From Mobula hypostoma (lineage: Eukaryota): 64,000 bases of DNA. Under the pieces are notes generated by a model. It had not been told where the DNA came from. It did no database searches and worked only from the letters and a program-made list of their open reading frames with translations. Positions 1 through 64,000 of the stretch are shown here, piece by piece. Each line of letters starts with the position of its first letter. The stretch's first letter is position 1. Where the stretch lies: assembly GCF_963921235.1 (NCBI RefSeq), contig NC_086108.1, forward strand, positions 69,566,001 to 69,630,000, given 5' to 3'. The translations under genes and the position numbers were made by a program.

Positions 1-126
1 TGTATGCCTTCAGGCTCCTGTACCTCCTTTCCTGATGGTAACAATGAGAAGAGGGCATGTCCTGGGTGGTGGGGGGTCCTTAATGATGGACGCTGCCTTC
101 CTGAGGCACCGCTCCTTGAAGACGTC
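1..126 (-). mobile_element. Rex1/Babar-like LINE C-terminal fragment
   Basis: Translates FKERCLRKAASIIKDP..., same family as 4697..5065. Confidence 0.7.
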
Positions 127-439
127 TGCAGACAGCAAGTAACATGTGTGCCTCAAAAATAAATATGTACAAAAATGAATTTTAACATATCCCAACATTT
201 TAATGTTGCCGAGTCCCACTATAAGTATCCTAAAGGTCACGTTGACCAGGAATTCAACTTGACCAACCACATAGCAACACTATGCCCACAAGCTTAGAAA
301 AATAGAGGGCTATGGGTAACCCCAGGTAATTTCTAAAGTAAGTACATGTTCGGCACAGCATCATGGGCCGAAGGGCCTGTATTGTGCTGTAGGTTTTCTA
401 TGCTTGTAGTGGAGACTAGAAGATTGGAATCCCACCACT

Positions 440-870
440 GGAAATTCATCTCCTGACACCCCCAAGCTTTTATACCATCTACAAGGCACATGTCAGGAAT
501 GTAATGGAGCATCTTCTACTTGACTGGATAACTCCAATAACACTCAAGAAGCTCAATACTATTCAGGACACAGGCACACATCAGCTATAGTATACCACTG
601 AAAAAATCAATTACAGTGCCTCATGTGAGCTACTCCAACAACAGGTCCCCAACTCATGAACACCAAGACCAGCGGAGCATTTGAATACCATGCCCTACCT
701 TGTAAGTACTGTACATCACTGGTCTGTCATCAGTGCTAGGTCTGCATCCTGGAACTCACTACTGTGAGATTTGTTTCAACACAATGAATGCAGCTGTTCA
801 AAAAAGCTGTCTTCTCAATGCCTATTAGGAATGAGCAGTAAATGGTGGCCTTGCCAGTAAAGCACATATC
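440..870 (+). mobile_element. Degenerate non-LTR retrotransposon RT C-terminal/3' fragment
   Basis: accatctacaaggcacatgtcaggaatgtaatggag = TIYKAHVRNVME, an RT thumb-region-like motif; clade not resolved. Confidence 0.5.
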
Positions 871-2364
871 TCAAAAAGTGTCAAAAACAAAATTATTTTG
901 TAAGCCAGTTTTATTGTCAGCTATATCAATAAGTAGTTTTAGGCTATCTGACCTAAGGAGACATCAGGTCTTATCTGACAATTCTGCACACATAAACATT
1001 AATAAGTGAGCTAAGGCTAATGACCAAAAATAGGAATCATGGCTCCTATTTGAAACATATTTAAATTTACATTACACCATTTTCAGATCATCGGTAGATA
1101 GAGGGAATTGAATCCAATGGTTACTTTGTTCATTAGACAAAGCAACAGTTGTGGTCTCCTCTTCAAAGAAAGTTTTGCCTGTGGTCTCCTCTTTAAAGAA
1201 AGTTTTGCCAGTTAACATAAATATTTCCCCTGAATCTTTCCTTCTGCCAAATACAACCTGCACGGAAGAGAACAAGTGGGTGATCAACTGTTCAGGAGTC
1301 AAAAGTGTTGCTTAGAGAGAGAAACCAATTGTTACAAACTCTGCATTCTACATCTAACAAAGCATAATATTCCAATACAAATTACAATGGGAACTGAAAA
1401 CACAAATTAGGGCAATTTAAAACAGTTTTGTATGTAGGATAAAGTAGGAAGTAGAAAAGATTAGGGGGAAGAAGCACAGAGTATAAATACATTTAAAGTG
1501 AATGCTCTGCTCCCTAGAGAAATGTGAGTGCGCAATTAACTGAAATCAGCAGAGCAGAGATGGGACTGAAAACTGGTGTGAACAGCAAACAAAGTGTGTT
1601 TGGCAGAGGGATTCATGATTAAAGGTAAGATTCTTATTTATAAATTAAGGCACTGGAAAACAGGGTAAGTGAAGATTACTTAGTCATAAATAAACATGCA
1701 CAGCAGAATCTAATATGTTGGAATTTGTGTGGGATGCATCTAGATGTTGAATAAGTTATTTCTGTTTAATAAAAAATTCAGGTGGTGTTGAGAGAAAGAC
1801 TTCCAAGGTAACAGAAGTGTAAAGGAGTCAATTTACCAATATCCAAAGACAAATAATTTGGATACCAGGTCTGCATTCATAGATGAAACCAATAGCTTCA
1901 GAACACCACATTAATAACTAGGTTACTATCATCATATAAAACATTCAAACTATCAATCTGGAAAACAAGATGCTTCATTGTTATTTTTGGGAGGTTTGTT
2001 TGTTATCGTGTCCTCCCTAGCTTTGTCCCCTCTTTGAGAATTGCCTTTCCAGCTTAGCATTGCACCTAGATTGCCTGTAACACAGGCCATCCACTAGCAC
2101 AAAGACCAGGGGATTCAGAGCTCCATGAAAGCTTTGTGATGCAGTGAGGGACAAGATTGAATGGCACACACACCAACTGGAAAGTTGAAGGATTGCCATT
2201 GCACACTACTCCTCATCCACTGATCCATATAGGAAATTAAATTAAATGTCTTATCAATTATTCTCACTATGATGCAGAGTTTCAACCCAAACCATTGACA
2301 GTTCCTTCCCACCCACAGATGCTGTTTAATTGCCAAGTTCCTGCTGCAGACTATGTTGCTCCAG

Positions 2365-2592
2365 ATTGTATAAGACATTGGCGAGGCCTACTTTGGAGCA
2401 CTGTGTGCAGTTTTAGTCACCTACCTACAGGAAAGATGTAAGTAAGTTCAAAAGAGCACAGAGAAAACTTACAAGGATGTTGCCAGGACAGAAGGACCTG
2501 AGTTACAGTATAGGGAAAGGTGGAATATGTTAGAACTGTATTCCCTAGAACATTGAAGATTGAGAAGAGATTTGATAGAGGTATACAAAATA
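2365..2592 (+). mobile_element. CR1 LINE fragment (RT C-terminus)
   Basis: LYKTLARPTLEHCVQF*SP..., a typical CR1 LYxxLVRPHLEYCVQFWSP motif with stops. Confidence 0.8.
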
Positions 2593-2619
2593 GCACCTGA
2601 TACGTTAGGGAAAGAAGCT

Positions 2620-3590
2620 ATTAAACAAAATGAGGGGAATAATCAAATGAGACAGTATCTACTGTGAAAGGAAGAGCTTATGTTTCACATCAATAGTTTT
2701 TGTCAGAACAGAAAAAACTAAAAATAATGTAAGTTTCAAGCAGCAGAAAACAGAGGAAAGGCAGATCTACCCTTTTCTTCTTTCTGTGAAATGGAGGCCA
2801 GAAGGATTCTGTGACAGAACTAGTGGTGATGCTGGATGAAAGAGTGTTATGGGCTGGTAAGCAGCAGAAATTTGAGGGGTGGGTTGGTGGGAGGGAAAGA
2901 AAAATACAACACTACAACATGCAAGGCAAGGGGCTAGAATGCCTGATACTGCAGAATACAACATCCAGAAGGCTATGACTTTCCAATTCTGAAGACAAGC
3001 TACGTGCTTTATTATAAACAACGTTGGAGGCCAAAAGCAGAGTTAAATAGGACTGGAGTGCCGAACTAAAGTGACAACACCTGAAAACTCAGAGCCATTC
3101 GTGTGAAATGAACAGAGGTACTCTGGAAAGCAGTCACCCAATTTGCATTTGTCCTTCCCAGTGCAAAAGAGACCACATCACGAGCACCAGAAGAATTATA
3201 TAAAATTGGTAGTAAAGCAGATAAAACGCCGCTTCACCTGAAATGTATGTTTGGGGCCGAGGTCGGCAAGAAGAGAAGTAAAGAACCAGTCACTGAGATT
3301 GCATGGGGAAGTGCTATGAGAAGGGGTTTGGATATTCGTGGAGAGGTAACAATGAACCCAAGCATCATAGAGGGAGCAGTCCCTTTGGATTGCAGCAAGG
3401 GAAAGAAAAGGGATGATATCCCTGGTGGTGGCTTGTACTGGAACTCTTGGAAATTATGAAGGATCATAATCATCTATTCTGAAAGGCTGGAAGGAAGAGA
3501 AGGTGAACGCGACATTGTTCTGGAGAGAAGCAGTGACAGCAGAAGTACAGGAAATAAGAACCTTGTCAGCTATGGGGGAGGGAAGGGAAT
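2620..3590 (-). mobile_element. Degenerate Penelope-like element (GIY-YIG region and 3' part)
   Basis: Around 3125-3245 the minus strand reads FQVKRRFICFTTNFI.FFWCS.CGLFCTGKDKCKLGDCFPE, resembling the PLE GIY-YIG motif (VYCIRC..CGLLYIGETKRRLGDRFAEH). Confidence 0.7.
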
Positions 3591-4696
3591 GGGGAAAACC
3601 ATTTCTGCCCTCCTCTCTTCCATAAGAACCGTCAAACCTCTCTCTTCTATCAAATTACACTACCTCCACATTTTCGATATTAAATGCTGTCACCCCTCTA
3701 CCCTTTCTGCTTACCTATCTGTGTCCCACTGCAGCTACCTGACTGATTGCTATGCCTCTAAAACTGGTGTCTGAGGCAAACTTTGACATTTTATTCTGCA
3801 CTCAGATTTCCATGTCATATATAAAAGGAAAAACATTGGTCAAAATGTGGAACAGCACCATCAACATCTTCTGGTCTGGGAAAAAAATCTTCCAAAACTT
3901 GCTGTTATTTTTGTCCTTAAATCAGATTTTGTTCAAATTGACACAAACCCTCCAAATATGACAAGACACAACCTTGTTAACAAGCCTTTTATGAAGGACT
4001 TTATCACTTTAAAATCCACACTACTGCAATCCTTTTATCAGCTTTCTCTATTACTCCATTAAAAAATTCTATTAGTTTAGTCAAACACGATATTCCTTTT
4101 ATAGATCCATGTTGGCTCTCTTTAATTAACTCAGACTTCAAGTACCTGTTAACTCACACGCCACCCGTCCAATTATATCTTTTTCTACTTTATCCACCTT
4201 CAATTTAAACTGTCCAGCCTACAAATAATGTCCCAACAAGGTAATCAATCACCTTTGCCACTTTCTAAGCCTTGCATGTATCTAGGGAAGATTAGACCAT
4301 GGCAAGTCTGTCAATTTACAATACCTCTGCTTCTCTCAACAACTAGGAATACAAGTCACCTGGACCAACAGACTCTCCATTAAGAGAAAAGCAAGTCTTT
4401 CTAGAACCATCTTCTTATCAATTCTTACCCATCCATTATTTCTAGCATCTGCAGTTGCTCCAACAGAATATTCCTCCTTAGTAAACACAAATACTAACGT
4501 ACCCACACTTTTCACTGCATTACTGAACTTTTATCCCTTCTTTAAATCTAGAATGTCCTAACCTGCCTTTTTTACTTATCTTGTTTACATGTTGTTAAAT
4601 GCATTTAGGCTCCCTTTTACGCTAAATGACGGTCTATTGTCAGATGCTCTCCTTACCGAATGCAGTTTGCCTCTTAAAACAATATTTAACTTGCTG

Positions 4697-5065
4697 GAAG
4701 AAAGCAGCATTCATCATCAGGGATGCCCCCACCACCACCACCAAGGTCATGCTCTCTTCTCACTGCTGCCATCAGGAAGAAGGTACAGGAGCCTCAGGAT
4801 TCACATTACCGGATTCAGGAATAGTTATTAATCCCTGAACTATCAGGCTCTTGAACCAAATGGGCTAACTTCACTTTCCCATCATTGAAATGTTCCCACT
4901 TTCAAGGACTCTTCATCTCATTTTCTCAATATTTACTTATTCATTATTATTATTTCTTTATTTTTGTATTTGCACAGTTTGTTGTCTTTTGCACAATGAT
5001 TGAACACTCAAGAAAATGAATCTCAGGGTTGTATATGCACTTTGATAATAAATTTACTTTGAACC
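4697..5065 (+). mobile_element. Rex1/Babar-like LINE 3' end
   Basis: KAAFIIRD..H.GHALFSLLPSGRRYRSLRIHITGFRNSY, followed by a 3' UTR with aataaa. Confidence 0.75.
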
Positions 5066-5502
5066 TCGAAATTTGGCTTTCACTGAATGAATTCAAATGA
5101 CAAATATTATATAACCTTCTTTAAATATCATGGTAATCTCAATTTCCCTCATCAGTCAAGGAGTCCTGGTTTTGATTTCCCTGCTTTTCCCTCTTATGGG
5201 AATGTATTGGGCTTGTTTCAGCTCCTCATGAATGGCCTATTGCTCTGTCAAACTTTAATTTTATATCATGAAAATCATAAAAACTGCAGATATTAGCAAT
5301 CTGAAATAAATCAGAAAATGCTGCAAACATCTGCTAATTTAGTTGCCATCTGTGTAACGAGAAATAGAATTAACTTTTCAGGAGCAAGATTCTTCATCAG
5401 TTCTTATGAAGGGTTCCAGACCTGAAATATTGACTCTCATCCAAAGTTGTTCAGCATGAGTGCAAAAGCAAGCCTTTCATCTCAAAAGTTTGGGAACCCT
5501 TG

Positions 5503-6276
5503 TGTAACACCCTGGTTAAGATTTTTACTATTATCCTGTAGAAATTTCATTTTAGCAGTTCTGTAAGAGTAGTCTGTTCTGCTTTAGCATGTTTGGGTTT
5601 GAGCTAAAGGTGCTATGTTGTTCAATTTAGGAATGTTGTGTCAGCCAATCATGATGGAATTGGAAGGTGGTTCTAGAGAATGCTGTGACAGACACTGAAG
5701 TAGGTGAGGTATTTTTGGCGGGAGCTGGGAGAAGACAGGAGGGAAGATGGCTGAGGATGTGAGGATGCCATCCCTCTTGCACAAGGTGCTTTGTGCAGAT
5801 GAATGGCTTCAAGGAGGAAGAACCAATACTCCCATGGGAGAGCCCACTTGTTCGAGATGGATTTTGAGCGACATTTGGAAGGAGGTATCTGCTTTCTCAC
5901 GTGAGTTAAAGACAACTTCAAGATGAGCTCCAACTTAAGTGCACATTTGGACTGGATTAACTGCAATGAGCCCTTTCATTTTTTTTCTTTTCTTTTTCCT
6001 ACTATCTGTTCGATAAAGCTGAAATTTGTAAATATACTTTATAATTGTACGCAGTGTACAATCTATTATTTCTTGCTAATTGCATGAGGACAGTATTTTA
6101 CACAGTATTCACAAAGATCAGGGTTCAGGTGGTCGAGACATCTCAACTTCCTGGTTTTGGTGGGACCCAAGACGTATGAAGTTTGAGAAGGTGGTTTTCT
6201 CAACACTGAGTCCAGTGACTGTTAGCAGGGACTAACGAATTGTGTCTCTACAGACACCTGGTAAAAAGGAGTTTCA
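5503..6276. mobile_element. Solo LTR (774 bp), TG...CA, 4-bp TSD CTTG
   Basis: cttg|TGTAAC...GTTTCA|cttg. Confidence 0.75.
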
Positions 6277-6678
6277 CTTGCTTTAGAAAACAAACTCAAT
6301 TTTTAATAATTTTCATTGCAAAAACCATCAAATCCCCTGTGAAAACATACTGTTTTTAACCATTGTAGGGACTTGAGAAAAAGAATGTGCTATTTGGCTT
6401 ACAAAGATATTTTGCATTATTGATACTATCACCTCTTGCTGACACTTTCAGACAAACAGATAATTAAACATACTGCATTTCTAAAACAACTTACAGCAGA
6501 TAATTACGAATTAGAACATTAACCTCCAGTATATTTACACAGTAATTGCTATTTTCGAATTACCTTTTATGGCAAAACATAGTATAATGTTGAATTTCCA
6601 TAATGTTTGATATCATCCTGCCCAGTTCAATATCTTTTGTACTCAAAGATATGCATACAGTATCAAAAATGTGTTTAC

Positions 6679-6764
6679 CTGTGAAGATCGGCTATTTCGT
6701 TGTGTATAGAATCAAGTTCTTTGATGGCTGAAAAGTCAGCTACGGTGCTCAGAATGGCTCCATT
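6679..6764 (-). CDS. EPS15: EPS15 exon 12 (86 nt, [29 protein letters not shown])
   Basis: Acceptor ctttccacag, donor gtaaac; ends in phase 2; start of the coiled coil. Confidence 0.94.
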
Positions 6765-9700
6765 CTGTGGAAAGCATGCATTAAGCCCTTAGACATATTA
6801 TCGCATGATTTCAGATCAGTTTAAAATTCACAGCATTACTCTATTTCACAGTTTAAATGGCATTTTCCAGATTAAACACAGCACACATGTTTTACTGAAG
6901 CATAATTCTCATCCTCAACTTGTCCAGCATTTTTTTGCTTCAACAATATTAAAACCCAATCTAAACTGATTGATCTTCAGTATGTATGAGATCTGAAGCC
7001 CTGATCTAATGAATGCTTAATTCTGAGCACCAGATTATAATGCACAAATATTTTCCTCTGTCACGTACAATAACCTGGTTTAGATGTCCCATAACTTTAC
7101 AATGTTAGTTAGCAGCAGAAGAAATTAATGGGCCAAAATATACTGATTAACAATTTATTAATGTTGTCAAATCTCGCCCCCCCCAAACTTCTCATCAATC
7201 TTCTTTTAGATTATTTATTAACTCAAAAGAACATATTATTTCGTTCAGTAGTCAACTGCTGCGAAACATGACAAAGCCTGATTTTAATCTTGATGGATTA
7301 CATAATTTTTGAAAACTGTGCTTGGTCAAAAAACTGCAAATAAAAGAATGAAAATCTAGAAGGATTTGTTCACCATGAGCAAAAGAAAGTGAACAAAGGA
7401 CAGATTACACAGTAAATAATTATGCTAACCTTGCATTTTAAACGAAGAAGGACTACGTTAGGCTTCCAGCATTATTCACATATTAGGGACATCAAAGCAG
7501 TGCAGCAAGGATGACTGGTACAGTGAGAAAGGCATAGAGCCTGTAGCAAAGCAAAGGGAAGTAGAATGCAAGAAAGAAAGGTTCAAAGAGAATTAGTAAA
7601 GCTACAAAAAAACTAAGTTGGATTATCTCTGAGGCCTGCAATTTCCTTGAATGTCTGTTTTGCATCAAGGAGCACACAAACAAGAAAACTAGCAATTTCA
7701 GAGCAGTGTGTGTGGAAGAAATAGTTATTCGGAAGAATTAATACCACTGACAGAAAATTTAAATTTCTAATTGCAATTGCATTATTTTAGTAAGACATAC
7801 TCATAGCATACTGACCTATAACTCAGGAAGAGGAAGACAATCAGAGAGAGAGACACAGAGAGAGAGAGAGAGAGACAGAAAATAAGTATTAGACAGCCAC
7901 CAACCCAAATTTATGAAACCTTTTATTTAACGGCAAAAGTGAAAGGTTAGGTTGCTTCTCTATCATATTGATGTGCAATGATTAAAAAATGCTGTTACAA
8001 GCTAAAGTTACAAGATTATTTTACTGCAAAATCCCAACTAACAGTACATTAAAACAGTAAAATTATTTCCAAAGAAATACATATTTTAAAATGAAACTAT
8101 GAAAAGACCCCAGCAGAAAATCTAGAAATACACAAATAATACCGCAATAATTCATGATTAATATTCAGGACATTATTCTGGATCACTTAAAGTAGATAAA
8201 TAACACAAAACGATAGCAGAGAAAAATTACAGAAAGGAAGCAGAAGAAAATGATACTAAAACTATAAACGTTGACATTAACAAAAACAGCAGACAATTAG
8301 ACGATACATGTACATCTACCTATACTATAAATACACAAAGCAGAAAATGGTACTAATTATAACAACAATGGGAAATGAAAGGCATGGAAATTTAAATATA
8401 AAATTTCAGGTGCTGGTATGCTGCATACAAGACCAAAAAGGAATATAAAGTTCATGTTCAGGACAATCTATTTGAAGCAAAAGTAAAAAAAAAATAATGC
8501 AATCTAGGGTCTACATATTGCTCTGGCCAAAATCTTAGTCAAGCTTCCAGAATAGAATCAAACATTTCAAGTGGGTATGGACAGTGATTTTAATAAATTC
8601 AAACCAAAACTCAACAGCTGAATGCTGGCATTTCCATTATAATTGCACACCTACCTTCCGCCTTCTTTTTAAAAAAAAGCAGCTTTGCTTTCTTAGATGA
8701 CTGGTACATTTCCTAAGTGTGGTTCATTCTGTCTATTAATATACATTTCCTTCACATGTGAAAGTGTCTTTATTTTTATTTAAATCTTCATCCTATTAAC
8801 TGTTATCCTGTCCCTTTTCTCCAACTCCATTCATCTTGACTTCTGACTCCATTAAAATGCCTGGTTTGTCTCAAAGTAATCACTTCCAAAGAGGGTTGCA
8901 ATACTAAATAACAACCTGTTTTGTTTTTTCTACAGATGCTAACCTGATTGTACACTGCCAGTCCTTTCTGTTTCTTACTATCAAAATAAACTTACCTTTT
9001 CCACCTGTGGTGCCCATTAAGATTTTATCCATTTATTTCCAAAATCACCGAAAGAATTTCATTGAAAAAAAAATCAAATCCATTCAGAAACATTAGACAA
9101 ATGGGACCAAAAACTCAACATTTTGAATGGTTTATAAGGTCATCAAAATCCAGAAGATCTACTACTATTCTCAAAAGTGTACAATCAATTTGAAGTTCTA
9201 ATGTTCAGAATGCATTATCACTGGAATCAAACTTATCATGCAGATCATCCTATGCTTCATGTATTCATTGATGGGTTTTGAATGAAGCTTGGTTATTCCA
9301 CTTCCACAGAAAACACATTTTCTGTTTTGGGTCCCAATTTGACATCTTTAGCTTTGTAACAGATGGCAGAAAGGAAGTGACAAAGGCAAAGAATGTAGAT
9401 GAATAACGTGTGAAACCATGTGACAGGAAAGGGTGATTTAAATAAAACCAACAAATATTACTATCATTATCCTTGTATCTCCAGAAGTAATTGTATGAGT
9501 TGTTTACAAACAAGTCTGAATCATTAGTCAGATCACTTCAGATATTCCTTCAGAAACTGAATGACTGTGTTGCGATCATGAGTAGAAGCCACAACATACA
9601 AAATCATGCCAATGCTGTCTGCTTCCATCATGCAGCACTAATTTCATGCAAAGACAAAAGTTTACCTTCTGTGCACTATCAGAAGGAGGCATCATTTCTG

Positions 9701-12700
9701 CAGTAAGAACCTGAGGTGGATCAATGCCTTTAGTTAGCTTCTGGTTTATTAAATGTAGAGCCAAGGCAAACTGTTCTTTTGTCAGCTTCCCACAATCATT
9801 TGTATCACAGAGTGCCCTGTGAAGGCAGAAAATTAAGAGATCTCAAAACCTGTGTGTAATAGCACTGAATAGGTAGAATTCACTTGTATCTTAAATTCAT
9901 ACAAAGACTAAAATGACGATAACATTTTGTCATATGCTCAGATTTATAAGTTAAATACAAAAATGTGTATTCCTTTTGAATATTTTTCAAAAATTCTCTT
10001 TTCAAGTTCCTGTGTCACAAATTACACAGCACTGCAAATAACCATAAAGCTGTGAAAATCTACTTGAACTGTAAAGGTATGTTTAATTATTGATTAAAAA
10101 TTAGATCATGTTTTGAGAAAGAATGGCAAAAATGATTCGATGATTAAAATATCTAACCCTTTTAAGGAAGTACTACCTGCTATGGTAGAAATCACATCAA
10201 AGTCAGATATTGCTAATCTAAATTAGCTAGGAGGCCATCTGTGGCCAAAGCATCACAACAAGGAGAAGACCTCAAAACTCAATTTCCTTTTATATTTAAC
10301 ACCACCAGATGTTAAGTAGGGGGAAAAAAAGCTTACTTTCCCCCCACCAAAACCTGTGGCGGGAACAATCTTATCTTTCTACTGAAGACAGGGAACACAT
10401 CCTTATACAACCCCAAACTACTTAGGCCAGTTCTTTTGATCAGGAAATGTCCAATGTCCATTATGTACCAACCTCTCATCCCAGTTAACTCACTAAATTG
10501 GAGTTCTGCATCTGTTAGTTGTCCGGTGCTAGCCAATTCCAATACTGACTTTCAGGGCTTATTAGGAAGCATGCCATCATCGGCAGGGTCATTCTCTCCG
10601 TCACCTGAAGCAGCTTGGCATGCAGGTCAAACATGAAAATTCCTCACTATTATTATTTCAGAGGACCTGCCCTGAGCCTAGCATGTGGAATTGCAAAGAA
10701 AGCACAGCAGCACCTCTACTTTTTTGACAGTTTGCGAAAATTTGAACTAACGTCTAAAACTTTGACAAACTTTTTATAGATGTACAGCGGTATGCAAAAG
10801 TTTGGACACCCCTGGTCAAAATTTCTGTTACTGTGAATAGCTAAGTGAGTAAAAGATGACCTTATTTCCAAAAGGCATAAAGTTAAAGATGACACATTTC
10901 TTTAATATCTTAAGCAAGAAAACTTTTTTATTTCCTTCTTTTAGTTTCAAAATAACAAAAAAGGCCAGTGATGTTGTGGGGATGGAACTGGACTCTCTGA
11001 CGGTGGTGTCTGAAAAGAGGATGCTGTCCAAGTTGCATGCCATCTTGGTCAATGTCTCCCATCCACTACATAATGTACTGGGTAGGCACAGTAGTACATT
11101 CAGCCAGAGACTCATCCCACCGAGATGCAGCACAGAGCGTCATAGGAAGTCATTCCTGCCTGTGGCCATCAAACTTTACAACTCCTCCCTTGGAGGGTCA
11201 GACACCCTGAGCCAATAGGCTGGTCCTGGACTTATTTCATAATTTACTGGCATAATTTACATATTCCTATTTAACTATTTATGGTTTTATTACTATTTAT
11301 TATTTATGTGCAACTGTAACGACAACCAATTTCCCCCGGGATCAATAAAGTATGACAACGACTATAAAAGGAAAAGGGCCCAAAGCAAAAGTTTGGGCAC
11401 CCTGCATGGCAGTACTTAGTAACACACCCTTTGGCAAGTATCACTACTGTAAACGCTTTCTGTAGTCAGCTAAGAGTCTTTCAATTCTTGTTTGGGGGAT
11501 TTTTGCCCATTCTTCCTTGCAAAAGGCTTCTAGTTCTGTGAGATTCTTGGGCCGTCTTGCATGCACTGCTCTTCTGAGGTCTATCCACAGATTTTTGATG
11601 ATGTTTAGGTCGGGGGACTGTGAGGGCCATGGCAAAACCTTGAGCCTCTTGAGATAGTCCATTGTGGATTTTAAGGTGTGTTCAGGATCATTAACCTGTT
11701 GTAGAAGCCATTCTCTTTTCATCTTCAGCTTTTTTTTTTACAGACGGTGTGATGTTTGCTTCCAGAATTTGCTGGTATTTAATTGAATTCATTCTTCCCT
11801 CTACCAGTGAAATGTTCCCCGTGCCACTGGCTGCAACACAAGTCCAAAGCATGATCGATCCACCCCTGTGCTTAACAGTTGGAGAGGGGCTCTTTTCATG
11901 AAATTCTGCACCCTTTTTTCTCCAAACATACCTTTGCTCATTGCGGCCAAAAAGTTCTATTCAAAATGTTTAAAGGAACATCTAAACAACACTGGGGAAG
12001 GTATAGAACAACAATGAAGGCATATATTAGAATTTCTTGCAGGCATGCAAGGTACTATATGAAGAAAAAGTTTTGTTCACAAAAATGGCTTAATTATTGC
12101 ATATCAATCTACAGCTGGCAATCATCAAAATCTTTGAAGTCAGATTTTCACCTACAAAAACAAGCTTCACAATTTTCTCAAAAATATTAAGAATTAACTC
12201 TTCCAGAATGATTCACTGTGATTTCACATAGCACTTTATTGTTAAAAACATCAAAAATGTCAGGCATTATTGGTGCAATGCTCTTTTCATTGACTGACAA
12301 GTACTCAGTGTGTCTCCCCCACAGTCTTTACACAGATCGAAGATATTTTCATTGCTTGACAAATTTCCAGCTGAAGAATATTGACAAGTAACTGTACTCA
12401 ATAAGATGTATAGTGCTTTGAATAAGTATTCAGCCCCCAACCTTAAACCAATCAAACATCTCTAGCAAGACCTCAAGATTGCTGTCCACTGCCGCTCCCC
12501 AACTAACCTGGCACAGCTTTTTTGCAAGGAGGAATGGGCAAATCTTACTCTATCACATTGTGCAAAGCTAACAGACTTGTCCAAAAAGACTATTAACTGT
12601 ATTAGCTGTGAGAGGTGGTTCAATTAAGTACTGAGCAAAGGGAGATGAGTACTTTTGAGCTGCTTACATTTCTGTTTTTGAATTTTTAGTTTCTCATGCT

Positions 12701-14118
12701 TTACAATTTTCCATGTTTTGGGCTCCACTGTGTAAAAAGGAGCATGTGATTCACAAAAAAAAAATTCAGCTAAATTGATCAAAATCCCTGGTTGTAAGAC
12801 TCATTTATGTGAACAAAGGATTGGGGTTGAATAATTTTTCAAGGCACTATAACAGCTAAGTCAGACTGTCTTTACCTAATGTACATTACAATTAATTAAT
12901 TTAAATCAATTATAGTACTGTTGTGACGAGAATACACATAGATTAAGATGTTAGCTGCCCTGTGCTGGCACCCGTGGGATCAGCAGTTGGTCTGCCACCT
13001 GTCTTCAGGAGAAAGAGAGATAAGGAAAACAATGGAGCAGCATTTGGAGAGGTTAATGAAGGGACAGGAGAGTTTAACGGAAGGAGAGCTGTCAAGATCG
13101 GCTCCCCCTTTGAACCCTGAACTGTTTGAAGTGATGGACAGGCGATACCCCAGCAGGGGGATAAAAAGGGACAGGTTCGTTAAGGCAAGACACACATGAC
13201 ACCACGAGGTAACAAGACCCTAGAAGCGGTGCGCCTCCCATAAGTCGGTGGGAAGTTTTGGAGGGCTGGTCACGGGACCAAGCCATAGACGCACAGGGTG
13301 GAAAGGCACGATCGGCGGGAACCTGGTGTGTGTCCGCCCTTGCCTGGGTGCCAGGTTCACCGCAGAGAAACGATCGTACGGTCGGTGACCTCACAAAGGG
13401 CCCGAAAGCTGACTGCGAAGAATATCAAAGGTCTGTGTGGAAGCCGTTTGAATATTCATTCGTTTTTGCTCTCTCTCTCCTTCCCCCACACTGTCCATCT
13501 CCCACGGCAGTGATTACTGTGAACTGAACTGAACTAAATTGAACTGAACTTTGTGTCACTTTGAAACTGGTCATTTACCCCTAGACGACGATAGAGCTTG
13601 ATTGATCCTGTTATCCTAATTCTGTGTACATGTGTGTTTATCATTGCTGAACTGTTGCATTTATTATCCTTTTGATTAGAGTACTGTGTTGCTTGTTTCT
13701 TTAATAAAACTTTCTTAGTTCTCGTAATCCAGACTCCAACTGAGTGACCCATTTCTGCTGGTTTGGCAACCCAGTTACGGGGTACGTAACACTGTGCATA
13801 ATTTGAAAAGATGAGATAATGTGAATAGAATACAACTGTGCGGAACAGTAATTAAAAGTTTTTCCCCTCCTGCGTTCAAGAATTGCCAGTCTAATTGCAG
13901 TACTAGAAGACTAAAATAATTTCAACACAAAAAACCAAAATCTGTGGTAACACAAGGACTTCAAGGTCACTTTCTAAATAGTGAATGAAAGTAGAGTAAT
14001 GGTTACTTTTAAACATGTGACAGGGTCCTGAATTACCCCTATGAACTGTGCTCGATTATCCCTATGAACTGTGCTTTTGAAAAGAGACAGAGAGAGTTAT
14101 TTAATACCGACATCTTGT

Positions 14119-14159
<41 letters not shown>

Positions 14160-17100
14160 AGACTGCTCACAGTATATTTACATTTCTACAAGGATGCTGC
14201 CTGCTTGGAAATTCTTATCGACAGAGAAGGGAGGAGCCGTTTGAGTGACCGTTGGTATTCAACACGGTGACATGAATAGAAGGTCAGATGATAGACCTCA
14301 GACACATAGTTTTGGACACTGAATGAGCTTTGTTATGCCCACAGAAAAAGTGGGTTTTGGAGAATCGATCAGGCGGATCGATCAGTGGCTCTCGCAGTGT
14401 GAAAAGGGTGTGACCGGTGGGGAGTTGTTTGTGTGTCCAACCCTCGCCTGGGTTGATAATTCCACCACAGAAGAACGGTCCTCTTTGTTTTGGTCACAGT
14501 CGGTGACTTCTAAAGGATTTCAGAGGACAACAGGAAGATCGACGGCGTCAGCTCACCTGAAGACTCAAATCTCTCCCTCTCTTTCCATCACTACTCAACT
14601 CAATACCACGAACTGAACTGAACTTCACTCATCATCGTAAGACTATCTATTTACCCCTAGACTTGAAGAAGCTTGATTTTCATATATTTCCACACTTACT
14701 CATTCCACATACAATCATTGCTAACCCGTTTTATATATCTGATTTTATATTACTGTACTGCGTAGTTACTAACAAATAATATTAGTTAATAGCAATACTG
14801 GACTCCAAAGTGTTTTCCATTTCTGCTGGTTCTTTAACCCATCACGGGGTACATGACCAACACATGGTGACTACTTACCAGATACGAGCCAGTGTTGCTG
14901 GAGCCAAACCCGTGGTGAGAAAGAAATCTTTTACTTCCACTCCAGAGACAAACCCATCCTGGTCTTTGTCAGTTTTCATGAAGATTTCATCATATTTTGT
15001 TTTGTCAGCTGGCGTTACAACCCATTTAACAGACTGTAAAATAAATTTCTTCTTAAGTGACAGAAATGCAGGATTATTCCCCAAGTTTAAAACTCTTAAG
15101 ATATACTTTACCCAAAATATTACGTTGTAGATATATCCCCTCCATCATGATAAAGCTAGTTTGCAGAGCATCTTTCTGAAGCATGCCCTGTACGACCCGT
15201 TTTAGTTTATTGTGGTCATAAATTGTAATCTTTCAGCAATACACCGTGATCAGCCGACAGAATTTGACAAGCAGGTTGTCACTAACTGCCATAACAATTA
15301 CAATAAAATTTAACTGATTTTGAAATGCAGCTTTACTAAACTCTGGTCAGGCCACATCCGGAGTATTGCATTCAATTCTGGTTGCCTCATTATAGGAAGA
15401 ATGTGACGACTATATTCAGAAGAGGTTTACCAAGGTGTTGCCTGGATTAGAGGGCTATAAGAAATTGGACAAACTGTGGCTGATTTCTCTTCAATGGCAG
15501 AGGCTGACTGCAGACCTGAATGAAGTTTATAAAATTATGAGAGGCATAGAGAACTAGTATCTGCTTCCTACAGTCAAAATGTCTAGTACTAGCATGCATT
15601 TAAGGTGAACGACAGCAAATTTAAAGCAGATATGTAGGAAACGTTTTTTTTTAAAAACACAGAATAGTGGGTGCTTGCGATTCAGTGCCTGGGGTGGTAG
15701 TGGAAGTCTGTTTCTGGGTAGTACTGTTCTATGTCCCATGAAACATAAAAGTGAAGATGCACAAGATAAAATTGAGTTGAGATAGTGATAACAAGGGGCT
15801 TGGACCTGGTGGGAAAGTGTTGATACATCTATCTTGGAATGTTCTGTGGCAGATGAAACCACTCCGCATTTCTTTTTTATGCAGAGCAGCGTACGATCTG
15901 CTCCCAACACCTGCCAACCTCAGCACCTGGTATGAAGATAAGACAGACAGGTGTGCTGCTTGTGGTGAGAAGGGAACACTTCAACATATTTTGAGTGCAT
16001 GCAGAGTCAATCTTTCCAGCGGCATGTACACTTGGAGACATAACAATGTTTTCGAAGTTGTAACAGAAGCAGTTGAGAGCAGAGAGTACTGCAGCACAAC
16101 TTATCTCATGCCCCATGCTGCACAGAACATAGCATATCATTTGTGAAAGTAGGCTCCAAGTCAAGGGTGTACAGCGCAGGCCTACCATCAAGCATACTTT
16201 CTTCAGCCAATGATTGGTGAGTCAAGGCAGACCTGGATGGGAAAGGCAGCTTCCCGGAGCAAATAGCTTTCACCACATTGCATCCAGGTATAATCGTATG
16301 GTCTGACACCAGTAGAGAAGTGGTTATTGGTGAACTCACAGTCCCCTGGGAAGACAACATCGATGAAGCCCATGAGCGCAAGTTAACCAAGTACGCAGAA
16401 TTAAGATCAGAGTGCAGAGACAGGGGATGGAAGGTCTCATGCTATCCATTCGAAGTAGGCTGCCGTGGGTTTATTGCGATCACTTTCCAGAAGTGGCTGC
16501 GTGACCTTGGCTTCACTAGGAGAGATCAAGTCAACCTGCAGGGCTGTAGCTGAGGCAACAGAGACAGGATCAGCATGGGTATGGACCAAGTATGTCCAGA
16601 GGGGCAGATAGTCAGAAAGTGTATACATATCTTGCAAACCCTTCAGTAGTTGCATAGACACCTGGAGAGTAGACTATCTGTTGGATGGAAGTGACCAACA
16701 ACTCTGATAGAGGCAGATGCCAAGTTTTTAAGCTCACCAGTGGGAGGTGGTGCTTTAGCACTGCTGGCCCACCACCTCGAGGGAGCCTTGATCATAAGCG
16801 GGCCGAAACTCCTGAAGACAGGTGGCAGATCAACTGATGATCCCACTGGTGATAGCACAGGACAGTTAACATCTTAGTCCACATGTATTTTCAATTCATG
16901 TTACTGAAAATAACTGCAAAGCCATACCAAGATTGCTTTATGGGTTGCACCGCTATAGACAGATACAATGTGGAAATTGGCTCTTTGGTCAAACCAGCCT
17001 ACTTCAGAACCAAGCATTTACATTTATTCAACATTAATCCCAGTTTACATCTTCTCATCAGCTCCCCCGAGATTCTACCACTCATCTACACAAGGGGCAG

Positions 17101-20100
17101 CTTGCAGTGGCTAGCTAACCCAACAGCCGACACACATATGCATTGTGGAAGGAAGCAGGAGCACTGAGAGAAAAGCCCCACTGTCACAGTCAGAATGTGC
17201 AAACCACAAAGTTCGCATCCAAAGTCAGGACTGAACCTGAGCTGCTAGCATAGTGAGGCAGCAACTGTCTGGGTCACTGGTTGGCAGAATTCCCACGTGA
17301 TACAGTATCATTCCTTCTGTATGAAGGTTCAGGAGAGATGGAACTGACAGTCAGGGTCATGGGTTCAGGTGCCTCATAAGTATCAAAGTTAGTGAGTTCA
17401 GATCAGTGACTTAGAGGAGTTGGGGTTGTATCTGGCAAATACAGAAGTCTGTAGGGGGTCAGATTAAGGGTCAGGGCTTCATACAATAATAGAGGGATCA
17501 GGAAATAAGATAGTTAAAATCTAGTTCACATGCCAGAATCTCCTGAAATATATTTTGTTGAAATCAATAAAGCATTGGGCCAGCAGGTGGCGCAACAACA
17601 TCGTCGCCGGACCCAGAAGCAGAGGTTCCCAGGTTCGAAACCAGTCGGGTCCACTCCCGAGTACGTTTTCCATCCGTGCTGGGTTGAGTGTCGAGATCGC
17701 AACTCGACCTCGTAAAAAATAAAAGGGAAAATACTGTGAAAATGTCTGTGTGAGGAGTGGCGTGTCACACAGTCTCTCTCTCGCGCCGCGCCTTGTAAAA
17801 AAGCCATGAAAAAGACATCATCACGGACGCACGCAGACGCACAGACTCGCACGCATGCAGGCATAAGCAAAAAAAAATCAATAAAGCAATAATATTAAAG
17901 AGCTAACACTACTATTACATGCATTACCTGTGCCGCTGCTGTTTTGGTTGGTAGAATTCCCACAGGAGGTAAGGATTGTCGGCTTTCCTTGGCAGAAGGT
18001 GGAGATGGAATAAGTGGCACTGCAGAAGGAACATTAGCTTTTTTCCTCTTTGATGGAGGTATTAAGGCAGGTGGCAATGAAAATGGCACAGGTTCCTTCT
18101 CGAGAGCACGGTAAACCAAGTACATGGCCTTGTGAAAGAAAACAATATTAAATGATTAGTCTTCACAAAATTTTAATAAATAAATAAATAAGTCACAGAA
18201 CCATTAAGTAACTAGCTTTTTCCTAACTATGTACCTGCCTTAAACTGGGGGGAAAAGGTTAGCACTAATTATCAGCAATTGGATTGCTGTAAAGTCTTAT
18301 CAAGTTCACTTATGTTCTTCAGGAAATGAAACGTGTTGTTCTTACCTGGTGGGCACTGTAAAATACTGTCAGTATGTTTGACCAATATCAAGTAGTAGCA
18401 ATGGAAAGATAGAACTCATCATCAATCCCCAAATTGACCTTTTCTCTCACTACTGACTATTCCTCTCCATAACAATTGTCTGAGACTGAATCAGACTGTT
18501 TGCAACCTTGTTTACATGCAATCCCAAAATGAACTTCAGACCTCAGCACCTTCACTATGAACATTAACTTCATAACATCTGAAATAAAAACAGAAAATGT
18601 CGAATGCTCAGCTGGTCAGGCACCACCTGTAGGGACAGAAACATTTCAGGTCTAATGATTTTTTGAGAGCACAGAACGATTTGGAACACAGGCATATTCA
18701 AACTTAGAGAAGTGAAGGAATGGAGAGATCAAAGAGAATGTTTTTGACAGGGTGAAGACTAAGAGATGATGGATGAGATAGGTTAGTGCTGAAAGTGCTG
18801 AAGGCATGTTAACAGCATCTTCTCTGCGTGGAACAGGGGAAAACAGTAAGTATCAAGGAGAGAGAAAATAACTTTCTGGGGCTGAGAAATTCAAGACAAA
18901 GCAGTTACTGAAAAGGAAACATAAAAATGATAGCAAATGCTGAGAAAGTATGGATATTTCCTTCCCCCCACCCCCAGCCACCTTCTCTACAAGATCAAAC
19001 ATGCCTGTTTTCTAAATTTCCCCACTTCTGAAGAAAGGTCTTTGACCATGGAATATTAATTCTATTTCTCTCTCCAAGAGTGCAGCCTGACCTGATCAGC
19101 ATTTCTAAGATTTTCTGTTCTTCATTCAAAACTTCAGGACTTTCATAACACTGTCCAACTCGGCCTCCATCTTAACTTGTTGTTGCTAAGACTGCCACAT
19201 ATGCTATTTTAAGCATTAGACTACATACATTCCTCATATTATATCAATTGTAGATGTTATTTATTACAGCTACAACAATGACAAGGCCTGCGTTCTTAAT
19301 TAATTGGCCGAATTGTAAGATCTCTTTTAGATGTTATATCAATGCACACCCTTTGTCTAGGTCTCAGCTTTCCATTATTTTTCTGTTTGGTCTCCCATAT
19401 TCTAACTTCAGTAAAACTGAGACCATTCAGAGTTCTGGTTCTTCCATCCTAATCTGCAACATCTTATTCAGCTATTGATGGCCATGTGCTCATTTGTGCA
19501 GAGTAAACCCTGATCATACAAAGCCTCAATTTTAAAACTGTTTCTTTAGCATTGCTTCTAACTATAAAGTCTCCTTCCTGCTTGCAAGTTTCTAAAGATT
19601 TGTGTGCCTTCAATTCTATCAACTTTAATTGCTCCACCGATGGTGGCTGTACATTCAGCTATAAATGTAGCAAACTTTAGTAATCTCTTGGCTGTCCCAC
19701 CTCTTTCTTCATTTTAAGGTTCTGAGTTATTAAATTCTGTTAATTTTCTGAGGAGTTGCAAATAAAACATAAGATTGTGCAAACAGCAGTTACTTCCCAC
19801 TTTTAGCCTTGTGTAAGAAGGTCATGGATGAAGCAACTTAAGATGATTGGACTGAGGATGCTACCATGAAAAAGTCCTGCAGCAAAGCCATGGGGATGCA
19901 ATGTTTTATCTCCAAGAATCTTAGCGTATTCCTTCATGCAGAGTATGATTCCAATAATTGGAGCATTTTCACCTTGATGCCCACTCATCAGAGTTCCTTC
20001 ATGCAACATTTTATCACAAGCTGCCTTGATATTAAGAGCAACCTCTCTCATCTCCAGTTATTCAATTCGTTGGTCAAAGTTTGGATAATTGTGATGAGTT

Positions 20101-21448
20101 CTGGAAAGTGGCACTAGTGAAACTGGGCATCAATGATGATGCTACTGAGCAATGCCTTCCATTTGAAACATTATCTCTGCTTCTTTTTGCCACAGCTGTT
20201 GTTTGACCTAAGTGCTTCCAGCAGTTCCGCTATTATTCCTTCATTCCTTTCCACTATCCGTCTAGTAATCTCTTCTAGGGACGGCTCAGAGTAATGTCTG
20301 CTTGGGAGTCTGGAATCAGACCTGTAAAGGACATGGTCTACTCAATGTAGCCAACGGAATGTAACCAATGATTCACTACAGGGGGGAAAAAGGCAAACAC
20401 TGGCTCACCTATCCTTGCAGTGACCTTGAAGGATTTTGTGGACAATGCATTGGTAAGATTTTTCTCCTAGCTCTAGAACTCAGGAGGATATGGATCATTG
20501 CTGACAGCTGGGCCAAGAGTTTTGTGCCTGGTGATTGATACCGTCGTAAGATACTTTGCAAATAATTGGGAAGAAAATAAGCAGATTGGATGTGCCCCTT
20601 TATTGTAGCCAAGACATACAGGGACAATTTTCTACATTACACTGCAACTGCTTGACTTCCATGGTGGTGGTGTTCTCAAAGGTAGGCAAGGCGAACCACC
20701 CACTCTGCACTTTTTAAGTAAATGTAATAGAAAACGTTTCTGCCTTGACTTTAGCACAAACTCTTGTCGGCTTTAAGGTTGCAAATGTTCTTGGAGTTTC
20801 CTCCTCCATGCAGCTGGTTAACCGTCCACCACAATAGCACTTTAGATACATGAAGACTAATTGATCTGAACAATTAGTTGTGGGATTGCTTAGTTCTATC
20901 AGATTCTGTTTAGTAAGCATGTAATTTAACATTGCAGCTTTGTTAGGTTGATAACCCTCTTATTGGCATCTTTTGTTTGGTGGCAGAGTGAAGAATATAC
21001 TGGGCTCAGCAAATACAGATTGTGATAGTGTACAATTTTGCTGTTTCTGATGATCTGCAGGCTAGAATTCAGATGCTAAATCAGCTCCGAGTCCATCCCA
21101 TTAGCAGAGACCAGAACGCCAATAATACATGTTGCAATGGTACTCAAGAAAATTCTTTATTTAGAAATCGCACAAGTATGGCTGCACCATCATACAAATT
21201 CACTGAAACATTCATCAGAAAGCATGAAAAACGTAGATTACAGTATTTATTTTATAGCTTTTTTGTTCGGTTACATGAATCTTGCCTGCATTTTTTTTTT
21301 CATTTTTACACAACAGAATACGACAAATATACTGAAACCAACCAGTCCAGCAAAAACTAAGTGTACCAAAAACAATTTAAATCCCAAAATTGAATTTCAG
21401 GTTTTAAAGCTTTTAACAAGAAGTGTGGGTTTTTGAATCTCTCTTACT

Positions 21449-21489
<41 letters not shown>

Positions 21490-22283
21490 TGTATACACAT
21501 ATACATACACACGCACACAAATACAGAGACACACACCGCACAGTTAATTGGGCCGTGGGTTAATCAGGGTAGCAGCTTATTTGGGACAACTCTTAAAGAA
21601 CACAAGACAAATCGAGAAAATTGCCTTCATTTAATTGGGACAGGAGACTTGCCGAACAGGTTCTAACTAGAGCCAGTCACAGGCACTTTTGTGGCCGTTA
21701 GACGCTACACTGTGCTTAGAGTGCACAGATTTTAAAATGTGTCAGTTGCGTATGTTTGTGTTCAAAGAACCATGATTTTTGTCACTGATAGTTGGCGAGA
21801 AACAAGCAGTAAGACAATACCGAACTGCAGTGATCACTGCGGTTTCAAGCATTCAGGTGTGGAGATGCCAGAAACACCTGGAAGTGAAAATGAAGCCATT
21901 TCACTACTTCAACAAGTTAGGAATGATGAAGACTCTTAAGTTATCAGCAATCACCTTTAATGTTATAATGAAAAAGATTTGGAGGATGCGATCATTGAGA
22001 GCATTGTACGAAAGCAGTCCATTATCTGCACTGATTTTATTCATTGCATACGCTGGATGAATTCCTCCATCGATATCTATTAGGAACTAATACAGTTTTA
22101 TAGTCCTGTACTACCATTGGTAGTGTTCTAATTTATTCTGTATTTCATTTAAATACAATATTTGTTACTCTGTGCCTTTTTAATATTTTATTACTACTTC
22201 CATGAATCTTTGGCTATTTGGGGCAGCTGCTTAATTGGGCCAAAATGTACTGGTCCTAATGTGTTCCAATTATCTGTAAATAT

Positions 22284-22321
<38 letters not shown>

Positions 22322-25300
22322 AGTGTGAGAGAGAGAGAGAGAGAGAGAGAGATTTTATCAACATTTATATAGTGTGGGTACGTGAAAACTGATAACTTCA
22401 ATAAAATAACCTAATGAGGAGCTACACTGGAAGCCTGATACTATATATCATTAGAGCTTCATACTTAATCTATGTAACAATCTTAATGATTTTATGTCTA
22501 CTGTGAAGCTTTTAGCAACGGGGACTTCTCACAATCACCAACACAGTGGTTGGCACAATAGTACAGACCTGTGGCCTTCACACAGGCACCTACAACATGA
22601 TTTAGAATGTCCCTGGTGAAATACATGGAAGAGATAATTACCAGATGGAATATTAGGCTAAAAACTACAGAGCATCAATAAATTGTATTCCATGCCTCAG
22701 GGTATTATCGGCACTATATTTGAGCAGATCATTAATCATGCAATGTTAGTCAAGAAACGGTAGGGTTAATTCTAATTCCAGTAGGGAAAGTATAATGTTG
22801 TTCCCATCAGGTTACTTGTTGTAACCAGAATCACAGTACTCAGCCTGGTGTCATTTTTTGATCATTGCTGCAGGGAAGCATCAAGCTTCAAAAGAGCACA
22901 GCTTGATTCTGGAATTCTTTATGTGCTACCAGCAGCACAAACAAATATGTAGCCCACAATAGATTTTGTATTATAGATGTAATTTCAGTAGTCATTGATG
23001 AGGAGGTCCTGAAATATGTTACATCTAGGTGTGTAGCCCATTGCTTAATGACCCATTTGAAACTCATCAAACTGGTGAGTAAATGTATTTGCAAAGAAAT
23101 ATTTCAGGCTCAACAGTGGAAAGGCACAATTTAATTGACATTATGGCTGCTGCATTTCCTGTGTAACAACAAAGCCAGCATTCCACAAGGTATTGAACTG
23201 TTTCTAATAAGGCCTTGGGAGATGCATTATAAATAGGAATTTGTTTTTAATTCTTTATAATTAAAGTATAGCAAATGTTTCCTTGGACTTTTGAAATGTG
23301 TATTTAGCAGTTTTAATAGCAAGTTTCAAAGGACACTTCATAAAAAGAAATAAAACACTCATATGTAGGAGTTAGAGGATGGTCGGACAGGCCTGGACAG
23401 GTGAGTGAAAGATTAATGAAAACAAAGTATTTTGAGAAAGTTTTGCTTCAAACAAAAAAAAGGTTTAATAATGCTTCAGAGAAAACTTACAAAACTGGGG
23501 AAAAAAATCTTAATTTTGGCCATGAGATGCAAAAGATGAATGATGTGGAACTAACATCGGGCTGAAGGAAGCTGCAGAGAGTGCATGAGAAGGAATGAAG
23601 AGGAACATGAAAATTAGAACTGAGTTGAGGAAGAAAGGTTCAAAGTTGATCAGCAAGAATGCCAGAATTTATGAATGAGAGACAGAATCTTATTAACATG
23701 TTGGCCCTTAAGAGATGAAGGTCTAGAAAACAAAAATTAGTAACAACTGTTTTTTTTAAACTGAAGTTAATATCTCAAGAGCAAATCTAGAAAAGAGGGG
23801 AAATGTAGGGCCAGGTGAAGAGGATACAGCAAGAAAGGATGAGCCACTCAGTGGGGCAACATAATCCCTAAGGAAAGCTCTAGTAAGAGATGGGAAGATG
23901 GGGTGAGAGCAAACAGTAAGAAGTTATCAGAACCTTCAGCACAATAGACACTTTCAAATCTCAACCATGGCTAAGATTCTATATAACTAATAGGAAGGCA
24001 AGCCTCAACTCTCTACTTCGATCTGTTTTGGCACAAGAGACACACAGAAGAGTTCTGTGAAAGTTACCTCAAAAAGTCTATGGCATGGTTGGGAGACTTC
24101 AGACAGGCAAAATGTCTAGGTGACCCTATTCGCGGGCAGAAGGAATTTAGTGAGTGCGACAAAAGCATCTTGCTCAGGGTGAAGCAACCAGCCCTGGAAA
24201 CTGGTTCAACACCCTGCAGGGGACACAGTGGCCATCAATTTCAATTTCATGTAGTCCACACCGCCTGTTCTCCTTTTTCTTCGTTCTGATCCAGCCAGGT
24301 TCCTTCAACTGCACTCCCCACCCCCCACCATCCCGAATGAGCACCATGAGTTTCATTCTCTTCCACCTGGTTCCAACTATCTATCTATCATCCACACTCT
24401 TTACCACGTGCACCCATCCCCCCCAACCTCACTCCATTTGCCCCATTTTCTCTCTCTCCTTATCTGCTTGTTGATATCATCCACCAGCCACCTATATTCT
24501 CCTCCCCGACAGCTCCAGCTACTCATCATCCCCCTCTTCATCTGATCCCACCATCACCTGCCAGCCCCTGTCTCACCAACCCCTCTCAACTTTCATACTG
24601 CCCATCTCCCCTCTGCACTCATCTTGATGCAGGGTCTCGACCCGAAACATTAGCCCTCCCCTTGCCTCCACAGATGCAGATTGACCCACTCAGTTCCTCC
24701 AGCAGTTTGTTTTATTTTGCTCCAAATTATACCATCCAGTACCCCTTGTCTCTCTAGACTTGTACCAGGATAAGGAACTACAACCAGGCAAGAGTCAGAC
24801 ATCAAGCAACCTGTGGCTTTACAGCCAATACAAATAAAGTTAATTAGCAACTTACAACAGCAAATTCATCACGGTCTAATAAACCATCACGATCTGTATC
24901 GCTGAGGTCCCAGACCTGTAAGGTAATAGAAAAAACAAGTTCAGAATTCAACTTGTTCAATATAGAATATCTATTGTAAAAACTATTATTCAGCAAAGTA
25001 TATACTTGAGGCAGCAAACACATTCAAATCACCAGGACTTTACTGATTTGACTCCGGAACCTTACTGTAACTGGTTAGATATTTCAGTATAACCATATAA
25101 CAATTACAGCACGGAAACAGGCCATCTTGGCCCTTCTAGTCCGTGCCGAACTCTTTCTCTCACCTAGTCCCACCGACCTGCACTCAGCCCATAACCCTCC
25201 ATTCCTTTCCTGTCCATATATCTATCCAATTTAACTTTAAGTGACAACATCGAACCTGCTTCATCCACTTCTGCCGGAAGCTCGTTCCACACAGCTACCA

Positions 25301-28300
25301 CTCTCTGAGTAAAGAAGTTCCCCCTCATGTTACCCCTAAACTTTTGCCCTATAGTCGCTGACAAAGGTGATCTGAACTACACATCACTTGCAACTTTATC
25401 TACTTAAAACAACTGGTCTGTGTCTTAGCAAACAAATAGCAGGCTTATTCTTCTGAAGTAGCAAACCAGCTCGATCAGCATGATGGATATCTGGACTTCA
25501 CTGCATAGCTGCAGCTACTGTTACCTTCAATGCTATTTCTAAAACAAAATCCAGCTCTAATGTTTGTAAGCTTCATCAAATAGGGCAACATATGTTAAAT
25601 ATTGTGAAATTAAAGAGAACAATCAAGAAAATCATCTCCCAGTCAAATTTCATGACAACACAGAAGGCCATCAAATTCAAACATGGTTTTAAAACAACTA
25701 GATCTCACTTCCCCACTTCCTGGTAATCTTGTCCATTCTACATGTCCATCAGATATTCCCATCTGATTCTGCTACCATTTGTTAACCTAAGGACAATTTA
25801 TCGTATTCCATTAACCTAGCAAACATGCCTTTAGTAAATGAGAGATTATTAGATAACCTGAAAGAAATTTACAAATTCAAAGAGAGAAGACACAGATAAC
25901 AGCAGAGGTCAGAACTAGACCTGCCTCACTCAGCTATAAGGCAGCAGATCCACCTGCTGAGTCACTATGAAGCCTTATCAATCACAATCTTACGCATTCT
26001 TAGTTTAATAAAATGTTATTGCAAAGATTCATTAAATAATTATAATTTGCATCTTCTTATCTGTTTTTTCACAAAATTACACATCACAGCAGCCTTTTTT
26101 TAAACTATTACAAGTAGCTATTACTGGATATTCCAATGTCAATCACAGCTGATGATTTCATTGCTGTGAAGTGACTGAACTGGGACACATAATTCATTTC
26201 TAACTGTCCACTGTTCCCTGAATTTTTACTGAGAATACGTTGTGACATATATCCTGCACATCATGAGACTAAATGGCTGACACAGAATTACCAATGATGT
26301 CTGTATTTCATTAAAATATGCTTAAATACAGTAAGATGCAAATGTATCACAAAACAACAGCACGGAAATTTCTGGCTGAAATCCCATGACCTACTGCTAT
26401 TTCCATACTTGGGTTCAGAGGATGTGGCGATAACTTTCTCAAAAAGGCCAACTCCCACCTGATGAGGAATTATATGCAAAATTAAAAGCTCTAAAACCTC
26501 ACTGACTTCTTTGTAGCTTGGCTAATAATGTTGCAAAGATGACTAAGGAACAAAGGTGTGCTTGTTGCATGGGAAAACTGCCAAGGATGCCGAGCCGCAA
26601 TCAGACTATGTATTTCTGAAAAAGGCCAACTTCCACCCGAATGGCAGGAACCCAAGGAAAAACCTTACCACAACTTGGAAAGCACAGCCTCTTTGTTTAG
26701 CCAGCTAACAGACTTCCCAAAGACGTCTACTATTTGAAAATAACTGACAGATTATCAAACGATCAAAGAAATCAGAAATGATCAAATATTTAAAATATTC
26801 TTTATATAACAAGGAAACAATTAAACATACTCTGGAATGGTGCAGGTAGTTAATTCCCTGCTGCTTATATGAAGTTAGCAAATATTTAGCAGGCTTCTGT
26901 CAGTGCTTTTGAAATTTACTTGGGAGTCCCAAGTTCATGGCATTTTCCAGGGTAAACTGTTGGCAATACCATGTAGATTTGCTGACATTCCCCAGAAAAA
27001 CCTGAGTCAATATACATCACATGGTATTTTTAAACATAGTATCATATTTCCTGTGGTGATCCTCAATTTAGTTCTATATGTATAGCTGTATTGAAGTAAG
27101 GAATAGATTTCAAAGTCTAGAAATAGAATCTGTTGAAGACGATAGCAATCATGTAGAAATGAAATTTCCCTAAAGGATGCCTTGGTAGAATCAGCAAAGT
27201 CAGTGATTCCTAAAAAAGAGAAAAGCACAAAGAATAAATGGATGACAGATGAAATCAAAAATCTAATGGAAGAAAGGAGACAGAAGAAAGCAAATCCTAT
27301 AGAATTTAAGTCCTTAGATAAAAAAGTTAAAAGCTTATGTCAAAAAGCCAAAGAAGAATGGTTAAACCAGGAATGTGAGCAAATAGAAAGAATCCCTATT
27401 ACTGATCCAAAAAGGTTACATCAACAAATCAAGAATATCACTGGTAAAAAAGCTCCTCTGTTCTTCAGGTGGATGTTTGAAAGCAAAGTACGGTACCATG
27501 ATCATGGAAAAAGATGAGATAATGAACAGATGGACTGAGTATATTCAGGAATTGTTTGAAGACGATCGAGGTGAAAATCCAGAAATTAAAAAAAAACATT
27601 GCAGGTCCAAGTATTTTAAAATCTGAAGTTCATAATGCAATAAGATGAAGAAAGGAAAGGTAGCAGATCCTGATGAATTAGTAATAGAACAAATTATCGC
27701 CCTTGAAGATTATGGAATTAAGAAACTTACTGATTTAATCAATGACATTTATGAGACTGGAATAATACAAGAAGAGATGAAAAAAATCTGTACTTATCAC
27801 TCTTCCTAAGAAACCTGGAGCAAAAGAATGTGAATTACATAGGACTATAAGTTTAATGAGTCATATCACCAAGATACTTCTAAGAATTTTGATGACAAGA
27901 GTTAAAAGAAAGATACAAGCTGAAATAGGTAAAGAACAATGTGGTTTTGTGAAAGACAAAGGTACAAGAAACGCAATATTGATGTTAAGGATACTATCAG
28001 AATGAGCTATTCAAGTGCAAAAAGATTTGTTTGTTTGTTTGTTTTATCGACTACACAAAAGCATTTGATAAAGTGAAGCACAATAAGTTATTTGAAATAT
28101 GACAGAAAACTCTAGATCTAGATTCGAAAGACCTCCACCTAATCAGAAATCTGTACTGGGAACAAACTGCCGCTGTAAGAATAGATAGAGAAGTGAGTCA
28201 GTTTACGAAACGTAAGAGAAGTGGTAGACAAGGGTGTGTTTTTTCCCCTGATTTATTTAATGTGTCAGTGAAACAATATTACAAAAAATAAGAGACATCT

Positions 28301-31300
28301 TTGGAATCAAAGTTGGCGGTGAAAACAGCAATAATTTCAGATATGCAGATGACACTGTGTTAATTGCAAATACGGAGGAAGAACTACAAAACTTAATTGA
28401 TAAAATTGTTGAAGAAAGTGCAAAAATGGGTCTATCAATTGCAAAAAGACAGAATGTATGGTGATATCCAAAAAGAAGGAGAATCCTATCTGCAGGCTGA
28501 GAATAAACGGGGAAGACATAAAACAAGTACAGAACTTTTGCTACTTAGGAAGCTGGGTGACATCAGATGGCAGGTGCAACACGGATATCAAAAGAAGAAT
28601 AGGGATGGCAAAAGACACCTTTTACGAGAATGAAGAGTATACTGACCAATACTAAACTAGGCATGACAACCCACCTCAGAGTACTGAAATGTTACGTTTA
28701 TCCAGTTATGTTATATGGCTCAGAATGTTGGACAATATCTAGTAACATGAGGAAACCAATTGAAGCAGCAGAGATGTGGTTTTTGAGGAGGATGCAAAGA
28801 ATATCATGGACGAAACGAATATCTAACGAGGATGTCATGAACAAAGCAAACACAAAAACAGAAATAATGTATGAGATCATGAAAAGGCAACATAACTTCA
28901 TTGGACATGTGATTAGGAAAGAGGGGTTAGAATGCATGGTAATTATGGGAAAGACTGAAGGGAAGAAAGCAAGAGGAAGACAAAGACAAATGATGATGGA
29001 GACAGCAGCCAGAGAACTGGAAATGAATACCAATAAATTGATCCACTTGACCCGAAACAGGAGTGTGTGGGCCATGGCAGTCAAAACTCAAACTGGGGCA
29101 TGGCACCTGATGATGATGATCTATAGCTGTAAGACTCAGATCACTTTAAACAATCACTGCGTACCATACATAAAAACCTCAAACACGAAATGTTAAGCAT
29201 AAAGATTGTTGGAATAAACTTTCATCTTGGACAAGAAATCCATTTAGATGGGAAAAATCACAAAAATATATTCTTTTGTAACAGTCAGAGTTGGACAGCA
29301 TGTTAACAGGCCTTCAGACTAACTCATCCATGCAACTAGAGTGCCTATCTGCACTAGAAGATATTCTACACGCAAAGCATTAAAATCTTGCAAGTGGAAT
29401 CAGGCTTTACAGTCTGTTGATGTTCAATTGTACCTTGTATATATTAAACTAGTATAAAATGTAGCCGCAAAGGAAACTAGTTAAAATTTGATATCCAATC
29501 TACATGATCACTATTATATACCCAAACTGTTCTTACCTTGAAGATGCAATGTAACTGTCACCAAAATTTGTTCCTTTATTCTGTAGTTTCCTTTTAGCAC
29601 ACACAACATGTTAAAAGGTGGAAAGAGACTAAGAGAAAAAAGTATTGAAGCCAATGTAGATAGATTGGAATATACCACAATGGAACATATAGAAAGCATG
29701 TGGAAAAACTTTCTAAATGAAGATCATCTTCCAGTGCACTGTACCGTAACAAGGGCATTGTTTTGTCTTTTCAATATCACAGAGCATTCATTTTTAAGTT
29801 TAAGATTTTACTTACCCTTCCCAGGACGTCCACAGGTAGTTTAGAGTTGAGGAGCACGGGTTTTACTTTATCACCAGACAGGAAACCATTCACAGGATTA
29901 AGGCTGTCAAAAATTATATCATACTTCGACTTTTCCTCAAGCTGCAATTTATATCAATAAAGATATAATCAAATAATCTTCTAAATTCCCTTAAAATGTT
30001 AACTTGTACTTTTGTTATTACTAAATTGTTTGGTTGTACCTGAAGGCTATTAAATGAAAATAATCAATTCATAAGCTTGAAAATTTCATGAATTGCTCAC
30101 ACAAATTGTATTAAATTTTATATACATAAAACCCTCAGGGTTGGAGAACAATCAAAAGTTATCTTGCAAGTTTCTAGACATGGAAGAACAAACATTGCTG
30201 GACTACCTGGGCAATATAATTATCATATTTAATCAATACTTATCTATAAACTTTAGTTTTCCATTGATACTAAGCTCTTTACTTAAAACTTTGAACTAGT
30301 TGGGAGCACAAAGAACCAGATTTGATGCACATCCACATCTCTGGTGAGCAGTGGGGAGCAGGTTCTACCATAATATACTATATGTATCCAACACATTTCA
30401 TAAATTACAGGAGACGCCTGGTAAAATCCACAAGTTCCCAGGTACAAACTCATATCCCTAACTTCTGGCAATTTCTCCCCCTCCCTTTTCTCTCTTTTTC
30501 CATCCCTCATTCTGGATACACTCTTGCCCCTTCTCTTCTCCTCACCTCCCACCACCTCCTTCTGGTGCCCCTCCTCCTTCCCTTTCCTCTCTTCTGCTAT
30601 CAGATTTTCTTCTTTAGCCCTTCACCTTTTCCACCTATCACCTCCTAGTTTTTCACCTCATTCCCCTTCCCAACACCTTCCTTCACATTCACCCGGCTTC
30701 ACCTACTACCTGCCAGTTTGTACTACTTCCCCTCCCTCACATTCTGGCTTCTTCCCCGCTCCCAACTTCCCTTCCGGTCCTGATGAAAGGTCTCCGCCCA
30801 AAGCATCAACTCTTTATTCCTCTTCATAGATGCTTCCTGACCTGCTGAGTTCCTTCAGCCTTTTGTGTCTTACTCTGGATTTCCTTCATCTGCAGAATCT
30901 CATGTGTTTCTCATTTAAGACCATAAAGAATAGCAGCAGCAGTAGGCCGTCCGGCCCATCGAGCCTGCTCTGCCATTCAGTAAGATCATGGCTGATCTGA
31001 CCATGGGCTCATCTCCACTTCCCTGCCTATTCCCCATAACCCTTAAATCCCCTACAATGCAAATCTATCCAACATTGTCTTAAATATATTTACTGAGGTA
31101 GCCTCCACTGCTTCATTGGGTAGAGAATTCCACAGACTCACCACTCTCTGGGAAAAGTAGCTCCTCCTCATCTCTGTTCTAAATCTACTCTCCCGAACCT
31201 TGAAGATATGTCCCTTAGTTCTAGTCTCACCTACCAGTGGAAATAGCTTTCCTGCCTCTACCTTATCAATCACTTTCATAATTTTATATGTTTCCATAAG

Positions 31301-34300
31301 ATCTCCTCTCTTTCTTCAGAATTCCAACGAGTACAGTCCCAGCCGATGCAAACTCTCCACTTAGTCTAACCCCCTCATCTCTGGAATCAACCTGGTAAAC
31401 CTCTTCTGCACTGCCTCCAAAGGCCCCAAGTAAGGAGACCAGAACTGTATGCAGTACTCCAGGAGCAGCCTCACCAGTACCCTGTACAATTGCAGCATAC
31501 CCTCCCTGCTCTTAAATTCAATCCCTCCAGCAATGAAAGCCAACATTCCATTTGCCTTCTTGATAGGCTGCTGCACCTGCAAAACAAACTTTTGCGATCC
31601 ATGCACAAGCACTCTGAAGTCCCTCTGCACAGCAGCATGCTGCAATTTTTTACTATTTAAATAATAACGTGCTCTTTCATTTTTCCTTCCAGAGTGGATG
31701 ACCTCGCATTTACCAGCATTGTACTCCAGACCCTCGACCACTCACTTAACCTATCTATGTCTCTCTCCAGACTCTTCATATCTTCTGCACAATTTGCCTT
31801 TCCACTCAATTTAGTATCATCAGCAAACTTACAAACGTTTGTAGATACACTACACTCGATCTCCTCTTCCAGATCGTTAATGTATATCGTGAACGGTTGT
31901 GGGCCCAGCACCGACCCCTGCGGCACATCGCTCACCACTGACTGCCAACCAGAGTAACACCCATGTATCCCATCTCTCTACTTTCTATTGGGTTAACCAA
32001 TCCACTATCCATGCTAATACATCACCACAACTCTATGCACCGTTGTCTTATAGATAAGTCTTTTATGCGGCACCTTATCAACGCCTTCTGGAAATCCAAG
32101 TAAATAATGTCCATCTGTTCCCCTCTATCCACTGCGCTCATTATATCCTAAAAAAAACTCCAGTGTCTGTCAAACAGGACCTGCCTTTGCTGAATCCATG
32201 CTGTGTCTGCCTGATGAATCCATTTCTTTCCAAATGCCTTGTTATTTCTTCTATAATGATAGCTTCAAGTATTTTCCCAACTACAGATATTAAACTAACT
32301 GGCCTATAGTTGCCTGCCTTTTGCCTATATCCTTTTTTGAACAGTGGCGTAACATTCGCCATCTTCCAGTCTGCCGGAACCTGTCCAGAGTCCAGAGAAT
32401 TTTGCCAAAGCCTCTACTATAACTTCTGCCATTTCTTTCAGTACCCTGGAATGCGTTTCATCAGGACCAGGGGACTTATCTATCTTCAGGCCCATAAGTT
32501 TGCTCAGCACTACTTCTTTAGTAATAGCTATTGTATCGAGGTCCTCACCTCCCATCGCATCCATAACATCTCTCTTTGGCAGGTTAGACGTGTCCTCCAC
32601 CATGAAGACTTACACAAAATCATTCAAAGCCTCTGCCATTTCCTCATTACCCAATATCAATACCCCCTTCTCGTCCTCCAAGGAACCTAAATTCACTTTA
32701 GCCAGCCTTTTCTGCTTTACAACTACAAAAACTTTTAATATCCATTTTTATATTTTGTGCTAGTTTATTTTCATAATTTAGCTTCCCTTTCATTATTCCT
32801 AGTTTAGTGGCTCTTTTTTGCTTTTTAAAGTTTCCCCAAACTTCCAGTTTCCCACTATTCTTGGTGACTTTGTATGCATGAGCTTTTAGTTTGATGCCTT
32901 CCTTTATTTCATTAGTTGCTGGCTCCCCCCACCCTTACTGTCCTTGCTTTTAACTGGAATATACATTTGTTGAGTACCATAAAAAAATCTTTGAAAATTT
33001 TCCACTGTTCCTCAACTGTCCCACCAGTGGCATATTTAAGTAGTATTTGTTACAATATGCAACTTCTTAAAAATTATATTTTCTGTAAATTCCCTCTTTC
33101 AGTCTTTTATTGAATAGTTTAAAAAATACTCTCAAGAAATCACAGTTAAATGCTGTACCTTCACAGCCCAAGGAACATCAACAGGTGCTGATCCACTATT
33201 GGGTAATGGACTACTTCTATCATTCTAAAAGGAAGAGGAAACATAGGATGACAGAAGTATATATACACCAAATACAGCACTCAAAGTATTATATCTCACT
33301 GCACAGAATATAAGAAATAAGGTGGATGATCTTGTTGCACTTTTACAGATTGTCAGGTATGGTATTGTGGCCATCACTGAATCATGGCTATAGAATGGTT
33401 GTCATTAGGAGCTGAATGTCCAAGGTTACATGTTGTATTGGAGGGATAGGATGGTAGGAAGAAGGGGTGGCTTGGCTCTGTTGGTAAAGAATGGCATCAA
33501 ATCAGTAGAAAGATGTGATATAGGATCAGAAGATGTTGAATTAAGAAACTGCAATGGTAAAAGGACTCTGTTGGCAATTATATACAGGCCTCCCTACAGT
33601 AGCTGGGATTTGTAATCTGTGATTGTAATTTGCCATCTGTAGAAAAGGTATGTCAAAAGCATAGCGTTATGATAGTCATGGGAGATTTTAACATGCAGGT
33701 CGATTGAGAAAATCAGATTGGTAATGGATCCCAAGAGGAGTGTTTGTTGAATGCCTACAAGATGGCTTTTCAGAGCAGTTTGTCATTGAGCCTACTAGGC
33801 GATCAGCTGTTCTGGATTGGGTGTAACGTAAGGTACTGGAGGCAATAAAGAAGCTTACGGTAAAACAGCCATTAGGAGCCAGTGATCACAATATGATTTG
33901 AGTTCAACAAGTAAAGTCTGACATAGCAGTATTTCAGTGGAATAAAGGAAGTTACAGTGGCATGAGAAAGGAGTTGGCACTGTACATATCAACATCGCTA
34001 GAATAAAATTACCTCTGGTCAACAAGCACAGAAAAATGATAGATTAAATACAACATTGTGTTGGTTGAAGTGCCTGTACTTGCATACTAGTATAATATAC
34101 ATTATTGAGATACCCTAGACATCCATAAAGAGCTCTGAGGATTCTGAAACATTTTGTGATATAAAACAGCCATATAATTAATTGTTTGAAATCACTCTTA
34201 TAGTTTTAGGATTTATAATACCAAGCATATTTAAGAGAGGAAAAGGGAAGAAATTAGACAGAAAGTAGAACAAAAGCATAAAATGGGAGGAAACTGGGAG

Positions 34301-37300
34301 AAGGGGGTGCTGAAGAATAAAATATATAGGTAACATGGCATGTGAATGGAAGGTTAGAGAGATATCACAGGGAACAAATAAGTTCACTAGAATGCACTGA
34401 GATGACTGGGAAGGAGCAAATAAAGGGGAAAAAAAAGAAGCAAAGAAAATGAAAGATAATACAATGTTGTTTACTCTGTTTACATACAGAACTAAGATTT
34501 AAAAAGGTATCAACTGAGAAATTGGTTAATCGCATTGACTGAAAAAAATGTAAACATCAGACCCAATTCCTCAACAGGAATTACAAAATAAAATTATACT
34601 GCTATTTCAAATGATTAAAGATAAGAAATTAATTTACTTACAATTTTTGGTGCTGGGGCAGGAAGGTTTAAACTATTCAAAGATACCTCAAGTCCATTTT
34701 GTGCACATCCTACAAGTTTTAAGGCAACAAAAAATTCCTAAAGGAAAAAAAATGAACAGTAAAATAAATTTAACAAATAAGCACAACTGTTAGCAACTTC
34801 AAAACCCCCTCACAGGAGAAAATTTTTCCCAGTCCTGCGAAAAGGTCTCGGCCCGAAATATTGATGGTACTCTTTTCCATAGATGCTACCTAGTCTGCTG
34901 AGTTCCTCCAGCACTTTGTGTCTGTGTTGCCCATGTTTTTTTAACTGCCTCAATTGACTATTTCAACACATTCCTGACTAGCCATCCTAATTACATTCTC
35001 TTGAGAACTCTTAAAACTCCACTACCTTACCTTGAATTGGCATCTAGTTCGTACATTATATGCATTCCTGTTGTCCTACACAGGCTTCCTTGGCGTTCAA
35101 ATTCTCCTGATTTTCAAGTCCACCCTGGCTCTTGCCCTCCTAATTTCTGTCATATCTTTTCCTGCTCTACAATCTCAAAATCTACATATGCTTCTCTAAT
35201 TCTGCCTCTTGTGCATGCCTGGTTTAATAGCACCACATCTTCAACTGGCATGTCACAGGTTCTAACTTTCTCTCAAAATCTTCTCCATTTAAGAAAATCT
35301 TTAGAAGCCAGTTCTTTGATTAAGATTTTGACCAGCTACCCCCAAAATCTCATGTGGCTCACTATCATTCTTTTCCATGTGATTCTTTAGCTCCGTTAAA
35401 GGCACTACATGAAAGTTAGAATTAAAGCTGTCAAAATACAAATTTTAAAAATACATGAATCTAGGTTTTTGCAATTTATTCCAAATTTAATGTTTAAATA
35501 CCTGTTTATTTAAAAAGCCCTTAGCATCAGCATCAGCTAAATCCCATATCTGAAAAACAAACACATTTGATAGATTTAAATAGTTGTGCAGCACACCTTT
35601 AAATATTATTGCAATTTGACTTGTATTCACGTGCACTTTAGCAGCATTCCACAGTCCTTGAAAAACAATGGTCAGAAAAATAAGGCTAAATCCAGTACCT
35701 GAAGAATATTAGCACAGGCATCTGAAATCCAGATAGATGACCAGCCCTATCATTATTTTTCATTTATTTTATTTAGAGATACAATAGAACAGACCCTTCC
35801 AGCCCAAAAAGACACACCGCCCAGCAACCTACCTATTTAACTCTAGCCTAAGCACAGGATAATGGGCTGAATGAACTTTATCTCTGCTGCACAATCTATA
35901 TTTATTGAGTGCAAGTGGGTAGATAATATACTGCAGAATCCAGAAATGATTAACATTTATGAAGATGCTTTCAGGACTTGAGGGACTAAGTCATAGGGAG
36001 AGGTTTAGGCAGGCTTGGACTTTATTCCTTGGAACACAGAAAATATTGAGATGTACAGATAAGGTGAACTAAGATAAGTCTTTTTGTTAGAGAGAGGACC
36101 CAAAAAACTAGAAGGCACAGGCTTAAGACAACAGATAAATGATTTAAAATGGAACTGAGGAACAACTTCTTCTGGAAGCTGGTGCATATTTAGAAGGAGC
36201 TGCAAAAGAAAGTAGTTAAGGCAACTAACACGATGAGCACTTGAGCCAAACTAAGGAATAAACATACTTTGAAAGTAAATAGAATTAAGTAAAAATGTTA
36301 GAGCAGTATTGTAAACACAAAATACTCTGCAGGTGCTGGGGTCAAAGCAACACTTACAACACGCTGGAGGAACTCAGCAGGTCGGGCAGCATCCGTGGAA
36401 ATGATCAGTCAACATTTCGGACTGGAACCCTTTGGTTCCTACCAACCTTCCCCTTCCCACCCTCCCCCCACCTTCTTTATAGGGCCTCTGCTCCTTCCCT
36501 CTTCAGCCCTGATGAAGGGTTCCGGCCTGAAACGTTGACTGATCGTTTCCACGGATGCTGCCCAACCTGCTGAGTTCCTCCAGCGTATTGTGAGTGATTA
36601 GAGCAGTATGGTTTTCGTATTAAGGTTTACAGCACACAAAAAGTAAAAAAAAACTATTTCAACTGAAGATTACTCAAAAAATTATAAAATGACATGAGAA
36701 TGAATAGATAGAAGGGAACAAAATCAAGATATTAAAAAAAAGTTGACAAGATTAGAACGAGAACTGGATAAGATGTATTTTTAAAAAGAGGATTATTGTT
36801 AATTATCAATTTACCAAAAGGAATAATTTACTTGCCATATTATTTTAGAAAATACAATGAGACTAAGGCATTTGAGTTCCCCACAAGATACAGAAAGTAC
36901 ACACACAACTTGAGAAAGCAGTACCTTTCCAAGTACTAGATCAGACAGGCCAGACTTTTTCAGAAACGAGGCAGCTTCTGCCGCTCCAACTCTGCCACTA
37001 TTTGTTGGATCAATCTGTGGAAGAACAAGATAAGCCCAAAAAATATTAAAACTGAAAGTCTTAGGCATGCAACTGCTCTGATCTATAGCACATGAATATT
37101 TATAACTGCATAGCCCATGTTGGCTATCTAATCAATCATTTCATCCTCCTTTGTACTGACGAATCACAAGAAACAATCCTGAATCCTGAAAGATGTAATG
37201 GTATGATATTGTTGTACTAATCAGATTGTGATTCATTTATTTTAACGTTTCTTAAACTTTGGGCTGGGATTCGTGCAAAGGATCAAAATGAAACGATATA

Positions 37301-40039
37301 TTCATCCCTAGTAAATAAAATCAATCAAAATGAAAAACCTAGAAATAAATATATAGAATGGTCTTACTTCTGAACATTTGCTCCTTGATAAGTTCCTTAC
37401 CCAAGTCATCCATTAAGTGAGGACTTTGACAATGTTTTAATGGGAGCCGGTAACTAATCTTTCAGAAAGTGAATAAAATTGAAATGCAATATTTTATTGG
37501 AAAAAAATAATCAATCCCAAAGGAACAACTGGAAACAGAAATAATCATTCTAACAATCATCCAAAAATAAACAAATAAATCAAGATAATATTAGTAAAGG
37601 TGAGCAACACACACAAAATGCTGGAGGAACTCAGCAGGCCAAGCAGCACCTATGGAAAAGAGTATAGTTGACGTTTCGGGTTGAAACTCTTCATCATTGA
37701 GCCCTGAAGTGTCTCAGCCCAAAACATTGACTATAGTCTTTTCCATAGGTGCTGTCTTGCCTGCTGGGTTCCTCCAGCATTTTGTGTGTGTTGCTTGGAT
37801 TTCCAGCATCTGCAGATTTTCTTGTTTGTGATAAGTAAAGGTGAATGCTTTCACATTATGCATTCATCACTGATAGGTCTTAGTCTATATCATGGTGCAT
37901 TTGCAGCGGCTCGGGAGTAAGGGGTTCACAAATCCTATTTTAAAATATTTTGTGTGAGATATGTAGGAAAATCTGATGCATTTAACATTCCATTATCACA
38001 AGCATGTAACTATCCTTGATTTCCAAAGCAGTGTGCAAATTCAGAGGATATTTGACCTAGGATCTTCTATTAAACTAATCCAATATCTACATATACATGG
38101 CTTTTTCCAGACAGGTCAATGACAATAGTTCAGATTGAAAACTATAACTAAATTTGTTTGGTCTCACTTGGCCAACCTGTTCCAAAGGAATTGAAGCATA
38201 TCACAATAAAAATTCTGACAGGTATCACTAAATGATCAGGGACTTCCTGTTTTATCCCAGGTTGGGTGAACCAACAATATGAGCTTAATAGATGAAAACC
38301 ATCTGTCAATGTTCAAATGCAGTCAGCTTACAAAATGCATAATTAATTGCCCCAATCCTTTCCCTCCAAATTGAAAGAAAATCACTTTAAGTGTGTGGCT
38401 ATCTAAAAATATCCCTGCATTATTTTCTTATATGTGACACAGTCATAAAGTGATCAAGTGATAATTTTTCTCTCCAAACAATGAATCTTCTGGTGAAGAA
38501 CATGGGATCCAGTTAATCTAATATTAAAAAGTTAGTGTCCAATTTAATGAGTTCCAAAAAAATGCTGCCTTTGTAATACTGGGAGAATACAAGCACTTTG
38601 TTTTTCAAAAAGCTGACCTTTGCTTGAACTGATATCATTACTAAGGAAAATGTACTACTATTTTTAGAATAGTTGAAATAATTCTTCAAGAGAACAGATG
38701 GGATCATTGATAATAAGGATGGATTCTGTATACTGAAATTTATTTCCAGCTGCTTACCATTGGAATATTCAGCAAATTTCACCTGAACTGAGTAGTTGTT
38801 AAGAGTCAACCACATTAGTGGGTCTGGAATCAGATATAGGACAGAAAGGGTGCAGATTTTCTTCCCCATGAAACATTTGTGAACCTAATAAGCTTCATAT
38901 GTAATAACACAAAACAAAAAGCAGAAACAGGACATGCACTTGCAACCATCAAACTTTATCTGCCATTCAACAGCTCAGCTAAATCTTTGCATCAACACTA
39001 TTTTCCTGCAGTATCCCAATATTGCTCAACAACTTAATGCACAAACATCTATTGATCTCCCTCTTAAATATACTCATCAGTACATCAGTGTATAAGGTCA
39101 TGATGAACAACAAAATTTGACTTTTACGGTGAACATTATAGGATCAAATGAAAAGTCAGCAAATTTTAAGTAAATTGTATGAGGCGAAAAGAGCTAATAA
39201 AAAATCACATACAAACTCCAATTCCAGCACTTGACTGAGGACTCAGCCATCTTCAGTAGCCACATCTCAAGGATGGTTCAGTCTGCCAATTTCTTCCTTC
39301 TCCTATTTTTGGAGACTAAAATGTGCTTCTGTTTATATACCTATTTCAAGGGGTAATGAATCCTTATATCTAATATTAAATTAATTGTGTGCACAATCTC
39401 AGCTGTCCCATTCTAAGGATATCACAACTTGCCACACATCTGATTTTGCCTCAATTACAGAGCATTCCATGTTCCAACAACTGTTTGCTTTAAAAACTCC
39501 ACGACTAATGCTCCTCAAAACCCTAACGAGACACAATTTGGTGAACTAATCCTAATCTCCCCATCAAAATACTTTATCTACTTCTCAAAGTCCTGTAGTT
39601 TTAACTTCACCATGTCCTGTGATCTCACTCACAGATGATGCAGTAATGTTGAAAAATATATTAAAAAGCTCCAGAAGCAGTGAAAATTTACCAAAACTGC
39701 AAATTAGCACTCCTAATTAAAGAGATAAATAAAAGGTTAGTAAAGTAAACACAAAATGGATTCCAGAACGAATCAATCTGTATGGAAAATGTGTTGTAAG
39801 CTAACAATTTTATATTGCTTGAAATGTATCTTAAAAATTATTCTTATAGATGGAAAAATATGTATGTTTATGCACAGCACGGCCCACAAACCTTTCATGC
39901 ATATACAGCATCATCATTTGGCAGTCTGTGCAGATCAGTTTCTTCAAACATCTGTAAGGGGTTATAGCCACATGGATAAAATTAAAACACAATTTACCTG
40001 ACGATAATACTTTTCATATAAAGGGTTTCCACTTGAGAG
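6679..40039 (-). CDS. EPS15: EPS15 (epidermal growth factor receptor pathway substrate 15), partial: join of 11 exons, 1121 nt, EH1-EH2-EH3 plus start of coiled coil
   Basis: Manually spliced exons translate [14 protein letters not shown]...[19 protein letters not shown](R), colinear with human EPS15 as I recall it. All introns are GT-AG with compatible phases. Diagnostic segments ([43 protein letters not shown]) fit EPS15 rather than EPS15L1. Confidence 0.95.
9666..9816 (-). CDS. EPS15: EPS15 exon 11 (151 nt, [50 protein letters not shown])
   Basis: Acceptor gccttcacag, donor gtaaac; first G completes the Trp codon from exon 10. Confidence 0.95.
10665..10784 (+). mobile_element. Rex1/Babar-like fragment interrupted at a TA by a Tc1 element
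   Basis: [10 protein letters not shown]...[15 protein letters not shown] motif. Confidence 0.65.
10785..11995 (-). mobile_element. Tc1-like DNA transposon, truncated (one IR/DR-type end plus transposase C-terminus)
   Basis: TA|CAGCGGTATGCAAAAGTTTGGACACCC end; inner direct repeat gcaaaagtttgggcaccc at 11385; ORF 11444..11722 has [15 protein letters not shown]...[10 protein letters not shown]. Confidence 0.9.
10965..11365 (+). mobile_element. 5'-truncated Rex1/Babar-like LINE inserted in the Tc1 terminal repeat
   Basis: [14 protein letters not shown]...SHPLH...[21 protein letters not shown]; aataaa and short tail; aaaagg on both sides. Confidence 0.8.
12411..12849 (+). mobile_element. Internally deleted Tc1-like element with both TIRs and TA TSD
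   Basis: tagtgctttgaataagtattcagccccc pairs with ggggttgaataatttttcaaggcacta; remnant [14 protein letters not shown]...FCKEEWA. Confidence 0.85.
12922..13791 (+). mobile_element. Solo LTR (870 bp), Gypsy-like, 4-bp TSD CTGT
   Basis: ctgt|TGTGACG...CGTAACA|ctgt; TATA-like gataaaa at ~13160 and aataaa at ~13703. Confidence 0.88.
14016..14858 (+). mobile_element. Solo LTR (~843 bp) related to 12922..13791, TSD AACA
   Basis: aaca|TGTGACA...CATGACC|aaca (terminal A changed to C); shares gaactgaactgaact, tttacccctagac and tttctgctggt...acggggtac with its neighbour. Confidence 0.78.
14879..15033 (-). CDS. EPS15: EPS15 exon 10 (155 nt, [54 protein letters not shown]3)
   Basis: Acceptor ttattttacag, donor gtaagt; ends in phase 2. 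Confidence 0.94.
15325..15700 (+). mobile_element. CR1 LINE 3' ORF2 fragment
   Basis: [21 protein letters not shown] motif and later CR1 C-terminal sequence. Confidence 0.75.
15750..16875 (+). mobile_element. 5'-truncated RLE-type non-LTR retrotransposon (HERO/NeSL/R2 group), frameshifted
   Basis: [15 protein letters not shown] knuckle [23 protein letters not shown], and RLE motifs P(D>G)IIVWS...IGELTVPWE...AHERKLTKY...EVGCRGF. Confidence 0.88.
16955..17270 (-). mobile_element. Old SINE (V-SINE/HE1-like)
   Basis: Minus strand has a tRNA-like head (B-box-like ggttcagtcc), a tttgcacattct core and a CR1-like tail; degenerate. Confidence 0.55.
17575..17874 (+). mobile_element. Young tRNA-derived SINE with A-tail and 14-bp TSD
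   Basis: A-box-like TGGCGCAAC, B-box GGTTCGAAACC, CpG-rich body; TSD aaatcaataaagca at 17561..17574 and 17875..17888. Confidence 0.85.
17928..18128 (-). CDS. EPS15: EPS15 exon 9, long form (201 nt, [30 protein letters not shown]...PTKTAAAQ)
   Basis: Acceptor tttctttcacaag, donor gtaatg; matches ORF 17895..18125; 67 codons. Confidence 0.9.
18575..19135. mobile_element. Old Penelope-derived inverted-repeat element
   Basis: ctgaaataaaaacagaaaatg...ctcagc..gtcagg is mirrored by cctgacctg..cagcatttc..gattttctg. Confidence 0.55.
21452..21488. repeat. (TG)n microsatellite
   Basis: Direct reading. Confidence 0.95.
21541..22277. mobile_element. Non-autonomous DNA transposon (pogo/Tigger-like)
   Basis: Imperfect inverted ends cagttaattgg / ccaattatctg, subterminal gcagc..attgggc repeats, acidic transposase-tail-like remnant. 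Confidence 0.45.
22287..22352. repeat. (TG)n(AG)n compound microsatellite
   Basis: Direct reading. Confidence 0.95.
24085..24755 (+). mobile_element. Degenerate Penelope-like 3' fragment
   Basis: LGD...-like GIY-YIG remnant, pyrimidine tract, then ttgatgcagggtctcgacccgaaac (hammerhead-like). Confidence 0.6.
24856..24915 (-). CDS. EPS15: EPS15 exon 8 (60 nt, [22 protein letters not shown]2 EF-hand)
   Basis: Acceptor cctttacag-like (accttacag), donor gtaagt; canonical DxDxDG EF-hand loop. Confidence 0.96.
25091..25350 (-). mobile_element. CR1 LINE 3' end (well preserved)
   Basis: [34 protein letters not shown] plus 3' UTR. Confidence 0.88.
27091..29121 (+). mobile_element. 5'-truncated RTE-clade LINE, frameshifted, (TGA)n tail, 10-bp TSD TATAGCTGTA
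   Basis: RT motifs [52 protein letters not shown] at 27081..27090 and 29122..29131. Confidence 0.92.
29816..29941 (-). CDS. EPS15: EPS15 exon 7 (126 nt, [44 protein letters not shown]2)
   Basis: Acceptor ttgcag, donor gtaagt; very close to human EH2. Confidence 0.96.
30435..30912 (+). mobile_element. Penelope-like 3' fragment
   Basis: Long C/T tract, then gtcctgatgaaaggtctccgccc and gatgct.cctgacctgctgagttcc, shared with the other PLE copies. Confidence 0.7.
30916..33027 (-). mobile_element. CR1 LINE: ORF2 linker, RT and 3' UTR, degenerate
   Basis: [55 protein letters not shown] in ORFs 31052..32603. Confidence 0.93.
33159..33224 (-). CDS. EPS15: EPS15 exon 6 (66 nt, [22 protein letters not shown])
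   Basis: Acceptor tcttccttttag, donor gtacag; ends in PWAVK, the start of EH2. Confidence 0.92.
33268..33979 (+). mobile_element. CR1 LINE ORF2 N-terminal AP-endonuclease fragment
   Basis: [51 protein letters not shown]. Confidence 0.88.
34642..34737 (-). CDS. EPS15: EPS15 exon 5 (96 nt, [32 protein letters not shown])
   Basis: Acceptor tttttcctttag, donor gtaagt. Confidence 0.95.
34830..34930 (+). mobile_element. Short Penelope-derived fragment with degenerate hammerhead-like motif
   Basis: cagtcctgcgaaaaggtctcggcccgaaat...ctgctgagttcctccagcac. Confidence 0.65.
35502..35549 (-). CDS. EPS15: EPS15 exon 4 (48 nt, [18 protein letters not shown]1)
   Basis: Acceptor tgtttttcag, donor gtattt; conserved EH Trp. 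Confidence 0.95.
36310..36597. mobile_element. Penelope-derived inverted-repeat element with 12-bp TSD TTAGAGCAGTAT
   Basis: Arms ~36353..36432 and ~36515..36596 are reverse complements; TSD at 36298..36309 and 36598..36609. Confidence 0.82.
36504..36541 (+). ncRNA. Minimal type I hammerhead-ribozyme-like motif (PLE-associated)
   Basis: cagcc-CTGATGA-agg gttccgg cct-GAAA-cgtt-gactg: both core boxes, stem II AGG/CCT, palindromic aacgtt stem III, stem I with one mismatch. Confidence 0.6.
36925..37014 (-). CDS. EPS15: EPS15 exon 3 (90 nt, [32 protein letters not shown]1)
   Basis: Acceptor ttcttccacag, donor gtactg; lies within ORF 36811..37068. Confidence 0.95.
37604..37833. mobile_element. 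Penelope-derived inverted-repeat element with 11-bp TSD AGTAAAGGTGA
   Basis: ~90-bp inverted arms (gcaacacacacaaaatgctggaggaac / gttcctccagcattttgtgtgtgttgc); TSD at 37593..37603 and 37834..37844. Confidence 0.82.
39998..40039 (-). CDS. EPS15: EPS15 exon 2 (42 nt, [14 protein letters not shown])
   Basis: Acceptor ttttcttccag, donor gtaaat; phase 0/0. Confidence 0.95.
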
Positions 40040-40447
40040 CTGGAAGAAAAAAATCAGACAGTGAGTATTCTGAGCTGAAGAGAGAAATTCACAGTGCATT
40101 TTTAAAAATCTATTTTTTTGTACTGTCTGATGCCACCAAAAATATAATGTTCTTGATTAATAAAAGGTCTGAAATGCGATATTTGAATTTGGAGAGCCAT
40201 CACAGCTAGGTTCAAAAACAGTAAACAGAAAACCATAGATGCATGAACAAACTTCACACTGGTCACTGATCTATGTCAAACCAGCAATTCTGATTGACAT
40301 GTACCAAGGCCAAATGTACGCAAAACAATCTACAAAGCTACAATCCCATAAGTCAACTCAGGCCAAGTACTGAGCATTCCAATCAGAAAATAACCCAAGG
40401 CTCACAATAACAAAACGTTTAACACCTCCTCCTGTCACTCACTGAGT

Positions 40448-41125
40448 GATCCCAGCATTTTATGCTTTTATTTCAGTTTTCAATGGCGGTGCGCCTTGGT
40501 ATAGTATTCACATTAACGCACCTGCATCCTTTAAATCACTTCTTTTTCCCTGTTACACAGCATTGAGGTCAATGACGAGGTTGGAAGAGAGATGGAAAGG
40601 GTGGCGCTTGTGGGCTGGGTGTCTGGGAATTAGGTTCCCAGTGAGCTGGAAGAAAGTGAGGGAACGGGGACTGCAGCACGTTGAGAGTGAGGGAACAGGG
40701 AGTGCAGCACGTTGAGAGTGAGGGAACCGGGACTGCAACACGTTGAGAGTGAGGGAACCGGGACTGCAGCACGTTGAGAGTGAGGGGATCCCAGCATTTT
40801 ATGCTTTTATTTCAGTTTTCAATGGCGGTGCGCCTTAGTATAGTATTCACATTAACGCACCTGCATCCTTTAAATCACTTCTTTTTCCCTGTTACACAGC
40901 ATTGAGGTCAATGACGAGGTTGGAAGGGAGATGGAAAGGGTGGCGCTTGTGGGCTGGGTGTCTGGGAATTAGGTTCCCAGTGAGCTGGAAGAAAGTGAGG
41001 GAACGGGGACTGCAGCACGTTGAGAGTGAGGGAACAGGGAGTGCAGCACGTTGAGAGTGAGGGAACCGGGACTGCAACACGTTGAGAGTGAGGGAACCGG
41101 GACTGCAGGACGTTGACAGTGAGGG
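40448..41125. repeat. 339-bp direct duplication: ~205 bp unique flank plus ~4 satellite units (copy starts 40448 and 40787)
   Basis: gatcccagcattttatgc...gagctggaagaaagtgagggaac occurs twice with only ~2 differences and is followed by the same order of unit variants. Confidence 0.97.
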
Positions 41126-44100
41126 AACAGGGACTGCAGCGCGTTGAGAGTGAGGGAACGGGGACTGCAGCGCGTTGAGAGTGAGGGAACGGGGAGTGCA
41201 GCGCATTGAGAGTGAGGGAACGGGGAGTGCAGCACGTTGAGAGTGAGGGATCGGGGACTGCAGCACGTTGAGAGGGAGGGAACCGGGATTGCAGCGCGTT
41301 GAGAGTGAGGAAACGGGGACTGCAGCGCGTTGAGAGGGAGGGAACGGGGACTGCAGCGCGTTGAGAGTGAGGGATCGGGGACTGCAGCGCGTTGAGAGTG
41401 AGGGATCGGGGACTGCAGCGCGTTGAGAGTGAGGGATCGGGGACTGCAGCGCGTTGAGAGTGAGGGAACGGGGACTGCAGCGCATTGAGAGTGAGGGAAC
41501 GGGGACTGCAGCGCGTTGACAGTGAGGGAACGTGGAGTGCAGCGCGTTGAGAGTGAGGGAACGGGGACTGCAGCGCGTTGAGAGTGAGGGAACGGGGACT
41601 GCAGCGCGTTGAGAGTGAGGGAACGGGGACTGCAGCGCGTTGAGAGTGAGGGAACGGGGACTGCAGCTCGTTGAGAGTGAGGGAACGGGGACTGCAGCGC
41701 GTTGAGAGTGAGGGAACGGGGACTGCAGCGCGTTGAGAGTGAGGGAACGGGGACTGCAGCGCCTTGAGAGTGAGGGAACGGGGACTGCAGCACGTTGAGA
41801 GTGAGGGAACCGGGACTGCAGCACGTTGAGAGTGAGGGAACGGGGACTGCAGCACGTTGAGAGTGAGGGAACCGTAACTGCAGCACGTTGAGAGTAAGGG
41901 AACGGGGACTGCAGCACGTTGAGAGTGAGGGAACCGGGACTGCAGCACGTTGAGAGTGAGGGAACGGGGACTGCAGCACGTTGAGAGTGAGGGAACCGGC
42001 ATTGCAGCACGTTGAGAGTGAGGGAACGGGGACTGCAGCGCGTTGAGAGTGAGGGAACGGGGACTGCAGCGCGTTGAGAGTGAGGGAACGGGGACTGCAG
42101 CACGTTGAGAGTGAGGGAACGGGGACTGCAGCACGTTGAGAGTGAGGGAACCGGGGACAGCAGCAGGTGGAGAGTGAGGGAACGGGGACTGCAGCACGTT
42201 GAGAGTGAGCGAACGGGGACTGCAGCACGTTGAGATTGAGGGAACGGGGACTGCAGCACGTTGAGAGTGAGGGAACGGGGACTGCAGCACGTTGAGAGTG
42301 AGGGAACGGGGACTGCAGCACGTTGAGAGTGAGGGAACGGGGACTGCAGCACGTTGAGAGTGAGGGAACGGGGACTGCAGCACGTTGAGAGTGAGGGAAC
42401 GGGGACTGCAGCGCGTTGAGAGTGAGGGAACGGGGAGTGCAGCGCGTTGAGAGTGAGGGAACGGGGAGTGCAGCACGTTGAGAGTGAGGGAAACGGGGAC
42501 TGCAGCACATTGAGAGTGAGGGAACAGCGAGTGCAGCACGTTGAGAGTGAGGGATCGGGGACTGCAGCACGTTGAGAGGGAGGGAACCGGGATTGCAGCG
42601 CGTTGAGAGTGAGGAAACGGGGACTGCAGCACGTTGAGAGGGAGGGAACCGGGATTGCAGCGCGTTGAGAGTGAGGAAACGGGGACTGCAGCGCATTGAG
42701 AGGGAGGGAACGGGGACTGCAGCGCGTTGAGAGGGAGGGAACGGGGACTGCAGCGCGTTGAGAGGGAGGGATCGGGGACTGCAGCGCGTTGAGAGTGAGG
42801 GATCGGGGACTGCAGCGCGTTGAGAGTGAGGGATCGGGGACTGCAGCGCGTTGAGAGTGAGGGAACGGGGACTGCAGCGCGTTGAGAGTGAGGGAACGGG
42901 GACTGCAGCGCGTTGAGAGTGAGGGAAGGGGACGGGGACTGCAGCGCGTTGAGAGTGAGGGAACGGGGACTGCAGCGCGTTGAGTGAGGGAACGGGGACT
43001 GCAGCGCGTTGAGAGTGAGGGAACGGGGACTGCAGCGCGTTGAGAGTGAGGGAACGGGGACTGCAGCGCGTTGAGAGTGAGGGAACGGGGACTGCAGCGC
43101 GTTGAGAGTGAGGGAACCGGGACTGCAGCACGATGAGAGTGAGGGAACGGGGACTGCAGCACGTTGAGAGTGAGGGAACCGGGGACAGCAGCAGGTGGAG
43201 AGTGAGGGAACGGGGACTGCAGCACGTTGAGAGTGAGCGAACGGGGACTGCAGCACGTTGAGATTGAGGGAACGGGGACTGCAGCACGTTGAGATTGAGG
43301 GAACGGGGACTGCAGCACGTTGAGAGTGAGGGAACGGGGACTGCAGCACGTTGAGAGTGAGGGAACGGGGACTGCAGCACGTTGAGTGTGAGGGAACGGG
43401 GACTGCAGCACGTTGAGAGTGAGGGAACGGGGACTGCAGCGCGTTGAGAGTGAGGGAACGGGGAGTGCAGCGCGTTGAGAGTGAGGGAACGGGGAGTGCA
43501 GCGCGTTGAGAGTGAGGGAAACGGGGACTGCAGCACGTTGAGAGTGAGGGAACAGCGAGTGCAGCACGTTGAGAGTGAGGGATCGGTGACTGCAGCACGT
43601 TGAGAGGGAGGGAACCGGGATTGCAGCGCGTTGAGAGTGAGGAAACGGGGACTGCAGCGCGTTGAGAGTGAGGGAACGGGGACTGCAGCGCGTTGAGAGG
43701 GAGGGAACGGGGACTGCAGCGCGTTGAGAGTGAGGGAACGGGGACTGCAGCGCGTTGAGAGTGAGGGATCGGGGACTGCAGCGCGTTGAGAGTGAGGGAT
43801 CGGGGACTGCAGCGCGTTGAGAGTGAGGGAACGGGGACTGCAGCGCGTTGAGAGTGAGGGAACGGGGACTGCAGCGCGTTGAGAGTGAGGGAACGGGGAC
43901 TGCAGCGCGTTGAGAGTGAGGGAACGGGGACTGCAGCGCGTTGAGAGTGAGGGAACGGGGACTGCAGCGCGTTGAGAGTGAGGGAACGGGGACTGCAGCG
44001 CGTTGAGAGTGAGGGAACGGGGACTGCAGCGCGTTGAGTGAGGGAACGGGGACTGCAGCGCGTTGAGAGTGAGGGAACGGGGACTGCAGCGCGTTGAGAG

Positions 44101-47100
44101 TGAGGGAACGGGGACTGCAGCGCGTTGAGAGTGAGGGAACGGGGACTGCAGCGCGTTGAGAGTGAGGGAACGGGGACTGCAGCGCGTTGAGAGTGAGGGA
44201 ACGGGGACTGCAGCGCGTTGAGAGTGAGGGAACGGGGACTGCAGCGCGTTGAGAGTGAGGGAACGGGGACTGCAGCGCGTTGAGAGTGAGGGAATGGGGA
44301 CTGCAGCGCGTTGAGAGTGAGGGAACGGGGAGTGCAGCACGTTGAGAGTGAGGGAAACGGGGACTGCAGCACATTGAGAGTGAGGGAACAGCGACTGCAG
44401 CACGTTGAGAGTGAGGGATCGGGGACTGCAGCACGTTGAGAGGGAGGGAACCGGGATTGCAGCGCGTTGAGAGTGAGGAAACGGGGACTGCAGCGCGTTG
44501 AGAGGGAGGGAACGGGGACTGCAGCGCGTTGAGAGTCAGGGATCAGGGACTGCAGCGCATTGAGAGTGAGGGATCGGGGACTGCAGCGCGTTGAGAGTGA
44601 GGGATCGGGGACTGCAGCGCGTTGAGAGTGAGGGAACGGTGACTGCAGCGCGTTGAGAGTGAGGAAACGGGGACTGCAGCGCGTTGAGAGTGAGGGAACG
44701 GGGACTGCAGCGCGTTGAGAGTGAGGGAACGGGGACTGCAGCGCGTTGAGAGTGAGGGAACGGGGACTGCAGCGCGTTGAGAGTGAGGGAACGGGGACTG
44801 CAGCGCGTTGAGAGTGAGGGAACGGGGACTGCAGCGCATTCAGAGTGAGGGAACGGGGACTGCAGCGCGTTGAGAGTGAGGGAACGGGGACTGCAGCGCG
44901 TTGAGAGTGAGGGAACGGGGACTGCAGCGCGTTGAGAGTGAGGGAACGGGGACTGCAGCGCGTTGAGAGTGAGGGAACGGGGACTGCAGCGCGTTGAGAG
45001 TGAGGGAACGGGGACTGCAGCGCGTTGAGAGTGAGGGAACGGGGACTGCAGCGCGTTGAGAGTGAGGGAACGGGGACTGCAGCGCGTTGAGAGTGAGGGA
45101 ACGGGGACTGCAGCGCGTTGAGAGTGAGGGAACGGGGACTGCAGCGCGTTGAGAGTGAGGGAACGGGGACTGCAGCGCGTTGAGAGTGAGGGAACGGGGA
45201 CTGCAGCGCGTTGAGAGTGAGGGAAAGGGGACTGCAGCGCGTTGAGAGTGAGGGAACGGGGACTGCAGCGCGTTGAGAGTGAGGGAACGGGGACTGCAGC
45301 GCGTTGAGAGTGAGGGAACGGGGACTGCAGCGCGTTGAGAGTGAGGGAACGGGGACTGCAGCGCGTTGAGAGTGAGGGAACGGGGACTGCAGCGCGTTGA
45401 GAGTGAGGGAACGGGGACTGCAGCGCGTTGAGAGTGAGGGAACGGGGACTGCAGCGCGTTGAGAGTGAGGGAACGGGGACTGCAGCGCGTTGAGAGTGAG
45501 GGAACGGGGACTGCAGCGCGTTGAGAGTGAGGGAACGGGGACTGCAGCGCGTTGAGAGTGAGGGAACCGGGACTGCAGCACGTTGAGAGTGAGGGAACGG
45601 GGACTGCAGCACCTTGAGAGTGAGGGAACCGGGACTGCAGCACGTTGAGAGTAAGGGAACGGGGACTGCAGCACGTTGAGAGTGAGGGAACCGGGACTGC
45701 AGCACGTTGAGAGTGAGGGAACGGGGACTGCAGCACGTTGAGAGTGAGGGAACCGGCATTGCAGCACGTTGAGAGTGAGGGAACGGGGACTGCAGCGCGT
45801 TGAGAGTGAGGGAACGGGGACTGCAGCGCGTTGAGAGTGAGGGAACCGGGACTGCAGCACGATGAGAGTGAGGGAACGGGGACTGCAGCACGTTGAGAGT
45901 GAGGGAACCGGGGACTGCAGCAGGTGGAGAGTGAGGGAACGGGGACTGCAGCACGTTGAGAGTGAGCAAACGGGGACTGCAGCACGTTGAGATTGAGGGA
46001 ACGGGGACTGCAGCACGTTGAGATTGAGGGAACGGGGACTGCAGCACGTTGAGAGTGAGGGAACGGGGACTGCAGCACGTTGAGAGTGAGGGAACGGGGA
46101 CTGCAGCACGTTGAGAGTGAGGGAACGGGGACTGCAGCACGTTGAGAGTGTGGGAACCTGGATTACCGGAACCGGGACTGCAGCACGTTGAGAGTGAGGG
46201 AACGGGGACTGCAGCACATTGAGAGTGAGGGAACCGGGATTGCAGCACATTGAGAGTGAGGGAACCAGGAGTGCAGCACGTTGAGAGTGAGGGAACCGGG
46301 ACTGCAGCACGTTGAGAGTGAGGGAACGGGGACTGCAGCACGTTGAGAGTGAGGGAACGGGGACTGCAGCACGTTGAGAGTGAGGGAACCGGGACTGCAG
46401 CACGTTGAGAGTGAGGGAACGTGGACTGCAGCACATTGAGAGTGAGGGAACCGGGATTGCAGCACGTTGAGAGTGAGGGATCCGGGAGTGTAGCACGTTG
46501 AGAGTGAGGGAACCGGGACTGCAGCACATTGAGAGTGAGGGAACCGGGACTGCAGCACATTGAGAGTGAGGGAACCGGGAGTGTAGCACGTTGAGAGTGA
46601 GGGAACCAGGAGTGCAGCACGTTGAGAGTGAGGGAACGGGGACTGCAGCACGTTGAGAGTGAGGGAACGGGGACTGCAGCACGTTGAGAGTGTGGGAACC
46701 TGGATTACAGGAACCGGGACTGCAGCACATTGAGAGTGAGGGAACCGGAACTGCAGCACGTTGAGAGTGAGGGAACGGGGATTGCAGCACGTTGAGAGTG
46801 AGGGAACAGGGACTGCAGCACGTTGAGAGTGAGGGAACGGGGACTGCAGCACGTTGAGAGTGAGGAAACGGGGACTGCAGCACGTTGAGAGTGAGGGAAC
46901 CGGGACTGCAGCACGTTGAGAGTGAGGGAACGGGGACTGCAGCACGTTGAGAGTGAGGGAACGGGGACTGCAGCACGTTGAGAGTGAGGAAACGGGGACT
47001 GCAGCACGTTGAGAGTGAGGAAACGGGGACTGCAGCACGTTGAGAGTGAGGGAACCGGGACTGCAGCACGTTGAGACTGAGGGAACCGGGACTGTAGCAC

Positions 47101-50100
47101 GTTGAGAGTGAGGGAACGGGGACTGCAGCACATTGAGAGTGAGGAAACGGGGACTGCAGCACGTTGAGAGTGAGGGAACCGGGACTGCAGCACGTTGAGA
47201 GTGAGGGAACCGGGAGTGCAGCACGTTGAGACTGAGGGGACCGGGAGTGCAGCACGTTGAGACTGAGGGAACCGGGATTGCAGCACGTTGAGAGTGAGGG
47301 ATCCGGGAGTGTAGCACGTTGAGAGTGAGGAAACCGGGACTGCAGCACGTTGAGAGTGAGGGAACCGGGAGTGCAGCACGTTGAGAGTGAGGGAACCTGG
47401 ACTGCAGCACATTGAGAGTCAGGGAACCGGGACTGCAGCACATTGAGAGTGAGGGAACCGGGAGTGTAGCACGTTGAGAGTGAGGGAACCGGGAGTGCAG
47501 CACGTTGAGACTGAGGGAACCGGGAGTGCAGCACGTTGAGACTGAGGGAACGGGGACTGCAGCACGTTGAGAGTGAGGGAACCGGGAGTGCAGCACGTTG
47601 AGAGTGAGGGAACGGGGACTGCAGCACGTTGAGAGTGAGGGAACCGGGACTGCAGCACATTGAGACTGAGGGAACCGGGAGTGCAGCACGTTGAGACTGA
47701 GGGAACCGGGAGTGCAGCACGTTGAGACTGAGGGAACGGGGACTGCAGCACGTTGAGAGTGAGGGAACGGGGACTGCAGCACGTTCAGAGTGAGGGAACC
47801 GGGAGTGCAGCACGTTGAGACTGAGGGAACCGGGAGTGCAGCACGTTGAGAGTGAGGGAACCGGGAGTGCAGCACGTTGAGAGTGAGGGAACCGGGACTG
47901 CAGCACATTGAGAGTGAGGGAACCGGGAGTGCAGCACGTTGAGAGTGAGGGAACCGGGACTGCAGCACGTTGAGAGTGAGGGAACCGGGACTGCAGCACA
48001 TTGAGAGTGAGGGAACCGGGACTGCAGCACATTGAGAGTGAGGGAACCGGGAGTGTAGCACGTTGAGAGTGAGGGAACCGGGAGTGCAGCACGTTGAGAC
48101 TGAGGGAACCGGGAGTGCAGCACGTTGAGACTGAGGGAACCGGGAGTGCAGCACGTTGAGACTGAGGGAACCGGGAGTGCAGCACGTTGAGAGTGAGGGA
48201 ACCGGGACTGCAGCACGTTGAGAGTGAGGGAACGGGGACTGCAGCACGTTGAGAGTGAGGGAACCGGGAGTGCAGCACGTTGAGACTGAGGGAACCGGGA
48301 GTGCAGCACGTTGAGAGTGAGGGAACCGGGATTGCAGCACGTTGAGAGTGAGGGAACGGGGACTGCAGCACGTTGAGAGTGAGGGAACGGGGACTGCAGC
48401 ACGTTGAGAGTGTGGGAACCTGTATTACAGGAACCGGGACTGCAGCACATTGAGAGTGAGGGAACCGGGACTGCAGCACGTTGAGAGTGAGGGAACCGGG
48501 ACTGCAGCACGTTGAGAGTGAGGGAACCGGGACTGCAGCACGTTGAGAGTGAGGGAACCGGGACTGCAGCACGTTGAGAGTGAGGGAACAGGGACTGCAG
48601 CACGTTGAGAGTGAGGGAACAGGGACTGCAGCACGTTGAGAGTGAGGGAACGGGGACTGCAGCGCGTTGAGAGTGAGGGAACGGGGACTGCAGCACGTTG
48701 AGAGTGAGGGAAACGGGGACTGCAGCACATTGAGAGTGAGGGAACAGCGAGTGCAGCACGTTGAGAGTGAGGGATCGGGGACTGCAGCACGTTGAGAGGG
48801 AGGGAACCGGGATTGCAGCGCGTTGAGAGTGAGGGAACGGGGACTGCAGCACGTTGAGAGTGAGGGAACCGGGATTGCAGCGCGTTGAGAGTGAGGAAAC
48901 GGGGACTGCAGCGCATTGAGAGGGAGGGAACGGGGACTGCAGCGCGTTGAGAGGGAGGGAACGGGGACTGCAGCGCGTTGAGAGTGAGGGATCGGGGACT
49001 GCAGCGCGTTGAGAGTGAGGGAACGGGGACTGCAGCGCGTTGAGAGTGAGGGAACGGGGACTGCAGCGCGTTGAGAGTGAGGGAACGGGGACTGCAGCGC
49101 GTTGAGAGTGAGGGAACGGGGACTGCAGCGCGTTGAGAGTGAGGGAACGGGGACTGCAGCGCGTTGAGAGTGAGGGAACGGGGACTGCAGCGCGTTGAGT
49201 GAGGGAACGGGGACTGCAGCGCGTTGAGAGTGAGGGAACGGGGACTGCAGCGCGTTGAGAGTGAGGGAACGGGGACTGCAGCGCGTTGAGAGTGAGGGAA
49301 CGGGGACTGCAGCGCGTTGAGAGTGAGGGAACCGGGACTGCAGCACGTTGAGAGTGAGGGAACGGGGACTGCAGCACGTTGAGAGTGAGGGAACCGGGGA
49401 CTGCAGCAGGTGGAGAGTGAGGGAACGGGGACTGCAGCACGTTGAGAGTGAGCGAACGGGGACTGCAGCACGTTGAGATTGAGGGAACGGGGACTGCAGC
49501 ACGTTGAGAGTGAGGGAACGGGGACTGCAGCACGTTGAGAGTGAGGGAACGGGGACTGCAGCACGTTGAGAGTGAGGGAACGGGGACTGCAGCACGTTGA
49601 GAGTGAGGGAACGGGGACTGCAGCGCGTTGAGAGTGAGGGAACGGGGACTGCAGCACGTTGAGAGTGAGGGAACGGGGACTGCAGCACGTTGAGAGTGAG
49701 GGAAACGGGGACTGCAGCACGTTGAGAGTGAGGGAACAGGGACTGCAGCACGTTGAGAGTGAGGGAACGGGGACTGCAGCACGTTGAGAGGGAGGGAACC
49801 GGGATTGCAGCGCGTTGAGAGTGAGGAAACGGGGACTGCAGCGCGTTGAGAGGGAGGGAACGGGGACTGCAGCGCGTTGAGAGTGAGGGAACGGGGACTG
49901 CAGCGCGTTGAGAGTGAGGGAACGGGGACTGCAGCGCGTTGAGAGTGAGGGATCGGGGACTGCAGCGCGTTGAGAGTGAGGGAACGGGGACTGCAGCGCG
50001 TTGAGAGTGAGGGAACGGGGACTGCAGCGCGTTGAGAGTGAGGGAACGGGGACTGCAGCGCGTTGAGAGTGAGGGAACGGGGACTGCAGCGCGTTGAGAG

Positions 50101-53100
50101 TGAGGGAACGGGGACTGCAGCGCGTTGAGAGTGAGGGAACGGGGACTGCAGCGCGTTGAGAGTGAGGGAACGGGGACTGCAGCGCGTTGAGTGAGGGAAC
50201 GGGGACTGCAGCGCGTTGAGAGTGAGGGAACGGGGACTGCAGCGCGTTGAGAGTGAGGGAACGGGGACTGCAGCGCGTTGAGAGTGAGGGAACGGGGACT
50301 GCAGCGCGTTGAGAGTGAGGGAACGGGGACTGCAGCGCGTTGAGAGTGAGGGAACGGGGACTGCAGCGCGTTGAGAGTGAGGGAACGGGGACTGCAGCGC
50401 GTTGAGAGTGAGGGAACGGGGACTGCAGCGCGTTGAGAGTGAGGGAACGGGGACTGCAGCGCGTTGAGAGTGAGGGAACGGGGAGTGCAGCACGTTGAGA
50501 GTGAGGGAAACGGGGACTGCAGCACATTGAGAGTGAGGGAACAGCGAGTGCAGCACGTTGAGAGTGAGGGATCGGGGACTGCAGCACGTTGAGAGGGAGG
50601 GAACCGGGACTGCAGCGCGTTGAGAGTGAGGAAACGGGGACTGCAGCGCGTTGAGAGGGAGGGAACGGGGACTGCAGCGCGTTGAGAGTCAGGGATCAGG
50701 GACTGCAGCGCATTGAGAGTGAGGGATCGGGGACTGCAGCGCGTTGAGAGTGAGGGATCGGGGACTGCAGCGCGTTGACAGTGAGGGAACGGTGACTGCA
50801 GCGCGTTGAGAGTGAGGAAACGGGGACTGCAGCGCGTTGAGAGTGAGGGAACGGGGACTGCAGCGCGTTGAGAGTGAGGGAACGGGGACTGCAGCGCGTT
50901 GAGAGTGAGGGAACGGGGACTGCAGCGCGTTGAGAGTGAGGGAACGGGGACTGCAGCGCGTTGAGAGTGAGGGAACGGGGACTGCAGCGCATTCAGAGTG
51001 AGGGAACGGGGACTGCAGCGCGTTGAGAGTGAGGGAACGGGGACTGCAGCGCGTTGAGAGTGAGGGAACGGGGACTGCAGCGCGTTGAGAGTGAGGGAAC
51101 GGGGACTGCAGCGCGTTGAGAGTGAGGGAACGGGGACTGCAGCACGTTGAGAGTGAGGGAACGGGGACTGCAGCACGTTGAGAGTGAGGGAACGGGGACT
51201 GCAGCACGTTGAGAGTGAGGGAACGGGGACTGCAGCGCGTTGAGAGTGAGGGAACGGGGACTGCAGCGCGTTGAGAGTGAGGGAACGGGGACTGCAGCGC
51301 GTTGAGAGTGAGGGAACGGGGACTGCAGCGCGTTGAGAGTGAGGGAAAGGGGACTGCAGCGCGTTGAGAGTGAGGGAACGGGGACTGCAGCGCGTTGAGA
51401 GTGAGGGAACGGGGACTGCAGCGCGTTGAGAGTGAGGGAACGGGGACTGCAGCGCGTTGAGAGTGAGGGAACGGGGACTGCAGCGCGTTGAGAGTGAGGG
51501 AACGGGGACTGCAGCGCGTTGAGAGTGAGGGAACGGGGACTGCAGCGCGTTGAGAGTGAGGGAACGGGGACTGCAGCGCGTTGAGAGTGAGGGAACGGGG
51601 ACTGCAGCACGTTGAGAGTGAGGGAACGGGGACTGCAGCGCGTTGAGAGTGAGGGAACGGGGACTGCAGCACGTTGAGAGTGAGGGAACCGGGAATGCAG
51701 CGCGTTGAGAGTGAGGGAACGGGGACTGCAGCACGTTGAGAGTGAGGGAACCGGGACTGCAGCACGTTGAGAGTAAGGGAACGGGGACTGCAGCACGTTG
51801 AGAGTGAGGGAACCGGGACTGCAGCACGTTGAGAGTGAGGGAACGGGGACTGCAGCACGTTGAGAGTGAGGGAACCGGGATTGCAGCACGTTGAGAGTGA
51901 GGGAACGGGGACTGCAGCGCGTTGAGAGTGAGGGAACGGGGACTGCAGCACGTTGAGAGTGAGGGAACCGGGACTGCAGCACGTTGAGAGTGAGGGAACG
52001 GGGACTGCAGCACGTTGAGAGTGAGGGAACCGGGGACTGCAGCACGTGGAGAGTGAGGGAACGGGGACTGCAGCACGTTGAGAGTGAGCGAACGGGGACT
52101 GCAGCACGTTGAGATTGAGGGAACGGGGACTGCAGCACGTTGAGAGTGAGGGAACGGGGACTGCAGCACGTTGAGAGTGAGGGAACGGGGACTGCAGCAC
52201 GTTGAGAGTGAGGGAACGGGGACTGCAGCACGTTGAGAGTGAGGGAACGGGGACTGCAGCACGTTGAGAGTGAGGGAACCGGGATTGCAGCACGTTGAGA
52301 GTGAGGGAACGGGGACTGCAGCACGTTGAGAGTGAGGGAACGGGGACTGCAGCACATTGAGAGTGAGGGAACCGGGATTGCAGCACATTGAGAGTGAGGG
52401 AACCAGGAGTGCAGCACGTTGAGAGTGAGGGAACCGGGACTGCAGCACGTTGAGAGTGAGGGAACGGGGACTGCAGCACGTTGAGAGTGAGGGAACGGGG
52501 ACTGCAGCACGTTGAGAGTGAGGGAACCGGGACTGCAGCACGTTGAGAGTGAGGGAACGTGGACTGCAGCACATTGAGAGTGAGGGAACCGGGATTGCAG
52601 CACGTTGAGAGTGAGGGATCCGGGAGTGTAGCACGTTGAGAGTGAGGGAACCGGGACTGCAGCACATTGAGAGTGAGGGAACCGGGACTGCAGCACATTG
52701 AGAGTGAGGGAACCGGGAGTGTAGCACGTTGAGAGTGAGGGAACCGGGAGTGCAGCACGTTGAGAGTGAGGGAACGGGGACTGCAGCACGTTGAGAGTGA
52801 GGGAACGGGGACTGCAGCACGTTGAGAGTGTGGGAACCTGGATTACAGGAACCGGGACTGCAGCACATTGAGAGTGAGGGAACCGGGACTGCAGCACGTT
52901 GAGAGTGAGGGAACGGGGACTGCAGCACGTTGAGAGTGAGGGAACAGGGACTGCAGCACGTTGAGAGTGAGGGAACGGGGACTGCAGCACGTTGAGAGTG
53001 AGGAAACGGGGACTGCAGCACGTTGAGAGTGAGGGAACCGGGACTGCAGCACGTTGAGAGTGAGGGAACGGGGACTGCAGCACGTTGAGAGTGAGGGAAC

Positions 53101-56100
53101 GGGGACTGCAGCACGTTGAGAGTGAGGAAACGGGGACTGCAGCACGTTGAGAGTGAGGAAACGGGGACTGCAGCACGTTGAGAGTGAGGGAACCGGGACT
53201 GCAGCACGTTGAGACTGAGGGAACCGGGACTGTAGCACGTTGAGAGTGAGGGAACGGGGACTGCAGCACATTGAGAGTGAGGAAACGGGGACTGCAGCAC
53301 GTTGAGAGTGAGGGAACCGGGACTGCAGCACGTTGAGAGTGAGGGAACCGGGAGTGCAGCACGTTGAGACTGAGGGGACCGGGAGTGCAGCACGTTGAGA
53401 CTGAGGGAACCGGGATTGCAGCACGTTGAGAGTGAGGGATCCGGGAGTGTAGCACGTTGAGAGTGAGGGAACCGGGACTGCAGCACGTTGAGAGTGAGGG
53501 AACCGGGAGTGCAGCACGTTGAGAGTGAGGGAACCTGGACTGCAGCACATTGAGAGTGAGGGAACCGGGACTGCAGCACATTGAGAGTGAGGGAACCGGG
53601 AGTGCAGCACGTTGAGAGTGAGGGAACCGGGAGTGCAGCACGTTGAGACTGAGGGAACCGGGAGTGCAGCACGTTGAGACTGAGGGAACGGGGACTGCAG
53701 CACGTTGAGAGTGAGGGAACCGGGAGTGCAGCACGTTGAGAGTGAGGGAACGGGGACTGCAGCACGTTGAGAGTGAGGGAACCGGGACTGCAGCACATTG
53801 AGAGTGAGGGAACCGGGACTGCAGCACGTTGAGAGTGAGGGAACCGGGAGTGCAGCACGTTGAGAGTGAGGGAACGGGGACTGCAGCACGTTGAGAGTGA
53901 GGGAACGGGGACTGCAGCACGTTGAGAGTGAGGGAACCGGGAGTGCAGCACGTTGAGACTGAGGGAACCGGGATTGCAGCACGTTGAGAGTGAGGGATCC
54001 GGGAGTGTAGCACGTTGAGAGTGAGGGAACCGGGACTGCAGCACATTGAGAGTGAGGGAACCGGGAGTGCAGCACGTTGAGAGTGAGGGAACCTGGACTG
54101 CAGCACATTGAGAGTGAGGGAACCGGGACTGCAGCACATTGAGAGTGAGGGAACCGGGACTGCAGCACATTGAGAGTGAGGGAACCGGGAGTGCAGCACG
54201 TTGAGAGTGAGGGAACCGGGAGTGCAGCACGTTGAGAGTGAGGGAACCGGGAGTGCAGCACGTTGAGACTGAGGGAACCGGGAGTGCAGCACGTTGAGAC
54301 TGAGGGAACGGGGACTGCAGCACGTTGAGAGTGAGGGAACGGGGACTGCAGCACGTTGAGAGTGAGGGAACCGGGAGTGCAGCACGTTGAGACTGAGGGA
54401 ACCGGGAGTGCAGCACGTTGAGAGTGAGGGAACCGGGATTGCAGCACGTTGAGAGTGAGGGAACGGGGACTGCAGCACGTTGAGAGTGAGGGAACGGGGA
54501 CTGCAGCACGTTGAGAGTGAGGGAACGGGGACTGCAGCACGTTGAGAGTGAGGGAACGGGGACTGCAGCACGTTGAGAGTGAGGGAACCGGGACTGCAGC
54601 ACGTTGAGAGTGAGGGAACCGGGACTGCAGCACGTTGAGAGTGAGGGAACCGGGACTGCAGCACGTTGAGAGTGAGGGAACCGGGACTGCAGCACGTTGA
54701 GAGTGAGGGAACAGGGACTGCAGCACGTTGAGAGTGAGGGAACGGGGACTGCAGCACGTTGAGAGTGAGGGAACGGGGACTGCAGCACGTTGAGAGTGAG
54801 GGAACGGGGATTGCAGCACGTTGAGAGTGAGGGAACAGGGACTGCAGCACGTTGAGAGTGAGGGAACCGGGAGTGTAGCACGTTGAGAGTGAGGGAACCA
54901 GGAGTGCAGCACGTTGAGAGTGAGGGAACCGGGACTGCAGCACGTTGAGAGTGAGGGAACGGGGACTGCAGCACGTTGAGAGTGAGGGAACGGGGACTGC
55001 AGCACGTTGAGAGTGAGGGAACCGGGACTGCAGCACGTTGAGACTGAGGGAACCGGGAGTGCAGCACGTTAAGAGTGAGGGAACCGGGACTGCAGCACGT
55101 TGAGAGTGAGGGAACGGGGACTGCAGCACGTTGAGAGTGAGGGAACGGGGACTGCAGCACGTGGAGAGTGAGGGAACCGGGATTGCAGCACGTTGAGAGT
55201 GAGGGAACCGGGATTGCAGCACGTTGAGAGTCACGGGACAGGGAGTGCAGCACGTTGACAGTGAGGGGACCGGGACTGCAGCCCGTTGAGAGTGAGGGAA
55301 CAGTGACTGCAGCACGTTGAGAGTGAGGGAACGGGGACTGCAGCACGTTGAGAGTGAGGGAACCGGCAGTGCAGCACGTTGAGAGTGAGGGAACCGGGGA
55401 CTGCAGCACGTTGAGAGTGAGGGAACGGGGACTGCAGCACGTTGAGAGTGAGGGAACGGGGACTGCAGCACGTTGAGAGTGAGGGATCGGGGACTGCAGC
55501 ACGTTGAGAGTGAGGGAACGGAGACTGCAGCACGTTGAGAGTGAGGGAACGGGGACTGCAGCACGTTGAGAGTGAGGGAACGGGGACTGCAGCACGTTGA
55601 GAGTGAGGGAACGGGGACTGCAGCACGTTGAGAGTGAGGGAACGGGGACTGCAGCACGTTGAGAGTGAGGGAACGGGGACTGCAGCACGTTGAGAGTGAG
55701 GGAACGGGGACTGCAGCACGTTGAGAGTGAGGGAACGGGGACTGCAGCACGTTGAGAGTGTGGGAACCTGGATTACCGGAACCGGGACTGCAGCACGTTG
55801 AGAGTGAGGGAACGGGGACTGCAGCACGTTGAGAGTGAGGGAACCGGGACTGCAGCACATTGAGAGTGAGGGAACCGGGACTGCAGCACGTTGAGAGTGA
55901 GGGAACCGGGACTGCAGCACGTTGAGAGTGAGGGAACGGGGACTGCAGCACGTTGAGAGTGAGGGAACGGGGACTGCAGCACGTTGAGAGTGAGGGAACC
56001 GGGACTGCAGCACGTTGAGAGTGAGGGAACGTGGACTGCAGCACATTGAGAGTGAGGGAACCGGGACTGCAGCACGTTGAGAGTGAGGGAACCGGGAGTG

Positions 56101-59100
56101 TAGCACGTTGAGAGTGAGGGAACCGGGACTGCAGCACATTGAGAGTGAGGGAACCGGGACTGCAGCACATTGAGAGTGAGGGAACCGGGAGTGTAGCACG
56201 TTGAGAGTGAGGGAACCAGGAGTGCAGCACGTTGAGACTGAGGGAACCGGGAGTGCAGCACGTTGAGACTGAGGGAACGGGGACTGCAGCACGTTGAGAG
56301 TGAGGGAACGGGGACTGCAGCACGTTGAGAGTGAGGGAACCGGGAGTGCAGCACGTTGAGACTGAGGGAACCGGGGACTGCAGCACGTCGAGAGTGAGGG
56401 AACCGACACTGCAGCACGTCGAGAGTGAGGGAACCGGGGACTGCAGCACGTCGAGAGTGAGGGAACCGGGGACTGCAGCACATCGAGAGTGAGGGAACGG
56501 GGACTGCAGCACGTTGAGAGTGAGGGAACGGGGACTGCAGCACGTTGAGAGTGAGCGAACGGGGACTGCAGCACGTTGAGAGTGAGGGAACGGGGACTGC
56601 AGCACGTTGAGAGTGAGGGAACCGGGACTGCAGCACGTTGAGAGTGAGGGAACGGGGACTGCAGCACGGTGAGAGTGAGGGAACGGGGACTGCAGCACGG
56701 TGAGAGTGAGGGAACGGGGACTGCAGCACGGTGAGAGTGAGGGAACCGGGACTGCAGCGCGTCGAGAGTGAGGGAACCGGGACTGCAGCGCGTCGAGAGA
56801 GGGGGAACCGGGACTGCAGCGCGTCGAGAGAGGGGGAACCGGGACTGCAGCGCGTCGAGAGAGGGGGAACCGGGACTGCAGCGCGTCGAGAGAGGGGGAA
56901 CCGGGACTGCAGCGCGTCGAGAGTGAGGGAACGGGGACTGCAGCGCGTGGAGAGTGAGGGAACGGGGACTGCAGCACGTTGAGAGTGAGGGAACCGGGAC
57001 TGCAGCGCGTTGAGAGTGAGGGAACGGGGACTGCAGCACGTTGAGAGTGAGGGAACGGGGACTGCAGCACGTTGAGAGTGAGGGAACGGGGACTGCAGCG
57101 CGTTGAGAGTGAGGGAACGGGGACTGCAGCGCGTTGAGAGTGAGGGAACGGGGACTGCAGCGCGTTGAGAGTGAGGGAACGGGGACTGCAGCGCGTTGAG
57201 AGTGAGGGAACCGGGACTGCAGCGCGTTGAGAGTGAGGGAACGGGGACTGCAGCACGTTGAGAGTGAGGGAACCGGGGACTGCAGCACGTGGAGAGTGAG
57301 GGAACGGGGACTGCAGCACGTTGAGAGTGAGCGAACGGGGACTGCAGCACGTTGAGATTGAGGGAACGGGGACTGCAGCACGTTGAGATTGAGGGAACGG
57401 GGACTGCAGCACGTTGAGATTGAGGGAACGGGGACTGCAGCACGTTGAGAGTGAGGGAACGGGGACTGCAGCACGTTGAGAGTGAGGGAACGGGGACTGC
57501 AGCACGTTGAGAGTGAGGGAACGGGGACTGCAGCACGTTGAGAGTGAGGGAACGGGGACTGCAGCACGTTGAGAGTGAGGGAACGGGGAGTGCAGCACGT
57601 TGAGAGTGAGGGAACAGGGAGTGCAGCACGTTGAGAGTGAGGGAACGGGGACTGCAGCACGTTGAGAGTGAGGGAACCGGGAGTNNNNNNNNNNNNNNNN
57701 NNNNNNNNNNNNNNNNNNNNNNNNNNNNNNNNNNNNNNNNNNNNNNNNNNNNNNNNNNNNNNNNNNNNNNNNNNNNNNNNNNNNNNNNNNNNNNNNNNNN
57801 NNNNNNNNNNNNNNNNNNNNNNNNNNNNNNNNNNNNNNNNNNNNNNNNNNNNNNNNNNNNNNNNNNNNNNNNNNNNNNNNNNNNCAGCACGTTGAGAGTG
57901 AGGGAACGGGGACTGCAGCACGTTGAGAGTGAGGGAACCGGGACTGCAGCACATTGAGAGTGAGGGAACCGGGACTGCAGCACGTTGAGAGTGAGGGAAC
58001 CGGGACTGCAGCACGTTGAGAGTGAGGGAACCGGGACTGCAGCACGTTGAGAGTGAGGGAACCGGGACTGCAGCACGTTGAGAGTGAGGGAACCGGGACT
58101 GCAGCGCGTTGAGAGTGAGTGAATGGGGACTGCAGCACAGTGAGAGTGAGGGAACGGGGACTGCAGTACGGTGAGAGTGAGGGAACCGGGAGTGCAGCAC
58201 GTTGAGAGTGAGGGAACCGGGACTGCAGCACATTGAGAGTGAGGGAACTGGGAGTGCAGCACGTTGAGAGTGAGGGAACCTGGACTGCAGCACATTGAGA
58301 GTGAGGGAACCGGGATTGCAGCACATTGAGAGTGAGGGAACCGGGACTGCAGCACATTGAGAGTGAGGGAACCGTGAGTGTAGCACGTTGAGAGTGAGGG
58401 AACCGGGAGTGCAGCACGTTGAGACTGAGGGAACCGGGAGTGCAGCACGTTGAGACTGAGGGAACGGGGACTGCAGCACGTTGAGAGTGAGGGAACGGGG
58501 ACTGCAGCACGTTGAGAGTGAGGGAACCGGGAGTGCAGCACGTTGAGACTGAGGGAACCGGGACTGCAGCACGTTGAGAGTGAGGGAACCGGGACTGCAG
58601 CACGTTGAGAGTGAGGGAACGGGGACTGCAGCACGTTGAGAGTGAGGGAACCGGGACTGCAGCACGTTGAGAGTGAGGGAACCGGGACTGCAGCACGTTG
58701 AGAGTGAGGGAACAGGGACTGCAGCACGTTGACAGTGAGGGGACCGGGACTGCAGCCCGTTGAGAGTGAGGGAACAGTGACTGCAGCACGTTGAGAGTGA
58801 GGGAACGGGGACTGCAGCGCGTTGAGAATGAGGAAACCTGGAGTGCAGCACGTTGAGAGTGAGGGAACGGGGACTGCAGCACGTTGAGAGTGAGGGAACG
58901 GGGACTGCAGCACGTTGAGAGTGAGGGAACAGGGACTGCAGCACGTTGAGAGTGAGGGAACCGGGACTGCAGCACGTTGAGAGTGAGGGAACGGGGACTG
59001 CAGCACGTTGAGAGTGAGGGAACGGGGACTGCAGCACGTTGAGAGTGAGGGAACGGGGACTGCAGCACGTTGAGTGTGAGGGAACGGGGACTGCAGCACG

Positions 59101-61646
59101 TTGAGAGTGAGCGAACGGGGACTGCAGCACGTTGAGAGTGAGAGACCGGGACTGCAGCACGTTGAGAGTGAGGGAACGGGGACTGCAGCACGTTGAGAGT
59201 GAGGGAACCGGGACTGCAGCGCGTTGAGAGTGAGGGAACCGGGACTGCAGCACGTCGAGAGTGAGGGAACCGGGACTGCAGCACGTCGAGAGTGAGGGAA
59301 CCGGGACTGCAGCGCGTCGAGAGTGAAGGAACCGGGACTGCAACGCATTGAGAGTGAAGGAACGGGGACTGCAGCACGTGGAGAGTGAGGGAACGGGGAT
59401 TGCAGCGCGTTGAGAGTGAGGGAACGGGAACTGCAGCGCGTTGAGAGTGAGGGAACGGGGACTGCAGCGCGTTGAGAGTGAGGGAACCGGGACTGCAGCG
59501 CGTTGAGAGTGAGGGAACGGGGACTGCAGCGCGTTGAGAGTGAGGGAACGGGGACTGCAGCGCGTTGAGAGTGAGGGAACGGGGACTGCAGCGCGTTGAG
59601 AGTGAGGGAACGGGGACTGCAGCGCGTTGAGAGTGAGGGAACGGGGACTGCAGCACGTCGAGAGTGAGGGAACCGACACTGCAGCACGTCGAGAGTGAGG
59701 GAACCGGGGACTGCAGCACGTCGAGAGTGAGGGAACCGGGGACTGCAGCACATCGAGAGTGAGGGAACGGGGACTGCAGCACGTTGAGAGTGAGGGAACG
59801 GGGACTGCAGCACGTCGAGAGTGAGGGAACCGACACTGCAGCACGTCGAGAGTGAGGGAACCGGGGACTGCAGCACGTCGAGAGTGAGGGAACCGGGGAC
59901 TGCAGCACATCGAGAGTGAGGGAACGGGGACTGCAGCACGTTGAGAGTGAGGGAACGGGGACTGCAGCGCGTTGAGAGTGAGGGAACGGGGACTGCAGCA
60001 CGTTGAGAGTGAGGGAACGGGGACTGCAGCACATTGAGAGTGAGGGAACCGGGACTGCAGCACGTTGAGAGTGAGGGAACCGGGAGTGCAGCACGTTGAG
60101 AGTGAGGGAACGGGGACTGCAGCACGTTGAGAGTGAGGGAACGGGGACTGCAGCACGTTGAGAGTGAGGGAACGGGGACTGCAGCACGTTGAGAGTGAGG
60201 GAACCTGTATTACAGGAACCGGGACTGCAGCACATTGAGAGTGAGGGAACCGGGACTGCAGCACGTTGAGAGTGAGGGAACCGGGACTGCAGCACGTTGA
60301 GAGTGAGGGAACCGGGACTGCAGCACGTTGAGAGTGAGGGAACCGGGACTGCAGCACGTTGAGAGTGAGGGAACAGGGACTGCAGCACGTTGAGAGTGAG
60401 GGAACCGGGACTGCAGCACGTTGAGAGTGAGGGAACGGGGACTGCAGCACGTTGAGAGTGAGGGAACCGGGACTGCAGCACGTTGAGAGTGAGGGAACCG
60501 GGACTGCAGCACGTTGAGAGTGAGGGAACGGGGACTGCAGCACGTTGAGAGTGAGCGAACGGGGACTGAAGCACGTTGAGAGTGAGCGAACGGGGACTGC
60601 AGCACGTTGAGATTGAGGGAACGGGGACTGCAGCACGTTGAAATTGAGGGAACGGGGACTGCAGCACATTGAGAGTGAGGGAACGGGGACTGCAGCACGT
60701 TGAGAGTGAGGGAACGGGGACTGCAGCACGTTGAGAGTGAGGGAACGGGGACTGCAGCGCGTTGAGAGTGAGGGAACGGGGACTGCAGCGCGTTGAGAGT
60801 GAGGGAACGGGGACTGCAGCGCGTTGAGAGTGAGGGAACCGGGACTGCAGCGCGTTGAGAGTGAGGGAACCGGGACTGCAGCACGTTGAGAGTGAGGGAA
60901 CCGGGACTGCAGCACGTTGGGAGTGAGCGAACGGGGACTGCAGCACGTTGGGAGTGAGCGAACGGGGACTGCAGCACGTTGGGAGTGAGCGAACGGGGAC
61001 TGCAGCACGTTGAGAGTGAGGGAACCGGGACTGCAGCACGTTGAGAGTGAGGGAACCGGGACTGCAGCACGTTGAGAGTGAGCGAACGGGGACTGCAGCA
61101 CGTTGAGAGTGAGCGAACGGGGACTGCAGCACGTTGAGAGTGAGGGAACGGGGACTGCAGCACGTTGAGAGTGAGGGAACGGGGACTGCAGCGCGTTGAG
61201 AGTGAGGGAACGGGGACTGCAGCGCGTTGAGAGTGAGGGAACGGGGACTGCAGCGCGTTGAGAGTGAGGGAACGGGGACTGCAGCGCGTTGAGAGTGAGG
61301 GAACGGGGACTGCAGCGCGTTGAGAGTGAGGGAACGGGGACTGAAGCACGTTGAGAGTGAGGGAACGGGGACTGCAGCGCGTTGAGAGTGAGGGAACGGG
61401 GACTGCAGCACGTTGAGAGTGAGGGAACCGGGACTGCAGCACGTTGAGACTGAGGGAACCGGGACTGCAGCACGTTGAGAGTGAGGGAACCGGGAGTGCA
61501 GCACGTTGAGAGTGAGGGAACCGGGAGTGCAGTACGTTGAGACTGAGGGAACCGGGACTGCAGCACGTTGAAAGTGAGGGAACCGGGACTGCAACACGTT
61601 GAGAGTGAGGGAACGGGGACTGCAGCACGTTGAAAGTGAGGGAACC
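40992..61646. repeat. Tandem array (mini/macrosatellite) of a 31-bp unit GGGAAC(G/C)GGGACTGCAGC(A/G)CGTTGAGAGTGA, about 660 copies
   Basis: Unit read directly from the sequence; one PstI site (CTGCAG) in most units; copy number is approximate (length/31) and the array spans an N gap. Confidence 0.99.
57685..57884. other. Assembly gap (200 N) inside the array
   Basis: Run of n; the round size suggests a placeholder for a gap of unknown length. Confidence 0.99.
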
Positions 61647-61759
61647 AAGACCTCAGTGAGTTAAAATGGAATGCCGGAACATCACCTGGAGAGCTGGGTA
61701 TCCACAGGGATTTCTGAACAATCGAATACTATTATTGGAGTTTCATTATACTGAAAGTT

Positions 61760-62010
61760 CAAGGTGGTGATATCAAAAACAAGGATATACAAGTTTAAAC
61801 TGAGAGGATGGGAGTTTTAAAGGGGATTTGAGGAGCAAATTTAACAGAAAGTGGTGATGAGTGGAGCTCATTGCCAAAGGTAGTGACAGAATGAGATGCA
61901 ATCACTACTTAAATAGACAAGACATACAAGGATGTGGAACTGATGCAGGGGAATGGGATCAGTGTAGATTGGAAAAGAGGTTAGCATGGAGATTATATAC
62001 TGATGGGCTC
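61760..62010 (+). mobile_element. Degenerate CR1 3' fragment
   Basis: tttaaaaggggatttgagg...acagaaagtggtg..tggagctcattgcca pattern, as in the other CR1 ends. Confidence 0.55.
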
Positions 62011-62789
62011 ACTTTGCGGTTAAACTATAACTGTGACGACAAAAGGAGGGCACTTGGTCCTTCAAGCCACTGTCAACTCTTTAAAAACTCATTTAACCCC
62101 ATGGATCAGATTGAAAGTTCTAATGCAGTGGATTAAATACATCAATTTGAATTTTGAACTCTTCCACAATAATGAGAGAGAAGTTAGAGAATTTTGAAAC
62201 TGGTTACTATCAGAATTTAGGAACTCATTTGGAACCAAAGTCACTTGCAGATTTGAAATTTTGATCAACACTAAAAAGAAAGAAAATGGAGAGCTGAAAC
62301 AACAGCTGTAAAGCTGTTCAATTACTTACACATTGTGCATTTCCTTAAACCCTACATAACCACTTCGAAATCCGGCAGAAACTGACAAACAGCTTGAGAG
62401 CTAGACAGCAAGCAAACAGTTCACAACCTGATACAGTATGTGAAAACAAGTGGCAGCAGAGGTTTGTAGCTTAATTGGTAGATGCACAGAATATTTCATT
62501 TATTCCAGAGAAATACTAAACACTCAGAAAGCCTAAGAAATATGTCAGTGCTGGTTACAAACACATGTCTTCTTGAGGGTTTTTAAAAAAACATTCTGGC
62601 TCATGTTAAAACAATATTATCACAACTGGTTTATAACTGCGTTTGCCAAATTAAATTGCTTTAAGTTATGTCTAGGTTCCGTTACAGCCCTGGAGTCCAT
62701 GGATAGTTGGGAATTTTTTCCAACTAGCACCTCATCATCAATTCTAAAATATTCTTGATTATATAAATTGTATAAATCTACTCAATTAA

Positions 62790-63110
62790 CATAGAACACG
62801 GAACAGTACAGCATTGTACAGGCCCTCCAGTTTACAATCCTGTGCTAATCTTTTAACCTATTCCAAATTCAACCCTTCTCTCCTACATAATGCATAACCC
62901 TCCAATATTTCTTTCATCCCTCTGCCTAAAAATCTCTTAATTATCTCCAGTGTATCAGCTTTGACTACCAGCCTCAGTAGTGCTCCCAGGCACTTACCAC
63001 TGTGTAAAAATCCTACTACATACATCTGACCTTTCTCCAGTCACGCGATACAGATGCCCTCTGGTATCAGCTATTGCTATCCTGGGAAAAAAAGGCGCTG
63101 GTCATCCACT
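62790..63110 (-). mobile_element. CR1 3' end
   Basis: catagaaca..gaacagtacagca...caggccct tail seen on the plus strand. Confidence 0.6.
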
Positions 63111-63117
63111 ATATCCA

Positions 63118-63641
63118 CATTCAGTGGCCACTTTAACTAGGTACAGGAGTAGAACCTGGTGTGATTTTCTACTGCTGTAGACTGTCCACTTCGAGGTTTG
63201 ACGTGTTATGAGTTCAGAGATGCTCTTCTGCACACCACTGCTATTACACATAGTTACTTGAGTTACTGTCACCTTTCTGTCAGCTTGAACCAGCCTGGTC
63301 ATTCCTTCTGACCTTTCTCATTAACAAAGCGCTTTTGCCCACAGAACTGCTGCTCATTAGATGTTTTTTTTTAATTTTCACACCATTCTCTGTAAACTCT
63401 AAAGACTGTTGTACATGAAAATCCCAGATCAGCGGTTTCTGAAAGACTCAACCGCCCTGTCATTCCACAGTCAAAGTCACTTAGGTCACATTTCTTCCCC
63501 ATTCTAATATTTGTTCTGACCAGCAACTGAACCTCTTGACCATGTCCACATGCTTTTATGCATTGAGTTGCTGCCACGTGATTGGCTGATTAGATATTTG
63601 CATTAATGAGCTGGTGTACCGAATAGGGTGGCCACTGAGTA
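63118..63641 (-). mobile_element. Internally deleted Tc1-like transposon (TIRs plus N-terminal HTH remnant)
   Basis: TIRs tcagtggccact...ggtaca / tgtacc...gtggccactga; peptides MGKKCDLSDFDCGM..SETADLGFS.TTV.RVYREW and RLVQADRK.TVTQ. Confidence 0.85.
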
Positions 63642-63699
63642 TGTTTTTCAATTCAACCCTATTCTCCTGCCTTCTCCACATAATCTTTGATGCAAGATC

Positions 63700-64000
63700 T
63701 TTACATCACTAGCTGTAGAATTGGGTTTCAATCTCTGCTGCTATCTGTAAGCAGTTTGCACATTCTCCCGCATCAACTTCTCCTGGGTGCTCCAGTTTCT
63801 GCCCACGTTCCGAAGACATATAGAATGAGTTAGGGTTAGTCAGTTATGGACATACGATGTATGTTGACGTCGAAAGCATGGCAACACTTGTGGGCTGCCC
63901 CAGAACAATCCCTAGACTGTGTTGGTTGTTGATGCAAACGATGCATTTCACTGTTTGCTTCAATGTACATTTGACACATAAAGCTAATCTAATCTAATCT
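63700..64000 (+). mobile_element. SINE (V-SINE-like) ending in (AATCT)n
   Basis: tttgcacattctccc...ctcctgggtgctccagtttc core; ataaagct followed by aatct repeats. Confidence 0.6.

Follow-up and report, generated by a model that had tools for sequence, protein, structure and literature searches.

The locus studied here raises two linked questions: how a large GC-rich tandem array came to lie close to a 42-nt exon of a conserved gene in the ray Mobula hypostoma, and whether the gene that carries it is affected. We analysed a 64,000-nt window (the whole stretch of DNA to which all positions below refer) and found, in agreement with the initial annotation, that the host gene is EPS15. Eleven exons (exons 2-12, all on the minus strand) encode 373 stop-free residues; among the eight proteins compared, the RefSeq EPS15 of M. 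hypostoma and that of M. birostris are identical at 373 of 373 positions, and Hypanus sabinus, Pristis and Chiloscyllium share 364, 362 and 335 of these residues, respectively. Exon 2 (39998..40039), whose number assumes one upstream coding exon, has AG/GT ends and is joined to exon 3 (36925..37014) at exact splice sites in an assembled contig from one of the sequencing runs described below (X9). The reading frame is intact through exons 4 (35549-35502), 5 (34737-34642), 6 (33224-33159), 8 (24915-24856), 10 (15033-14879), 11 (9816-9666) and 12 (6764-6679), while exon 7 (29941-29816) matches solved Eps15 EH domains (E ~1e-19) and exon 9 (18128-17928) is a 100% match to EPS15 of M. birostris and H. 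sabinus. A tblastn search to the left of exon 12 (positions 1-6678) found no further EPS15 exon, so either intron 12 extends for 6.7 kb or more or a short exon was overlooked. Introns 2 and 3 contain head-to-head pairs of short repeats (37603-37795 and 36351-36596) with arms of 82-91 nt that are 87-90% complementary, at a depth of ~4 million in run X1; these repeats are apparently SINE-like, and in pre-mRNA the pairs could form double-stranded RNA.

The array lies upstream of exon 2 with respect to EPS15, and its assignment to intron 1 depends on where the first coding exon is. In 16 of the 17 relatives listed, 9-10 residues precede the exon-2 peptide, and in the white shark isoform X2 it is preceded by Met alone. 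When the nine-residue exon-1 peptide of five relatives was searched against the window in six frames, the best scores were 23-24, as compared with self-scores of 45-48. Because these N-terminal residues are absent from the window, coding exon 1 is placed outside it, presumably beyond position 64000, and the array is placed in intron 1 of an otherwise intact gene, which upholds the earlier proposal; a minor first exon giving the start codon alone may lie nearer than 64000. The part of intron 1 within the window (its 3' part, 40040..64000, minus strand) measures at least 24 kb, as compared with 0.8-6.7 kb for introns 2-11.

Tandem Repeats Finder (TRF) reports the main array on the plus strand at 40994-61645, with a period of 31, 662.4 copies, 92% matches and a score of 26426. 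Its consensus unit is AGTGAGGGAACGGGGACTGCAGCACGTTGAG, and the 662 called units occupy at least 20.4 kb. Segmentation gave 540 N-free units to the left of an assembly gap and 122 to its right (20,453 called bases in all), with a mean identity to the consensus of 94.9%; the two commonest variants are present in 129 and 126 copies. The GC content of the array is 61.6%, as compared with 38.6% in the left flank and 39.7% in the right, and its GC skew on the plus strand is +0.45, the EPS15 sense strand being C-rich; the original description, of some 660 near-identical 31-bp units that are G-rich on the plus strand and set in AT-rich DNA, was accurate. CpG observed/expected is 0.94 in the array versus 0.27 outside it. 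PstI would cut the array at 535 sites into 534 fragments, of which 434 are 31-bp monomers. DraI sites stand on either side at 40869 and 61794, and the array itself has none. A recurring pair of deleted units (~18 + 28 bp; at 46147, 46689, 48409-48427, 52827, 55757 and 60194-60212) serves as a marker of related blocks before and after the gap and is the source of the 77- and 108-bp periods also reported by TRF. Some 130 bp to the right of the array, at ~61770-61990 (plus strand), translation points to a degraded stretch that looks like the 3' terminus of a LINE, perhaps of the CR1/L2 type. An intronic minisatellite or VNTR is characterized by units of 10-100 bp that follow one another head to tail over several kilobases, and the term minisatellite suits this array better than satellite family.

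The edges and the internal order of the array retain a record of its growth. At the left edge, a 339-bp segment is present twice on the plus strand: copy 1 (40448..40786) consists of 207 bp of flank followed by 4.3 units recognized by TRF (40655-40786), and copy 2 (40787..41125) continues into the main array, with four differences between the two over 40448-41125. The initial annotation had overlooked these 4.3 units; its statement that the array starts less than 1 kb from exon 2 holds for the main array, 955 bp away, but misses the closer units, the nearest of which is at 616 bp. Also overlooked was a higher-order duplication of ~195 units on the plus strand (copy A, 42483..48610; copy B, 48703..54733). 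In the assembled sequence, these 6.1-kb copies align over 194 unit pairs, of which 145 are identical, with six unit indels and a nucleotide difference of 1.4% as against 8.0% for random unit pairs; the block-duplication score was 255, as compared with at most 19.5 in 30 shuffles. On a smaller scale, 195 adjacent units are identical to each other, where 200 shuffles gave a mean of 57 and a maximum of 73, and we thus conclude that units have also been copied locally. By these shuffled controls, the variant units lie in blocks ordered by duplication and deletion.

The outermost ends are informative about how the array may have begun. A 14-bp repeat, one base off the internal unit junction, stands at the left boundary (40991..41004, and again at 40652-40665; plus strand) and recurs at the right as the incomplete terminal unit (61632..61645, plus strand), which makes it a candidate seed of the array. 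This junction form is confined to positions 40653, 40992, 61571 and 61633, that is, to the two left starts and the last three right units. Models of minisatellite birth involve a short direct repeat and an incomplete terminal unit (PMC3389668), and we infer that the boundary pattern fits them. Under such circumstances, a 31-bp stretch between two 14-bp direct repeats would have been duplicated through slippage or unequal exchange. The later growth, as the variant map shows, proceeded by the copying of single units or small groups of them into neighbouring positions, by duplication of blocks of up to 6.1 kb and by one 339-bp duplication across the left edge, probably through unequal crossing-over or gene conversion.

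Other sequencing runs bear on when this growth took place. The flank sequence is found in 24 listed runs, nine of which contain at least half of the flank words, and four (X1, X5, X9 and X10) were compared over 36800-40716, an interval ending two units into the repeat; X10 is one of 11 small-share runs (X10-X20) and the sole one of these compared. X1 derives from organism A and is possibly the source sample itself, X9 comes from a separate sample of organism A, and organisms B (X5, 1.9% diverged) and C (X10, ~5% diverged) are represented by one run each; all four were compared as assembled contigs, in which contig depth is not the same as copy number. One X1 contig spans exactly 40448-40684 at a depth of 26.2, as compared with a neighbouring 15.6 (1.7x), and because its ends are where the k-mer graph of the window itself predicts them, we conclude that the edge duplication is real in X1. 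At its low depth, X9 shows an uninterrupted contig there. A single X5 contig covers 37798-40681, which takes it past 40448 and to 27 bases inside unit 1; organism B has the same flank-unit junction, without the edge duplication. As a rough proxy, the ratio of last-bin to single-copy depth was 551-671 in X1, 17.5-20.9 in X5 and 3.4-7.1 in X10, placing unit signal ~30-fold lower in B and ~100-fold lower in C at what is the same, shorter site in these relatives. Since organism B, at a divergence of only ~2%, shares the junction but lacks the edge duplication and gives a ~30-fold weaker unit signal, the expansion appears to be recent, and with organism C as outgroup the simpler reading, at one run per species, is that it took place in A. 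Independently of the array, the sequences of organisms B and C are each 20 bases longer than the window at 39241, so a deletion in intron 2 of organism A is probably derived.

These observations lead us to favour a minisatellite born at this locus and recently expanded in one Mobula lineage, but two other accounts of its origin deserve consideration. Its size and structure could be an artefact of assembly, whether from two haplotypes stitched in tandem, giving the 6.1-kb duplication, or from unrelated arrays joined at the gap. The array does contain that gap (200 N, 57685..57884, its true size not given by the assembly), and the A that the window shows at position 40165 is a G in all four compared runs, from three organisms, which makes it either an allele private to the window or a mistake of assembly. 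However, the two sides of the gap, although they share no overlap (best match, 8 of 11 units), are built from the same material: 93 of the 122 post-gap units are exact variants present before it, 14 rare variants are common to both sides, and the unit-order match across it scored 33, as compared with at most 23.8 in 20 shuffles. Because rare variants are shared in this way, we conclude that the gap splits one array, and a join of two unrelated loci is improbable. The 6.1-kb copies, moreover, abut without a gap and differ as described above, an identical boundary repeat stands at both outer ends, and X1 unit depth is compatible with hundreds of units or more; an artefact is highly improbable.

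Alternatively, the array could be one member of a satellite family that is dispersed or occupies several loci, started here by an insertion or by a copy of a transposable element. The depth calibration is compatible with several more loci, in that the X1 depth expected from this array alone ranges from 35 to 2,224, varying with the minimum aligned length, against the 551-671 observed; the range allows for units elsewhere in the genome numbering anywhere from none to ~17 times more. However, by a rough measure, the X1 unit bin is 2.5e-3 of the SINE-like bin in the same run, or ~400-fold below it, which falls short of the very high genomic copy number of an abundant satellite family, and in that sense the term "satellite" used at first was not borne out. 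Taken with the calibration, this deficit makes an abundant satellite unlikely and leaves a few more loci possible. In addition, the left flank forms one unbranched contig up to the first unit in both X1 and X5, organism B has the same junction, matches to flank or unit elsewhere in the window never exceed 23 bp, and a search of an index of other windows returned none that resembles this one. The unbranched flank and the lack of a match within the window argue against origin from a high-copy element, although an old or rare element may still have been the source. Overall, we consider a multi-locus family unlikely and retain birth and expansion at the locus as the preferred account.

If the array lies in intron 1, it should be transcribed with EPS15. 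Among the listed runs with flank sequence none is given as RNA, and X9, a single unstranded run, is taken for RNA by guess; the exon 2-exon 3 join in its contig, however, indicates that spliced RNA is present in it. The X9/X1 ratio was 0.111 for the unit bin, 0.24 for intron 2 and 0.031-0.037 for the SINE-like bins, the last serving as an upper bound on DNA background in X9. Units in X9 are thus ~3-fold above background and at about half the intron-2 level, which fits read-through and, from this one run, supports the earlier expectation that the array is transcribed through as part of the intron, even though the unit signal could include units from other loci or DNA. RNA polymerase II would then read through the array as C-rich intronic RNA that is subsequently spliced out. 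The same run holds a contig that retains the last 541 nt of intron 1 (40040-40580, minus strand) ahead of spliced exons 2 and 3 and contains an ATG (40099-40097, minus strand) in frame with exon 2, 20 codons upstream of it and with no intervening stop; X9 has no cover at 40588, and an exon-1 junction is absent among the pieces listed. The plain explanation is that the assembly graph passes from pre-mRNA to mRNA by way of the 42-nt exon, and the bolder one is a transcript that starts in intron 1.

We also considered what the array sequence itself might do to the gene. Its sense strand contains no AATAAA or ATTAAA and no GTRAG, and it has 585 YAG acceptor-like sites. The acceptor of the commonest unit has 11 pyrimidines in 17 positions, within the range of 7-15 seen in the 11 real EPS15 acceptors, a count that is matched by 25% of 212 ordinary intronic YAG sites, and its tract has 4-6 T as compared with 7-12 T in the same 11 acceptors. 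With acceptor-like motifs and without a consensus donor or poly(A) signal, the array would be largely invisible to RNA processing. The motif RCGTG, a possible link to hypoxia-inducible factor, occurs 390 times in the array, as compared with 0.6 per kb in the flank. A C-rich sense strand disfavours R-loops and R-loop-driven stalling.

Several candidate structures were examined and set aside. Canonical G-quadruplex motifs (loops of up to 12 nt) are absent from the array, 273 appear only when one loop may reach 21 nt, and G4Hunter gave a mean of 0.75, with windows of at least 1.2 making up 1.3% of the array versus 1.2% of the flank. An Rfam search for structured RNA or a ribozyme returned no match over 40000-42500 (E up to 10) and, over 60800-64000, five matches far below the gathering score, none inside the array. 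The unit is a partial palindrome, and folding of the sense strand gave z scores of -6.2 and -6.7 against dinucleotide shuffles; against shuffled units repeated four times, however, these shrank to fractions of 0.04-0.08, and over eight tests with this shuffled-unit null the result was borderline (0.04-0.56), so a special hairpin was rejected. Fold energies of 620-nt slices were -127 to -147 kcal/mol in five array slices versus -137 to -141 in three flank slices. On the minus strand, 4,954 codons (55772-40911) can be read without a stop and with a period of 31 residues, which may mislead gene predictors. This open frame arises from composition, because the unit itself is stop-free; 58% of shuffled units are stop-free as well, three of the eight possible stop-making substitutions occur, as compared with 50 of 93 substitutions overall, and a coding role was rejected.

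One could nevertheless envision a cis-regulatory VNTR, in which a CpG-rich enhancer, or decoy acceptors that slow removal of intron 1, would let allele length tune EPS15 output or isoforms. Its position in a first intron, its CpG content, the density of RCGTG, an acceptor within the real range and the X9 contig in which exons 2 and 3 are joined but 541 nt of intron 1 are retained all lend themselves to this, and the YAG and RCGTG motifs count against regarding the array as a neutral passenger; the intronic VNTR of human CACNA1C (TRACT) offers a precedent (10.1101/311795, 10.1101/2025.09.15.676436). On the other hand, any motif within a repeated unit is multiplied with it, a young homogenised repeat is expected to be high in CpG, the acceptor is T-poor and its pyrimidine count is shared by a quarter of ordinary YAG sites, and the X9 contig can arise as a path from pre-mRNA to mRNA through the short exon. 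A regulatory role is thus possible, but we hold it to be doubtful. A more specific proposal, that in one lineage of manta and devil rays the array has become a novel promoter within EPS15 or an enhancer of the gene, strikes us as decidedly improbable, its direct hints being the 541-nt contig and the lack of an exon-1 junction among the pieces listed. If it were true, transcripts would start in or just downstream of the array and run unspliced into exon 2, the ATG at 40099-40097 could give EPS15 a new N-terminus, output would scale with array length and possibly, via the ~390 RCGTG motifs, with hypoxia, and the locus would be a non-mammalian counterpart of the CACNA1C repeat.

We therefore return to the reading of a locus-born minisatellite, recently expanded in one Mobula lineage within EPS15 intron 1 and tolerated as a passenger, to which we assign a probability of roughly two in three (0.68). 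The existence of the array would be explicable without any effect on EPS15, and it is probably neutral. So understood, it is a clean and datable intronic minisatellite, having grown ~30-fold between ray species 2% apart, in which the seed repeat, the edge duplication and the 6-kb block duplication remain readable. A 20-kb GC-rich insert can thus sit 0.6-1 kb from a 42-nt exon of a conserved gene and be tolerated, and the array is likely to be a hypervariable marker for threatened mobulid rays. Should the array turn out to alter the start site, level or splicing of EPS15, it would represent a repeat-born regulatory novelty outside mammals.

Comparison with known systems places the array in a familiar context. 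In the accessible literature on elasmobranch satellites and tandem repeats, Mobula genomes and EPS15 intron 1, we found no description of the 31-bp unit or of the locus, which repeat libraries and preprint supplements may list; the main text of a mobulid genome preprint (10.64898/2026.10.27.761883) has no mention of EPS15. Stingray and shark genomes are described as having many tandem-repeat-dominated regions of raised GC (10.1101/2025.06.08.657570, PMC10620051), in papers whose available text profiles repeat classes rather than the EPS15 unit or locus. The frequency of such blocks in stingrays, together with human intronic 30-mer arrays of 3-30 kb, does not support the view that an array of this size is unusual. 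Transcription of tandem repeats within an intron would be shared with the Y-loop genes of Drosophila (PMC6508621, PMC11207136); those giant, satellite-filled introns, however, extend over hundreds of kilobases to megabases in genes with a special expression programme, whereas the ray array is ~20 kb as assembled and lies in a general endocytic gene. Among human-specific VNTRs, 287 of 467 are intronic, examples being ABCA7 (25 bp) and WDR7 (69 bp), and changes in length are mainly block duplications and deletions (Course et al. 2021, PMC8327921). The EPS15 array has likewise changed through block duplication, although its duplicated block, read from one assembly, comprises ~195 units as compared with 45-50 in ART1 (PMC8327921).

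In structure, the closest analogue is the 30-mer VNTR in intron 3 of human CACNA1C (TRACT), which exists as one copy in the chimpanzee and spans 3,000 to more than 30,000 bp in humans (Song et al., 10.1101/311795). That repeat has ordered variants, open frames, splice-like motifs and enhancer activity in reporter assays (10.1101/311795), and in vivo it left total RNA unchanged while isoforms shifted (10.1101/2025.09.15.676436). The two arrays are alike in being intronic, in a unit of ~30 bp, in a scale of 3 to 30 kb or more, in having expanded in one lineage at a site that the sister species also has, in variant units arranged in ordered blocks and in a unit with stop-free frames, splice-like motifs and CpG. 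They differ in that the EPS15 unit is GC-rich and skewed, that it lies in a first intron and that the sister species has several units rather than one. The likeness is one of structure and implies no relation of sequence, enhancer and isoform effects being known for TRACT whereas the ray array is known from its sequence. Structurally an intronic minisatellite expanded in one lineage, the EPS15 array adds a further case to an already known class of fast-growing intronic repeats.
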